Shown here piece by piece: positions 1-64,000 of a DNA stretch of 64,000 nt. The stretch's first letter is position 1. Each line of letters opens with the position of its first letter. The position numbers and the translations under genes were made by a program. The stretch comes from Alphaproteobacteria bacterium. GTDB taxonomy: Bacteria; Pseudomonadota; Alphaproteobacteria; Micavibrionales; UBA2020. The stretch spans positions 719,396-783,395 of the forward strand of contig JAEUKT010000002.1 in assembly GCA_016794125.1 (NCBI GenBank). Direction: 5' to 3'. The notes beneath the pieces are model-generated. The model was not told where the DNA came from and made no database searches. It was given only the letters and a program-made list of their open reading frames with translations.

Positions 1-398
1 ACATTTATATGTTCATCAACGTGAACTGCGAACATTGCCAGTCGCTCTACCGCACGCTGAAGGGATCGCTTGATAAAGGCCTGATCCAGCTGCGCCTGCT
101 GCCCGCCGGCGAACAGGACGACAACCGCGACGGCGGCGCCGCCATGCTGTCGGTCGATGATCCCGGCGCCGCGTGGCAGGATTATATGGACGGCAAAAAA
201 GGCGGCCTGCACAAATCGCTGATCAAGGGCGACGCGCTCGACAAGGTCAAGGCGAACGGCAAGCTCGCCCGCGAATGGAAACTGCCGCAATACCCTTTCA
301 TCGTCTATCGCAAGGTGTCGGACGGCACGCTCATGACTGTCGTGGGTCAGCCCGAAAACCCGATGCTGCTGATGTCCGACCTGATGAAGAACCCGTAA
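1..398 (+). CDS. Thioredoxin-fold thiol:disulfide isomerase, DsbC/TrbB-like (5' end cut by the window edge)
   Basis: The reading frame is open to the window edge (..IYMFINVNCEHCQ..). It has a CxxC motif (C-E-H-C) in the context typical of DsbC/DsbG and of IncI TrbB. It lies immediately upstream of T4BSS genes. Confidence 0.6.
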   Translation, partial: IYMFINVNCEHCQSLYRTLKGSLDKGLIQLRLLPAGEQDDNRDGGAAMLSVDDPGAAWQDYMDGKKGGLHKSLIKGDALDKVKANGKLAREWKLPQYPFIVYRKVSDGTLMTVVGQPENPMLLMSDLMKNP

Positions 399-408
399 GG
401 ATCATGAT

Positions 409-867
409 GTGATTACCGCCCAGGCACTCGCCGTTTGCATTTTCAGCGCCGCGCAGACCTATTCGGTCCCGCCGACGGTGATCCTTGGCGTGTTGCATGT
501 CGAAGGCGGGCGCATCGGCATGGCGTCGCCCAACACCAACGGCACCTATGACCTGGGCCCTATGCAGATCAACACCATCTGGGTGCCGGAACTAGCGCGC
601 CACTGGCGCGTGAGCGAAAAAACCGCGCTGCGCATGGTGCGCGACGATGCCTGCACCAATATCGGCGTCGGCTCGTGGATTTTGCGCCGCAAGATGAACG
701 AATCCGGCTCGATGGCGGGCGGGATCGCCTGGTATCATTCGGCAACGCCCGGTGTCGGCTCGAACTACCGCCAGAAGGTGCTGCGCGCGATGCAGAAATA
801 CCGCCTGATCCGCCAGCCGGAAGATCTTTTGACCGCATCGGCATCGCAAGCCAAACGCCGCGGTTAA
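409..867 (+). CDS. Lytic transglycosylase (SLT domain), T4SS-associated
   Basis: It has an N-terminal hydrophobic segment, a catalytic-Glu context (LHVEGG) and GPMQIN, which is typical of VirB1/P19/PilT(R64)-type SLT proteins. GTG start. Confidence 0.8.
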   Translation: MITAQALAVCIFSAAQTYSVPPTVILGVLHVEGGRIGMASPNTNGTYDLGPMQINTIWVPELARHWRVSEKTALRMVRDDACTNIGVGSWILRRKMNESGSMAGGIAWYHSATPGVGSNYRQKVLRAMQKYRLIRQPEDLLTASASQAKRRG

Positions 868-912
868 TTTCCCTAAATATCTTTCCAGAGTCAGCTATAA
901 AAAAAACCGCAA

Positions 913-940
913 AAACAGGCGGTTGCCTGTTTGCTTCTTG
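913..940 (+). terminator. Candidate intrinsic terminator after the SLT gene
   Basis: Hairpin AAACAGGC-GGTT-GCCTGTTT followed by the T-rich GCTTCTTGTT. Confidence 0.4.
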
Positions 941-957
941 TTCAAAACTGGCTAATA

Positions 958-971
958 TCGTCATCTGACGA
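958..971. promoter_or_regulatory. Palindrome TCGTCA-TC-TGACGA upstream of dotD
   Basis: Perfect 6-bp inverted repeat with a 2-bp spacer, ending about 30 bp before the dotD ATG. Confidence 0.25.
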
Positions 972-999
972 ACGTCTTTAAATCTGTTTTCGGGCAGGG

Positions 1000-1506
1000 A
1001 TGAAAAAATTTCTCATGAATAAAACTGTTTCACTCCTCGGCGCGGCCGGCCTTTCTTTGATGGTTTCGGCCTGTGCGCTTCCGGGTAATGTCGATCAGCA
1101 GCTCGTGGCCGAGCCCGATCCGCTGGCGCTGCGTTTGGCGGCCGCCGTCGACAAGGCATCCGCGTCGCTCGAAACGCTGGCTTCGGTCGAACAGGCGCGC
1201 AACCCCGGCGCTGCCGTTGCATCCGTTCCCTACGCGCCGCAGGAACTGCGCCGCACCGTGACGCTGAAATGGATCGGCCCTGTCGAGCCGATCATGCAGC
1301 GCCTGGCTGACCGTGCGGGCTATGAAATGATGGTCAACGGCGATCTTCCGCCCGCGCCCGTCGTCATCTCGCTCGATGTGCGCCAGAAAATGGTCATTGA
1401 TGTGCTGCGCGATGTGGGCCTGCAGGCAGGCCAGCGCGCCGATGTCGTTGTCGATCCCGAACGCCGTGTTGTGGAGTTGAACTATGCACCTGTTTCCGGC
1501 GATTAA
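1000..1506 (+). CDS. dotD: T4BSS outer-membrane lipoprotein DotD/TraH
   Basis: 168 aa with lipobox VSAC. The C-terminal region (VTLKWIGPVEPIMQRLADRAGYEMMVNGDLP..VVISLDVRQKMVIDVLRDVGLQAG) matches the DotD N0-like domain pattern. Its position is upstream of dotC-dotB. Confidence 0.8.
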   Translation: MKKFLMNKTVSLLGAAGLSLMVSACALPGNVDQQLVAEPDPLALRLAAAVDKASASLETLASVEQARNPGAAVASVPYAPQELRRTVTLKWIGPVEPIMQRLADRAGYEMMVNGDLPPAPVVISLDVRQKMVIDVLRDVGLQAGQRADVVVDPERRVVELNYAPVSGD

Positions 1507-2656
1507 GATCGCCCTGCTTGCCGGCGTTTGCGCGGTTGCCCTCTCCGCTTCTGCGGCGCAGGCGCAAACCGCCACGCAACCGCCCGGCCGTAACGCCACT
1601 GTTCCCGCCGGCATCCCTGCCGCAACGGCCAACCAGATGGCGAATATCCGCCGTCAGGCCGGCAATGCGCAGCTGGGCGCCGTACCCGGTGCCGCTGGTG
1701 CGCAAAAGGGCCTGTTTGACCGCTCCAAATCCTCCCAGCAGACCGAAGACGAACAGCTGGAGCAGATGAAGGACAAGGAAAGCTCCACCTACAAGGCGCA
1801 TATGCTCGCCAAAAAGGCGCGCGAAAGCGGCGAATTCAATTCTTCCATCGACAAGGCCAAAAAAGAAGACATGACCGTGACGGACGAGGTGAAAACCCCG
1901 CCCGAAATGGAAGCGCTGCAGGATATCCGCGGCTCCCACGGCGTGTCTGGCGAAGCCTTCGACGAACTTCTGAGCAAACCCATGTCGCTGGACCTGCGCA
2001 TGGAAGCGCAGCGCGAAGCCGCGCTGTCTTACGGCGCGCGCGGCGGCCTTGCCAAGCGCACCTACCAGATCACCGAACGCCTGAAGGATTACGAGGCGAC
2101 GTTCGACAAGGTTTATAACTTCCGCGCGCTGCTCATCAAAGCTCCCTCGGGCATGATGATCGAACCGCCGATCGTGAAAGAATCGCTCGACGCGCTGAAC
2201 ATCTCCGACGGCGGCAACGAAGCGGCTGTCGCCGACCAGATCGTGAAGATCAGCAAGCAGGCGAAGATCGTGACGGCGCCCCGCGACTGGCGCGGCTATC
2301 TCACCTTCTATTACCTGACCGAAATTCCGCCGCCGCCGCGCGTGCTGTGGCCGATGAACGAAAAAGAACAGACCCGCTGGAACGCCTGGGTTCGCCAGGG
2401 CTGGGACGCGGGCTATGCGCAGGGCGAGCAGATTTTTGAAGCCAACCTTGCGCAGCTGGTCGCCGATTACGACGGCATGGTGCGTTACCGCATGCTGCTG
2501 GCCGAAGGCAAGATTTCACAGCCCTATGCGCTGCAGGAAGACCGTGGTGTCACCGGCGGCCGGAACGAGATGCGGGTGGGCGACCGCGCGCTTCGCATTA
2601 CGGGGCCCTCACAATTCCTGACGGGGGCAGACCTATGGAAGCCGGCAGACCGGTAA
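1484..2656 (+). CDS. dotC: T4BSS core component DotC/TraI
   Basis: The C-terminal two thirds follow the DotC pattern (..YGARGGLAKRTYQI..YNFRALLI..PPIV..MVRYRMLLAEGKISQPY..GVTGGRNEMRVGDRALRIT). GGAG lies 7 nt before the ATG. It has a signal peptide but no clean lipobox, plus a low-complexity N-terminal extension. Confidence 0.8.
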   Translation: MHLFPAIKIALLAGVCAVALSASAAQAQTATQPPGRNATVPAGIPAATANQMANIRRQAGNAQLGAVPGAAGAQKGLFDRSKSSQQTEDEQLEQMKDKESSTYKAHMLAKKARESGEFNSSIDKAKKEDMTVTDEVKTPPEMEALQDIRGSHGVSGEAFDELLSKPMSLDLRMEAQREAALSYGARGGLAKRTYQITERLKDYEATFDKVYNFRALLIKAPSGMMIEPPIVKESLDALNISDGGNEAAVADQIVKISKQAKIVTAPRDWRGYLTFYYLTEIPPPPRVLWPMNEKEQTRWNAWVRQGWDAGYAQGEQIFEANLAQLVADYDGMVRYRMLLAEGKISQPYALQEDRGVTGGRNEMRVGDRALRITGPSQFLTGADLWKPADR

Positions 2657-3891
2657 GTCTCCTCAAGAAAGGTGTCGACGACCTCAAGTCCACCTGGCCT
2701 GCGGAACCTGACCGATTCAACGAGACGCATATCGACCCGTTCCTGCTCTGGTGCATCAAACAGGGCTCGTCGGACGTATCGATCCAGACCAACCGCCCCG
2801 TCATGTGCGAAATCGGCGGTTCTCTTTATCCTGTCACCTACCGTTCGCTCGACGCCGCCGACATTGTGACCTTCGTCACGCGCCTGTACGGCACGGAAGC
2901 GCTCGCGATTCTGGCCGGCGGTTCCGACATCGACTTGGCGTACGAAGTCATGACCGACCGCTTCACGCGTTCGCGCTTCCGCGTCAACATCACGGCGATC
3001 CTCGCCGAAGGCCGCGACGGCGTGCAGATCACGATGCGTGTGCTGCCTTCCGCGCCGCCCACCTTCGCGCAGTTGAAAATCGAAAAAGAAATCATCGACG
3101 GCTGGCGCCCCAGAAACGGAATTGTTCTTGTGACCGGCCCGACAGGCTCGGGTAAATCGACGCTGCTGGCGGCGGGCATCCGTTCGCTGATTGAATCGCA
3201 TCACGGCTGCGGAAAATTGCTGACCTACGAAGCGCCGATCGAATTCACCTACGACTCGGTCATCTCGCGCCGCTCGCTGGTGGCGCAGACCGAAGTGCCG
3301 CGCCACATCCCGACCTTCGCGGCCGGTGTGCGTAACGCGCTGCGCCGCAAGCCTGAAATTATCCTTGTCGGTGAATCGCGCGACCGCGAAACGATTTCCG
3401 CGTCCATTGAAGCCGCGCAGACGGGTCACTTGGTGTTCTCCACCGTCCACACGACGGGTGTCGCATCGACCATCCGACGCATGGTGTCCACGTTTGAGCC
3501 GGGCGAGCGCAACGAACGCGCCTTCTCGCTCATGGAAACCGTGCGCATGATCGTGACGCAGACGCTGGTGCCGAAAATCGGCGGCGGCCGCGTCGCCTTG
3601 CGCGAATACATGGTCTTTACCGAAGAAATCCGCGAAACGCTGCTGAACATGACCTACGACAAATGGCCCGCGGAACTGATGAGCATGGTGGAAAGATACG
3701 GCAAGACCATGGAAAGCCAGGCGCGCCGGGCTTTTGAAGCCGGCCTTATCGAAAAGCGGCACTATCTTGTGTATCTGCAGGGTTCGAAAGCCGCGCAGGA
3801 AGCGCTCAAGCGCATCGCGGCGCAGGAAGCCGGCGAGATCGTCGATATGGACGGGCCGAAAATGGAAGCCAGCGATATCCACGGGCATTAA
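2635..3891 (+). CDS. dotB: T4BSS ATPase DotB/TraJ (PilT-like secretion ATPase)
   Basis: Walker A GPTGSGKST and the PilT/GspE-like motifs (RKPEIILVGESRD, AQTGHLVFSTVHT). Its position is between dotC and icmT. Confidence 0.85.
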   Translation: MEAGRPVSLLKKGVDDLKSTWPAEPDRFNETHIDPFLLWCIKQGSSDVSIQTNRPVMCEIGGSLYPVTYRSLDAADIVTFVTRLYGTEALAILAGGSDIDLAYEVMTDRFTRSRFRVNITAILAEGRDGVQITMRVLPSAPPTFAQLKIEKEIIDGWRPRNGIVLVTGPTGSGKSTLLAAGIRSLIESHHGCGKLLTYEAPIEFTYDSVISRRSLVAQTEVPRHIPTFAAGVRNALRRKPEIILVGESRDRETISASIEAAQTGHLVFSTVHTTGVASTIRRMVSTFEPGERNERAFSLMETVRMIVTQTLVPKIGGGRVALREYMVFTEEIRETLLNMTYDKWPAELMSMVERYGKTMESQARRAFEAGLIEKRHYLVYLQGSKAAQEALKRIAAQEAGEIVDMDGPKMEASDIHGH

Positions 3892-3911
3892 CAGGGTAGG
3901 AGGCGCATCAC

Positions 3912-4202
3912 ATGGCTGATCAACCGGTACAGGGCTGGCACTGGCGTAACTCCATGAAAACCGTGCGGTTTTTCATCTTTGACGCACGCGCGGGATTTTT
4001 CGTCGTTCTCGTCCTTGTGCATGCGCGGCTGTGGACCCTCATGCTGGCCTTGTCGGTCATGACCATTTTCTGGGCGTTCGAACGCAAATCGCTGTCTTTC
4101 CCGGCGGCCTTGCGTTCCATCCGCGTCTGGATCATCGGGCCCAAGCGCCCGGGCTGGATCTGGACCCGCCGCCGCAAGCTGCAGGATACAGGCTCCGGCT
4201 AA
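3912..4202 (+). CDS. icmT: T4BSS inner-membrane protein IcmT/TraK
   Basis: 96 aa. HWRNSMKTVRFFIFDARAGFFVVLVLVHARLWTL..RSIRVWIIGPKR matches the IcmT pattern. A strong AGGAGG lies 9 nt upstream of the ATG. Confidence 0.75.
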   Translation: MADQPVQGWHWRNSMKTVRFFIFDARAGFFVVLVLVHARLWTLMLALSVMTIFWAFERKSLSFPAALRSIRVWIIGPKRPGWIWTRRRKLQDTGSG

Positions 4203-4330
4203 AGCTCTTTGGCGTTAACGCCTTCCCGCCGAAAAATCCTTTGCGTCTATTGATTTAGGGGCGGGACTCGGCCTATAAAAGATCATTCGATTTGTTTTTA
4301 ACAAGCTGACAGGCGACAGGATACCTTCCC

Positions 4331-5611
4331 ATGACCCAGACGAATTTGCTGAAAAAAGCCGTTCTCTTTTCCGGTGTTGCGATCATCGCTTTCGCCGCAA
4401 CGGCCCATGCAGGTTTTGAATGGAAAGGCCCGCTGGGCGCGCCGGCACCGGCCGCTGAAGCAGCGCCCGTCGATACGCAGCCGAACGACGACCTGACACC
4501 CGTCACCTCGTGGGAAAAACCCGCCGATGCGGCGCCCGCGCCGATGACCGCAGCGCCGGTTGAAGCCATGCCCGCACCCGTCACCGCAGCACCCGCAAAC
4601 GATGTCGTTGCCGCGCCCGTCGCCGTTGAACCCGCAAGCGATGTGCTGACCGGTTTCGGCTCCGATGTGCCGCTCGTGATCGCGCTGCAGCAGGTCGTGC
4701 CCGCCGGCTATCAATATTCTTTCGCGGCGGGCGTCAACCCCGGCGTTTCCGTGTCGTGGCAGGGCGGCAAATCGTGGCAGGGCGTGCTGGCGGATATGCT
4801 GGCATCGCAAGGCCTCGGCTACCGCATCCAGAACAGCGCGGTGATCGTCGGCAATTACGCATCGCCCGAACAAACGCAACAATCCGCCGCGCCCGAAGCA
4901 TCGGACGCGTCGCTCGGCATGACTGCTGTGCCGTCGGATAACGCATCCGCGCCCGCAGACACAGCGCCGGTGGCGATTACGTCGCCCGCGCCGGGAGCAG
5001 CGGCTCCCGTGCAATCGACCGTCGTGTCGGAAAAACCCGTCACGATACACCGTGAAAAACGCTCCTCGCTGCTGGAGCGCCTCGGCTGGACGCAGGGCAC
5101 GAAACAGGAAACGGTCGAAAACGTCGCCGTCCCCGCTCCCGCAACGCCCGCACCTGCGGCGGCACCCGCCGACACCTCGATGTCGGCTGATCCGGTTCCC
5201 GCACCTGTCGCTGAATCTCCCGCAGTCTCGAACGAACCGCAGCAGCTTGCTGCCGCAACGCCCGCGCGCTCGGCTGCCGATGCGGCGATGGCATCTTCGG
5301 CAACCGAAGTCGGCGCGACCACCGCAACGGCGGCACCCGCGATGAACGGCAGCTGGAAAGGCGCCAAGGGCCAGACGCTGCGCGATGTGTTGAAAACCTG
5401 GTCGGATCAGGCCGGTGTCGAACTCTACTGGTCGATCGATTATGACTACCGCCTGTCGGACGATGTTGCGACCACTGGCAACTATGAACAGGCTGTTGGC
5501 GGCCTGCTCGACAAGTTTGCATCGGTACGTCCGCAGCCCTATGGCCAGCTGCACCAAAGTGCAAGCGGTCCCAGAGTCTTGGTGGTGAAGTCTTACGACC
5601 TCACCCGCTAA
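4331..5611 (+). CDS. Secreted Pro/Ala-rich protein with PilL-like N-domain and TcpQ-like C-domain
   Basis: Signal peptide (..ATAHA/GF). First domain: VPLVIALQQVVPAGYQYSFAAGVNPGVSVSWQGGKSWQGVLADMLASQGLGYRI. C-terminal domain: GQTLRDVLKTWSDQAGVELYWSIDYDYRL..GPRVLVVKSY, which resembles the PilL/TcpQ family. Long P/A-rich linkers join the domains. Confidence 0.55.
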   Translation: MTQTNLLKKAVLFSGVAIIAFAATAHAGFEWKGPLGAPAPAAEAAPVDTQPNDDLTPVTSWEKPADAAPAPMTAAPVEAMPAPVTAAPANDVVAAPVAVEPASDVLTGFGSDVPLVIALQQVVPAGYQYSFAAGVNPGVSVSWQGGKSWQGVLADMLASQGLGYRIQNSAVIVGNYASPEQTQQSAAPEASDASLGMTAVPSDNASAPADTAPVAITSPAPGAAAPVQSTVVSEKPVTIHREKRSSLLERLGWTQGTKQETVENVAVPAPATPAPAAAPADTSMSADPVPAPVAESPAVSNEPQQLAAATPARSAADAAMASSATEVGATTATAAPAMNGSWKGAKGQTLRDVLKTWSDQAGVELYWSIDYDYRLSDDVATTGNYEQAVGGLLDKFASVRPQPYGQLHQSASGPRVLVVKSYDLTR

Positions 5612-5655
5612 GCTCCCTGCAAGCGGTTGAATTTCCCTATTGTTTTTGAAATCTG

Positions 5656-5676
5656 TCACATTTTAACTAAATGTGA
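5656..5676. promoter_or_regulatory. Operator-like palindrome TCACATTT-N5-AAATGTGA in the AT-rich leader of the paralog operon
   Basis: Perfect 8-bp inverted repeat with a 5-bp spacer, followed by three GATAT repeats (5675-5693), about 110 bp upstream of the ATG at 5783. Confidence 0.35.
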
Positions 5677-5782
5677 TATGATATAAGGATATAGTCGAAA
5701 CAGCAGTTTCGCCTGCCGGCGTTTGGCGGGACTGTGGCTTTGGGCTTGTTTGATGAATTTTTGCTCATGGGGATTTTGGGCC

Positions 5783-7147
5783 ATGCAAAAACTGGGCGTC
5801 GTCAAGAAATTCGTGCTCATCTTTTCGTTGATCGTGATGCTCGGCGCGGGTTTCCTTTCGATGAACGTGCTGACATCGTGCAAGGCGGATGCGCAGGTCT
5901 GTACCTGCGGCACGATCTGTACGTATGTCGGTATGCCGACAGCAGGTTTGACTCAAGTCTTCGCAAGCCCCATCACCTCCGGCGTTCTTTTCGCCACCAC
6001 TTACCTCACGATCTATTACGCATGGGCGATGGAAACCGGTTTCGGCCTTTCGATCGCCGAGAAAATCTATGAAGTGAGCCAGAACCAGATCGACTGGTGG
6101 GACACCTTCTGGTACTACAACCTCCGCCCCGCGATGATGGACATGACCGACCAGCTGGTCACGATGGACAAGCACCAGGACATCCAGATGGCGAAATTCG
6201 CCGACGTGCAGAACCTGAACCGCACCAACCGCGACATGATGAAAGAAGAAATCCAGTCGCACCGCGAACTGCGTCCCGGCGAAAACGTGTGTCAGGCGGG
6301 TACGGTCGCGGGCGGCATGACGCGCGCCGCCGTGTTCAGCCGCACCTATGCGGCCTCCGCCCCTGCGGCGCAGGTGCCGCGCACGGGTAACGCCGTCGGA
6401 TCGACGGGCGCGCAGGGCTCCGGCCCCGAACAGCTGGCGCGCTGGACAAAATACGTGAACAACTATTGCGACCCGAACGAAAACGCGGGCGCCTCCGGCT
6501 GCGTCGCGGCGGGTCCTTTCGCGGGCCGCGACCTTGACGTTTCGGGTGAAGTGTTCATGAAGGACACGATCGACCTGAAAGACCCCGACACCGAACGCAT
6601 CGTCAACGACCTGATCCAGAACATCGCGGAGCCCCGCGTGCGCGAGCCGATTCCCGAAGGCGCTGTCGTCACCAATTCCGCCAAGGGTCAGGAACAAGTG
6701 ATGATCGGCGAATCGTACAAGGCCAAGCGCCAGTCCGTTTATGACGCGCTGTACTTCGTCGTCGCGCGCCGCGCGCCCGGTTCGCGTTCCGGCGAATTCC
6801 TTGAAAAAATGCGCGGCGTGGCGGCCGGCGTTTCCGGCAACACCGCCGGCGGCGCGGGCGTGGATCCCGCATATTTCGCGCCCAACCAGAACCCGTCCCG
6901 CAACGAAATCATGCAGGTCATGATGGCGGAACGCTTCCGCACCGGTACCTATTCCGTCGATCAGGTGGACAACCCCGAAAACAACGGCCGCGAAATGGTC
7001 ATCCAGCAGGCCTTCCAGGCCATGCAGCTGACCGACCAGCTGGACCTGATGGACCGCTATTCCGTCATGCTGGCGGCCGAAGTCTCGGAAAACGTCCGCG
7101 CATCGAAATCGCTGCTTGAAAACACAGACGACAGGCCGACAAAGTGA
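5783..7147 (+). CDS. T4BSS-adjacent secreted paralog 1 of 4 (unknown family)
   Basis: Start moved to the ATG at 5783 (MQKLGVVKKFVLIFSLIVML.. signal/TM). It shares four motif blocks with the next three genes (IDWWDTFWYYNLRPAMMDMTDQL; YCDPNENAGASGC; LIQNIAEP..PIP; NPSRNEIMQVMMAERF). Confidence 0.7.
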   Translation: MQKLGVVKKFVLIFSLIVMLGAGFLSMNVLTSCKADAQVCTCGTICTYVGMPTAGLTQVFASPITSGVLFATTYLTIYYAWAMETGFGLSIAEKIYEVSQNQIDWWDTFWYYNLRPAMMDMTDQLVTMDKHQDIQMAKFADVQNLNRTNRDMMKEEIQSHRELRPGENVCQAGTVAGGMTRAAVFSRTYAASAPAAQVPRTGNAVGSTGAQGSGPEQLARWTKYVNNYCDPNENAGASGCVAAGPFAGRDLDVSGEVFMKDTIDLKDPDTERIVNDLIQNIAEPRVREPIPEGAVVTNSAKGQEQVMIGESYKAKRQSVYDALYFVVARRAPGSRSGEFLEKMRGVAAGVSGNTAGGAGVDPAYFAPNQNPSRNEIMQVMMAERFRTGTYSVDQVDNPENNGREMVIQQAFQAMQLTDQLDLMDRYSVMLAAEVSENVRASKSLLENTDDRPTK

Positions 7148-7155
7148 GCACCGCC

Positions 7156-8682
7156 ATGAAAAAAACGCTGCTGCAGAAATTGTCAGGTTTCCGGTTCGGC
7201 ATGGGCTCGATGGCCGCTGTCATGATCGGCTTCTTCCTTGTCGGGTATAACGCAATGGTCGCCGACAACAGCGCCTGCTTTGCCCAGATGGACGTCCCGC
7301 CCGCAACACCCGTGGTCGTGACCGGCGGTCCTTGCCCGTCTGCCTGCGCGACACCGCCCGTGACACCGCCTTGCGAACCCTCCACCACGTCGGAAACCGC
7401 CGTCAACACCATCTGGAACGCGTTCTCGACCACGCTTGAAAATCTTGTCAACGTCACGCCGCCCTATCAGGCGACGCAGCGCGGCGGCGGTATGGTCAAT
7501 TCGGGCAACGGCCTTGAAGGTTATCTGGGCGGTATCGTCGATGCGATGCTCTATGCGCTGATGGACCGCCTGAACGATATCGAACTGGGTTACATCGACT
7601 GGTTCGACACCATGTGGTATTACGGCATGAAGCCCGCCATGATGGACATGACCGACCAGATGAACACGGCCGCCGCCGACCAGAACCGGACTTTCCAGGC
7701 GGGCCAGGACGCGGAAGACGAAGACCAGATCAACGTCGGCCACATGGAACAGGAACAGCGCGACCAGCGCGTGTTCCGCGCGACGGAAAACGCGGCCTGC
7801 GTGGGCGCGGGCGCGGCCGGCGGTTCCGGCCGCCAGCAGAACATTGCGGGCAACATGCGCAAGGCGATGCAGCAAGTGACCCTCGATGACGGCCTCAACC
7901 GCCGCGGCACCCCGTCGGCCAAGGGCCGCGGCGCGAAACTGCAGGCGCGCAGCTCAACCTATGAAAGCACCTTCTGCGACCCCAGCGACAACGACGGCGG
8001 CAACAACTGCACGGGCGTGACTCCCGCCGGCCTTTACAACGCGGATGCGCAGATCACGAAAACACTGTACGGCACGCTGACCATCCCCTTGCACGATGCC
8101 GCCAACGGCCCGAAATACGAAGCCGCGACCAAGGCGCTGCTCGACAACCTGACCGGCGACCCCACGCCAGACCCGATATCCGCGCAGGTGATTAAATCGG
8201 CGCAGGCGCAGCAGGAATGGATGGACCGCCGTTCCTATCTTGCGCGCATGGCCGCCATCCGTTCCACCCCGCAGCTGGGCATCGCCTGGCGCACGCCCGG
8301 CACGCGCCTTGCGACCTGGGTTTCGCAGCTGCGCCAGGAAGGCGGCGCGCAGCCGACCGCCGGCGCCACGACCGGCCCCGCCGGCACCTGCTCGACCGCG
8401 GCAGACGGATCGCCCTGCGAAATGTCCGACAACCCCAGCTACAAGGAAGTGCTGCACGCGATTTCCATCGACCGCTTCAACTCGGGTAAATATGCGAACG
8501 GCATGACGACCGATGAAGCCGACCTTGAAATGGAAAAGCTGACCATCGAAAGCTTCTACCTGATGCAATTGCGCGATTATTACGAACTGCTGGAACGCAT
8601 GAGCCTGACGCTGGCGGTACAGGTGGCAATCCTGGCCGACCAGATGCCCGCGACCGTTCCGCAGGCAGAAAGGACGAAATAA
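7156..8682 (+). CDS. T4BSS-adjacent secreted paralog 2 of 4 (unknown family)
   Basis: Motif blocks IDWFDTMWYYGMKPAMMDMTDQM; FCDPSDNDGGNNC; LLDNLTGDPTPDPI; NPSYKEVLHAISIDRF. An alternative GTG start at 7144 overlaps the paralog 1 stop (GTGA). Confidence 0.7.
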   Translation: MKKTLLQKLSGFRFGMGSMAAVMIGFFLVGYNAMVADNSACFAQMDVPPATPVVVTGGPCPSACATPPVTPPCEPSTTSETAVNTIWNAFSTTLENLVNVTPPYQATQRGGGMVNSGNGLEGYLGGIVDAMLYALMDRLNDIELGYIDWFDTMWYYGMKPAMMDMTDQMNTAAADQNRTFQAGQDAEDEDQINVGHMEQEQRDQRVFRATENAACVGAGAAGGSGRQQNIAGNMRKAMQQVTLDDGLNRRGTPSAKGRGAKLQARSSTYESTFCDPSDNDGGNNCTGVTPAGLYNADAQITKTLYGTLTIPLHDAANGPKYEAATKALLDNLTGDPTPDPISAQVIKSAQAQQEWMDRRSYLARMAAIRSTPQLGIAWRTPGTRLATWVSQLRQEGGAQPTAGATTGPAGTCSTAADGSPCEMSDNPSYKEVLHAISIDRFNSGKYANGMTTDEADLEMEKLTIESFYLMQLRDYYELLERMSLTLAVQVAILADQMPATVPQAERTK

Positions 8683-8683
8683 C

Positions 8684-9955
8684 ATGTTCCGCATGAAAAT
8701 CGCCGCCGTCGTCCTTGCGCTTGGCATCTTCTTCGCTCCCGCGCCCGCTTCCGCGCAGTGCGAATTCCCGGGCGTTACGCAGATCGCGGCGGCCGGTTTC
8801 GCCGCTTCGTCCGTCGCGCTTTTGAACGCGAACTATCTGGCTGTGCCGCCGACCGGCGGCGGGATATTGCCGACCGCCTGGACGCTGACGACGCAGATCA
8901 CGCAGGCGATGCTGAACGCCGCGCTGAAGGCGTTCGAAACGCGCCTTTACAACCGCCTGCGCGATTTCTGGGACGATTATCTGGAAGCCTTGCAGGACAT
9001 GACCGCGCAGCTGAACTCGTCGCTCAACGACGGCACGCGTAACATGAACAGCCTGTTCGACACCAGCAACATGACGATGAACCAGCGCACCGTGCAGCAG
9101 GTCGAAATTCAGGCCAAAAAACAATTCCAGCCGACCAACGAAGGCTGCCGCTTCGACACCGCCGCCCGCTATATGGCGACCACGACGCGCACGGCAAAGG
9201 CGATGTCGTCCGGCCTTGGCAAGGATTTCACCGGCGTCGGCATGAACGGCACGGGCTCGGACGCGCAAAAAGGCCCCGGCCAGCTGGCGCAGGTGCGCTG
9301 GAACCGCTACCGCACGCTGTTCTGCGACGACCGCATGAACGGCGGCAGGGCCGGCTGCGCGGCGGGCAACCCGCTCGTGAACGCGCACGTGACCCCGTCG
9401 AAAACGCTGTTCGGCCGCGAAACGATCCCCATGAACACCGACCCGAACTACAAGATCGCGGTGAACGAACTGATCTATAACCTGATCGGCTACGAAGCGC
9501 CCGCGCCCATCCCCGTCGATGGCCTTGCCGCGCCGTCGCTGAAAGACCGCCGTCAGGAACAGCGCGCCTATGCAACGCAAATGGACGCGGTCGCCGCGCT
9601 TATCTATGACGTGGTCGGCGAACGTACGCCCGGCCAGGCCGCGCCCGAAGTGCAGGCGTTGCGCCAGAGCCAGGGCATCACCGACGCGAACCCGAAACCT
9701 TCCGACCGTGAAATCCGCCAATCGACGCTGGAGCAGCTGTGGAACCCCGGCTACTACGTCGATCTGGGCGATTCCGACTCGACCACCAACCGCAAGGAAG
9801 TGTTCCTGCAGGCCTACAACCTGATGCTGATTTACAAGCTGGTCGATAAGACCGAAAAAATCGCCAACGTGTTCGTGGCGGAAACCGCGAACTGGCTGGA
9901 CGAAAACCAGGGCGACGTGATGACCGACCAGCAATCCAACGTACCGATCCGGTAA
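8684..9955 (+). CDS. T4BSS-adjacent secreted paralog 3 of 4 (unknown family)
   Basis: Signal peptide ending ASA/QCEFPG. Motif blocks DFWDDYLEALQDMTAQL; FCDDRMNGGRAGC; LIYNLIGYEAPAPIP; KPSDREIRQSTLEQLW. AGGA lies 9 nt before the ATG. Confidence 0.7.
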   Translation: MFRMKIAAVVLALGIFFAPAPASAQCEFPGVTQIAAAGFAASSVALLNANYLAVPPTGGGILPTAWTLTTQITQAMLNAALKAFETRLYNRLRDFWDDYLEALQDMTAQLNSSLNDGTRNMNSLFDTSNMTMNQRTVQQVEIQAKKQFQPTNEGCRFDTAARYMATTTRTAKAMSSGLGKDFTGVGMNGTGSDAQKGPGQLAQVRWNRYRTLFCDDRMNGGRAGCAAGNPLVNAHVTPSKTLFGRETIPMNTDPNYKIAVNELIYNLIGYEAPAPIPVDGLAAPSLKDRRQEQRAYATQMDAVAALIYDVVGERTPGQAAPEVQALRQSQGITDANPKPSDREIRQSTLEQLWNPGYYVDLGDSDSTTNRKEVFLQAYNLMLIYKLVDKTEKIANVFVAETANWLDENQGDVMTDQQSNVPIR

Positions 9956-9964
9956 GGAGAGCGC

Positions 9965-11302
9965 ATGTTCTTTACATCTGGGACAGCTTCGAAAACCGAG
10001 AAACCGGCGAAATCATCGCTCTGGATGGCGCTGCCGGTGCTGGCCTTCTGCGCGATCCTGACGCCGTCGGATAACGCCTATGCGCAGGCCTGCGAATCCC
10101 CGGGCGACGCGTCGTCCGACTTCAGCGACCTTGCCAGCGACATCGTCGATGAACTGAACGATTTCATCGACCAGGAAGAAAACTTCATCACCGAACTGGT
10201 CACGCACCGCGCGAAATACGAGATGCTGAACCGCCTCTACGAATTCGACTTCAACATCCGCGTCGGGTTGACGAACTGGTGGTGGAACTCGTCGCATAAC
10301 TGCTTCCTCTGCGCGATGAAGCACCAGACGATGCAGCTGTCCGCCGACCAGGTGGACCAGTCGCGCCAGCTGGGCTCGCTGATGGATGCGCAGATGCAGA
10401 ACGAGATCACCAACGACGTGAACCAGCAGCAGGTGGAGGCGACCCGCCGCTACCAGCCGAACGAAGCGTCCTGCTCCGTTGACTCGCTGGCGACCGCCGG
10501 CAGCGCGGCGACCGCGGGCGGCGTGACCAAGGCCTATATGATGTCGCGCGCGCTCAGCCGCGCGATGGCGAAAGAGGCGCAGCCGCGCCGCGCCAACGCC
10601 GTCGGCTCCCCGTCCGAAAAAGGTTCGGGCGCGGAAAACAACTGGCTGTGGAACGACTACGTGAACAAATGGTGCGACCCCGCCGTGGGCGACCAGGGCT
10701 GCGCCGCCGCCGGCGACCCCGTGACCGCGCACAAGCACACCGACCTGCCCGGCCTGCTGTGGGGCGACAAGCAGACGATCGACATGCAAGATGCCAAGCA
10801 GCGCGACATCGTCGAGGCCGCGACACGCTATTTCGTGAACCTGCGCACGCCGAACCCGGTGCCTGCACAGGTCATCAACGCGCCGCAAGGCCAGGAAGCG
10901 CTCCTCGACCGCCGCTCGCAAAGCGCGCGCCTGAACACGGTCTATAACGTCATCGGCCAGCTGATCGCGGAACGCGCCGGCGGTTCGGGCGTGAATACGC
11001 AGGACGTGCGCGTGGCGGCGGGCCTGCCCCCGGGCGACGCCGCAACGGATGCCAGCTACCGCGAATTGATGCAGGCGATGACGATGGACCGCCATCGCGA
11101 CCCGCAATGGGTGGTGCGCATGGTGAACGAACCCGAAGCGGTCCTGCGCGAACAGGGATCGATCAACGCGATCAAGATGCAGCAGATGAACGACCTGTAT
11201 AAACGCTGGGAAGAACTGGTCTGGATGTCGGCGGCAAACTACGCCAACAACCTCGATTCCGACATCCCGCACGATCAGGATGATGCCGCGCCGACCCGAT
11301 AA
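9965..11302 (+). CDS. T4BSS-adjacent secreted paralog 4 of 4 (unknown family)
   Basis: Signal peptide ending AYA/QACESPG. Motif blocks NWWWNSSHNCFLCAMKHQTMQL; WCDPAVGDQGC; FVNLRTPNPVP; ASYRELMQAMTMDRH. AAGGAG lies just upstream of the ATG. Confidence 0.7.
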   Translation: MFFTSGTASKTEKPAKSSLWMALPVLAFCAILTPSDNAYAQACESPGDASSDFSDLASDIVDELNDFIDQEENFITELVTHRAKYEMLNRLYEFDFNIRVGLTNWWWNSSHNCFLCAMKHQTMQLSADQVDQSRQLGSLMDAQMQNEITNDVNQQQVEATRRYQPNEASCSVDSLATAGSAATAGGVTKAYMMSRALSRAMAKEAQPRRANAVGSPSEKGSGAENNWLWNDYVNKWCDPAVGDQGCAAAGDPVTAHKHTDLPGLLWGDKQTIDMQDAKQRDIVEAATRYFVNLRTPNPVPAQVINAPQGQEALLDRRSQSARLNTVYNVIGQLIAERAGGSGVNTQDVRVAAGLPPGDAATDASYRELMQAMTMDRHRDPQWVVRMVNEPEAVLREQGSINAIKMQQMNDLYKRWEELVWMSAANYANNLDSDIPHDQDDAAPTR

Positions 11303-11330
11303 ATTTTGCTTTGCTTAAGGGAGACCTGAC

Positions 11331-11498
11331 ATGAAAAAGAAGACCGCCATCGTCCTTTCCGCCCTTGCGCTTGTGCTGGTGCTGACCGGCCCTGCGGCTG
11401 CCGTGTTCGAATGTCCCTGGACGGCCGTTTCGGGCAACAACCCGTCCGCCGACGGCGATTACGGCTGCGAAGACACCTCGGCCACCGGCCCCTGCTAA
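11331..11498 (+). CDS. Small secreted Cys-containing protein (55 aa, not in the ORF track)
   Basis: Hand translation: MKKKTAIVLSALALVLVLTGPAAAVFECPWTAVSGNNPSADGDYGCEDTSATGPC*. AAGGGAGA lies 6 nt before the ATG. It has a classical signal peptide and three Cys in the roughly 31-aa mature part. It is the last gene before the hairpin at 11521. Confidence 0.55.
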   Translation: MKKKTAIVLSALALVLVLTGPAAAVFECPWTAVSGNNPSADGDYGCEDTSATGPC

Positions 11499-11520
11499 TT
11501 TAACGGCCTGACGATTTCAT

Positions 11521-11552
11521 TATCCCGCGCCTGCTTGCTGCAGCGCGGGATA
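11521..11552 (+). terminator. Candidate terminator closing the paralog operon
   Basis: 10-bp perfect stem TATCCCGCGC..GCGCGGGATA with a 12-nt loop. The following T tract is weak (ATCTTGTT). Confidence 0.45.
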
Positions 11553-11682
11553 ATCTTGTTAGCGGATTATGTAATAATTACATTCTTGCTTCTTTTGAAC
11601 AACCGCTCCGCGCCCCCGTGACACAACATCTTGTGTCTGCTATCGTCCGATTCAAGCTATCCATAGTTACGGGGATACTTTG

Positions 11683-11904
11683 ATGCCATTCAGCTGGTCT
11701 GACCGCGAAAGCATTGCACGCGCGCTGATCGACACCTATCCGACCGCCGCGCGGCTGGAACTGGGTCTCGATGAATTGCAGCAAATGGTCGTCACCCTGC
11801 CCGAATTCACCGGCCCCGAAAACCCGCCCAAGCCCGCGCACCTTGAAGCCATCCTGTGGACATGGATGCGCCTGGCGGATGAGCAGGGGGGTGTTGCCGC
11901 ATGA
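11683..11904 (+). CDS. iscX: Fe-S cluster assembly protein IscX (YfhJ family)
   Basis: MPFSWSDRESIARALIDTYP....HLEAILWTWMRLADE aligns along its whole length with the IscX pattern (W-TD-REI-EAL-D-YP ... ILEAIL-W). Confidence 0.75.
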   Translation: MPFSWSDRESIARALIDTYPTAARLELGLDELQQMVVTLPEFTGPENPPKPAHLEAILWTWMRLADEQGGVAA

Positions 11905-13547
11905 ACGACATGTCGCCGAACCTTCCCGACAACAACAAAAACGATAACGGGAAATCGCTGCACTGGCATGTATTAGGGGGCAATAACAAACACCGTATCG
12001 GCGCCAACGCCGGTCTTGCGGTGTATGCCGAAACCGATGCGAACGGCGTGACAAAAACCACGCGGCTGATGTTCGATGCAGGCGCGCTGATCGGCGAAAG
12101 CCGCTTTGCCGAATATCCCGAACTTGCCGCCTGCGACAACGTCATTCCCGACATGGAAAAACATTTCGCGAAAAAAGGCAGCGGCGTAAAACCGCCCGAG
12201 CCTGTCGATGCGATTTTCCTGACGCACAACCACGTCGATCACGTGGGCGCGATCCCGTTTTATATCCTGATGGGCTATGAACTGCCGAAAATCTACGCCA
12301 CGCCCTATACGGTCAAGCGTCTGGAACAGGAACTGACGAACGCGAATATCGACCCCGAAGACTGGCCCGAAATGATTTCCATCGCCCCCGGCAATCCCGT
12401 GCAGGAAGGCAAGGTCAAGGTCAACGCGTTCTGGGTGTCACATTCCACGCCGCAATCGGCGGGATACTTCATCGAAACGCCGGAGGGGAATATTTTGAAC
12501 CCCGGCGATTTCAAGATGGACCCCACGCTGGTCTGGGGTCCCGCATTTAACAACGCGCAATTCAGCCGCATGATCGCGGGAAAACCGGTCGACCTGTTGC
12601 TGCTCGATTCAACCGGCGCCGATCGCGACACGCCTACCACGCACGAAGCCGATGTGCGCGACACGCTGCGCGGGTTGATGAAAAAATATCCCGGCAAACG
12701 CTTTGTCATCGGCGTGATGAGCGGGTACGAAGAAAACCTCGCCTCCGTCGCGCAGGTATCGGCGGAAGCCAACCGCTCCGTCTGGATTTCCGGCTGGTCG
12801 CACGAACAATCGCTGGCCGCGCTGAAGGCGACCGGCATGACGCTGTCGGATGCCGTCGGGCGCGAGATCAAGGTGCGCATGCTCGACCGCGGCAACGCAT
12901 CCAAGGATCTGGCCGATACGCGCCCCGGCGCCGCCGTCGTGATCGTGACCGGCGCATCGGGTCTGCCGAACGCCGTGCTGACGCGCGCGGCCGACGGCGT
13001 GCATCCCACGCTGACGCTGGATAAAGATAAAGACATCATCCTGCTGGTCGCAACATCCATCCCGGGTCAGGAAGCATCGCGGGAACGCATGCTGTCCATC
13101 CTGCGCGCCAAGGGCTTCAAGGTGCTGACCAAGAGCGAGGAAACGCTGTATTCCCACGCCCATGCGCGCCTGCCGGAACTGATGGATTTCGCCAAATTGG
13201 CGAACCCGAAAAACGTGCTGCCCATCCACGGCGACACGCATCTGCGCGAAGCGAACCGCGAAGCGATGACGAAACTGGGTTTCAACAGCCTGTCCGCCGA
13301 TAACGGCGATGTTCTGAGAGTTTCGAAATCCGGCGTTGAATCGGTCAACCCCGACAGCAAGGGCCGGCCGAAACTGGTGGGCTTCAAGACGCTGCAGGGC
13401 CAGCGCTGGAACGACCGCAATTACATGCAGATCAACGCGCCGCAGGACAAACCCGACGCGGTGGAGCCTGCAAATAACAACAGCAAGCCCAAACGCCCCA
13501 AAATCTTCAACGTCAACCCGCCGCCCAAGCCGCCCGCGGCAGCGTGA
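11901..13547 (+). CDS. rnj: Ribonuclease J (metallo-beta-lactamase/beta-CASP family)
   Basis: HxHxDH motif (THNHVDHVGAIPF). Size (548 aa) and overall pattern are those of RNase J. Its start overlaps the iscX stop (ATGA). Confidence 0.75.
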   Translation: MNDMSPNLPDNNKNDNGKSLHWHVLGGNNKHRIGANAGLAVYAETDANGVTKTTRLMFDAGALIGESRFAEYPELAACDNVIPDMEKHFAKKGSGVKPPEPVDAIFLTHNHVDHVGAIPFYILMGYELPKIYATPYTVKRLEQELTNANIDPEDWPEMISIAPGNPVQEGKVKVNAFWVSHSTPQSAGYFIETPEGNILNPGDFKMDPTLVWGPAFNNAQFSRMIAGKPVDLLLLDSTGADRDTPTTHEADVRDTLRGLMKKYPGKRFVIGVMSGYEENLASVAQVSAEANRSVWISGWSHEQSLAALKATGMTLSDAVGREIKVRMLDRGNASKDLADTRPGAAVVIVTGASGLPNAVLTRAADGVHPTLTLDKDKDIILLVATSIPGQEASRERMLSILRAKGFKVLTKSEETLYSHAHARLPELMDFAKLANPKNVLPIHGDTHLREANREAMTKLGFNSLSADNGDVLRVSKSGVESVNPDSKGRPKLVGFKTLQGQRWNDRNYMQINAPQDKPDAVEPANNNSKPKRPKIFNVNPPPKPPAAA

Positions 13548-13573
13548 CAATTTCCCGCCTGCGGCGGCGTGAA

Positions 13574-15097
13574 TTAAGCCTGCTGTAAACGCGGCAACGG
13601 CTTCTTCGGCCCTTCGGGTCGCGGCGGGCTCTGGCGGAACAGGGGGTCGCTGGTGAAGATGCCCTGCAAAATCTGGCGCATGCCGTCCGCTTTTTCGGGG
13701 TTTTTATCCAGCAATTCGCGCGCGTCGTCGATCAGCGCGCGGCGCGCGTTCAGCAATGCCTTTACGTCGCCCGGATTTTTCGCAACCGCCGGATCGCTGT
13801 AGATTTTCGCCTGCAGCAGGTCGAACATCTGCCACGGCGCGATTTGGGGCGTGGCGGGCGCGCCGCCGCCGAACAGCTGCTTCAGCGCCTCGCCCATATC
13901 GGGGCCTTCGACGGTTTTCTTGATGATGGCGGCCTTGAAATCATAGGCGTCATGTATGAACTGGTTCGCGGCATCAACCGTGCGCCCGTCCACCTTGTTC
14001 TGGATCAGGATGCGGAAATACTCCTCGCCCAGCGCCGCCACGCCCGACAGATGCGTCGCCTGTTCGGGCGTCAGCGCGGTTTTTTCCGTGATGTCGTATG
14101 CCATGTCGCGCAGCTGCGTGGGGCTCAGCTTGCGGAAATTTTCGACGCCCATTTTTTCCACCCGCGCCTGCAATTCATACAGGGCAGGGTAGGTGGTGGC
14201 GATAATCGCGCCGAAATAGGCGTTGTTGTCGGATTCATACACCTTGGTGCGCGCGTTTTCGGTCAGCGCGACCACCGTGCCCTTGAAGTTCGCGTATTCG
14301 CCGATCAGCGCGGCAGGCGCGCCGTCCTTCACCGTCTGCATCAGCGCGCCGACCTCCGCGAAGGTTTCGGTTTTATGCAGGGCGATGACCTGGTCGAACC
14401 CCTTGTTCGCGCCCGCCACGGTCGGCAGGTAGCGTGTATCGAAACTGCGCCACGCGCCCTTGGCGCCCACGATATCGGCCATCTGTTCGCGGGTGATGTC
14501 GATTTTCAGCGATGCGCCGCGCAGCACATCGACGGCGTTGCCGTCGCCCGCACGCAGCACAAATGCCTGCTTCATGTAATCCTGTGCCGACAGGTTCGGG
14601 TTATACGGCACGACCACGGCGGATGCCGCGTGCAGCGCGTCGCCCGTCAGGCCGGGGCGCACCGACTGCGGCGCGAAGCCGCCCGCCTGCATCGCGAAGG
14701 ATGTCTGGGAAATTGCGGCCAGTTCTTCGGGCGACAGGCCGGATACTTTTTTGGATGTCAGGTATTCCTGCATCAGCAGCGGGAATTGCGGCACCGGCGT
14801 CCGGCGCAATTGCAGCTGCGTGCTGATCTGGTCGGGATCGGCGAAGACGATGCGCGGCGCGTCGGCCGGGCGGTCTTTGTTCAGGCGCGTTTCCAGCGCA
14901 GCAAGACGCTGGCTGGCGCGCGTCGTGTAGCTCTGCTGCAGTTCAGGGAAGCTGAGCGTATTTTTCTGCACGGTTTCGGTTTGCGCGGCATCGGGGGCGG
15001 CGGGGGCCGGTGTCGTTTGTCCTTGCGCGGCGGCGCCGAAAGCAAGGGTCAGGCCGGCAACACCTGTCAGCAGGGCTCTCTTGAATACGTTCATCAC
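13574..15097 (-). CDS. Secreted hypothetical protein (507 aa)
   Basis: Long ORF with coding-like composition and a signal peptide (MMNVFKRALLTGVAGLTLAFGAAAQG). I recognise no family. The C-terminus is Lys/Pro-rich (..RPEGPKKPLPRLQQA). Confidence 0.6.
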   Translation of the reverse strand: MMNVFKRALLTGVAGLTLAFGAAAQGQTTPAPAAPDAAQTETVQKNTLSFPELQQSYTTRASQRLAALETRLNKDRPADAPRIVFADPDQISTQLQLRRTPVPQFPLLMQEYLTSKKVSGLSPEELAAISQTSFAMQAGGFAPQSVRPGLTGDALHAASAVVVPYNPNLSAQDYMKQAFVLRAGDGNAVDVLRGASLKIDITREQMADIVGAKGAWRSFDTRYLPTVAGANKGFDQVIALHKTETFAEVGALMQTVKDGAPAALIGEYANFKGTVVALTENARTKVYESDNNAYFGAIIATTYPALYELQARVEKMGVENFRKLSPTQLRDMAYDITEKTALTPEQATHLSGVAALGEEYFRILIQNKVDGRTVDAANQFIHDAYDFKAAIIKKTVEGPDMGEALKQLFGGGAPATPQIAPWQMFDLLQAKIYSDPAVAKNPGDVKALLNARRALIDDARELLDKNPEKADGMRQILQGIFTSDPLFRQSPPRPEGPKKPLPRLQQA

Positions 15098-15340
15098 ACC
15101 ACTCCCGTTTGAATTATTTGAATGTTTATAAGGGGATGCAAAGAATATATTCCATAATAGCAGAAAGAGTCAAACGCGAATTTCACCTTGTTTATCAATC
15201 TCTTGTACCCCGCCGGAGAATCTCCTGCGGGGTCTGTAGTGCCTTTTCTTCACCATGTTCAATAACCGTATCCATTTCAGGATAACAGAAAATGCGATAA
15301 ACGCAATTATAAAATGCTAAATGATTGAGTGCACAGGCAA

Positions 15341-15375
15341 AGAAAAACCCGCCGGCGGGGCTGCGCGGCGGGTTT
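15341..15375 (-). terminator. Intrinsic terminator of flgL
   Basis: 9-bp GC-rich stem (AACCCGCCG/CGGCGGGTT) followed on the minus strand by TTTTTCTTTG, about 25 nt after the flgL stop. Confidence 0.6.
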
Positions 15376-15398
15376 CGGGGGAGGGTGGCGGGAAGGGG

Positions 15399-16409
15399 TT
15401 ACAGGAAGTTGATGAGCGACAGCTGGTTCGTAATGCTGGTGACCTGATACGACGCCTGCAGCTGCGTCTGCAGCGCCTGGATTTGCGTGACCACATCGGT
15501 GGTGTCTGCGTTCTCCATCTTGCCGATCAATCCCTGCAGCATTGCGGATTCGCTTTCATGCGTCGCCTCGACCGCGTTCAGCAGGTTGAAATTTCCGCCG
15601 ACGCGGGTCGCCGCCGCATCCAGCTTTTCAACGCCGGCGCGCGCGATGTCCATGATGTTCTGGATCACGTCGTCCAGTTCGCTTGCGGTCGGGATGTCGC
15701 CGGGGGCGGGTTCCTGCATATTCGCCATGAAGCCCAGCGCCTTGATGATATCCTGGAAACCGTCCACATCGGCGCGCACGGTGTAATCCAGCTCGGTCGT
15801 TTCGCCGATGCGCATCGTGACCTGTCCAGATGCCGAAAGGCCGGGGTTCATGCCCACATCCGCCGTCGTCATGGCGGCGACGTTCGCGGTCAGCTGCGCC
15901 GTGGTGATGGTGCCGTTGCGCCAGTCGGTCAGTTGCTGCTGGAAATTATTGTTCAGCACCGATTCATCCGTGAACGGTGCGCTGGTGGAATCGGAACCCG
16001 CGAACAGGTAACGGCCATCAACCTTCAAATTGGCAAGGTCCTGCACGAAATCCAGCGCGTTCTGCGCGATGACCTTCAGCGACGGGATATCGGCCGAGCT
16101 GTCGCGCACGGCTGTCGTGATGCCGTCGATCAGCTGCGTCACCGCGTCGCGCGTGCTGTCCATCGCCGTGTTCATCTGCGTAATGCGCGAGGTAAGGCCG
16201 CTGATGTTGTCGAGATAGCTTTGCACGCGGCCCAGATCGGTGCGGTTGCGCTGGATGTTGGTGGCATCGACACCGAAACCCGCCAGCGTGTCGTATTTCT
16301 TGGTCGATGCGATCTGCCGCTGCAGGTCGGTCAGCGTGGCGTTCATGTCCTTCAGCCGCGCGATGTTCGCCTGCGTCGAGCCCAGGAAGGATACTTTTGA
16401 AATGGTCAT
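15399..16409 (-). CDS. flgL: Flagellar hook-associated protein 3 FlgL
   Basis: Flagellin-like N-terminus (..STQANIARLKDMNATLTDLQRQIASTKK..) and C-terminus (..LQASYQVTSITNQLSLINFL). It lies directly downstream of flgK. Confidence 0.8.
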   Translation of the reverse strand: MTISKVSFLGSTQANIARLKDMNATLTDLQRQIASTKKYDTLAGFGVDATNIQRNRTDLGRVQSYLDNISGLTSRITQMNTAMDSTRDAVTQLIDGITTAVRDSSADIPSLKVIAQNALDFVQDLANLKVDGRYLFAGSDSTSAPFTDESVLNNNFQQQLTDWRNGTITTAQLTANVAAMTTADVGMNPGLSASGQVTMRIGETTELDYTVRADVDGFQDIIKALGFMANMQEPAPGDIPTASELDDVIQNIMDIARAGVEKLDAAATRVGGNFNLLNAVEATHESESAMLQGLIGKMENADTTDVVTQIQALQTQLQASYQVTSITNQLSLINFL

Positions 16410-16424
16410 GTCACTTCTCCGTCA

Positions 16425-18506
16425 TCAAATCGCGTTCAGCAGGTCGTCCAGCATCTTTTCGGACGCGGAAATCATGCGCGCCGCCGCCGCATAGGCGGTC
16501 TGCACGCGGATCAATTCCGATACTTCTTGGTCAAGGTCCACGCCGCTTTCATCGGTGAAGCGGGTCGTGAGCGTCTGCAAATAACTGTCTTCCTGCGTTG
16601 CCGCCGATTTTGCGGCGTTCGCGTCCTGCGCCTGGTCGGTCAGCACGGCGCGCGAAAAATCCTCGATCGACGCGTTCGCCACAAGCCCGATGGAAAGGCC
16701 GCCATTCGGCCCCAGGTTGCTCTGGCGGAACGCGGTATGCGGCAGGTTGGTCACGGTCACGCCCATCGCGGCAAGCGGCGTGCCGACGCTGTTTTGCAGC
16801 GTGATGTCGCCGCCGTTGACGGGGGTCAGGATCAGCTCGCCGCCGGTGCCCAGCGTCGCGGACAAATTCGGGATCGCGTTCAGCTGCGCCAGAAGCTCGA
16901 CTGCGGTGTCGCCGGGGGCGATGGAAACCGAAATGGCGTTCTGGCTGCCGACCTTCACGGTGAATGCCGGGTTCTGCGCGGGATAGGCCGTAAAATCAAG
17001 GCCAAGGTCCTGGATGCCCGCGCCAAGGTCGATATCGGTGATCGTGATGTCGCCCGTGCCGGTCAGCACCAGCTGCCCGCCGCTCGACAATGCCGCCACG
17101 TTCGATCCCGCCGCCGCGTTGATGTTGTTCACAAGGTCCAGCGCGGTGTCGCCCGGGTTGATCGTCACGTTGAACGGGCCGGCACCCGTATCGATCATGA
17201 AATTCGCAGGCGCGGTGATATTGGGCGCGGCATCAAGGTCGGGGGTGATGGCGGTCAGGCTGGTCGTGCCGTTGATGCGGTTCGATTGTGTCAACCCCAG
17301 CACGGTGAACAGGTCGCCGCCGGAAATATCGACGGTGCCGGCGGCGGTCTGCGACTGATACGCGCCCAGCGCGAATTCGGAAATGCGGCGGATGACTTCG
17401 TTCGATCCCGCGGGAATGACCTGGTTGGTCGTGCCGGTGCGCAGCAGCGCCGGGTTGTCGATCACCGCCTGGTTGACGCGGATCTGGCCCGCGAAACCGG
17501 AATAGCCCGTGATGCCGGGATCGGCGACGTTCGGGGGCACGTTGCCGTTCGCGTCGGTGAACAGGCGCAGGCCTTGTTGTTCGAAACGGAAGGCAAGTTT
17601 TTGCGCCATTTCGTCCATCTGCGCCTGATAGGTCGGCAGGGTGTCGTCGCGCAAGCTGAACAGCGCGCCCAGTTCGCCGCCGATCTGCCCCTGCGGCACT
17701 TCGGTGCCGGTGATATAGCCGATATGCAGCCCGTCCGCGCCGCCGCCCGGATAATAGGTGTTTGCGTCCTGGCTGCTTTTCGTGAAAAACAGCTGCTTTG
17801 CATCGCCATCGACCAGCGGCTGGCCCTGTTTGGTCATCACGACCATCTTGTTGTTGCTGTCGGTCACGGTCGTGACCTCGATATATTTCGACACCTGCGC
17901 CACCGCCATGTCGCGTTTATCCTCGAGGTCGGCGGCGGATTTTCCGGCGGCGGTCAGGTTCTGGATCTGCACGTTCAGCGACGCGATGACCTTCAGCTGG
18001 TTGTTGACTTCGGCAACGCCGGCGGAAATCTTGTCTTCCGTCTCGTTCTTCATGTCGTTCATCAGCTTGGTGAAGGAATTGAAGGTATCGGCCACCTGCC
18101 GCGCCTGCGCGACCGTGTTCGCCAGCTGCGTCGTGCTGTTCGGGTCGGACGACAGGGTGGAAAACGCGTCGCCCAGCTTGCCGATCTTGGCGGAGATAGA
18201 GCTTGCGGCCTCCGACGCGCCGTGGAACGACTGGATACGGTCGAGGAAATTCGCCGTCACCGTCGCGCCCGACGATACGCTGGTCTGCTTCATCATGTCG
18301 CGGATCAGGTTCTTGTCGACGCTGCGCATGATGGCGTTCAGCTCGACGCCCATGCCCACGCCGCCGACCACCAGCGTCTGGGTCGGCAAAATCTTCCGGG
18401 TAAATCCGGGCGTAGAGGCGTTCGAAATGTTATTGGATATGGTGTCGAGCTGGCGCTGTGCCGCCCGAAGCCCGCTTAACGCCGCATCTAGTGATAATGT
18501 TGACAT
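16425..18506 (-). CDS. flgK: Flagellar hook-associated protein 1 FlgK
   Basis: The N-terminus MSTLSLDAALSGLRAAQRQLDTISNNISNASTPGFTRK and the C-terminal ELIRVQTAYAAAARMISASEKMLDDLLN are canonical for FlgK. Confidence 0.9.
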   Translation of the reverse strand: MSTLSLDAALSGLRAAQRQLDTISNNISNASTPGFTRKILPTQTLVVGGVGMGVELNAIMRSVDKNLIRDMMKQTSVSSGATVTANFLDRIQSFHGASEAASSISAKIGKLGDAFSTLSSDPNSTTQLANTVAQARQVADTFNSFTKLMNDMKNETEDKISAGVAEVNNQLKVIASLNVQIQNLTAAGKSAADLEDKRDMAVAQVSKYIEVTTVTDSNNKMVVMTKQGQPLVDGDAKQLFFTKSSQDANTYYPGGGADGLHIGYITGTEVPQGQIGGELGALFSLRDDTLPTYQAQMDEMAQKLAFRFEQQGLRLFTDANGNVPPNVADPGITGYSGFAGQIRVNQAVIDNPALLRTGTTNQVIPAGSNEVIRRISEFALGAYQSQTAAGTVDISGGDLFTVLGLTQSNRINGTTSLTAITPDLDAAPNITAPANFMIDTGAGPFNVTINPGDTALDLVNNINAAAGSNVAALSSGGQLVLTGTGDITITDIDLGAGIQDLGLDFTAYPAQNPAFTVKVGSQNAISVSIAPGDTAVELLAQLNAIPNLSATLGTGGELILTPVNGGDITLQNSVGTPLAAMGVTVTNLPHTAFRQSNLGPNGGLSIGLVANASIEDFSRAVLTDQAQDANAAKSAATQEDSYLQTLTTRFTDESGVDLDQEVSELIRVQTAYAAAARMISASEKMLDDLLNAI

Positions 18507-18547
18507 GGCTGCACCATTGTTAAAAACACTTCTTCCGCAGGTATATA

Positions 18548-18563
18548 AGCAATAGCCGTGCCA
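18548..18563 (-). promoter_or_regulatory. Sigma-54 (-24/-12) promoter of flgK-flgL
   Basis: The minus strand reads TGGCAC-GGCTA-TTGCT, a perfect TGGCAC-N5-TTGC core, about 40 nt upstream of the flgK ATG. Confidence 0.65.
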
Positions 18564-18633
18564 GATCGGGCATTTACGGATAAATCGTTATAAATCAATA
18601 GGTTGAATTTAAGGTTGCTGCCCGTTCAAGAAA

Positions 18634-18649
18634 TGGCACATCCCTTGCA
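18634..18649 (+). promoter_or_regulatory. Sigma-54 (-24/-12) promoter of the divergent gene 18681..19826
   Basis: The plus strand reads TGGCAC-ATCCC-TTGCA. AAGGAG is at 18663 and the ATG at 18681. Confidence 0.65.
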
Positions 18650-18680
18650 ACGACAATTGGCAAAGGAGCATCCGGGTTCA

Positions 18681-19826
18681 ATGATTGAATCATCGACATA
18701 TACATCTGGCTTCAGGGGCGAAGACCGCACGGCGGGTATGCCGTCATCCATATCTTCGGGTATGACATCGTCGCGCGCCATGATGTCGGATGCCGCGAAA
18801 TTCTCGGGCATGGTCGATGAGGCATCCAAAGCGGGCGAGACAAAAACCGCCGACACCAAGGAAAAATCCGGCTTTGAAAGTTTCCTCAGCTTCCTGGGCG
18901 CGATCATCGATATCATCAACCCGCTCCAGCATATTCCGGTCATCAGCACGATCTACCGCAACATCACGGGCGATGAAATCAACCCGCTGGCGCGCGTCGC
19001 GGGCGATGCGCTGTACGGCGGCGCGATCGGCGCGGCGGTCGGCATCGTCGATGTCGCGGTGGAAAGCAAGACCGGCAAGGATATCGGCGGCAACGTCGTG
19101 GCGATGCTGACCGGTGATGAAAAAGGCAAAGAGCTTGCGGACGATGTGCAGGTCGCCGACAACAACAACGGCCAGCGTTTGCAGGATATCGTCTGGAACG
19201 ACGTGCCACCCGCCGATAAAGCGCAGGGCGTATTGTATGCGCGCAGCGAAGCGGAAGGCGATAAGGCCCGCGCCGCGCTGTCGCCCGCAGCACCTGCCAC
19301 ACAACAACCCGTCAACGATGATGCCGCGCGTAATGCGCTGATGGCCTTCGCGCGCGATATGCGTAACGGCGGCGAAGCGCCGCAAACTATAAACGGCGGC
19401 GAAGCTGCGGCGCAGGATATCGATGTCACCGCGATGGTGAAAAACGACAAACCGCAGGGCGTGCTGTATGCCCGCGACGATGCAAGCCTGAATTCGATCA
19501 GACAGAATTTTCCGTCTTCCCCGGGACCCGCTCCTACAAAGCTGTCCTATCGCACGGGGGCGACCGGAAATGAACCGGCGGCCTACTCCTACAAAGATGG
19601 CACGATGGTTCCTACAGCGAAGAGCGGACCTGCTGGCAGCAACGGCATAATGCCCGCGCAAGGCAAGGTGAATGTCAAAACCGCGCTTCTTTCACAAGAA
19701 GTTCCGGCGGCGTCGGGCGAGAATCGCGCCGTGCCGCCGGAACTGATTGCTGACGTCCCGCGCGAGCTGATTGCGCAGCGCATGATGGCCGGGCTGGATA
19801 AATACGCCGCGATGAGCCGCCTGTAA
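18681..19826 (+). CDS. Hypothetical protein, probably in the flagellar regulon
   Basis: Start moved from 18603 to 18681 because a sigma-54 promoter lies inside the longer ORF. Conserved-looking segment: FESFLSFLGAIIDIINPLQHIPVISTIYRNITGDEINPLARVAGDALYGG. Internal repeat: K(A/P)QGVLYAR. Confidence 0.6.
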   Translation: MIESSTYTSGFRGEDRTAGMPSSISSGMTSSRAMMSDAAKFSGMVDEASKAGETKTADTKEKSGFESFLSFLGAIIDIINPLQHIPVISTIYRNITGDEINPLARVAGDALYGGAIGAAVGIVDVAVESKTGKDIGGNVVAMLTGDEKGKELADDVQVADNNNGQRLQDIVWNDVPPADKAQGVLYARSEAEGDKARAALSPAAPATQQPVNDDAARNALMAFARDMRNGGEAPQTINGGEAAAQDIDVTAMVKNDKPQGVLYARDDASLNSIRQNFPSSPGPAPTKLSYRTGATGNEPAAYSYKDGTMVPTAKSGPAGSNGIMPAQGKVNVKTALLSQEVPAASGENRAVPPELIADVPRELIAQRMMAGLDKYAAMSRL

Positions 19827-19871
19827 CAGCGCGTATTTTGATTTCATTCCCGTCCTGTGCCATGATGGCGC

Positions 19872-20405
19872 ATGAACATCGTCGTCCAGACATCGTCGCC
19901 CACCGCCACCACCGGCGTGCTTTTCATCGGCCAGCAGAGATATGACTGCACGCTGGGCCGCACGGGCGTGACGCTCGACAAGGTTGAAGGCGACGGCAAG
20001 ACGCCGGTTGGCACCTACCCCTTTCGTTATGTGCTGTACCGCGCCGACCGCATCGAAAAACCAGAAACCGGCTTGCCCGTGCATGAACTGACGCCGCAGA
20101 CGGGCTGGTGCGAAGATCCCGCGCATGCGGATTACAACCTGCAAATCACCCTGCCGCATCCGTCCGTGCATGACCGCATGACGCGCGACGACAACCTGTA
20201 CGATATCTGCGTCGTGATCGGGTATAACGACGCGCCCGTTGTGGCCGGAAAAGGCAGCGCGATTTTCATGCATCTGGCCCGCCCCGATTTCACGCCGACG
20301 GCGGGCTGCGTGGGGCTTAGATTCGCCGACCTTGTGGATGTGCTGAAGCAGCTGGATTCTGCCAGCCTTATCACGGTCTTGCCGCCGCCCGATTCACGGT
20401 CTTGA
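19872..20405 (+). CDS. L,D-transpeptidase catalytic-domain (YkuD-like) protein
   Basis: C-terminal motif GSAIFMHLARPDFTPTAGCVGL fits the YkuD H..(n)..GC signature. Confidence 0.65.
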   Translation: MNIVVQTSSPTATTGVLFIGQQRYDCTLGRTGVTLDKVEGDGKTPVGTYPFRYVLYRADRIEKPETGLPVHELTPQTGWCEDPAHADYNLQITLPHPSVHDRMTRDDNLYDICVVIGYNDAPVVAGKGSAIFMHLARPDFTPTAGCVGLRFADLVDVLKQLDSASLITVLPPPDSRS

Positions 20406-20456
20406 CCTTGTTTTGGAAAGTCTTATGATGCCCTTCATTCCGAAGGGAGCCGTATT

Positions 20457-20753
20457 ATGCCAAAATCGAACCTGCAGACCCGCGACGACGACGAACAAGA
20501 AGAAAAAACCGTCCCCACGAACGTATCCGGCCAGCGCCTGAAATCCTTCCTGGAACGCATCGAGCGTCTGGAGGAGGAGAAAAAAGCCCTCGCGGAAGAC
20601 ATTCGCGACGTTTACAGCGAAGCGAAAAGCCTTGGCTTCGAGGTCAAGATCATGCGCAAAATCGTCTCATTACGCAAAACCAACGTCGAAAAACGCCGCG
20701 AGGAAGCCGAACTGCTCGAGCTTTACATGTCGGCAATCGGTATGGCTGAGTAA
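20457..20753 (+). CDS. gapR: GapR-like nucleoid-associated protein (DUF2312/UPF0335)
   Basis: QRLKSFLERIERLEEEKKALAEDIRDVYSEAKSLGFEVKIMRKIVSLRK...LLELYMSAIGM closely follows the alphaproteobacterial GapR sequence pattern. Confidence 0.8.
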   Translation: MPKSNLQTRDDDEQEEKTVPTNVSGQRLKSFLERIERLEEEKKALAEDIRDVYSEAKSLGFEVKIMRKIVSLRKTNVEKRREEAELLELYMSAIGMAE

Positions 20754-20891
20754 TTTTTCCTGCGGGATTAGGAAAACCAGACGCAAAAAAGTTAAGGATT
20801 TAAACGGCAAAGGCTTTTATACTGGCCTCTGCCGTATTATCCTTGATGCCACGGCTTTACGGCTTTCCTCGAAGGGCACCCGCACCTAAAA

Positions 20892-22337
20892 ATGAAACAG
20901 CGCGCATATATTCCCCTTTTCGTCGCGGCGGCCCTGTCGCTCAGCATCACCGCCACCACTGCCTATGCGCAGGAAACAGTCACGTTCGAAGACGCGATCT
21001 CCGCCTTCAACTACGGCGACAACGATCTTGCGAACAAGCATTTCTGGAAGCTGGCGGGGCAGGGCGACGCGCGCGCGCAATATTACCTCGCCTATATGCT
21101 CGATGCGGGCCTTGGCACCGGTCAGGACATGAACGGCGCGGCCAACTGGTACAAAAAATCGGCGGAGCAGGACTTCCTGCCCGCGGTCGTCTATATGGGC
21201 TACATCTACAGCCAGGGCCGCGGCGTTGCGAAGGATGAAAAAGAAGCCTTCAAGTGGTACACGCGCGCGGCGCAGATGGGCGACGCGGTCGCGCAGAACA
21301 ACCTGGCGACCATGCTGCTGGTCGGCAAGCCCTACACGAAAAACGCGCCGCTTGCGGCGCAGTGGTTCCTGCAATCCGCGATGCAGGGCAACATGCGCGC
21401 GCAATACAACCTTGCCACCATGTACCGCACCGGCGACGGCGTGGGCCGCAATTACAAAGAAGCGCTGAAATGGTACAGCTTCGCCGCCAACCAGGGCGAC
21501 ATGTACGCGCAGAACGCGCTGGGTTACATGTACCGCAAGGGGCTTGGCACCGACCGCCCGCCTGCGGACGCGACCGAAGAACAAAAAGCCGCGATCGAGC
21601 TTGCGAACAAGCAGCAGGCGATCGAATGGTATCGCCGCGCCGCCGAACAGGGCCACATGAAATCGCAGATGGCGCTGGCCGTCATGTATGAACTGGGCGA
21701 AGCGGGATCGGAGCGCGGCCCCGACGAAGCGGCGGTCTGGTATTTCAGCGCCGCGCGCCAGGGCAACGAACGCGCCATGCACCGTCTTGGCTATTTCTAC
21801 GAACGCGGGCCCGAAGCCTGCCCGACCGACAAGACCTGCGAACGCCCCGAGCGCGAAGGCCGCGGCCTGCCCAAAGACGACAAAGAAGCGCTGAAGTGGT
21901 ACAAAAAGGCGGCGGAGGAAAAGAACTTCACCCCGTCCATCATCGCGCTTGCGCGTTTCTACCAGAACGGCCTTGGCGGTTTGCGCAAGGACCCGAAAAA
22001 AGCGCTGGATCTTTATAACAAGGCAGCCGGCCGCAGCGACCCCGTCGCCATGCTGGAACTGGCGCGCATGTACCGCGAAGGATCGGGCGTGCCCAAGGAT
22101 AACGTCCGCGCGCTGCAATGGTACGGCCTTGCCTATAACGCGCTGCAGGAGCAGGGCAAAAACCCGAAAGGCCCGCTGCCCGACCCCGATCTTGAAACGG
22201 AAGCGACCAAGTGGCGCATTTACCTGCGCAACAACATGTCGAAAAACGACATCGAAAACGCGACCCGCCTGATCAACCAGTGGCGCCCGACATATATCAG
22301 CGACCCCGGCAGCCAGCCGCTCTTCTACGACAAGTAG
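20892..22337 (+). CDS. Sel1-repeat (SLR/TPR-like) secreted protein
   Basis: Signal peptide plus about 10 repeats of the Sel1 signature (A..WY.KAA.QG...AQ..LG.MY..G.GV.KD...A..WY). Confidence 0.85.
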   Translation: MKQRAYIPLFVAAALSLSITATTAYAQETVTFEDAISAFNYGDNDLANKHFWKLAGQGDARAQYYLAYMLDAGLGTGQDMNGAANWYKKSAEQDFLPAVVYMGYIYSQGRGVAKDEKEAFKWYTRAAQMGDAVAQNNLATMLLVGKPYTKNAPLAAQWFLQSAMQGNMRAQYNLATMYRTGDGVGRNYKEALKWYSFAANQGDMYAQNALGYMYRKGLGTDRPPADATEEQKAAIELANKQQAIEWYRRAAEQGHMKSQMALAVMYELGEAGSERGPDEAAVWYFSAARQGNERAMHRLGYFYERGPEACPTDKTCERPEREGRGLPKDDKEALKWYKKAAEEKNFTPSIIALARFYQNGLGGLRKDPKKALDLYNKAAGRSDPVAMLELARMYREGSGVPKDNVRALQWYGLAYNALQEQGKNPKGPLPDPDLETEATKWRIYLRNNMSKNDIENATRLINQWRPTYISDPGSQPLFYDK

Positions 22338-22344
22338 GATTTCC

Positions 22345-23352
22345 ATGACAAAAAAAGGTTCCGACTCCCCCGAACACGGCCTGATCATCGGGCTTTCCGC
22401 CGTTGCCTGCGCGGTCGAGGGGCATGAACCCAAGGTTTTCATCGTGCGCGGCGCGGCGCACGCATTATCTGCGGGCGTGCATCCGACGAACGAAGAAGGC
22501 GACGCGCTGCCCTTCGGCCCGTTCGATCCGCAGCGCCATGCGACGCTGGAAATCGGCCTGCGCGGCTGGGTGAAGGAACAAACGCCGCTGAACCCCGGCT
22601 ATGTGGAGCAGCTTTACACCTTCGGCAACCGCGGGCGTTACGCGGGCGACGCAGCTGAATCCAGCCGCGTCATTTCCATCGGCTATCTTGCGCTTACCTA
22701 TCAGGAAAAAACCCGCACGACCGACAACGTGTTCTGGGGCGACTGGTACAGCTATTTCCCGTGGGAAGACTGGCGCCACGGCAAGCCCAAGATCATCAGC
22801 GACGTGATCGAACAGGGGCTGAAGCGCTGGATCAACGCTGCAGAAACCAAAGAAGAAAAAAACGGCCGCCGCACGCGCACCAACCTTCTGTTCGGCCTCG
22901 ACGACATTCCGTGGGACGAGGAAAAGGTGCTGGAGCGGTACGAGCTTTTGTACGAAGCCAAGCTTGTCTATGAAAGCATTCGCGACAAGGGCATCAAGGT
23001 CGATTATGTCCTTGTCCCCGGACGTTCCATGCTCTACGACCACCGCCGCATCCTCGCAACCGCCATGGGCCGCCTGCGCGGCAAATTGAAATACCGCCCC
23101 GTGGTGTTCGAATTGATGCCGCCCGAATTCACGCTGCTGCATTTGCAAAAAACGGTCGAGGCGATTGTCGGCCATACGCTGCACAAGCAAAACTTCCGCC
23201 GCCTGGTCGAAGGTTCCGGCATGGTCGAGGAAATCCCCGGCAAGAAATCCGCCGAAGCGGGCGGCCGCCCGGCATCGCTGTTCCGTTTCCGCAAGGACGT
23301 GGTGTTCGAACGCCCCGCCCCCGGCGTGAAACTGTCGCCGGCGATGGGCTGA
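22345..23352 (+). CDS. NrtR-like Nudix-related transcriptional regulator (degenerate Nudix box)
   Basis: C-terminal wHTH pattern (DHRRILATAMGRLRGKLKYRPVVFELMPPEFTLLHLQKTVEAIVGHTLHKQNFRR...GRPASLFRF). The N-terminal Nudix-fold pattern (EQLYTFGNRGR..SRVISIGYLAL) lacks a canonical Nudix box. Confidence 0.55.
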   Translation: MTKKGSDSPEHGLIIGLSAVACAVEGHEPKVFIVRGAAHALSAGVHPTNEEGDALPFGPFDPQRHATLEIGLRGWVKEQTPLNPGYVEQLYTFGNRGRYAGDAAESSRVISIGYLALTYQEKTRTTDNVFWGDWYSYFPWEDWRHGKPKIISDVIEQGLKRWINAAETKEEKNGRRTRTNLLFGLDDIPWDEEKVLERYELLYEAKLVYESIRDKGIKVDYVLVPGRSMLYDHRRILATAMGRLRGKLKYRPVVFELMPPEFTLLHLQKTVEAIVGHTLHKQNFRRLVEGSGMVEEIPGKKSAEAGGRPASLFRFRKDVVFERPAPGVKLSPAMG

Positions 23353-23375
23353 TATCTATCGCGAGATATTCTTAA

Positions 23376-23843
23376 TTACTGATCCGCGTCCTTCGATTCC
23401 AATTTTTTTATCTTGGCATCTATGCTGGATAGGAAACTTTCGCCGTTATTTTCTCCTCTTTCTATCGCACGCCTCGCCCAGAACCGTGCACGCAAAAGAC
23501 TCATCAAATTGCCCTCATCATCGGCAAGAAAACTCGCATAATTATGTGCATTATTAGCATCGCCATTTTCCGCGGCTATTTGAGCCCAATATAATGTTTG
23601 TTTGTCGTCCTTTTTGTAAACTGCGTAATACTCCATAAGCTGATACCCTGCCGAGGGCGCGCCATCCAGCGCGTCTTTTTTCAATTTTAAAAGCTCTTCG
23701 TCCGACAACTGAAGGCTATCTTGCATACGTATTGAGTTAGCGGGCATTTGGGAAAGAAAGTAAGCCTTCTGATATTCTCTGGCACAGAAAAAGGCTACGC
23801 CTATTAAAAGAACGGATGTCACAAACATAGTGAATCGTTTCAT
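23376..23843 (-). CDS. Small Sel1-like repeat protein in an AT-rich island
   Basis: Start moved to the ATG at 23843 (MKRFTMFVTSVLLIGVAFF..). Sel1-like repeats (..GYQLMEYYAVYKKDDKQTLYWAQIAAENGDANNAHNYASFL..). The DNA is visibly AT-richer than the flanks. Confidence 0.6.
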   Translation of the reverse strand: MKRFTMFVTSVLLIGVAFFCAREYQKAYFLSQMPANSIRMQDSLQLSDEELLKLKKDALDGAPSAGYQLMEYYAVYKKDDKQTLYWAQIAAENGDANNAHNYASFLADDEGNLMSLLRARFWARRAIERGENNGESFLSSIDAKIKKLESKDADQ

Positions 23844-24111
23844 GAACAGCTCCGTTTGGCCATCAGCGGGAACATATCTATATCCGTAGATTACTAAAAC
23901 GAGTGTTATGGCGTAAAGGTGTGTTTCGAGAGATCGCAGGCGGAGGTGAAACTGTGACCGGCGATGGGCTGACACCAGATTTTTTCCATGCCGGACTTGT
24001 TCCGGCATCCAAAGGGCAGTTCTGTCGTCATATGAGTCATGCGACGCGCAGACGCGCTGCCAGACCCCCGCACAAGGCGGGGGTGACGCTGTTAATAGGA
24101 TTTTGAATTTT

Positions 24112-24672
24112 TTAAGGCGTCTGTTTCGCCTTTTTGAACCGCGCGGTTTTCGGCGCGGATATTTGGCTGCCCGTGCCGCCCGTTACGGCCTGTGTCATCG
24201 CGGCAGCGCGCGTTGTGGCGATGGTCGATTTCAGGGCACGCCCCGCTGCGGGGTCGCGCATCGCGTCGCTGATGTATTTGCGGATCAGCGTGCCCTGCGC
24301 ATCCTCAACGTCTTTCGCGTAAAAAATCGCGGCATTTCCGCCAGTGTCTTTCGCCTGCGCATCCGCGCCCGCCTCCAGCAGCAGCGCGACGGATTCGGGG
24401 TTGCCGCTGCGCGCGGCCAGCATTAGGGGTGTCATGTTATTCCTTGCGCCCATTTCCACAGACGCGCCCCTGCGGATCAGCAGGTCGACCATTTCGGGGC
24501 GTTTTGCCGCGATGGCGTGGTGCAGCACGCTGTAATCGTCGTCGCGGTCTTCACGCCAGCGCCACGCATCGGGGTTGTCGGCGAAAATCTCCAGCACCAG
24601 CGGCATGTTGCCGTCGGATACCGCAGCAATGAATTTAAAGCTGTCGAGGATGGTGTATTTCGGCTTCGTCAC
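24112..24672 (-). CDS. Ankyrin-repeat protein
   Basis: ANK signatures (SVLHHAIAAKRPEMVDLLIRRGASVE..NMTPLMLAARSGNPESVALLLEAGADAQAKD). The GTG start overlaps the upstream gene's stop (GTGA). Tail: ..GGTGSQISAPKTARFKKAKQTP. Confidence 0.8.
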   Translation of the reverse strand: MTKPKYTILDSFKFIAAVSDGNMPLVLEIFADNPDAWRWREDRDDDYSVLHHAIAAKRPEMVDLLIRRGASVEMGARNNMTPLMLAARSGNPESVALLLEAGADAQAKDTGGNAAIFYAKDVEDAQGTLIRKYISDAMRDPAAGRALKSTIATTRAAAMTQAVTGGTGSQISAPKTARFKKAKQTP

Positions 24673-25142
24673 GCCGTGCGTCCCGGCCCTTTGCTGAAGC
24701 TGGCGGTTTTGGGCGCAGCGACACTGCCCTCCGTCCCGCCCGACACTGCCGTCGTGATGCCCGCAAGGGTTTGCAGTTTTTCCCCCTCCGCGACCTGCGC
24801 GGCGGTGACTTCGGCGGCTTTGCGTTTTTCGCGCTCCTCCGCGTCCTGAATCTTGCGGCGGTCGTCAAGCGCGTTCAGGAATTCGAAATTGGTGTCGTAG
24901 GTCGCCACGCGCATCTGCACTTCGATAATAGGGTCGTCGAAATCGACATGCGCGCCCGCGTTCATCAGCACCGTCGCGGCATCCAGATTGCTGGAACGGA
25001 TCGCGAGCATCACGGCGCTGACTTCTTTTTCCTGCGGCTGGCGGATGTAATTGGCGGGGTCGTCATACACGGTGGGCTCGAAAGCGGGCGGCGCGGTTTC
25101 ATTTTTGCCGACCAGTTTTTTAAAGATATCGCGCAGCCCCAT
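24669..25142 (-). CDS. Ankyrin-like protein, tail paralog of 24112..24672
   Basis: Start set at the ATG at 25142 (GAGGG about 7 nt upstream). One ANK-like unit (AVMLAIRSSNLDAATVLMNAGAHVD). Tail ..GGTEGSVAAPKTASFSKGPGRTA parallels the neighbour. Confidence 0.6.
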   Translation of the reverse strand: MGLRDIFKKLVGKNETAPPAFEPTVYDDPANYIRQPQEKEVSAVMLAIRSSNLDAATVLMNAGAHVDFDDPIIEVQMRVATYDTNFEFLNALDDRRKIQDAEEREKRKAAEVTAAQVAEGEKLQTLAGITTAVSGGTEGSVAAPKTASFSKGPGRTA

Positions 25143-25424
25143 GGATTCGCCCTCATGTTTAACGATGGCCAATTCTATCACGTGATTGCTTATGAAAAGG
25201 TAAAAGCCCGGGTGATTCTATATATGATGCAGGCTGACGGGTTAAAACGGGCAAAACACGCGGCGTAATCTGGCTCTAAGTAACTGAAATTAAATGGGAA
25301 TAAATTATGCTCAAGTTAATCATATCTTCATTGACTTATGCTCTAATGGATTATATATCTTATACTCAGAGAGAGCAGAAAACGGTCCGGCCTTAAAGGG
25401 ACCGAAAATTCAGGAGCCCAAAAG

Positions 25425-26444
25425 ATGTTCGACCAAGTCAACCAGATCCCCGCACTCGCCTTCACCCCCGCCGTCGCGCGCGAAACCGCGCCGCTGTACG
25501 AAAAGGTCAAGCGCGTCGTCAACGAGCTGGACTGGGCGACCTATGCGCCTTACATCCTCGAAATCAACCGCCTGAAAAAAGAAATGGGCGCGGTTGTGCT
25601 GGCGCATAACTACATGACGCCTGAAATTTTCCATTGCGTGTCCGATTTCGCCGGCGACTCCCTTCAGCTCGCACAGCAGGCCGCGAAAACCGAAAGCCAG
25701 CTGATCATTCAGGCGGGCGTACATTTCATGGCCGAAACCTCCAAGATCCTCAGCCCTGAAAAAACCGTCCTGATCCCCGACATGAAGGCCGGCTGCTCGC
25801 TCGCATCCTCCATCACCGCCGCCGATGTGCGCCTGCTGCGCCAGAAATTCCCGGGCGTGCCGATCGTGACCTATGTGAATACCTCCGCCGATGTGAAGGC
25901 GGAATCGGATATCTGCTGCACCTCCTCCAACGCGCTGAAAATCGTTGAATCGCTGGAAAGCGACACGGTGCTGATGATCCCCGACCAGTTCCTCGCCCGC
26001 AACATTGCGAAACAGACGAAAAAGAAAATCCTCACCTGGCAGGGTGCCTGCGAAGTGCATGAACGCTTCACCGCGAACGACATCATCAAATTCCGCAAGG
26101 CCTATCCGGGCGCGATGGTGCTGGCGCATCCCGAATGCCCGCCCGAAGTCTGCGCGGAAGCCGATTTCAGCGGCTCGACCAAGGCGCTCGCCGATTACGT
26201 GACCGAAAAACAGCCCAAGAAAGTCGTGCTGATCACCGAATGCTCGATGTCCGACAACATTTCGGCCAATAACCCGAACGTCGAATTCCTGCGCCCCTGC
26301 AACCTGTGCCCGCACATGAAACGCATCACGCTGCCGAAGATCCTGCAGTCGCTGCAAACCCGCACGACCGAAGTGCATGTCGACCCCGCGATGGGCCTGC
26401 TGGCCAAACGCGCCGTCGACCGCATGCTGGAAGCGTCGAAGTAA
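25425..26444 (+). CDS. nadA: Quinolinate synthase NadA
   Basis: Canonical NadA pattern (VLAHNYM..E.. ; [12 protein letters not shown] ; CSL ; TYVNTSA.VKA..D.CCTSSNA ; HPECP). Confidence 0.9.
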
Positions 26445-26472
26445 TAACAAGAAGAAAAAAAGGACTACCGCC

Positions 26473-28071
26473 ATGACCGCAGAAATCAAAGACAAAGCAG
26501 ACGTCGTTATCGTTGGATCGGGCGCTGCCGGATTGTTCGCAGCATTGACGCTGGCACCCCGCCGCGTATTGGTGCTCTCCGAAAAGCCCCTCGGCGGCGT
26601 TTGCGCTTCGGCCTGGTCGCAGGGCGGTATCGCGGCGGCGGTCGCGCCCGAAGACACCACCGAAAGCCATGTCGCAGATACCCTGAAGGCTGGCGCAGGC
26701 ATCACCGATGTCGATGTCGCGCGTACGCTGGTAGAAGCTGCCCCAAAATACATCGAACTGCTGGATAAATACGGCGTAAAATTCGAGCGCGACGAAAACG
26801 GCGCATATAAACTCTCCCGCGAAGCCTGCCATGCCCGCCGCCGCGTCTTGAAGGCCGCAGCCGGCGACGGTTTCGGCGCCGAAATGATGCGCGCACTGGT
26901 CGAAGCCGTGCGCAACACCCCCTCGATCGTCTATGTCGAAGGTGTTTCCGCCGAACGCCTTGTCCGCCGCGACGGCGCGACGATGGGCGCGGTGCAGGGT
27001 GTCCTCTGCCGCCGTCTTGCCGATGGCAAAGCGGTTGTTTATGCCGCTCCCGCCGTGCTGCTGGCGACCGGCGGTCTCGGTGGCCTGTTCGCCGCAACAT
27101 CGAACCCCTTGCATGCGGTCGGCCGTGGCGTTGCGATGGCGGCGCGCGCGGGCGCGGTTCTGTCCGACCTCGAATTCGTGCAGTTCCACCCGACCGTGCT
27201 GGATATCGGCGAAGATCCCGCCCCCTTGGCGACCGAAGCGCTGCGCGGCGAAGGCGCATACCTTGTCAACTCGCGCGGCGAGCGCTTCATGCTGGATTAC
27301 CATGAAGCAGCCGAACTCGCCCCCCGCGACGTTGTCTCGCGCGGCATCTTCGCGCAAATTCAAAAGGGCCAAAAAACCTATCTGGACTGCCGCCATATCG
27401 ATACCGCGCATTTCCCTGCGCTGCTGCAGGCGGCTGGCCGCGCAGGATTGAACCCGAAACGCGACCTGATCCCCGTCATGCCCGCTGTGCATTACCACAT
27501 GGGTGGCGTTGCGACCGACCTGAACGGCCGCGCATCGCTGCATGGCTTGTGGGTGGCAGGCGAAGCCGCCGCAACCGGTCTGCATGGCGCGAACCGCCTT
27601 GCATCGAATTCGCTGATGGAAGCGATCGTGATGGGCGCGCGCGCTGCCGAAGATATCGCGGCGTTTGTCGCGAAGGGCCAGCCTGCGCCCCGCATCAACC
27701 TGTCTGACCTTCCGAAACTGCCCGCAGCCGACATGGACAACGAACGCCAACAGCTGCGCGACATCATGACCGACCTGGTCGGCGTGATCCGCAATGAACA
27801 GGGCATGAAGGACGCGATCCGCGAATTGTCCGTCATCGGCGCGAATGCCGAAACCCGCGACACCAAAACCGCCGATATGGCGCTGGTCGCCCGCATGATC
27901 GCTTCCTGCGCGCTTGCCCGCACCGAATCACGCGGCGGCCATTGCCGCGCCGATTACCCGATGCCGGTGAAAGCGTTCCAGAAACGCACCTTCACCACGC
28001 TGAAAGAGGTTGAAGGCATCACTGCGACCGCGCTACTCTCCCGCAAAGCCACGCGCGAAACCGCAGCCTAA
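26473..28071 (+). CDS. nadB: L-aspartate oxidase NadB
   Basis: Start at the ATG at 26473 (AAGGA 8 nt upstream). FAD-binding VVIVGSGAAGL and the NadB pattern (AQGGIAA, HPT, YHMGG, LWVAGEAA.TGLHGANRLASNSL, ESRGGH). Confidence 0.9.
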   Translation: MTAEIKDKADVVIVGSGAAGLFAALTLAPRRVLVLSEKPLGGVCASAWSQGGIAAAVAPEDTTESHVADTLKAGAGITDVDVARTLVEAAPKYIELLDKYGVKFERDENGAYKLSREACHARRRVLKAAAGDGFGAEMMRALVEAVRNTPSIVYVEGVSAERLVRRDGATMGAVQGVLCRRLADGKAVVYAAPAVLLATGGLGGLFAATSNPLHAVGRGVAMAARAGAVLSDLEFVQFHPTVLDIGEDPAPLATEALRGEGAYLVNSRGERFMLDYHEAAELAPRDVVSRGIFAQIQKGQKTYLDCRHIDTAHFPALLQAAGRAGLNPKRDLIPVMPAVHYHMGGVATDLNGRASLHGLWVAGEAAATGLHGANRLASNSLMEAIVMGARAAEDIAAFVAKGQPAPRINLSDLPKLPAADMDNERQQLRDIMTDLVGVIRNEQGMKDAIRELSVIGANAETRDTKTADMALVARMIASCALARTESRGGHCRADYPMPVKAFQKRTFTTLKEVEGITATALLSRKATRETAA

Positions 28072-28083
28072 GGAGATACCCGC

Positions 28084-28947
28084 ATGACCTCGCTTCCCGC
28101 ACCGCTGCCGATGGTGATTTTGGAACCTTTGGTGAAAATGGCGCTGGCCGAAGACCTTGGCCGTTCCGGCGATATCACCAGCAATTCGACCGTGCCCGCC
28201 GAAACGCGCAGTCGCGTCGTCATCGCCAGCCGCGAGGAAGGGCGCATCGCGGGGCTCGACCTTGCCGAGCTTGCCTTCAAGCTGGTCGACCCGACCCTCA
28301 GCGTCAAGCGCCTGAAACCCGAAGGCGCCGATGTGAAAAAGGGCGACGAGGTGATGGAGGTGGAGGGCAAGGCGCGCTCGATCCTGACCGCCGAACGTGT
28401 CGCGCTCAACTTCGTCGGCCGCATGTCGGGCATCGCAACCCTCACGCTGAAAATGGTGCGCGCGGTGGGCAACCACAAGGCGCGTATCGCGGCCACCCGC
28501 AAAACCACCCCCGGCCTGCGCGCGATTGAAAAATACGCGGTACAGGTGGGCGGCGGTATTCCGCACCGCTACGGCCTTGATGACGCGGTGCTGATCAAGG
28601 ACAACCATATCGCCATGGCAGGCGGCGTTAAAATTGCGATCCGCAATGCGAAACAAAATATCGGCCATACCGTGAAAATCGAATGCGAAGTCGACACCCT
28701 CGCCCAGTTGGAGGAAGTGCTGGAGGAAGGCGTCGATATCGTCATGCTCGACAATATGAGCCTTGATGACATGGTGGCAGCCGTGAAGCTGGTTGCTGGC
28801 CGCGCGGTGATCGAGGCTTCGGGCGGTGTCACGCTCGACCGCATCCCGAAAATCGCGGCAACGGGCGTTGACCTTATATCTTCGGGTGCCGTCACCCATA
28901 GCGCGCCCAATTTCGATGTGGGCCTCGATTACAAAACGGCTGCCTGA
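28084..28947 (+). CDS. nadC: Nicotinate-nucleotide pyrophosphorylase NadC
   Basis: NadC pattern (ERVALNF..RMSGIAT, TRKTTPGLR..EKYAV..GGG..HR.GL.D..LIKDNH, MLDNM, EASGG). Confidence 0.9.
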   Translation: MTSLPAPLPMVILEPLVKMALAEDLGRSGDITSNSTVPAETRSRVVIASREEGRIAGLDLAELAFKLVDPTLSVKRLKPEGADVKKGDEVMEVEGKARSILTAERVALNFVGRMSGIATLTLKMVRAVGNHKARIAATRKTTPGLRAIEKYAVQVGGGIPHRYGLDDAVLIKDNHIAMAGGVKIAIRNAKQNIGHTVKIECEVDTLAQLEEVLEEGVDIVMLDNMSLDDMVAAVKLVAGRAVIEASGGVTLDRIPKIAATGVDLISSGAVTHSAPNFDVGLDYKTAA

Positions 28948-29056
28948 TAACGCATTGATTTTGCCTATCTTTACACTGTAAACTCCCGGCATTTATGAAA
29001 AAATAACCTGTGTTTCGTAGAATAGGGGCACGCTTTGCCCTTATCAGGAGTTTTTC

Positions 29057-30718
29057 ATGGCTGATTCTGTCGCTCCGGCCCCCGTCACCGAAACGGGTTT
29101 TGACCCCGGAATGATCAACGAATTCAAAAAAGGCATTTTCTACCGCGACCCCGAGCGTGTGAAGCGTGCGCTGGAGGCGAAAGTCGAGGCCGATACGCCG
29201 GTCAAGGGCCGCCATCCGCTGCATATGCTGATCGGTTTCGACCACAGCGACATGCCCGAAGACATCCGCCGTTCCATCAGCGAAGACGATTTCGAAGCGC
29301 GCACAACCGCCATCGTCAACATGCTGTTCGACCACGGTGTGAAAGTGGCCGAACCAGAACGTTACACGACGCGCAATTACAGCGTGCTGGCCGACCGGTT
29401 GCTGCTGGCCGATAACCTGGCCGATCTTTCGACCGTCGTTGTCCATGCGATCGATGAATCGCTGGCGCAGGGCGGCAAGCCGTACCAGCCCGACCCGAAA
29501 AAAATCGTGCAGGCATCGTTGCAGGGCGCCGGTGAAAATATCGACATCATCGGCCATGTGAATTCGGTGCTGACCGCGCTGGAGCGTTTGCACAACACGG
29601 TCGTCGCGCGGCTGCAAAACCCCACATCGGAACTTGAAAAGCAGATTGTCGCGCAGCACGGCCCGCAAGTGCGTGAATTTTCCAAGCCGTTCCGCCGCCC
29701 GCCCGTGCGCAGCATCATCGAGGATTTGTTCCCGCAAGGGCAGGTGCCGCAGGAAATCGACGACGCGCTGACGCATATGAACGGCGCGTTCAGCGGCCGC
29801 GGCCGCAACACGCCCGGCGAATATGTGTCGCAGCTTGAAAAGAAAACGCCGCAGCAGGTGCTGAGCGAAATCAAGGAAACCTTCGTCGGACTGAACGAAT
29901 TGAAGAACGAAGCGCGCAGCCTTGTGTTCCGCCAGAGCTTCGATGCGGCCACCAAGGACACAGCGTCGCCCGACCGCGTCTATGGCGAGGTCATCATGGG
30001 CAATGAAGGTCTCGGCAAATCGGAATTCCTGCGCAAGAAAGCGGAACTGCTGGTCGCGCTCGACCTTGCAGGCGATAAATACGTCGAATTTTCGCAGCGC
30101 AATTCGGGTGCCGCCAGCATCGGCCTGCCGCCAAAAGCTTTGGCCGCAATCTTCGCGCAGGCCGACATCATCAATCTTGAAATTCCCGAACCCATCAATG
30201 ACGGCCGCCCCGATATCGCCGATTTCGGCAAGCGTTTGATCGGCGCGCTGCAGCTGTCGCTGGAAGGCCGGGAAAAACCGCCCGTGCTGCTGCTATCCGG
30301 CAAGCCCGAAACAATCGGCGAGCTGCTGGCGGCGAACCCCGCGCTGAAACCGCTGATCGGCGGCTATACGAAACTGGAAGACATGAAATCCGAAGACCTG
30401 TCGGAAATCCTGCAGCGCAAGCTGAAGGATGAATTCAAGCTGACGATTGCCCCCGATGCGCTGGAGCATATCCTTAAATCCGTCGAAAACACGCGCAAGG
30501 ATATCGGGTCGAAGGATTTCACCAACGCCTATGAAATCGCCAATATCGTGACGCGCCTGCCCGATGCGGTGGCGACGCGCGTATTGGGCGCGGATACGCC
30601 CGGCGATCCGCAAAGCCCGGAAAACCGCGTGGTGACGCTGGAGGATGCAAAATCTCTCAACCTGCGCAAGATACTGGCGGGACCGCTGCTGGCCAGGAAG
30701 CAGGGCATCGGTTTCTGA
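29057..30718 (+). CDS. CbbX/SpoVK-like AAA+ domain protein with an unknown ~280-aa N-terminal region
   Basis: Walker A GNEGLGKS. The C-terminal half parallels CbbX/SpoVK (PPVLLLSGKPETIGELLAANPALKPLIGGYTKLEDMKSEDLSEIL). The Walker B position reads IINLE, not hhhhDE. Confidence 0.55.
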   Translation: MADSVAPAPVTETGFDPGMINEFKKGIFYRDPERVKRALEAKVEADTPVKGRHPLHMLIGFDHSDMPEDIRRSISEDDFEARTTAIVNMLFDHGVKVAEPERYTTRNYSVLADRLLLADNLADLSTVVVHAIDESLAQGGKPYQPDPKKIVQASLQGAGENIDIIGHVNSVLTALERLHNTVVARLQNPTSELEKQIVAQHGPQVREFSKPFRRPPVRSIIEDLFPQGQVPQEIDDALTHMNGAFSGRGRNTPGEYVSQLEKKTPQQVLSEIKETFVGLNELKNEARSLVFRQSFDAATKDTASPDRVYGEVIMGNEGLGKSEFLRKKAELLVALDLAGDKYVEFSQRNSGAASIGLPPKALAAIFAQADIINLEIPEPINDGRPDIADFGKRLIGALQLSLEGREKPPVLLLSGKPETIGELLAANPALKPLIGGYTKLEDMKSEDLSEILQRKLKDEFKLTIAPDALEHILKSVENTRKDIGSKDFTNAYEIANIVTRLPDAVATRVLGADTPGDPQSPENRVVTLEDAKSLNLRKILAGPLLARKQGIGF

Positions 30719-30735
30719 TATAGCTCTTTCTTTCG

Positions 30736-30766
30736 AAAAAGCCCCTGTTTTGCAGGGGCTTTTTTG
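30736..30766 (+). terminator. Intrinsic terminator
   Basis: GCCCCTG-TTTTG-CAGGGGC followed by TTTTTTG. Confidence 0.7.
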
Positions 30767-30831
30767 TTGCGCGCGGGGGTTTTCAAACGCGGCGAAGGGG
30801 ATTATAGTCGGGCGGAAAGAACAAGAGCATC

Positions 30832-31653
30832 ATGTCCCCCGAAACATCGCCCCTTTATATCCTCGCATTGCTCGTCACGATTGGCGCGGCAGGCGGTTAT
30901 TTGTCGGGGCTGCTGGGCGTGGGCGGCGGCGGGCTTTTCGTGCCGGCGCTTTATTACACCATGACGGCCTTCGGCTTTGACGATTCCCATGCGATGCATA
31001 TTTCCGTCGCGACATCGCTGCTGATCGTTTTCGCGACCGGCAGCACCTCGGCGGTCGCGCATTACCGGCGCGGCGGCGTCGATGTGGCGCGGCTGAAATC
31101 ATGGGGGCCTTATATTTTGCTGGGCGTGCTGGTCGGCGCGTTTTTCGCCTCTGCCGTCAACGGCGCGATCCTCAAGAAAATTTTCGCCGTCATGACGCTT
31201 TTGATATCCGTCCAGATGGCGGTCGGTCGCGAACGGTCGGCGGAAAACCCGCTGGCATGGCTGACGGTGCGCGTGCAGCGCGCGCTGTGCGTTTTTGTCG
31301 GCGCGATTTCATCGATGATCGGCGTGGGCGGCGCGGTGCTGACCGTGCCGATGATGACGCATAGCGGCCTTGCCATGCAGCGCGCGGTCGGCACCGGCGC
31401 GGCGCTGGGCGTGATTATTTCATTGCCCGGTTCGCTGGGATTTGTGGCCGGCGGGCTGCTGAACGATATCGAAGGCCTGCCGCCTTATTCCATCGGCTAT
31501 GTGAACCTTGCGGCTGCGGCGGCGATCATCCCGACCGCCATGCTGATGGCGCCGGTCGGCGTTAAAATGTCGCATGCCATGCCGCGCCAGATGCTGCGGC
31601 GGGTTTTTGCCGTGGTGCTGGCAATCGTTTCCATCCGCATGTTCGTGAGCTGA
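30832..31653 (+). CDS. TSUP (TauE/SafE) family membrane transporter
   Basis: Polytopic membrane protein with the duplicated GGG-rich TM motif (GLLGVGGGGLFVPAL ... GVGGAVLTVPMM). Confidence 0.8.
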   Translation: MSPETSPLYILALLVTIGAAGGYLSGLLGVGGGGLFVPALYYTMTAFGFDDSHAMHISVATSLLIVFATGSTSAVAHYRRGGVDVARLKSWGPYILLGVLVGAFFASAVNGAILKKIFAVMTLLISVQMAVGRERSAENPLAWLTVRVQRALCVFVGAISSMIGVGGAVLTVPMMTHSGLAMQRAVGTGAALGVIISLPGSLGFVAGGLLNDIEGLPPYSIGYVNLAAAAAIIPTAMLMAPVGVKMSHAMPRQMLRRVFAVVLAIVSIRMFVS

Positions 31654-31658
31654 TAAAA

Positions 31659-32732
31659 ATGGCGCGCATGACCAATAAAAAAACGATGACAAAAGAAAAG
31701 AAAGAACCGTCGCAAAAACCCGTCGCGGCGTGGCTGTTCTTCTGCGCGGGCGCGGTGTTTTTAATGGCGGTTATCGGCGCAATCACGCGGCTGACGGAAT
31801 CCGGCCTGTCGATTGTACGCTGGGATCCGATTGCGGGCGCATTGCCGCCCATGGATGCCGAAGGATGGAACAAGGCCTTCGCCGCCTACAAGGAAAGCCC
31901 GCAGTATTTAAAGGTCAACAGCGGCATGGACCTTGAAGCCTTCAAGAAGATTTTCTTCTGGGAGTGGATCCACAGGTTGTGGGGCCGGCTGATCGGCGTG
32001 TTTTATGCGCTGCCGCTGGTGTTTTTCTGGGCGCGCATCCCGTCTGATCGCCGCATGGCGTTTATCGGCATTTTGTGCCTTGGCGCGCTACAGGGTTTCA
32101 TCGGCTGGTGGATGGTAAAAAGCGGCCTGGTGAATGAACCGGCGGTCAGCCATTACCGGTTGGCGGCGCACCTGATGCTGGCGGTGGTGATTTATGCCTG
32201 CCTGTTCCGCCTTGCGCTGGTGATCGGCTTGCGTCCGTCGCGTGACGCATCGAAACTGTCGGGCTTGCGCAAATTCACCAAGGCCTGCATCGGCGCGGTG
32301 CTGCTGACCATGACATGGGGCGCGTTCACGGCGGGGCTCGATGCGGGGCTTTTGTATGGCGACACATTCCCCTTCATGGGCGAAAATTTATGGCCGTCGG
32401 AAATGTGGCAGGTGCATCCGTTCTGGAAGGCGTTTTTCGCCGAACACGCAACCGTGCAGTTTACGCACCGTGTACTGGCCGTGCTGACATTCATTAAAAT
32501 CATGGTGCTGGTGAAGCGCGGCCTGCCGTTCAACCCGCCCGCGCGCATCCGGAAAATATTGATTGCGCTGGCGCTGGTGGCGACCGCGCAGGTGGGTCTT
32601 GGCATCGCAACCGTCATGACGCATGTGCATATCCATGTGGCGGCGACGCATCAGGCGGGGGCGCTGACGCTGCTGGCGCTGCTGGTCTGGCTGCTGCATG
32701 AAATCCCGCAAGCGCGGAAGGAAAAAACGTAA
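31659..32732 (+). CDS. ctaA: Heme A synthase CtaA/COX15
   Basis: COX15 pattern (GAITRLTESGLSIVRW.P..G..PP....W...F..YK.SPQY ; conserved His in HR..A motifs). The exact start is uncertain. Confidence 0.85.
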   Translation: MARMTNKKTMTKEKKEPSQKPVAAWLFFCAGAVFLMAVIGAITRLTESGLSIVRWDPIAGALPPMDAEGWNKAFAAYKESPQYLKVNSGMDLEAFKKIFFWEWIHRLWGRLIGVFYALPLVFFWARIPSDRRMAFIGILCLGALQGFIGWWMVKSGLVNEPAVSHYRLAAHLMLAVVIYACLFRLALVIGLRPSRDASKLSGLRKFTKACIGAVLLTMTWGAFTAGLDAGLLYGDTFPFMGENLWPSEMWQVHPFWKAFFAEHATVQFTHRVLAVLTFIKIMVLVKRGLPFNPPARIRKILIALALVATAQVGLGIATVMTHVHIHVAATHQAGALTLLALLVWLLHEIPQARKEKT

Positions 32733-32733
32733 C

Positions 32734-32973
32734 ATGGAACTGCCCGCCTTTATCGACCTCACGCAACAGCCGCTCTGGGCGTATTACATCGCGGTCGCGC
32801 TGATGATGGCGCCGGTCGTGCGCATTTTCATGCGTGCGGGGCTGCGTCCGTATGGCGCGCTGCTGATGCTGGTGCCGCTGGTCGGGTTTGTCATCGCGGC
32901 CTGCGCGCTGGCGTTCCAGAAATGGCCGGCCGCGCAGCCGCTGGTGCTAAAAAAACGGGAGAAAAAATCATGA
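32734..32973 (+). CDS. Small two-TM membrane protein (paralog A)
   Basis: ATG 1 nt after the ctaA stop. It shares R(A/S)G..PY.A.L...P.......AF..WP with the next gene. Confidence 0.55.
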   Translation: MELPAFIDLTQQPLWAYYIAVALMMAPVVRIFMRAGLRPYGALLMLVPLVGFVIAACALAFQKWPAAQPLVLKKREKKS

Positions 32974-33179
32974 TGCCCGCCGATTTCCTGCCCGACTGGG
33001 CGCGTTTTACGCTGGCCGGCATTTCCATTTTTGTGCTGATGGCGGCAACCGCCGTGATCGCCGCGCGCGCAGGCCGCAGCCCCTATTGGGCGGTGCTGAT
33101 CGTCATTCCCTATGCGCCCGTGCTGCTGGCATGGCTGTTCGCCTTTTCCCACTGGCCGAATGCGGACCGGAAGGCTTAA
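32970..33179 (+). CDS. Small two-TM membrane protein (paralog B)
   Basis: ATGA overlap with paralog A. Same motif: ARAGRSPYWAVLIVIPYAPVLLAWLFAFSHWP. Confidence 0.55.
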   Translation: MMPADFLPDWARFTLAGISIFVLMAATAVIAARAGRSPYWAVLIVIPYAPVLLAWLFAFSHWPNADRKA

Positions 33180-33830
33180 GTGACCCACGGCCGCCACGTC
33201 ATCATCCTGCACGGCCTTGGCATGAACCGGTTGTCGATGTCGGGCGTCGCGCGCCACCTGTCGAAGAACGGCTGGCATACGCATAACATTTCCTATCCGT
33301 CGCTGAACAAAGGTTTTGAAGAAATCGTCATCGACCATGTCGCGCCCGCGGTCGCCGCGATCGATGCCGACAGCATCGATTTCGTCGGCCATTCGATGGG
33401 CGGGCTGCTGATCCGGCTGTATGCGCTGCGTCACGGCAGTTTGCGCATCCACCGCGCCGTGATGCTGGGCACGCCCAATCACGGCAGCCAAGTGGCCGAT
33501 GTGATGCGCGGCTATGCGGCGTTCCAGTGGTTCGCGGGATCGGTCGGGCAGGGGCTGACGACCGCGACCGAAGGGATCCATGCGCAACTGCCGCCCGTCG
33601 ATTTCGACTGCGGCGTGATTGCGGGGGATAGCGGGTTTTTAAATCTTGGCACGACCTATCTGGCCGATATTCCGCGCCCGAATGACGGGATTGTCTCCGT
33701 CGAAAGCACTCGGGTTGCAGGCATGAAGGACCATATCGTGGTCGCAGCCGAACATTCACAGATGGTGCTGTCGCCCGCCGTCTGGCAGCTGACGGCGAAA
33801 TTCCTCAAGGACGGAAAATTTAAGGCTTAG
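33180..33830 (+). CDS. Alpha/beta hydrolase (lipase/esterase-like)
   Basis: Nucleophile elbow GHSMGG and N-terminal HG (IILHGLGMN). The GTG start abuts the previous stop. Confidence 0.7.
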   Translation: MTHGRHVIILHGLGMNRLSMSGVARHLSKNGWHTHNISYPSLNKGFEEIVIDHVAPAVAAIDADSIDFVGHSMGGLLIRLYALRHGSLRIHRAVMLGTPNHGSQVADVMRGYAAFQWFAGSVGQGLTTATEGIHAQLPPVDFDCGVIAGDSGFLNLGTTYLADIPRPNDGIVSVESTRVAGMKDHIVVAAEHSQMVLSPAVWQLTAKFLKDGKFKA

Positions 33831-34117
33831 CTGCCGGCCTTCACGGGGGCGGGCGGCTGCGGCGCGGGCTGGGCTGCGGGTGCCGCCTGTTGCGGCACGA
33901 CGACCTTGGCCTTGTGGCCCAGGAATTCGCCAATCAGTTCCGATCCCGTCCATTCCGCCACCTGCGCGCCGACTTTGTCTTTCGCGCTGTCGGGCGTGTA
34001 TTGCTGGTAGGACGCGTTCAGCGCCAGGCCGATGATCGCGACTTTCGCGAATTTCCACGCAAGGCTGCTGTTGCCGGGTTTTTTGGCGAAGGACGATTTT
34101 TCAAACGATTTGGACAT
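33827..34117 (-). CDS. Small hypothetical membrane-anchored protein
   Basis: GGGAG 9 nt before the ATG, one TM segment (WKFAKVAIIGLALNA) and a P/A/Q-rich tail. Confidence 0.5.
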   Translation of the reverse strand: MSKSFEKSSFAKKPGNSSLAWKFAKVAIIGLALNASYQQYTPDSAKDKVGAQVAEWTGSELIGEFLGHKAKVVVPQQAAPAAQPAPQPPAPVKAGS

Positions 34118-34218
34118 GGCTACACACTCCCGTTATTTGCATAAAACTGATCGCGGTACATTAGAACGGCGTTCGTTTTATGTCAAACAAAACAAAGCCG
34201 AGTAATTCACTATGCTTT

Positions 34219-35157
34219 TCAGTTATTTACGACCGAAAGGGTTGTAATGGTCGGGAAATGGTCGCTGCCGATATCGGGCCCGCGCCGGAAGCTGCGCACC
34301 TGCAGATTCGCCCCCGCCAGCACATGGTCGATGGGCAGATGCAGCAGCGGCGTCGGCAAAAAGACGGGGAAAGTGCCGCACAGCCCCTGGCCTTCGCGCG
34401 CGTTACGCAGGCCAAGCGCCTTCACCAGTTTTTTATAGGCGTAGCAATACGGTGTCGCGTTCAGGTCGCCCAGCACGACGATATTTTCGCGGCGCTGGCC
34501 GAAATGTTTTACCGCCATCGCGAATTCATGGTTGCGCGCGCGGATGTTCTTGTTCGGCGTTTCGGGGTGCATCGACAGGAATTCGATTTCCACGCCGTCA
34601 TGATGCAGGCGGAACGCCATGCTCAGGCTCGCCTTGCCGGCAAAGCTGAGATATTCATGCGACGCAAACGGCGTTTTCGACAGCACGGCCATGCCGTAGC
34701 GGTCGTCGCGCGGCTCCAGCAGTTGGTGCGGATATTCGTTTTGCAGGTCGCGGAACATCAGCGCGAATTTGCCGTTCACTTCGCAGGCCACGATCAGGTC
34801 GGGCTTTTCTTTTTCGACCAGCGATTTCAGTTTCGCCGTGTCCATGTTGCGCATCAGCACATTCGCCTGCAGGATTTTCAGCGGGCGGCCCTGTTCCTCC
34901 AGCGGTTCATGCATGCGGCCGAAGGACAGGTATCCCACCATCTGCGCAAGGCTCAGCAGCAGCGCGAGCGCCAGCAGGAAAAACACGTTCGGCATAGAAT
35001 ATACGGCGGCGGCGACCGGCACGGTCAGGATAGCGCCGATGGCGTATTGCAGCGGAAAATGGCTGGGCAGGTCGGTTTCATGGCGCGATATGCGCAGATA
35101 GGGCGTGAGGCTCGCGAAGAAAAGCAGCAGCGCGACAATGAAAACAAGAACCGTCAT
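34219..35157 (-). CDS. Membrane-anchored endonuclease/exonuclease/phosphatase (EEP) family protein
   Basis: N-terminal TM helices plus the EEP pattern (LKILQANVL..N ; VVLGDLNATP ; PIDHVL ; GSDHFP). Confidence 0.75.
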   Translation of the reverse strand: MTVLVFIVALLLFFASLTPYLRISRHETDLPSHFPLQYAIGAILTVPVAAAVYSMPNVFFLLALALLLSLAQMVGYLSFGRMHEPLEEQGRPLKILQANVLMRNMDTAKLKSLVEKEKPDLIVACEVNGKFALMFRDLQNEYPHQLLEPRDDRYGMAVLSKTPFASHEYLSFAGKASLSMAFRLHHDGVEIEFLSMHPETPNKNIRARNHEFAMAVKHFGQRRENIVVLGDLNATPYCYAYKKLVKALGLRNAREGQGLCGTFPVFLPTPLLHLPIDHVLAGANLQVRSFRRGPDIGSDHFPTITTLSVVNN

Positions 35158-36110
35158 GATTTCGCCTTTATCGATATTTCCGTGACTGTGGGCAGGTGGT
35201 CGCTGCCGATCTGCGTTGCGGTGCTGAAATTATGCACGGCAATCGTACTGCTGACCAGCACATGGTCGATGGGGATGCGCAGGAAAGGCGTTGGCAGAAA
35301 CGTGGGCCAACTGGGATAAATGCCGAAACCGTCGCGGGCATTGGCGAGGTTCAACTCTTTCACCAGCTGCTTGTATGCCGTACAAAACGGCGTGGCATTG
35401 AAATCGCCGAGGATAACCAGGTTTTTGGCGGGTGCTTTCTTATACCGCTCTGCAATCAGGCGGAATTCATTGTCGCGGCGTTCGATATTTTCGGTTGGGG
35501 TGAAGGGATGGATGGAAACAAAGGTCACATCCTGCCCGCCAACCGTCACGGTGAAAACCTGCGACGGCACACCCTTGTGGTCGAAATGGATGCGCTCCGG
35601 GTTAACGAGTTTTCGTTTTGAAATAACACCCAGCCCGCGCGGGTTGCCTTTCTGCGGGTGCAGGTCCTGCCACGGATAATCTTTTTTCAGGCTTTCAAAC
35701 ATCTGCGCAAAAACAGGCGGCGTTTCGGAACTGACGACAATATCGGGCTGTTCCTTTTCGATCAGCGCTTTCAGCAAGGCCGGGTCTTTGTTGATGAACA
35801 ACACGTTCACCTGCATCAACTTCAGCGTTTCGCCCTCCGGTGCCGGTTTTGTGACCGGCAGGTATGGCAGCAGCGTATAGGATGACAGGCAGAACAGGAA
35901 TGCTAGCATCGCCAAGACCGGTTTCGGCGATTTGAACAGCAGGCCCAGCGCGAACAGCGCAACCGCGCCCAGCGCGTATTGCGTCATGAAATGGCTGGCA
36001 AGATCGGTCAGCTGGAACGGCGCGGGCATCGTCGCCGCGACCACCAGCACCGCAAACGGCGGCGTGACAAGCGATACAGGGTCGCGGAATGACGGGCGGC
36101 GTTTTTCCAT
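35154..36110 (-). CDS. Membrane-anchored EEP family protein (tandem paralog)
   Basis: Same architecture and motifs (LKLMQVNVL ; VILGDFNATP ; PIDHVL ; GSDHLP). 4-nt overlap with the downstream paralog. Confidence 0.75.
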   Translation of the reverse strand: MEKRRPSFRDPVSLVTPPFAVLVVAATMPAPFQLTDLASHFMTQYALGAVALFALGLLFKSPKPVLAMLAFLFCLSSYTLLPYLPVTKPAPEGETLKLMQVNVLFINKDPALLKALIEKEQPDIVVSSETPPVFAQMFESLKKDYPWQDLHPQKGNPRGLGVISKRKLVNPERIHFDHKGVPSQVFTVTVGGQDVTFVSIHPFTPTENIERRDNEFRLIAERYKKAPAKNLVILGDFNATPFCTAYKQLVKELNLANARDGFGIYPSWPTFLPTPFLRIPIDHVLVSSTIAVHNFSTATQIGSDHLPTVTEISIKAKS

Positions 36111-36534
36111 GGATTTTTATAGCGTTTATAACGGCACAAAAAAAGACCCGGCCTGTCGAGGGGACAAACCGGGGCAAGGAGGCCATAGTCCAAAAGAGGT
36201 CGGTGTAAAGTCGCTACATGGGCGGCGGCACCATCGCAAGGAGGAGGGGCTGCTGCACGGCGCGCGCGATTTGCGGCGCGGTCATGAAAACGGGAATGAA
36301 GGGATGGTGCGGCTTTGAAAAATAGAACCCTTTTGCGGGGGCGCGGCGGTTGCGGGCGCGGGCGGTATCAAAAGCCAATCACATCTCCATCTGTTGTTCG
36401 TAATTTCAGCGTAGGATGCCGTTTTGCGGCTGTCAAAACATTCAAATCAAGTCATTGTTTTGTATAGATATTTATATGCTCAGTTTCAGCATAAACGGTA
36501 TATAAATGCCCCATACGTGATTCGCCGCGCGCAA

Positions 36535-36577
36535 AGAAAAACGCCCTTTCCGCCGTTAAACGGAAAGGGCGTTTTTG
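36535..36577 (-). terminator. Intrinsic terminator of icd (bidirectional shape)
   Basis: 12-bp stem ACGCCCTTTCCG/CGGAAAGGGCGT flanked by an A tract and a T tract, just past the icd stop. Confidence 0.65.
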
Positions 36578-36588
36578 AAGCGCAGTAT

Positions 36589-37812
36589 TTACGCTGCTTT
36601 ACGCATCGCGACGTTCAGGTTGCTGATCAGCTTGTCCATGAACTGTTCGGTGGTCAGGTGTTTTTGATCCGGGCCGATCAGCAGCGCGAGGTCTTTGGTC
36701 ATGTCGCCTGCTTCGACCGTCGCCACGCAAACGCGTTCCAGCGTTTCGGCGAATTCCACCACATCGGGCGTGTTGTCGAACTTGCCGCGATATTTCAGAC
36801 CCTGCGTCCACGCAAAGATGGATGCGATGGGGTTGGTGGATGTCGGCTTGCCCTGCTGGTGCATGCGGTAATGGCGCGTGACCGTGCCATGCGCCGCTTC
36901 GGTTTCAACCGTCTTGCCGTCGGGCGTCAGCAGCACCGAGGTCATGAGGCCGAGCGAGCCGAAGCCCTGCGCAACGGAATCCGACTGCACGTCGCCATCG
37001 TAGTTTTTGCAGGCCCACAGGAATCCGCCTTCCCATTTCATCGCGGATGCGACCATATCGTCGATCAGGCGGTGTTCATAGGTCAGGCCGGCCTTGTCGA
37101 ACTGCGCCTTGTATTCGGTGTCGAAGATGCGCTGGAAGATATCCTTGAAATCGCCGTCATAGGCCTTCAGGATCGTGTTTTTCGTGGACATATACACGGC
37201 CATCTTGCGCTGCAGGCCATAGGTCAGGCAGGCGCGGGCGAAGCCTTCGATGGATTCCGTGGTGTTGTACATGCCCATCGCGACGCCGGGGCCGTCGAAG
37301 TTATGCACGTCCCATGTTTTCTTCTCGCCGCCGTCTGCGGGCTCGAAGGTCATGGTCAGCTTGCCTTTGCCGGGCACCTTGATGTCGGTCGCGCGGTACT
37401 GGTCGCCGAAGGCATGACGGCCGATGACGATGGGTTTCGTCCAGGTCGTCACAAGGCGCGGCACGTTCTTGCAGATGATCGGCTCGCGGAAGACGGTGCC
37501 GTTCAGGATGTTGCGGATGGTGCCGTTGGGCGATTTCCACATTTTCTTCAGCTTGAATTCCTCGACGCGCTGCTCGTCCGGGGTGATGGTCGCGCATTTG
37601 ATGCCGACGCCGTATTTCTTGATCGCGTTCGCCGCATCGACCGTGATCTTGTCGTCGGTCGCGTCGCGGTTCTGGATGCTGAGGTCGCAGGAAACAAGCT
37701 CGATATCCAGATAGGGCGTGATCATCTTTTCGATGATCATGTCCCAGATGATGCGGGTCATTTCGTCGCCGTTCATTTCGACAACGGGTGTTTTTACCTT
37801 GATCTTACTCAT
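36589..37812 (-). CDS. icd: NADP-dependent isocitrate dehydrogenase (eukaryote-like type)
   Basis: [23 protein letters not shown].. and the full-length IDH pattern. The second ATG (37812) is preferred because AAGGAG is 10 nt upstream. The alternative start is 37821. Confidence 0.9.
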
Positions 37813-38452
37813 TGAAGCCATGCTCCTTCTTTGGACGGGTGGATTGTGACGGTTGCGGTTTCGGTTTCTGGCCGGTGCCGCCCAGAACCTTGGGCGTATC
37901 GGCGTCGTTCAGTTTTGCGGCTTCGCGGGCGGCCTGCGCGTGTTCGCGCTCCTCCGCCAATGCCTGCTGGCGTTTCGATTTCCAGTCGTTCATGTCTTCG
38001 CGCGCGCTGCGGATATCGTCCTTCGACAGCTTGGCGTCCTTCACCAGTTTTTCGCGCGCCTTGTCCGACCATTTGCGCTCGCGGCTGGTGCCGTCATCCA
38101 TGCTCAGCGAATACCATTTGTATGCGCCCACATAATCCTTGTTGCGCTTGGCCATCGCGGCCAGGCGGATGAACGCCATGGTGTAACCCTTGCGCGCGGC
38201 GGTTTCGAACCAGTAGCGCGATTTCACCTGGTTCTTGGCAAGCCCGCCTTTGCCCTTGCCATACAGGTCGGCGATAATGAACTGCGCGCGCGTATCGCCC
38301 TGGTCGGCGAGATTCACGAGGTCTTCCATCGGATGCGGATCTTCCGGCGCCAGCTGCTTGTAGACCGGGTCTTCGTAATAGCGCACGCCGGCGGCCTGCG
38401 CGCCGCTTGCGAAAACAACCATCACGAATGTCAGAACCAGCACGCGTATCAT
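37805..38452 (-). CDS. Sel1-repeat secreted protein
   Basis: Start at 38452 ([20 protein letters not shown] signal). Sel1 repeats ([47 protein letters not shown]..). The C-terminus is basic and Pro-rich. Confidence 0.75.
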
Positions 38453-38766
38453 TTTGCCTCGTCGAAAAACTGCAGCACTTCGGACAGCGAAGGGCTCTGC
38501 TTCAAAGTCTTGTTGCCCGAATACACCGCGTATTGGGACGGTTTCAGGAAACTGCGCGACGGGATTTTCGCAATCGCGTAAAGCGGCGTTTCCTTGGCCG
38601 AACGGTAAATGGAAAACAGCGCCATATCGGGCAGGCTGTCGATGGCGTAATCGCGCCACTCGCCCTTTTTCACGCGGTCGCCGTACAGGCCAAGGATCAG
38701 GCTCAGTTCCCCTTGGGAAAACTGTGCCTTGCCTTGCGAGAATTTGTCGCGAAAATAGAGGAGCAT
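38449..38766 (-). CDS. Conserved hypothetical protein (DUF2794-like guess)
   Basis: 105-aa ORF with clean coding composition. ATGA overlap with the Sel1 gene. Confidence 0.55.
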   Translation of the reverse strand: MLLYFRDKFSQGKAQFSQGELSLILGLYGDRVKKGEWRDYAIDSLPDMALFSIYRSAKETPLYAIAKIPSRSFLKPSQYAVYSGNKTLKQSPSLSEVLQFFDEAK

Positions 38767-38838
38767 TCCGTAAATCGGCTCTTGATTAACATTCGGGGCA
38801 TTCTAGGCTTAAAACAACAGGAATTAAAGGAAGAATCC

Positions 38839-39399
38839 ATGGCCAGCCAGACGACCCCCGGCGCCGATTTCGGCGCAAAACCGCATGATTTCGCCCTGAA
38901 GGGGGGGGACGGCCGCACCTATACGCTCAAAGACATCCGGACGCCCCGTGGGTTCGTCGTGATGTTCATCTGCAACCATTGCCCGTTCGTCAAGGCCATC
39001 GCGGCGCGCCTTGCCGCCGACGGCCGCGCGCTGCAAGATGCCGGGATTGGCGTGATTGCGATCATGCCGAACGATACGGTGACCCATCCCGCGGATTCAT
39101 TCGAAAATATGCAGAAATTTTCGGCGGAACACGGTTTCACCTTCCCCTATGTGATCGACGAAACACAGGCAACCGCGCGCGCCTATGGCGCGGTCTGCAC
39201 GCCCGACTTCTTCGGCTATAACGGTCATGGGGATCTGCAATATCGCGGGCGGCTGGATGCCGTGTCGCCGTCGCATCCGCCAGAGGATTCAACCGCGCGC
39301 GAATTGCTGGATGCGATGCTGGAAATTGCCGAAACGGGACGGGGCCCTGAAAAACAAATCCCGTCGATCGGTTGCGGCATCAAATGGAAATCCACGTGA
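38839..39399 (+). CDS. Thioredoxin-fold (AhpC/TSA-like) protein
   Basis: Start at the ATG at 38839 (AAGGAA upstream). FVVMFICNHCPFVKA motif and redoxin-like length. Confidence 0.7.
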   Translation: MASQTTPGADFGAKPHDFALKGGDGRTYTLKDIRTPRGFVVMFICNHCPFVKAIAARLAADGRALQDAGIGVIAIMPNDTVTHPADSFENMQKFSAEHGFTFPYVIDETQATARAYGAVCTPDFFGYNGHGDLQYRGRLDAVSPSHPPEDSTARELLDAMLEIAETGRGPEKQIPSIGCGIKWKST

Positions 39400-40025
39400 A
39401 TATCGCACTACGTAACAAACGTAACGTAACGCGTGCATAACATTTCGTGACATTTCAAAACACGGCCATGTAACGAAACATCATTCTGCGACTCATGCGA
39501 AAATGTTGCGCCGCATCAGGAAATGCGGGGTTTCGTGTACCGCGCGCATGCGGATTTTAATTACAAATCACGCATCATTCTTCGCTGATAATTACAAAGC
39601 GTTGCCACGCATTTGTCTAAAATTTTAATTATCCGTCAAATCGCCAAACGTAAACCGCTGTTAACCAACCGGGGCTTATCCTGAAGATATAAGCATGAGT
39701 TCAAATCAAGGATTCAGCGATGACAGGCACAGATGCGAAGCAACCGGCCCTGAACGGGGCCGTCTCTGCACATGTTACGGGTGAAATTTGTAACGCGACC
39801 GTCACGGGTATGCCTTTGGGTATCGCCGCGCCTTGAACAGCGCGGCGATTTTCTTTGGCTGCAGCTTCGCGCAGGAAGAAAGCGGGGAAGACGCATGAAG
39901 GCACAGACGACTTACTAACGGCTCAACAAAAAAAAGAAACGAACCATGCCCGGGCGGATTTCCCCGGCCCGGGCAAAGCCGTCCCATGTCGAAAATTCAA
40001 CAACAAAAAAAGAAGAGGCACAGCC

Positions 40026-41840
40026 ATGACCACCGAAAAACTGGAAACACCGAAAAAGAAAAACAACAAACATCTGCGCAGCGGCGTCGCCATGCTGCTG
40101 GCATCCGCCGCGCTGATCAGCCTGCCGTTCCTGCAGCAATCCATGCAGGGCAGCATCAGCAACGGCAGCCTGATGAAAATCAATGCAGCGTCGCTGCAGA
40201 TGGACAGCGTGACGATTTTTGGCGACGGGGGCGGAGGCTATCGCGGCGGCGGCGCGACCACGTTCCGCGATATGTCGAGCAATATGATTACCGCCTCCAG
40301 CGGCTTCCGTAACCTGCTGCCGAATTTCACGGCTGCCCAGCAGCCCTATGTGGCACCCGTGCGGGTGCAAAACGATTACGTCGCGCCGCCCTATTATCAG
40401 GAACAGGGGCGCGACAAATCGCCTGCCTATGCCGATAATCCGGTCAAGAAAACATCGGCCGAACCTGTCTCCACTTTCTCCATCGATGTCGATACCGCAT
40501 CCTACAGCTTTATCCGAAAGGTACTGGAACAGGGGCGCCTGCCGGACAGGGATAATGTGCGAGTGGAGGAACTGATCAATTACTTCCCCTATGATTACGA
40601 GGTGCCCAAGGATGTGCGCGACCCGTTCAAGCCGACGGTCGCGGTCTATCAATCGCCGTGGAACGCAGATAAAAAACTCCTGCATATCGGCATCAAGGGC
40701 TATGAACTGCCGTACCGCCCCAAATCGAACCTTGTGTTCCTGATCGACACATCGGGGTCGATGAACACGCCAGACAAACTGCCGTTGCTGGTCAGCTCGT
40801 TCAAGCTGCTGCTGGATACGCTCGGCGACGACGATACGGTGTCGATCGTCAGCTATGCCGGCGGTGCGGGTGTCGCGCTGGAACCGACCAAGGCGGCGAA
40901 CAAGCGTAAAATCCGCGACGCGCTCGATAGTCTTTATGCCGCAGGATCGACGGCGGGCGATGCGGGGATACAGGCGGCCTACCGTCTGGCCAAGGAAAGC
41001 TTCGTGCCGGAAGGCAATAACCGCGTGATACTGGCAACCGACGGCGATTTCAATGTCGGCATCAGCAACAGCGAGGACCTGAAAAAATTCATCGCGGAAA
41101 AACGCGACGACGGCATTTTCCTGTCCGTGATGGGTTTCGGGCAGGGTAATTACCAGGACACGACGATGCAGGCGCTGGCGCAAAACGGCAACGGCAACGC
41201 GGCCTATATCGACAGCCTGAACGAGGCGCGCAAGGTATTGTCCGAAGAATCCGGATCTACCCTGTTCACGATTGCGAAAGACGTGAAGATACAGGTCGAA
41301 TTCAACCCGGCGCTGGTGCGCGATTACCGGCTGGTGGGCTATGAAACCCGACATCTGGAACGCGAAGATTTCGACAACGACAAAATCGACGCGGGTGAAA
41401 TCGGCGCGGGGCATACGGTGACGGCGATCTATGAAATCACGCCCGCCGCCGCGCCGGTCATGGCCGGCCTGCGGTACAAGCAGGAGGATTCCGAAGCGGC
41501 AGCGGCGGCGGATAATGCGTCCGGTTTCGGCAATGAAATCGCCTTCCTGAAACTGCGCTACAAACAGCCCGACGGCGACCGCAGCTTCCTGATGACGCGA
41601 CCCATCACCGGCGAGGATGAAAAGCCCTTCGCCGCGCTTTCCGACGATGTGCGGTTCGCGTCGGCGGTGGCGGGCTTCGGCCAGTTGCTGCGCCGCGGTC
41701 GCGATACCGGCAGCCTTGACTGGGACAGCGTCATCGACATGGCGAAAAACGCGCGCGGCGACGATCCCTATGGGTACCGCGTCGAATTCGTGAATTTGGT
41801 CAAACTGGCAAAAACAACGGGAAGGAGTGATGGACGATAG
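40026..41840 (+). CDS. von Willebrand factor type A domain protein (YfbK-like)
   Basis: N-terminal anchor; VSTFSIDVDTASYSFIR..VRVEELINYFPYDY; VWA MIDAS motif NLVFLIDTSGSM. Start at the ATG at 40026. Confidence 0.85.
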   Translation: MTTEKLETPKKKNNKHLRSGVAMLLASAALISLPFLQQSMQGSISNGSLMKINAASLQMDSVTIFGDGGGGYRGGGATTFRDMSSNMITASSGFRNLLPNFTAAQQPYVAPVRVQNDYVAPPYYQEQGRDKSPAYADNPVKKTSAEPVSTFSIDVDTASYSFIRKVLEQGRLPDRDNVRVEELINYFPYDYEVPKDVRDPFKPTVAVYQSPWNADKKLLHIGIKGYELPYRPKSNLVFLIDTSGSMNTPDKLPLLVSSFKLLLDTLGDDDTVSIVSYAGGAGVALEPTKAANKRKIRDALDSLYAAGSTAGDAGIQAAYRLAKESFVPEGNNRVILATDGDFNVGISNSEDLKKFIAEKRDDGIFLSVMGFGQGNYQDTTMQALAQNGNGNAAYIDSLNEARKVLSEESGSTLFTIAKDVKIQVEFNPALVRDYRLVGYETRHLEREDFDNDKIDAGEIGAGHTVTAIYEITPAAAPVMAGLRYKQEDSEAAAAADNASGFGNEIAFLKLRYKQPDGDRSFLMTRPITGEDEKPFAALSDDVRFASAVAGFGQLLRRGRDTGSLDWDSVIDMAKNARGDDPYGYRVEFVNLVKLAKTTGRSDGR

Positions 41841-41887
41841 ACCCTGACATTCTGACGGACACCTAGAAACCCCAAATGAGTGAGCCG

Positions 41888-41925
41888 TGCCGCCCCGCAC
41901 GGCTCACTTTCTTTTAATATTATGG
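41888..41925 (+). terminator. Intrinsic terminator
   Basis: 11-bp stem GTGAGCCGTGC/GCACGGCTCAC with a 6-nt loop, followed by TTTCTTTT. Confidence 0.7.
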
Positions 41926-42004
41926 GTATTATTTGGGCTATTTGAGCCATCGCCATACTATGGTAAAAATCCAGCCAGCCCAACACCATCATTTGAGTCG
42001 CAAA

Positions 42005-43174
42005 ATGTCCGAATGGGACGAGCTTGAACCGCATGAAAAACGCTACAAGCTGGCGCAGGATCCTGCCGCCGCCGCGCGCATCGTTGCGGCCGACAAAAAA
42101 ATGATCGCGGCGCTGCTATCGCACCCCATAGACCTGAAAAACCTGCGCGACGCGCTGAAGGACGACGCTAATCCCGACCGCCACATCATCAACGGGTTTC
42201 CGGCCCTGCATGTGGCGATTGAAAAACATGACATCAAGGCGCTGGAAATCCTGCTGCGCTATTCCGCCAGCACCGACGACATCGACGCAGAGGGTCAGGT
42301 CGCGCTGGATGTCGCGCATCGCCGGCATTTCAAGGAAGCGGTGAAGCTGCTGGAACTGCACGGCGCGGAAACACGTCTCGCAAAGGGCGGCGAGCCCGAC
42401 CTCAGCGATATCTATGCGCCCAATTACCAGCGGCGCATCAATAACCTGCTGACCGAAATGGTGCGCAAGGGCACGCCGGAGCAGGTGCAGCAGATGATCG
42501 ATCTGGGCGCTCAGGTGAACCATATCGACCCGCATTCCAATCCCGGCTTCCCCGCGCTGCATCACGCGGCCTGCTTGTGCGATGTCGAGAAAGTGAAAAT
42601 CCTGCTGGCGAACGGCGCAGACCCTTTGCAAAAATCCACGCGCGGCCATGACGTGACCGACACGATGTGGCAGGCGCGGGTTGAAAACCTTTACAGCGGC
42701 AAATGGCTGGAAATCCATGATCTGGTGCGCAAGGCGGGTTACACGAACCTGTTCGACCGTCACCCGCTGCAGCTGGATGCGAACGACTTGCGGCAGAAAG
42801 TCGTCATCAGCGGCAAGGAAGACCCGACGCTGATGCAATACCTTGTCGATAACAAACAGGCCGACAGGGTGCTGGAAATCCTTGCCCGCGACGCATCCGC
42901 GCCGCTGACCGCGCAGGAACTGACGCAGCGCCAGACAGCCCCCGGCATGATGCGCAGCACGCTGCTGGAATCTTTCGGGCGCGAAGGAAAGCTCAGCCGC
43001 ATTTTCACCGCCGCCGTCTGGCAGGGCAGGGTCGATGAAATGCTGTCGCTGCGCGGCGCGGTCGAAAAAAACCCGATGTTCAAGCCGCAGGTCGATTTCG
43101 ACGCGGCGTATCACGACGTGATGGCGCAACGCCTGAAAATACTGCGCCAAAAAGCGCCGAAACTGAAATTGTAA
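42005..43174 (+). CDS. Ankyrin-repeat protein
   Basis: Several ANK units (FPALHVAIEKHDIKALEILLRYSASTDD ; FPALHHAACLCDVEKVKILLANGADP). The start is uncertain (alternatives 41933 and 41960). Tail: ..LKILRQKAPKLKL. Confidence 0.75.
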   Translation: MSEWDELEPHEKRYKLAQDPAAAARIVAADKKMIAALLSHPIDLKNLRDALKDDANPDRHIINGFPALHVAIEKHDIKALEILLRYSASTDDIDAEGQVALDVAHRRHFKEAVKLLELHGAETRLAKGGEPDLSDIYAPNYQRRINNLLTEMVRKGTPEQVQQMIDLGAQVNHIDPHSNPGFPALHHAACLCDVEKVKILLANGADPLQKSTRGHDVTDTMWQARVENLYSGKWLEIHDLVRKAGYTNLFDRHPLQLDANDLRQKVVISGKEDPTLMQYLVDNKQADRVLEILARDASAPLTAQELTQRQTAPGMMRSTLLESFGREGKLSRIFTAAVWQGRVDEMLSLRGAVEKNPMFKPQVDFDAAYHDVMAQRLKILRQKAPKLKL

Positions 43175-43190
43175 AGGGAGATGCAGCAAC

Positions 43191-43895
43191 ATGGCTTCCG
43201 CAAAACAGATTGATAAAGCAGTCAGCGAACGCGATATCGCGGCGCTGGAAAAATATATCGACGCGGGCGCGGATGTGAACCGCCGCGATGCGGACGGCAA
43301 CACGCTGCTGCATCACGCCGCGCGTTTCGGCGCGCTGGAACTGGTCGAAAAACTGGTCGCGAAGGGCGCGAAAACCTTCACGCATAACAACGACGGCGAA
43401 AGCCCGTGGGATACCGCCGTGATCTGGGGGCAGGACGCGGTCGCGTCGCGGCTGCAGGACGCCCTGCGCGCGGAAATGAAGGCGGCGGCGGAAATCGAAA
43501 AAATTTCCTATACCTCGTTGCAGCAGATCCGCGACGCATCGTCGAAAAACGGCGCGAGCGAATTCCACGCGCTTGCATCCAAAGGCCTGTTCGCACAAGT
43601 GATCGCGATTGCCGAAAAAGACGGCGGTTTTTGCGCCGCCGACCTGCTGGAAAAAGGCCGCGATGGCACGACCGTTATTCTGAAACTTGCGCAGCAGGGC
43701 AGCCTTGGCAGTCTGCTGAAGCCCGCGCTGTGGAGCGCGCGCCCGAATGATTTTCAGAATGTGTGGCTGAACGTGCCGAAAAATTACCGCGACGGCCACG
43801 ATTACGACGGCTTTGTCAGCGGTTTGCGTCAGGCAAAATTGCAGTCTTATGCGAAACCGAAACTGCCGGGCCTGGGGCGCGGTCCGAAACTGTAA
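43191..43895 (+). CDS. Ankyrin-repeat protein
   Basis: ANK units (GNTLLHHAARFGALELVEKLVAKGAK). AGGGAG upstream of the ATG. Tail: ..SYAKPKLPGLGRGPKL. Confidence 0.8.
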   Translation: MASAKQIDKAVSERDIAALEKYIDAGADVNRRDADGNTLLHHAARFGALELVEKLVAKGAKTFTHNNDGESPWDTAVIWGQDAVASRLQDALRAEMKAAAEIEKISYTSLQQIRDASSKNGASEFHALASKGLFAQVIAIAEKDGGFCAADLLEKGRDGTTVILKLAQQGSLGSLLKPALWSARPNDFQNVWLNVPKNYRDGHDYDGFVSGLRQAKLQSYAKPKLPGLGRGPKL

Positions 43896-43977
43896 TACGC
43901 AACTTTCTGCCCCGTTCAAGATATTGCCAAGGGTGCCGCCGCTTCCTACGATAGATGCAGATCGGAGTAAGCAGCAC

Positions 43978-44733
43978 ATGACACTCACGAAATCGCAGAA
44001 ACTACTTTTCAATGCCGTCCGCACCGGCAGCCTCGCGCAGGTCAAGGCGCAGCTCAAGAAAACAGGCAATATCGATTTCGAGGGCGATTACGGCCGCACC
44101 CCGCTGGAGGAAGCGATTTTCCACGGCAAGGTCTCGATCGTGAAGGCGCTGGTCGAAAGCGGCGCCGATGTGAACCGCGTGAACGACAACGGCCAGACGC
44201 CGCTCGACTACGCGAAATTCCACAAGGAAACCAAAATCGCCACCTACCTGAAATCCGAAGGCGCGGAAAAGGCCGACGATATCGCATCGCGCCAGCGTTA
44301 CAGCCGCTACGCCGAATATGACGATGACGATAATTACTTCTTCAATTCCTACGGCGACGATGACGATGATTTCAAATCGAACGCCCGCGCGCCCAAACGC
44401 AGCGCCGCGAAAAAATCAAAACCGAAAACCGCCACCGCCAAAAAATTCACGACTGCCGCAGAAGGCGGCGTGGAGCTGCCGACCGAACCTGTAAAACCGA
44501 AATTCACCGAAGAATCGCTGAAGGATATCTTCAACGCGAAAAACTGGGTCGGCAAGACGGACGACATGGAAAAGCTGTGGACCGATGTGCCGGAAAAGCT
44601 GCAAAAGAAATTCGATTTCGACGCCGCCTTCGCCGAAGCCAAACGCGAAACCCTGAAACAAAACGCGCCCCATGCGCCTACGCTCAAGAAAACGCTGACA
44701 CCGCCGCCGCAAAACACGCCGCCGGCGGTTTAG
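43978..44733 (+). CDS. Ankyrin-repeat protein with acidic and Lys-rich C-terminal half
   Basis: Start at the ATG at 43978 (GGAG 10 nt upstream). ANK units (GRTPLEEAIFHGKVSIVKALVESGADVN..GQTPLDYA). A poly-Asp stretch is followed by RAPKRSAAKKSKPKTATAKK. Confidence 0.8.
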   Translation: MTLTKSQKLLFNAVRTGSLAQVKAQLKKTGNIDFEGDYGRTPLEEAIFHGKVSIVKALVESGADVNRVNDNGQTPLDYAKFHKETKIATYLKSEGAEKADDIASRQRYSRYAEYDDDDNYFFNSYGDDDDDFKSNARAPKRSAAKKSKPKTATAKKFTTAAEGGVELPTEPVKPKFTEESLKDIFNAKNWVGKTDDMEKLWTDVPEKLQKKFDFDAAFAEAKRETLKQNAPHAPTLKKTLTPPPQNTPPAV

Positions 44734-44765
44734 TCGGGTTGAAGTTACTTCTCAACAGGGAATAA

Positions 44766-45344
44766 TTAAGGCAGCGGCGGCGCTGGCGGCAGCGATCCGC
44801 CGGGTTGGCTCATGCGGAAACGCTCGGGCAGTTCGAACATGCCGGGTTTCGCCTTGCGGGCGATCAGTTGCGCGATCACGTCGTCGTAGTCATTGACGCG
44901 CGCGGCGGCCTTGTCGACCGTGCTGCGGAAGGTGAAGCGGGATTGCTCCTTGCGGCTCAGTTCGTTTTCAAAAAAGGAATGGCTCAGCAGGGCGTAATCC
45001 ATCGGCGTGTGGCCGGCCTCGTCCTTGGCATGGGGGTCGGCGCCGTATTTCAGCAGGTAATGCACGATATCGGGCGCGCCCAGCAGGCAGGCGGCATGCA
45101 GCGGCGTTGCGCCCACGCCATAGGGCACGTTGACCATCATGTTCGACAGCATGCCGCGCGACGTTGTGCGCGCATCAAGGTCGGCGCCTTCGTCGATCAT
45201 GTTGGCGACGACATGCAGCTTGCCGCTCTCCACCGCCTGGAAAAACAGGTTGGTGCCGTGGCGGTTGATGGTGTTGATCTCCGCGCGGCGCTGTTCGGCC
45301 TTGTCGGCGGGGGATTTGCGGTTAAACGGCAATCTTGCGGACAT
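44766..45344 (-). CDS. Ankyrin-repeat protein
   Basis: Start at the ATG at 45344 (GGGAG upstream). ANK units (GTNLFFQAVESGKLHVVANMIDEGADLDA ; GATPLHAACLLGAPDIVHYLLKYGADPHAKD). Confidence 0.8.
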   Translation of the reverse strand: MSARLPFNRKSPADKAEQRRAEINTINRHGTNLFFQAVESGKLHVVANMIDEGADLDARTTSRGMLSNMMVNVPYGVGATPLHAACLLGAPDIVHYLLKYGADPHAKDEAGHTPMDYALLSHSFFENELSRKEQSRFTFRSTVDKAAARVNDYDDVIAQLIARKAKPGMFELPERFRMSQPGGSLPPAPPLP

Positions 45345-45553
45345 TCTTGCGAAATCTCCCGTAAATACGTGCTGAAAACTTGTTATGCCGCAGTTATCGC
45401 CCGACTTGGCCCAACATGCAAGACGGCATGGCGGGGAAGATGCCAGATTCATGCTGATTATGGGAATAAAAAGGGGGTGTTTTGCTTGACCCGCGGGGCC
45501 TGTTTTGGCCATGATGGCGCGGATATTAAGGTTTGTAATATAAGGACAAAAAC

Positions 45554-46273
45554 ATGTCGGACGTGATGCAGGAAGTGAACGACGAACTCCGCCAGCAAAG
45601 GCTGGAGGCGTTCTGGATCGAGAACCGCAACTGGATCATCGGCGGCGTTATCCTGGCGATCGTCACGACCGCAGGCCTCACATGGTGGCGCGGCTATACC
45701 TACAAACAAGATATGGCGCGCACGACCCAGCTGATGGCGGCGATCAAATCCGAAGACGCAAAATCGCTGACCGATTTCGCGGCGCAGTCCGGCAAAAACC
45801 ACGCGGCGCTGGCGAAGCTGTCGGCGGCGGGCCTGCATGTGAAAAACGGCAACCCCGCGCGCGCGATCGAACTGTATGCCGAAGTCGCAGGCAGCATGTC
45901 CGCCGACCGCGAACTGCGCGACCTTGCGAAAATCCTCAGCCTCAACCTGCGCCTTGGCACGGAAGACCCGAAAAAGCTGCACAAGGAACTGGCCGATATG
46001 TCGGGCGCGAAAGAACCCTACCGCTACACCGCGCTGGAAATGGACGCGCTGGTCTATGCGGGCGAGGGCAACATGAAGGACGCGGCCGCCAAGCTGGAGG
46101 CGATTTCGTCGAGCCCCGATGCGCCCGAAGATTCCCGCCTGCGCGCCACCACGCTGCATGAATTCTACGCGGCATCGGCGAATGAATCCGTCCCGTTCAA
46201 AAAGGACGCGGCAGCGTCGGATAAAAAGGACGCGCCCGAGAAAGCCGTTCCCGAGAAAGCAGCGAAACCCTGA
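45554..46273 (+). CDS. YfgM-like membrane-anchored TPR-like protein
   Basis: N-terminal pattern (..ELRQQRLEAFWIENRNWIIGGVILAIV..) and the conserved position upstream of bamB-der. Confidence 0.6.
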   Translation: MSDVMQEVNDELRQQRLEAFWIENRNWIIGGVILAIVTTAGLTWWRGYTYKQDMARTTQLMAAIKSEDAKSLTDFAAQSGKNHAALAKLSAAGLHVKNGNPARAIELYAEVAGSMSADRELRDLAKILSLNLRLGTEDPKKLHKELADMSGAKEPYRYTALEMDALVYAGEGNMKDAAAKLEAISSSPDAPEDSRLRATTLHEFYAASANESVPFKKDAAASDKKDAPEKAVPEKAAKP

Positions 46274-47607
46274 TGAAACAGCTCCCCCGCATCGCCGCAT
46301 CGCTCGCCCTTGTTCTTGCCCTATCGTCCTGCGCCAAGGTGAAATCCATGTTCAGCGACGAAGACCTGACGCCGCCCCTGAAGGGCGAGCGCATTTCGGT
46401 GCTGCAGCTGCAGAACGACCTGGTGCCAAACCCGGAGCTGAAGGATGAAACGGTCGAGCTTCCCGAAGCCTGGGTCAACCAGTTCTGGCCGCAGCGCGGC
46501 GGGTACCCGAACCATGCGCTGGGGCAACTGGAACTGGGCGACAAGCTGGAACGCGTCTGGAAGGCATCGATTGGCGGCGGCGGCGACAAGCGCAACCCGC
46601 TGACTGCAACGCCCGTGGTCGCGGAAAACACCGTCTATGCGCTCGATACCGAAGGCCATCTTTCCGCCTTCAACCTGCAGGACGGCAAGCGCAAATGGCG
46701 CAAATCCATCGTGCCGAAAAAGAACGAAGACGACGGCGCGGTCGGCGGCGGGCTTGCCTATGCCTCGGGCCGCCTGTTTGCGACGAACGGCTATAAATAT
46801 TTGCAGGCGCTGAACCCCGCGACAGGCGCGCAAATCTGGCGCGCCGACCTGCCGGCGCCCGTGCGTTCCGCCCCCACCGTGATGGACGACCGCGTCTATG
46901 CCGTCACGCTCGATAACCGCCTTGCCGTTTTCAACGCCAAGGACGGCACGCCGCTCTGGGATCATGCGGGCGTCAGCGAAACGACGAACCTGCTGGGCTC
47001 GGCTTCGCCCGCGGCCGATGCGACGCTGGTCGTGCTGCCGCTGTCATCGGGTGAAATCTTCGGCCTGCGCCCCGAAAACGGCCAGATCGCATGGGAAGAC
47101 AACCTGTCCGCCGTGCGCCGCAACGGGTCGATCGATTCAATCTCCGACATCAAGGCGCTGCCCGTGATCGACCAGAACGTGGTCTATGCGGCCAGCTTCT
47201 CCGGCCGCATGGTCGCGCTCGACCAGGTGACGGGCAGCCGCATCTGGCAGCGCGAAATCGGCTCGACCGAAACGCCGTGGGCGGCGGGCGACACCGTCTA
47301 TGTCGTATCTTCCGACCAGCAGATGATCGCGCTCACGCGCGCCGCCGGCGATGTGCGCTGGATCACGCCGCTGCCCCGTTTCGAAGACGGCGACCGCGAA
47401 CAGCCCGTCGTCTGGTCCGGCCCTGTGCTGGCGGGCGGCCGCCTGATCGCCGTGTCAAGCGACGGCAACATGGTCGAAGTCAGCCCGCAGGACGGCAAGA
47501 TCCTGCGCAAACAAGAATTGGGCGGCAACGCCACCCTGCCGCCGCTGGTGGCGAACCAAACCCTGATCGTCCTGACCACGGACGGCGTGTTGCGGGCTTA
47601 TCGGTAA
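46273..47607 (+). CDS. bamB: Outer-membrane assembly lipoprotein BamB (PQQ-like beta-propeller)
   Basis: Lipobox LSSC, repeated beta-propeller blades (..G.l.A.d..tG...W) and a position upstream of der. Confidence 0.8.
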   Translation: MKQLPRIAASLALVLALSSCAKVKSMFSDEDLTPPLKGERISVLQLQNDLVPNPELKDETVELPEAWVNQFWPQRGGYPNHALGQLELGDKLERVWKASIGGGGDKRNPLTATPVVAENTVYALDTEGHLSAFNLQDGKRKWRKSIVPKKNEDDGAVGGGLAYASGRLFATNGYKYLQALNPATGAQIWRADLPAPVRSAPTVMDDRVYAVTLDNRLAVFNAKDGTPLWDHAGVSETTNLLGSASPAADATLVVLPLSSGEIFGLRPENGQIAWEDNLSAVRRNGSIDSISDIKALPVIDQNVVYAASFSGRMVALDQVTGSRIWQREIGSTETPWAAGDTVYVVSSDQQMIALTRAAGDVRWITPLPRFEDGDREQPVVWSGPVLAGGRLIAVSSDGNMVEVSPQDGKILRKQELGGNATLPPLVANQTLIVLTTDGVLRAYR

Positions 47608-47615
47608 TAAATAAA

Positions 47616-49037
47616 ATGACTTTCACTGTCGCCATCATCGGCCGCCCGAATGTGGGCAAATCCACCCTGTTCAACCGTCTTGTCGGAAAACGGTTGGCGC
47701 TGGTGCATGACACGCCCGGCCTCACGCGCGACTGGCGCATGGCGGATGCCGAGTTGATGGGCCTGAAATTCAAGGTCATCGACACCGCAGGGCTGGAGGA
47801 AAGCTTCGACGACACGATTCAGGGCCGCATGCGCCAGCAAACCGAACGCGCGCTGGAAAAGGCCGACTTCGCGTTCCTCGTGGTCGATGCCCGCACAGGC
47901 CTCACGCCGATGGACAAGCATTTCGCGATGTGGCTGCGCAAACAGAAAATAAAATCCGCGCTGCTGGTCAACAAATGCGAAAGCAACAAGGCGATCGAGG
48001 GCATGTACGAAGCCTATGAACTGGGCTTCGGCGAGCCGATCCCGATTTCCGCCGAACACGGGCAGGGCATGGAAGATTTGTACCAGCTGCTGCGCCCGAT
48101 GGTCGAGGCATCCGCGCCCCCCGAACCTGAAGTGACCGAAGAAGAAGACATCGAACGCTACTTCCAGAAATATCAGGAAGGCGACGAAACGGGCTTCGGC
48201 GACGAAGAAGAAGTCGAAGACCTCGAAACCCCGATCAAGGTCGCCATCGTCGGCCGCCCGAATGTGGGCAAATCGACCTTCATGAACGCGATTCTGGGCG
48301 AACACCGCTCCATGACGGGGCCCGAAGCCGGCATCACGCGCGACGCGGTGCATGTGGATTGGCATTTCCGCGGCCGCAAAATGCGCCTGGTCGATACCGC
48401 CGGCATGCGCAAAAAGGCGCGCGTCCACAACATCATCGAACATATGTCGGTGCAGGATACGCTGCGCCAGATCCGCCTTGCGCAGGTCGTGATTTTGATG
48501 GTCGAGGCCGATACCGAATTCGAAAAACAGGACCTGACCATCGCGCACCATGTGATCGACGAAGGCCGCGCGCTGGTCGTCGTCGCCAATAAATGGGACG
48601 CGGTCGAGGACAAGGAAAAAAAGCTGGAGGAATTGCAGTTCCAGCTGACCAAGCACATGGCGCAGGTCAAGGATGTGCCGCTGATGACCATTTCGGCGCT
48701 GAACGGCGGCAAGCGCGTGGAAAACGTGCTGCAGACCGTGCTGGATGTCTATGCGCTGTGGAACAAACGCGTGCAGACCGGCAAACTGAACCGCTGGCTG
48801 CGCATGATGGAATCGCAAAACCCCGCGCCGCTGATCCAGGGGCGCCAGAACCGGTTACGCTACATGACGCAGATCAAGGCGCGCCCGCCGACATTTGCGC
48901 TGTGGATGTCAAACCCCGACGGATATCCCGAGGCGCATGAACGCTATATCGTCAACGGCCTGCGCCGCGATTTCGACCTGCCGTCGGTGCCGGTGCGCAT
49001 CGTTCTGAAACAGGCGAAGAACCCGTACAAGGATTAA
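47616..49037 (+). CDS. der: Ribosome-associated GTPase Der/EngA
   Basis: Two GTPase domains (GRPNVGKSTLFNRL and GRPNVGKSTFMNAI; DTAG twice; NKCE/NKWD) plus a KH-like C-terminus. The true start is the ATG at 47616. Confidence 0.9.
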   Translation: MTFTVAIIGRPNVGKSTLFNRLVGKRLALVHDTPGLTRDWRMADAELMGLKFKVIDTAGLEESFDDTIQGRMRQQTERALEKADFAFLVVDARTGLTPMDKHFAMWLRKQKIKSALLVNKCESNKAIEGMYEAYELGFGEPIPISAEHGQGMEDLYQLLRPMVEASAPPEPEVTEEEDIERYFQKYQEGDETGFGDEEEVEDLETPIKVAIVGRPNVGKSTFMNAILGEHRSMTGPEAGITRDAVHVDWHFRGRKMRLVDTAGMRKKARVHNIIEHMSVQDTLRQIRLAQVVILMVEADTEFEKQDLTIAHHVIDEGRALVVVANKWDAVEDKEKKLEELQFQLTKHMAQVKDVPLMTISALNGGKRVENVLQTVLDVYALWNKRVQTGKLNRWLRMMESQNPAPLIQGRQNRLRYMTQIKARPPTFALWMSNPDGYPEAHERYIVNGLRRDFDLPSVPVRIVLKQAKNPYKD

Positions 49038-49056
49038 GCCGCCGGCGTTATCGGCA

Positions 49057-50010
49057 TCAGATCAGCGGTGCCGATGGCGGGATTGCGTCGTCGATGCGGT
49101 GATGTTCCACGCCCGCCGGTTCCTGATGGATCAGCACTTCCGATGTGGGGAAGGCTTCGTAGAGGGTTTTTTCCAGCTCCTCCGTGATGTCATGCGCGCG
49201 CTCGACGCTCAGCTTGCCATCGACCTCGATGTGGAATTCGATGAAAATACGTGTGCCGGTCGAACGCGTGCGCAGGTCGTGCGCCGCCTGCACCAGCGGA
49301 TGCGCCGATGCCAGCGCCAGTATCTTTTCGCGGTCGGCCTGCGGCAATTCCTTGTCCATCAAAATGTCGAAGCTTTCGCGCGTGATGTGGAACGCGCCCC
49401 ACAGCAGCGACAGCGCGATCACGCTGGCGAAGATCGGGTCGAAATAGGGCCAGCTGCTGTAATAGCTGAGCGCCAGCGCCGCGAAAACGCCAAGGTTCAT
49501 CAACAGGTCGCCCTTGTAATGCATATGGTCGGCGGAAATCGCGATCGACTGCGTCTTGCGGATGACGAAGGTCTGGAAGGCGATCAGGAACACCGTCATC
49601 ACCATTGAAAACACCATCACATTGATGCCGATGGCGGGCTCGTTCACGGCCATCGGCGACACGAAACGGCGCATGCTTTCCACGATCAGGAAAATGGCCG
49701 ATCCGAACACGAACACGGCCTGCCCCAGCGCCGACAGCGCCTCCAGCTTGCCGTGGCCGAAGCGGTGTTCTTCATCGGCGGGTGTGGCCGCGTGGATGAT
49801 CGACATCATGGTGACCAGTGAGGCCAGCCCGTCGAAGGCCGAATCCATCAGCGACGAAAGTATGGAGACCGAGTTGGTGGTCAGGAACGCGAACAGTTTT
49901 GTAATGACCAGTATCAGCGCGACCGTGATGCTGGCGACGCTCGCCCACCGCTTCAGGTTCAGGATCTTCTGGTCGTCCTGCCCGTGCAGATAGGGGTTGG
50001 CGATGCTCAT
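49057..50010 (-). CDS. Cation diffusion facilitator (CDF) family transporter
   Basis: Six TM segments with the CDF signature (SLMDSAFDGLASLV ; HMHYKGDLLMN) and a cytoplasmic C-terminal domain. Confidence 0.85.
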   Translation of the reverse strand: MSIANPYLHGQDDQKILNLKRWASVASITVALILVITKLFAFLTTNSVSILSSLMDSAFDGLASLVTMMSIIHAATPADEEHRFGHGKLEALSALGQAVFVFGSAIFLIVESMRRFVSPMAVNEPAIGINVMVFSMVMTVFLIAFQTFVIRKTQSIAISADHMHYKGDLLMNLGVFAALALSYYSSWPYFDPIFASVIALSLLWGAFHITRESFDILMDKELPQADREKILALASAHPLVQAAHDLRTRSTGTRIFIEFHIEVDGKLSVERAHDITEELEKTLYEAFPTSEVLIHQEPAGVEHHRIDDAIPPSAPLI

Positions 50011-50020
50011 GATTGTCCCG

Positions 50021-50746
50021 TCATGCGGCGGCCTGTACCAGCTTGCCGGTCGCAGCGCAACTGGGCGCTGCCAGTTCGATGAAACGCTCGACGAGTGTTT
50101 CGGGCGCCGGCAGTTTATTTGCGTCTTCGCCGGGGAAGGCCTCCGCGCGCATTTCCGTGCGCACCGCGCCGGGGTCGAGGATATTAACCTTCAGCGGGCT
50201 ATAGGCGGTTTCAGCGGCATAGGTCGCCACCATGTTTTCAAGCGCGGCTTTCGATGCGGCATAACCGCTCCAGAACGGGGACGACATATGCGCCGCGCCC
50301 GATGTCACGAAAATCGCGCGGCCCGCGTCCGACCCGCGCAAGTAAGGGTCAAGCGCGCGGATCAGGTGGTAGTTGGCAAAGAAATTCACCTTGAAGGTTT
50401 CTTCGAACACCTTGTGGTCCGACATGGCGACGGGGCTGAGGTTGCCCAGCATCGCGGCATTGCCCACCAGAATATCAAGGCGGCGGAAACGCTCCGCGAT
50501 CACGGGCGCGATGCCGCCGATTTTTTTGGTCTCCGCAAGGTCGAACGGCAGCAGCGTCGCCTTGCCGCCGGCAGCCTGAATCTCGTCGTCCAATGCCTCC
50601 AGCGCGCCTTGCGTGCGCGCCAGCATGATCACATGCGCGCCTTCCATCGCAAAACCCTTGGCGACCGCCGCGCCGATGCCGCGCGATGCGCCGGTGACAA
50701 GCGCGACGCGCCCGGCAAGACGTTGTTGTGATGCTGGTTTAATCAT
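50021..50746 (-). CDS. Short-chain dehydrogenase/reductase (SDR)
   Basis: TGASRGIG cofactor motif, NAA and a YxxxK (YAASK) active site. Confidence 0.85.
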   Translation of the reverse strand: MIKPASQQRLAGRVALVTGASRGIGAAVAKGFAMEGAHVIMLARTQGALEALDDEIQAAGGKATLLPFDLAETKKIGGIAPVIAERFRRLDILVGNAAMLGNLSPVAMSDHKVFEETFKVNFFANYHLIRALDPYLRGSDAGRAIFVTSGAAHMSSPFWSGYAASKAALENMVATYAAETAYSPLKVNILDPGAVRTEMRAEAFPGEDANKLPAPETLVERFIELAAPSCAATGKLVQAAA

Positions 50747-51050
50747 TGCCTTGTGCGCCCTTGCTGATAATTTTTTCTAATTTCTTGCGGTCGTCTTTCG
50801 GGTATCCCTGCTGCTTGGCCTCTTCCGGCGTGACCGGCACGCCGTTGATGAGACGGCTGGCGATCAGCGTCACGCGGTCGCGCGCGTCATACAGCTTCAC
50901 GACTGCCTTGTTGTTGCGCACCTCTTCGGGCAGCGCGTTGCGGTCGAACATCACGGGAAACGCCGCCACCGCGCACAGGCCCGTCACAAGAATGACGAAC
51001 AGGCGGATGCGCCACGGCGAATGACCCTGTGCGTGTTTCTTGCGCGACAT
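50739..51050 (-). CDS. Small membrane-anchored hypothetical protein
   Basis: One TM segment (IRLFVILVTGLCAVAAFPV). Overlapping junctions with cvpA and the SDR gene. Confidence 0.5.
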   Translation of the reverse strand: MSRKKHAQGHSPWRIRLFVILVTGLCAVAAFPVMFDRNALPEEVRNNKAVVKLYDARDRVTLIASRLINGVPVTPEEAKQQGYPKDDRKKLEKIISKGAQGND

Positions 51051-51784
51051 CAGGGGCGCGCCGTGCGTTCGTCGTCGAGCAGTTCTTCTTGCATTTCGCG
51101 CTCTTCTTCCTCGGTCACGGGATTGGCTTCGGCGCGCGCCTTCGACGACGGCTTCAGGTTGATCTTGCTGATGATCTCCTTACCGTTATCGGCGACAAGT
51201 TTGCGCAGATCGACCTTGCTGTCGACATAGGCGACGGTGTCCTGCAAAATCGGCACGCTCACCGAATTTTTCGCCCAGTCGGGGAAATTATCCGCCTTCA
51301 CAAGGAAGGAGATGGGCAGGAAGCACAGGAACACGACCAGGAACCCGCGCGCCAAACCAAAACCCGCACCCAGCACTTTGTCCATCACGCCCAGCCCCGC
51401 CTCGTTCACCGCGCGGCTGACGAAGAAGCCGACCAGCGACATGATCAGGTAGATGATGACGAAAACGGACAGGTAAGACAGGATGACGGCGGTTTTTTCC
51501 GGCGACAGAACGCCCATGATCAGGTGTTCCTTGGCGATCGCCGCCTGCGCGACATCGGTTGCACCCTTGCTGATGGCGGCAGCGGCCTGTTCGCCGCGTT
51601 CATCCACCTTCAGCCATTTGTTATAGCTGGGGATCAGCAGCTCGCCGCCGAAATAGGTGACGGATGTCGCCACGATCAGCGCGAAGATCGTGAAGGCCTC
51701 GCGGATGATGCCGCGGAAATAGGCGACCAGCATGGACAGTGCCAAGATCACGGCGATGATGATGTCGAGCGCGGCGGGTGTCAT
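51050..51784 (-). CDS. cvpA: CvpA family membrane protein
   Basis: N-terminal pattern LDIIIAVILALSMLVAYFRGIIRE.., polytopic. It lies downstream of radA, as in many proteobacteria. Confidence 0.75.
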   Translation of the reverse strand: MTPAALDIIIAVILALSMLVAYFRGIIREAFTIFALIVATSVTYFGGELLIPSYNKWLKVDERGEQAAAAISKGATDVAQAAIAKEHLIMGVLSPEKTAVILSYLSVFVIIYLIMSLVGFFVSRAVNEAGLGVMDKVLGAGFGLARGFLVVFLCFLPISFLVKADNFPDWAKNSVSVPILQDTVAYVDSKVDLRKLVADNGKEIISKINLKPSSKARAEANPVTEEEEREMQEELLDDERTARP

Positions 51785-53152
51785 TTATTTATTTCCTTCC
51801 GAAAACAGCGGTAAAATATCCTGCAATTGCTTCACTTGCGTCAGTTTCAGCCCGTGATCGGCAACGGCTTTTTTGCCGGCCAGATGCGGGATCATGGCGT
51901 TTTTGAATCCCAGCTTGGATGCTTCCTTCAGCCGCTGGTCGCCCTGCGCCACATGGCGCACTTCGCCCGACAAACCGATCTCGCCGAACACAACCATGTC
52001 ATGCGGCACGGGAATGCCCGACAGCGAACTGACCAGCGCGGCGGCGACAGCCAAATCCGCAGCCGGTTCATTGATCTTCAATCCGCCGGCGACATTGAGG
52101 TAAACATCGTTCGGGCCGATGACGACCCCGCAGCGCGATTCCAATACCGCCAGCACCATTGAAAGCCGGCTTTGATCCCAGCCGATCACCGCGCGGCGCG
52201 GCGTGCCGAGCGGGGAGGGCGCGACGAGCGCCTGCACCTCGACCAGCACGGGGCGCGTGCCCTCCATGCCCGCAAACACCGCGCTGCCGGAAATTTCACG
52301 CTGGCGCTGCGACAGGAACAATTCGGACGGGTTCGGCACTTCCATCAACCCCTGTTCCGCCATTTCAAACACGCCGATTTCATCGGTGGGCCCGAAACGG
52401 TTTTTCACGGCGCGCAAAATGCGGAAACTGTGGCCGCGGTCGCCTTCGAAATACAAAACGGTATCGACCATGTGTTCCAAAACGCGCGGGCCCGCGATCT
52501 GGCCTTCCTTCGTCACATGGCCGACCAGCAGCAAGCAGGTACCGCGTTTTTTCGCGGCGCGGATCAGCTCTGCCGCCGATGCGCGCACCTGCGCAACTGT
52601 GCCGGGCGCGGAATCAAGGTTATCCAGATACATGGTCTGGATTGAATCGATCACGACCGCATCGAAATTGCGGCGCTCGATCGTTTCAATGATGTCGCGC
52701 ACGTTGGTTGCGGCGGCCAGTTCTACTTTTTCCTTCGCAAAGCCCAAACGTCCGGCGCGCATGCGCACTTGATCCAATGACTCCTCGCCCGAGATATAGG
52801 CGCAGGATGCCTTGCGCGAGAGCAGCGCGGTGACTTGCAACAGCAATGTCGATTTGCCGATGCCGGGATCACCGCCGATCAAAAGCGCGGAGCCGGGCAC
52901 AAGGCCGCCGCCCGCCACGCGGTCGAATTCGTTGATGCCGACGACGCGGCGCGGCTGGACTTCCGATACGCCCTCCAGCGGGTGCAGTTCGATGACACGG
53001 CCCTTGGCGCGGCCTAATCCTTGGGGCGGGCGGTCGTTCTTGGCTTCCTCTACCATCGAATTCCATTCGCCGCAGGCTTCGCACTTGCCGGCCCACTTGT
53101 TGTGGGACGAACCGCAGGACTGGCAGACATATAATGATGCGGGACGAGCCAT
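51785..53152 (-). CDS. radA: DNA repair protein RadA/Sms
   Basis: Zn-finger CQSCG..CEACGEW, Walker A GDPGIGKSTLLLQ, KNRFG motif and a Lon-like C-terminal domain. Confidence 0.9.
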   Translation of the reverse strand: MARPASLYVCQSCGSSHNKWAGKCEACGEWNSMVEEAKNDRPPQGLGRAKGRVIELHPLEGVSEVQPRRVVGINEFDRVAGGGLVPGSALLIGGDPGIGKSTLLLQVTALLSRKASCAYISGEESLDQVRMRAGRLGFAKEKVELAAATNVRDIIETIERRNFDAVVIDSIQTMYLDNLDSAPGTVAQVRASAAELIRAAKKRGTCLLLVGHVTKEGQIAGPRVLEHMVDTVLYFEGDRGHSFRILRAVKNRFGPTDEIGVFEMAEQGLMEVPNPSELFLSQRQREISGSAVFAGMEGTRPVLVEVQALVAPSPLGTPRRAVIGWDQSRLSMVLAVLESRCGVVIGPNDVYLNVAGGLKINEPAADLAVAAALVSSLSGIPVPHDMVVFGEIGLSGEVRHVAQGDQRLKEASKLGFKNAMIPHLAGKKAVADHGLKLTQVKQLQDILPLFSEGNK

Positions 53153-53345
53153 AATTGCTAATTAACCAGATAGGACAGGCACTTGCAAACATAACCTGAT
53201 TCTGAAATATTCCGTTCGACAATCCACTGGATTTTGGCATATTATATTTATATATCAAGATGTTAGAATCGGGTCGCCCTGCTTAATTGACATAACTTTC
53301 AAAGGCGGTTATCCTATTACTAACGGGTGTAGAGCGGGATTTGTC

Positions 53346-53747
53346 ATGAGTTTCAGGGATTTCACGATATCGCTGAGCGATAAGTTCAACTGGCTGGCCG
53401 AGCCGCCGAAGCGTCACTTCACGCTGGGCGAGGCCGTCAACTGGGCAACCGATGGCGAATTGATGCGCAACAAGGACCACAACTGGGGCCGCGGCGCACG
53501 TATCGTCGAGCGCGCGACCATGGCGCTGGGTGTCGCCGCAACGGTTGCCGTCTGCGTCGCCGAAAGTTCCTTTGCGCCGATCCTGCTGGTGCCGCTTGTC
53601 GCCAAGGGCGTCGCCTTCGTCGCGGCCGGCATTACCAGCGGTGTCGTCAACAAAATGGCCGCCATCGCCGAACGCCTTGAACGCCACACCGCAGAGCGCG
53701 AATACAAGCGCGAGAACAAACAGAACTTGCCCAGAGGAATGAGGTAG
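53346..53747 (+). CDS. Hypothetical membrane protein (paralog pair, member 1)
   Basis: Shares FNWLAEPPKRHFTLGE / RGARIVERATMALGV plus a hydrophobic segment with the next gene. Confidence 0.55.
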   Translation: MSFRDFTISLSDKFNWLAEPPKRHFTLGEAVNWATDGELMRNKDHNWGRGARIVERATMALGVAATVAVCVAESSFAPILLVPLVAKGVAFVAAGITSGVVNKMAAIAERLERHTAEREYKRENKQNLPRGMR

Positions 53748-53748
53748 C

Positions 53749-54444
53749 ATGGTCACACAACCGACCGAAATCGGCGCCAGCAACAAGGAATTCGACATCA
53801 ACCAGATGCCGCTTCCGGAGCGCAGCATATTCCACAAGGCTGAAAAAGTCCTCAGCTGGCTGAACGAACCGGCGGAGCATAAATACACGCTGGGCGAATT
53901 GTTCCGCAAAGTCACGTTCCAGGAACCGTCGCAGCACGGTTTCCACGCGTCGCGCATCGGCCGCATCGCCGAACGCGCCGCCACCATCGGCCTGACGATC
54001 GCCGTCCTGACGATGGGCCCCGCCAATATCGCGGTCATCCCGATGCTGATCGGCGCGAAGATCGCGGGTGTCGGCTTCGGCGGCCTTGTCGCCATGCCGC
54101 TGTCGAAGGGGCTGGAAGGCGTCATGCGCCATATCGACCGCGCTACCGATAAATCGAATAAAGTGAACACCGACGAATTCGCCCGCAAGCGCGGCATCAA
54201 GCCGAACGAACCGGCGGTCGGCGCGCGCAACGCGAAAGAATACAACCCCGAAGAAAAAATCGGCGCGTCGCGCATCGTCAATCCCGATGCCACGATCAAG
54301 CAGGAATTCGGCACGGTTGCGGCCGATACGCGTGCGGCAGATGCCCGCGCCTTCGACCCTTCCGGCGCAAAACCGATCGAGACGTATGGCCTTGGCCAGA
54401 AAAAGGCCGCAGCCGGCGGCCCCGGCCAGAAAAACGGCGGTTAA
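53749..54444 (+). CDS. Hypothetical membrane protein (paralog pair, member 2)
   Basis: LSWLNEPAEHKYTLGE / RIGRIAERAATIGLT plus a hydrophobic segment. It starts 1 nt after the member 1 stop. Confidence 0.55.
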   Translation: MVTQPTEIGASNKEFDINQMPLPERSIFHKAEKVLSWLNEPAEHKYTLGELFRKVTFQEPSQHGFHASRIGRIAERAATIGLTIAVLTMGPANIAVIPMLIGAKIAGVGFGGLVAMPLSKGLEGVMRHIDRATDKSNKVNTDEFARKRGIKPNEPAVGARNAKEYNPEEKIGASRIVNPDATIKQEFGTVAADTRAADARAFDPSGAKPIETYGLGQKKAAAGGPGQKNGG

Positions 54445-54465
54445 AAAGTTTTAGAAAACAGATCA

Positions 54466-54501
54466 AAGAAAAAGCCCCGGTTTTCACCGGGGCTTTTTTT
54501 A
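54466..54501. terminator. Bidirectional intrinsic terminator
   Basis: AGCCCCGG-TTTTCA-CCGGGGCT flanked by an A tract and TTTTTTT, between convergent genes. Confidence 0.75.
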
Positions 54502-54521
54502 TCTTTTATCCGAAGAAAAGC

Positions 54522-54899
54522 TTAAGCGGCTTTTTTCTTCTGCGCGTCCAGCGCCGCTTTCGCCTGTGCGGCGATGGCGGCAAAGCCGGCTGCGTCATGG
54601 ATCGCGATGTCCGACAGGACTTTGCGGTCCAGCTGGTTGCCGGCCAGTTTCAGGCCGTTCATCAGCGTGGAATAGGTCAGGCCGTTCAGGCGCGCGCCGG
54701 CGTTGATACGCTGGATCCACAGGCCGCGGAAGTCGCGCTTCTTGTTGCGACGGTCGCGGTATGCGTAACGCAGTGCCTTTTCGACTTTTTCGATGGCGAC
54801 GCGGTAGCATTTGCTGCCACGGCCACGATAGCCTTTTGCCAGTTCAAGAATTTTCTTGTGGCGGTTGATCGAGGCGGTGCCTCCCTTGACGCGAGCCAT
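54522..54899 (-). CDS. rplT: 50S ribosomal protein L20
   Basis: [26 protein letters not shown].. is canonical L20. Confidence 0.95.

Positions 54900-64000: not shown

Follow-up and report, generated by a model that had tools for sequence, protein, structure and literature searches.

Four ankyrin-repeat (ANK) genes lie side by side on a contig of an uncultured, Micavibrio-like alphaproteobacterium, within the 64,000-nucleotide stretch of DNA analysed here (hereafter, the window), and they raise the question of whether their products are effectors that are delivered into another cell or proteins that serve the bacterium producing them. The original prediction, made from the DNA letters, described the cluster as wedged between a VWA gene and the yfgM-bamB-der block, with an insertion as the possibility to check, and held that the density of ANK genes pointed to an intracellular or host-associated bacterium that delivers eukaryote-like effectors. 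We examined the genes, their conservation, their C-termini and the secretion genes encoded in the same window.

The A1-A4 cluster and its inheritance

The predicted open reading frames, named A1 to A4, were all present and fill positions 42005-45344 with no gene of any other type. All four exceed the Pfam gathering scores of Ank_2, Ank and Ank_4 (Ank_2 E values from 6e-10 to 3e-19), and the independent gene calls of the public contig (L001) yield the same four products. A1 (42005..43174, forward strand) encodes a 389-aa ANK protein (Pfam Ank_2, E 6.6e-13) with the tail KAPKLKL following the C-terminal W-module described below. Its AlphaFold2 model (pLDDT 88.3, pTM 0.82) is an all-helical ANK solenoid with paired helices throughout, so that the helix-turn-helix solenoid fold is seen in the A1 model, and DARPins and ankyrin top its Foldseek list at E ~1e-9. 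The homologue search returned 35 full-length A1 orthologues with identities of 41-99%. A2 (43191..43895, forward strand; 234 aa, W-module, Pfam Ank_4/Ank_2 E ~5e-10) starts 16 nt past the end of A1, has the ribosome-binding site GGGAG and probably shares an operon with A1; its orthologues are found in every locus at 38-100% identity.

A3 (43978..44733, forward strand; 251 aa, Pfam Ank_2 E 1.1e-11) has, besides its ANK repeats, a linker of acidic and basic character, the W-module and a tail rich in Pro; its orthologues (31-100% identity) are missing from one locus only (L021). The poly-Asp and Lys-rich stretch that had been pointed out earlier is real: the low-complexity linker (residues 114-157, 44317..44448, forward strand; YDDDDNYFFNSYGDDDDDFKSNARAPKRSAAKKSKPKTATAKKF) has poly-Asp runs followed by a Lys-rich part, and this order of an acidic and then a basic run is kept across orthologues. 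A segment of the linker, KPKTATAKKF, looks like the APKTASF tail motif of other ANK proteins described below. The 'TLKKT' tail of A3 was considered as a WH2 actin-binding motif and rejected, as LKK is confined to the window and its closest relatives (other orthologues have LGK, LKP, LAA or LQN at this position) and C-terminal fragments gave no WH2 match in Pfam at E<=5. A4 (44766..45344, reverse strand; 192 aa, Pfam Ank_2 E 3e-19) converges on A3, with 32 nt between the two genes, and has no W-module. The alignment of its orthologues shows a conserved tail, K(P/T)GMFxLPExF and then PPxP, and they form a tight group (183-205 aa, 46-99% identity) found in this lineage only.

Pfam-level annotation bears out the flanks as initially described. 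On the left is a YfbK-type VWA gene (39855-41840), with an intrinsic-terminator-like hairpin (41878..41909, forward strand; 13-bp stem and T tract) 3' of it which would act as a break between transcription of the VWA gene and A1. On the right, a 209-nt gap separates A4 from a TPR_21/YfgM-like gene (45554-46273), which is followed by BamB (46273-47607) and Der.

In every related genome fetched, A1-A2-A3-A4 is found upstream of yfgM-bamB-der, at A1 identities of 37 to 100%, and the synteny of both flanks (IsoDH-Sel1-DUF2794 on the left, YfgM-BamB-Der-CDF-SDR on the right) is conserved in all of them; the AhpC-to-A1 interval varies among genomes and may contain a VWA gene, a transporter, the two together or none of these. 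The GC content of the cluster (0.57-0.60) is like that of its surroundings, the window has no tRNA genes and the flanking genes scanned include no integrase or transposase. The notion of an insertion was thus abandoned, and a horizontally acquired genomic island was likewise rejected, given the presence of the cluster in every related locus, its ordinary GC and the lack of mobile-element or tRNA borders. Judged from these comparisons, A1-A4 is an old, vertically inherited and lineage-specific locus. A1-A4 have diverged more quickly than most of their housekeeping neighbours (A1 has 47% identity where Der has 76% and IsoDH 89%), a point in favour of effector-like evolution, as is the variation in architecture described below.

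A shared C-terminal module and basic tails

A1, A2 and A3 have in common a C-terminal module that lacks annotation, the W-module, which spans ~57 aa, carries a basic tail and was located by a local HMM on the forward strand at 43001..43171 in A1 (IFTAAVWQGRVDEM...VDFDAA...RLKILRQKAPKLKL; E 5e-15), 43713..43892 in A2 (LLKPALWSARPNDFQNVWLNVP...DYDGF...LRQAKLQSYAKPKLPGLGRGPKL; E 8e-26) and 44527..44712 in A3 (IFNAKNWVGKTDDMEKLWTDVP...FDFDAAFAEAKRETLKQNAPHAPTLKK; E 1.3e-26). It is the best-conserved part of the A3 family, in which it is trailed by 15-70 more residues. With the same HMM, neither the rest of the window nor the flanking regions covered (L001-L024) gave another copy. C-terminal fragments scanned at E<=5 matched no Pfam family of any kind, and the module had no match in PDB; a profile search with the triple-module family described below gave weak DARPin/ANK matches only. 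The W-module is previously undescribed. At least 224 protein clusters (50% identity) contain it, mostly after ANK repeats, with the consensus W.GR..EM..LW..VP....VDF and with 1 to 6 modules per protein, and in one protein, encoded beside IS66 genes, it is fused to a BKACE enzyme domain. All 141 of the 141 module-bearing representatives have a basic tail (mean net charge +4.8).

Some ~500-aa proteins of other bacteria carry 3 to 6 internal copies of the module each, a pattern that fits a structural or interaction domain better than a pure secretion signal. The triple W-module proteins (~480-510 aa, e.g. P0058 and P0047) have the same module, preceded by degenerate ANK repeats and followed by a basic tail, but differ from A1-A3 in having three units per chain and no canonical ANK match in Pfam. 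In both of the loci examined (L025 and L036, both from other bacteria, the latter with alphaproteobacterial-type neighbours) the triple-module gene comes after that of a ~1000-aa P-loop protein; a 116-142-aa protein is also encoded in these loci, a VWA-like protein lies ahead in L036, and the GC content of 36-46% differs among loci. The model of P0058 is a compact solenoid predicted very confidently (pLDDT 95.4), and profile and Foldseek searches with the triple-module proteins found no relative in PDB. The module hence defines an unannotated protein family, whatever the effector status of A1-A3.

Conserved C-terminal modules with charged tails behind differing N-terminal parts are also known from the XVIPCD of Xanthomonas X-Tfe proteins and the BID domain, with its basic tail, of Bartonella Bep proteins, both of which belong to type IVA (VirB/VirD4) systems. 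A1-A3 resemble them in architecture, with a shared module, a positive tail and different N-terminal parts, whereas the W-module is ~57 aa long, is joined to ANK repeats that are degenerate, and may be present in several internal copies. Membership in either family was rejected, as neither was listed for the C-terminal fragments in Pfam at E<=5.

The net charge of the last 25 residues is +4 in A1, +6 in A2, +3 in A3 and 0 in A4; the C-termini of the ANK proteins (last 25-30 residues) range from 0 to +6 and are more basic than the other tails of the window (p=0.018). Two further genes had been counted as ANK genes, for a total of six in 64 kb. One, B1 (24112..24672, reverse strand; 186 aa, ending in ...SAPKTARFKKAKQTP), is clearly ANK (Pfam Ank_2 E 1e-13), while the other, B2 (24669..25181, reverse strand; 170 aa, 4-nt overlap with B1, ending in ...AAPKTASFSKGPGRTA), has no Pfam ANK match at E<=5 and is a degenerate ANK paralogue of B1 (30% identity, E 6e-7). 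The density nevertheless exceeds the figure first given, with four more ANK genes in the 8.5 kb directly upstream of the window start (seen in L027, same species), just upstream of the dot operon. Endings of the form AP[KR]TASF are found on other ANK proteins of this genome, and a tail pattern derived post hoc, [AKP]P[KRT][TLK]..[FL], is present in 7 ANK proteins as against 0 of 68 non-ANK proteins that were compared. The dot-adjacent ANK proteins of a relative with 53% A1 identity keep AP[KR]TASFG...GF[SR]L. A Kyte-Doolittle scan, a simple method as compared to SignalP, detected no signal peptide or transmembrane segment in the ANK proteins A1-A4, B1, B2 or C2-C4, in keeping with substrates made in the cytoplasm.

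Dot/Icm genes in the window

Overlooked in the first reading were four genes of the type IVB secretion system (T4BSS) at 1000-4202, all on the forward strand. They encode a DotD/TraH-type lipoprotein (1000..1506; NCBIfam NF033882 at E 1e-30, under the equivalog cut-off, with Pfam DotD matched on the identical gene in L027), a DotC/TraI-type protein (1484..2656; Pfam PF16932 E 4e-71, members of its JGI cluster being named DotC), a DotB-type ATPase (2635..3891; TIGR02524 DotB E 4e-115 versus E 5.5e-73 for plasmid TraJ, both scores under the equivalog cut-offs) and an IcmT/TraK family protein (3912..4202; NF038220, 85.7 bits at a cut-off of 40). Within the 72 kb examined, no gene turned up for the coupling protein DotL or for DotO, DotA or DotG/H/I/M; the four were the only signature genes seen there, and a complete T4BSS is accordingly putative. 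The relative with 53% A1 identity carries the dot segment and three adjacent ANK genes ~40 kb from A1-A4 on one 700,971-bp scaffold. The clusters of the window's DotB, DotC, DotD and IcmT (at least 90% identity) have members on contigs of 1,349,295, 3,300,255, 344,437 and 2,411,079 bp, sizes equal to those of contigs bearing A1/A4 orthologues, which suggests that the dot genes and A1-A4 share a contig in four more genomes. In every genome where this could be checked, the ANK cluster was not found conserved in a relative lacking a T4SS.

The host-associated, effector-delivery flavour of the original prediction is thus upheld by DotD, DotC, DotB and IcmT in the window. Its 'eukaryote-like' part is an assumption, because the relatives go by the labels Micavibrio or Bdellovibrionales (MAGs) and Micavibrio is a genus that preys on bacteria; either a eukaryotic host or, in view of this affiliation, bacterial prey could be the recipient.

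Candidate effectors and competing explanations

We propose that A1-A4 are core effector candidates of a Dot/Icm-like T4BSS on the same chromosome, with a rough probability of 0.45. Dot/Icm genes together with a shared C-terminal domain make injected effectors plausible, at the level of candidates. A1, A2 and A3 would form one transcription unit, with A4 convergent to it, and we infer that the ANK solenoid would serve, after translocation, as a target-binding surface inside the recipient cell. The W-module and basic tail of A1-A3 may be the shared element that the secretion machinery, or else an adaptor, reads, and the AP[KR]TASF...GFSL tails may have an equivalent role in the remaining ANK proteins of the genome.

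In Legionella and Coxiella, ANK proteins are described as one of the major Dot/Icm substrate classes (Pan et al. 2008, cited in PMC4686830; PMC8896642). Effectors such as AnkB, AnkX and LegA3/AnkH are likewise multi-copy, without a Sec signal and encoded in genomes with dotD, dotC, dotB and icmT; they too have lineage-specific C-terminal regions after the ANK repeats, and LegA3/AnkH is kept as a 'core' effector in Legionellales (PMC8896642), comparable to the conserved A1-A4. Their sequence relationship to A1-A4, however, lies in the ANK repeats only: no homology to known effectors was found outside ANK, searches with A1 and A4 giving nothing but orthologues from their own lineage, followed by generic ANK proteins (E>=1e-8). 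The tails of A1-A3 are basic, in contrast to the acidic Glu-rich/E-block signal that is recognised by DotM in Legionella (PMC5802825), and A1-A4, at net charges of 0 to +6, carry no C-terminal signal of that kind. Type IVB systems that inject effectors are regarded as a hallmark of Legionellales and of the intracellular Gammaproteobacteria allied with them (PMC11338181, PMC8896642), whereas the host of A1-A4 is a Micavibrio-labelled alphaproteobacterium outside Legionellales. Cultured M. aeruginosavorus ARL-13 was reported to have neither T3SS nor T4SS (PMC3189940), and our literature search found nothing linking T4BSS to Micavibrio-like Alphaproteobacteria.

If A1-A4 are substrates, the clade would possess an effector system that is new and arose independently, and its simple, recognisable C-terminal tag would ease genome-wide effector prediction and reporter assays. 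It is a doubtful but conceivable extension that the genome holds a dedicated ANK effector arsenal with a new recognition element (the W-module and/or AP[KR]TASF...GFSL), so that T4BSS-based cell manipulation would have a second lineage, outside and independent of Legionellales and their relatives, which might target bacterial prey rather than eukaryotes. Were this true, one would ask whether relatives of epibiotic predators are protist parasites, instead or also, or injectors of bacterial prey.

Core cellular functions, more than effector repertoires, typically show one-to-one orthology and strict synteny across deep divergence, although core effectors are known, and the A1-A4 locus shows both beside yfgM-bamB-der in all relatives. 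A1-A4 may accordingly be cytoplasmic scaffolds or adaptors that are never secreted and act within the bacterium, for instance in envelope biogenesis, cell-cycle control or chaperone targeting, with the W-module binding a bacterial partner; we regard this as possible, if rather unlikely. The compact solenoid of the triple-module protein, the placement of such ~500-aa proteins after a P-loop gene in a context without a link to secretion, and a T4BSS seen only as four signature genes would all suit such a role. However, adjacency is the sole link to YfgM, BamB and Der, and A4 is convergent and separated by the 209-nt gap; the genes yfgM-bamB-der are conserved widely as a block, unlike the ANK cluster, which is limited to one lineage. 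The ten ANK genes around dot/icm, many of which share the basic tail, would also be left unexplained.

It is very improbable that the ANK proteins confer immunity or self-protection against the bacterium's own toxins or lytic enzymes, in the manner of ANK-type immunity proteins of polymorphic toxin systems or of Bdellovibrio Bd3460, a small ANK protein that binds its partner sterically and shields a predator from its own DD-endopeptidases (PMC4686830). The predator-like lineage labels and a weak Foldseek match of the triple-module model to Bd3460 (E 0.5) agree with the idea. Bd3460, however, has a signal peptide, is periplasmic and is encoded by a gene paired with that of an endopeptidase (PMC4686830), whereas A1-A4 have neither a signal peptide nor a paired enzyme gene, and were rejected as members of this type. 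The neighbours across related loci are VWA, transporter, YfgM and BamB genes, no related genome has a gene for a hydrolase or toxin within the cluster or next to it, and four different ANK proteins without one cognate toxin would be atypical. That the dot genes instead belong to, or are left over from, an integrated I-type conjugative element, with the ANK genes nearby by coincidence, is improbable. The closest annotated DotC relatives in PLSDB are on alphaproteobacterial MPF_I plasmids, the lytic transglycosylase and DsbG/C-like genes before dotD are arranged as on IncI-like plasmids, a TcpQ/PilL-like gene follows icmT, and here again only the four signature genes were seen. Yet plasmid DotC identity is just 35-39%, the Dot/Icm model outscores the plasmid TraJ model for DotB, and there is no relaxase, integrase or tRNA gene near the dot segment. 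The segment occupies the same chromosomal site, adjacent to ClpB, in relatives whose DotC identity falls as low as 58% (L031), and it is conserved like housekeeping genes, with DotB at 79% in L031 and at least 90% across several MAGs; in two divergent species it is flanked by ANK genes with the conserved tail.

The four-gene ankyrin cluster and its surroundings

All four ankyrin (ANK) genes of the original prediction are present, namely A1 (42005-43174, + strand, 389 aa), A2 (43191-43895, +, 234 aa), A3 (43978-44733, +, 251 aa) and A4 (44766-45344, -, 192 aa), the last being convergent with A3 across a gap of 32 nt. Each product scored above the gathering thresholds of several Pfam ANK models, and a separate public assembly of this organism (L001) has identical gene calls. 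A1, A2 and A3 are 16 and 82 nt apart and no + strand terminator was predicted within these gaps, which suggests that the three form one operon. The predicted flanks, a YfbK-type VWA gene on one side and a TPR_21/YfgM-like gene, BamB and Der on the other, were likewise found, as was the acidic/basic linker of A3 (nt 44317-44448), the composition of which is kept in the orthologues. A WH2/thymosin-like reading of the 'TLKKT' motif and Pro-rich tail of A3 was discarded, since orthologues do not conserve the motif and no Pfam match was obtained. The claim of two further ANK genes at 24.1-25.1 kb held for B1, which is canonical, but not for B2, a degenerate paralogue without a Pfam ANK match.

Related loci were collected by exact look-ups of A1 orthologues and a scan of species-representative genomes. 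The notion of the cluster as an insertion or island was rejected, as the gene order is constant across all related loci and the composition is ordinary. In all fetched loci, the order was IsoDH, Sel1, DUF2794, (AhpC), (variable genes), A1, (small ANK), A2, A3, (variable), A4, YfgM, BamB, Der, CDF and SDR. Full-length A1 orthologues were found at 41-99% identity. Across the fetched loci, A1 has 37-100% identity to the window protein; the corresponding ranges were 38-100% for A2, 31-100% for A3 (missing in one locus) and 43-100% for A4, while the housekeeping neighbours IsoDH and Der span 85-99% and 71-89% identity over the same evolutionary distances. The GC content of the cluster is unremarkable, no mobile-element genes lie near it, and scans of the window returned neither tRNA genes nor Rfam matches.

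It is between AhpC and A1 that the loci differ: this interval carries the VWA gene, a cytosine/purine transporter gene, both or neither. A functional link between the VWA gene and A1 was rejected: a strong terminator-like hairpin lies 3' of the VWA gene, which is missing in three loci (L006, L008 and L009) and separated from A1 by other genes in a fourth (L042). Two tandem Exo_endo_phos (endonuclease/exonuclease/phosphatase) genes (34219-36110, -) are found upstream of IsoDH in all related loci.

A dot/icm segment linked to ankyrin genes

A point missed by the original prediction is the presence of type IVB (Dot/Icm-like) secretion system (T4BSS) genes at the start of the window. The segment comprises a partial DsbG-like gene (9-398; NCBIfam DsbG model NF008657, E 9.5e-12), a lytic transglycosylase gene (409-867; NCBIfam TrbN model NF010463, E 7.8e-23), DotD (1000-1506; NF033882, E 1e-30), DotC/TraI (1484-2656; PF16932, E 4e-71), DotB (2635-3891; TIGR02524, E 4e-115 versus 5.5e-73 for plasmid TraJ), IcmT (3912-4202; NF038220, above cut-off) and a TcpQ/PilL-like gene (4331-5611), the identical copy of which on a longer contig of the same species (L027) matched Pfam TcpQ (PF10671). 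Four more ANK genes (C1-C4) lie directly upstream on this contig (L027, 1-10000), between ClpB with a GNAT acetyltransferase gene and the DsbG-like gene, so that the window and the upstream L027 sequence, about 72 kb, together contain ten ANK genes. DotL, DotO, DotA and DotG/H/I/M were not seen in these ~72 kb.

The dot segment is, judging from gene order and sequence divergence, chromosomal and old. Among plasmid-borne DotC proteins, the closest (Methylosinus, Kozakia and Acetobacter) are just 35-39% identical, and on the Methylosinus plasmid inspected the T4BSS genes form one contiguous block. A metagenome scan with DotC gave six short contigs only, of which one (L031) was informative on synteny; in this relative, at 58% DotC identity, the dot segment adjoins ClpB without ANK genes. 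The linkage between the dot segment and the A cluster is conserved. In a relative with 53% A1 identity, the two loci are ~40 kb apart on one scaffold of 700,971 bp, compared to 38 kb in the window, and the gene order at the dot locus is ClpB, GNAT, three ANK genes, Dsb, lytic transglycosylase, DotD, DotC, DotB, IcmT and TcpQ. Members of the clusters (at least 90% identity) of the window's Dot proteins also lie on contigs equal in length to four others with A1 or A4 orthologues, which suggests the same arrangement there.

Directly 3' of the dot/icmT/TcpQ genes, and in the same place in a divergent relative (L039), are four tandem paralogous genes (5723-11302, +) encoding proteins of 423-512 aa with 24-30% mutual identity. 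All four have conserved Cys residues and an N-terminal segment that resembles a signal peptide. They had no Pfam, NCBIfam or PDB match and Foldseek gave nothing useful; these paralogues may belong to the secretion apparatus as components so far unrecognised.

A shared C-terminal module and basic tails

A1, A2 and A3 share a homologous C-terminal stretch of ~57 aa (W-module; consensus IF.A..W.GR.eEM..LW..VP....K..DFD.A....R..L...aPKLKL), for which no Pfam match was obtained even at E<=5. With a local HMM, the module was detected in exactly three proteins per locus, A1-A3, and six-frame translation of the window and its flanks gave no further copy. In the AlphaFold2 model of A1 (pLDDT 88.3, pTM 0.82), an ANK-type solenoid extends up to the C-terminus and the module corresponds to the final short helices plus a long C-terminal one (residues 365-383); Foldseek matched this model to DARPins and ankyrins only.

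A search of a word-indexed protein database with the module profile yielded just 67 candidates and one match, which was uninformative. The exhaustive profile search, covering 1.84 billion representatives, detected the module in 224 proteins (E<=1e-3). Among single-module matches its position is almost always C-terminal, with Pfam Ank_2 upstream in 70 of 81. About 54 of the 224 span 450-516 aa and carry the module internally in two or three copies, the repeating unit being two degenerate ANK repeats plus the module. The model of a triple-unit member (P0058; pLDDT 95.4, pTM 0.86) had a best PDB match of E 0.02 and TM <=0.24, and PDB sequence and Foldseek searches with the triple-module protein gave nothing useful; from that best match, the family is therefore without a solved relative. 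The segment following the module was basic in 141/141 representatives (mean net charge +4.8), often with a +Phi-x-Phi-x+ pattern such as KLKL, KITFTK or RIVLVK.

At both loci examined (L036 3136-11491 and L025 154-5008), which belong to other bacteria (GC 36-46%; the L036 neighbours are of alphaproteobacterial type), the triple-module gene follows genes for a ~1000-aa P-loop protein (GDPG[MA]GKS, DEYNKS) and a 116-142-aa protein. This conserved but uncharacterised set of genes is preceded in L036 by a gene for a 1131-aa VWA-like protein. In P0040 (L026 8001-11525; 1174 aa), five or six module units are joined to a beta-keto acid cleavage enzyme (BKACE) domain; its gene lies between IS66-family transposase genes, and the whole is an effector-like mosaic.

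Similar tails extend to ANK proteins beyond A1 (...KAPKLKL) and A2 (...AKPKLPGL...), namely B1 (...SAPKTARFKK...), B2 (...AAPKTASFSK...), C2 (...VAPRTASFGK...KLNL), C3 (...SAPKTASFGN...GFSI) and C4 (...PAPKKRDFSL). The expression [AKP]P[KRT][TLK]..[FL] matches the last 30 residues of these seven proteins and of 0/68 non-ANK proteins, with two matches only in ~19,000 non-tail residues; as it was written after the sequences were seen, these counts are descriptive and not a test. Independent support for a shared motif comes from the 53% relative, where 3/3 dot-adjacent ANK proteins end in ...AP[KR]TASFG[NQ]K...GF[SR]L. The extra small ANK proteins within the A cluster of other genomes end in ...KKKPAPRLK.. 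or ...KKPVSFKKN. Compared with the other tails of the window, those of the ANK proteins are more basic (one-sided Mann-Whitney p=0.018). No signal peptide or TM segment was detected in A1-A4, B1, B2 or C2-C4, unlike C1, which has one or the other.

Six tandem small ORFs (57076-58619, +; 77-97 aa, coiled-coil-like, no family match) have a basic KP.KL..PK tail resembling those of the ANK proteins; four of the six end in ...DLNPxLDKPVKL(A/P)(A/P)P.., the first and fifth have the close variants DKPAKLGAPK and DKPKLGAPVK, and the sixth has diverged further. A paralogue pair (60767-62155, -, 462 aa; 62385-63677, -, 430 aa; 30% identical) without signal peptide or family match ends in ...GKDFEL and ...QSFDLD, respectively. 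Inspection by eye for a regulatory motif common to DNA upstream of the ANK and dot genes gave only a promoter-like TTTTATTGACATAA, present upstream of two genes, 62385-63677 and C2 (L027). A 553-aa protein (29057-30718, +) without a family match has an ANK-like N-terminus (GRHPLHMLIG) and the tail ...LNLRKILAGPLLARKQGIGF.

Candidate substrates and lineage

The most economical reading is that the ANK proteins, including A1-A4, are candidate Dot/Icm-like substrates, with the C-terminal module and tails acting as a shared recognition element; the recipient cell would be a eukaryote or bacterial prey. The C-terminal position of T4SS signals is in keeping with this reading. So is the established role of ANK proteins among Dot/Icm effectors (cited in PMC4686830 and PMC8896642). 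The signal tails of Legionella are Glu-rich whereas the ANK tails here are basic, and other species may have DotM interfaces that evolved together with tails of another kind (PMC5802825). Counting against substrates are the incompletely documented T4BSS, the internal position of the W-module in proteins of different genomic context and the unusually stable orthology of A1-A4, and for these reasons we place the probability at about 0.45.

A role of the ANK proteins as intracellular scaffolds is rather unlikely, though it comes next after secreted substrates. It overlaps with a distinctly less probable account, that the proximity of ANK and dot genes is coincidental and the dot genes are a conjugation-derived remnant. 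That the ANK proteins are immunity proteins is more improbable still. As T4SS effectors, ANK proteins are of a known kind; new are the lineage, Micavibrio-like Alphaproteobacteria whose chromosomes carry conserved dot/icm genes, the stable core locus of four ANK genes and the unannotated W-module/basic-tail family, and a literature search found no description of any of the three.

Records of the relatives carry labels including 'Micavibrio sp.', 'uncultured Micavibrio sp.', 'Alphaproteobacteria bacterium' and 'Bdellovibrionales bacterium', the last because NCBI taxonomy places Micavibrio under Bdellovibrionales. Micavibrio species known from culture prey on bacteria epibiotically. The homologue searches returned no orthologue under the name M. 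aeruginosavorus, and the ARL-13 genome paper reported type I and type II secretion systems, with type III and type IV absent (PMC3189940).

Flagellar FlgL-like and FlgK genes (15399-18506, -), an NrtR-type regulator (22345-23352, +) and nadA-nadB-nadC (25425-28947, +) form an ordinary chromosomal context, which speaks for a motile organism without strong genome reduction. The window's load of eukaryote-like repeat proteins is increased by a Sel1-repeat protein with 11 repeats (20892-22337, +; E 7e-74) and by two weaker Sel1 matches (23376-24008, -, and 37805-38659, -), one with 30.5 bits against a gathering score of 30.7 and one very weak (E 0.14).
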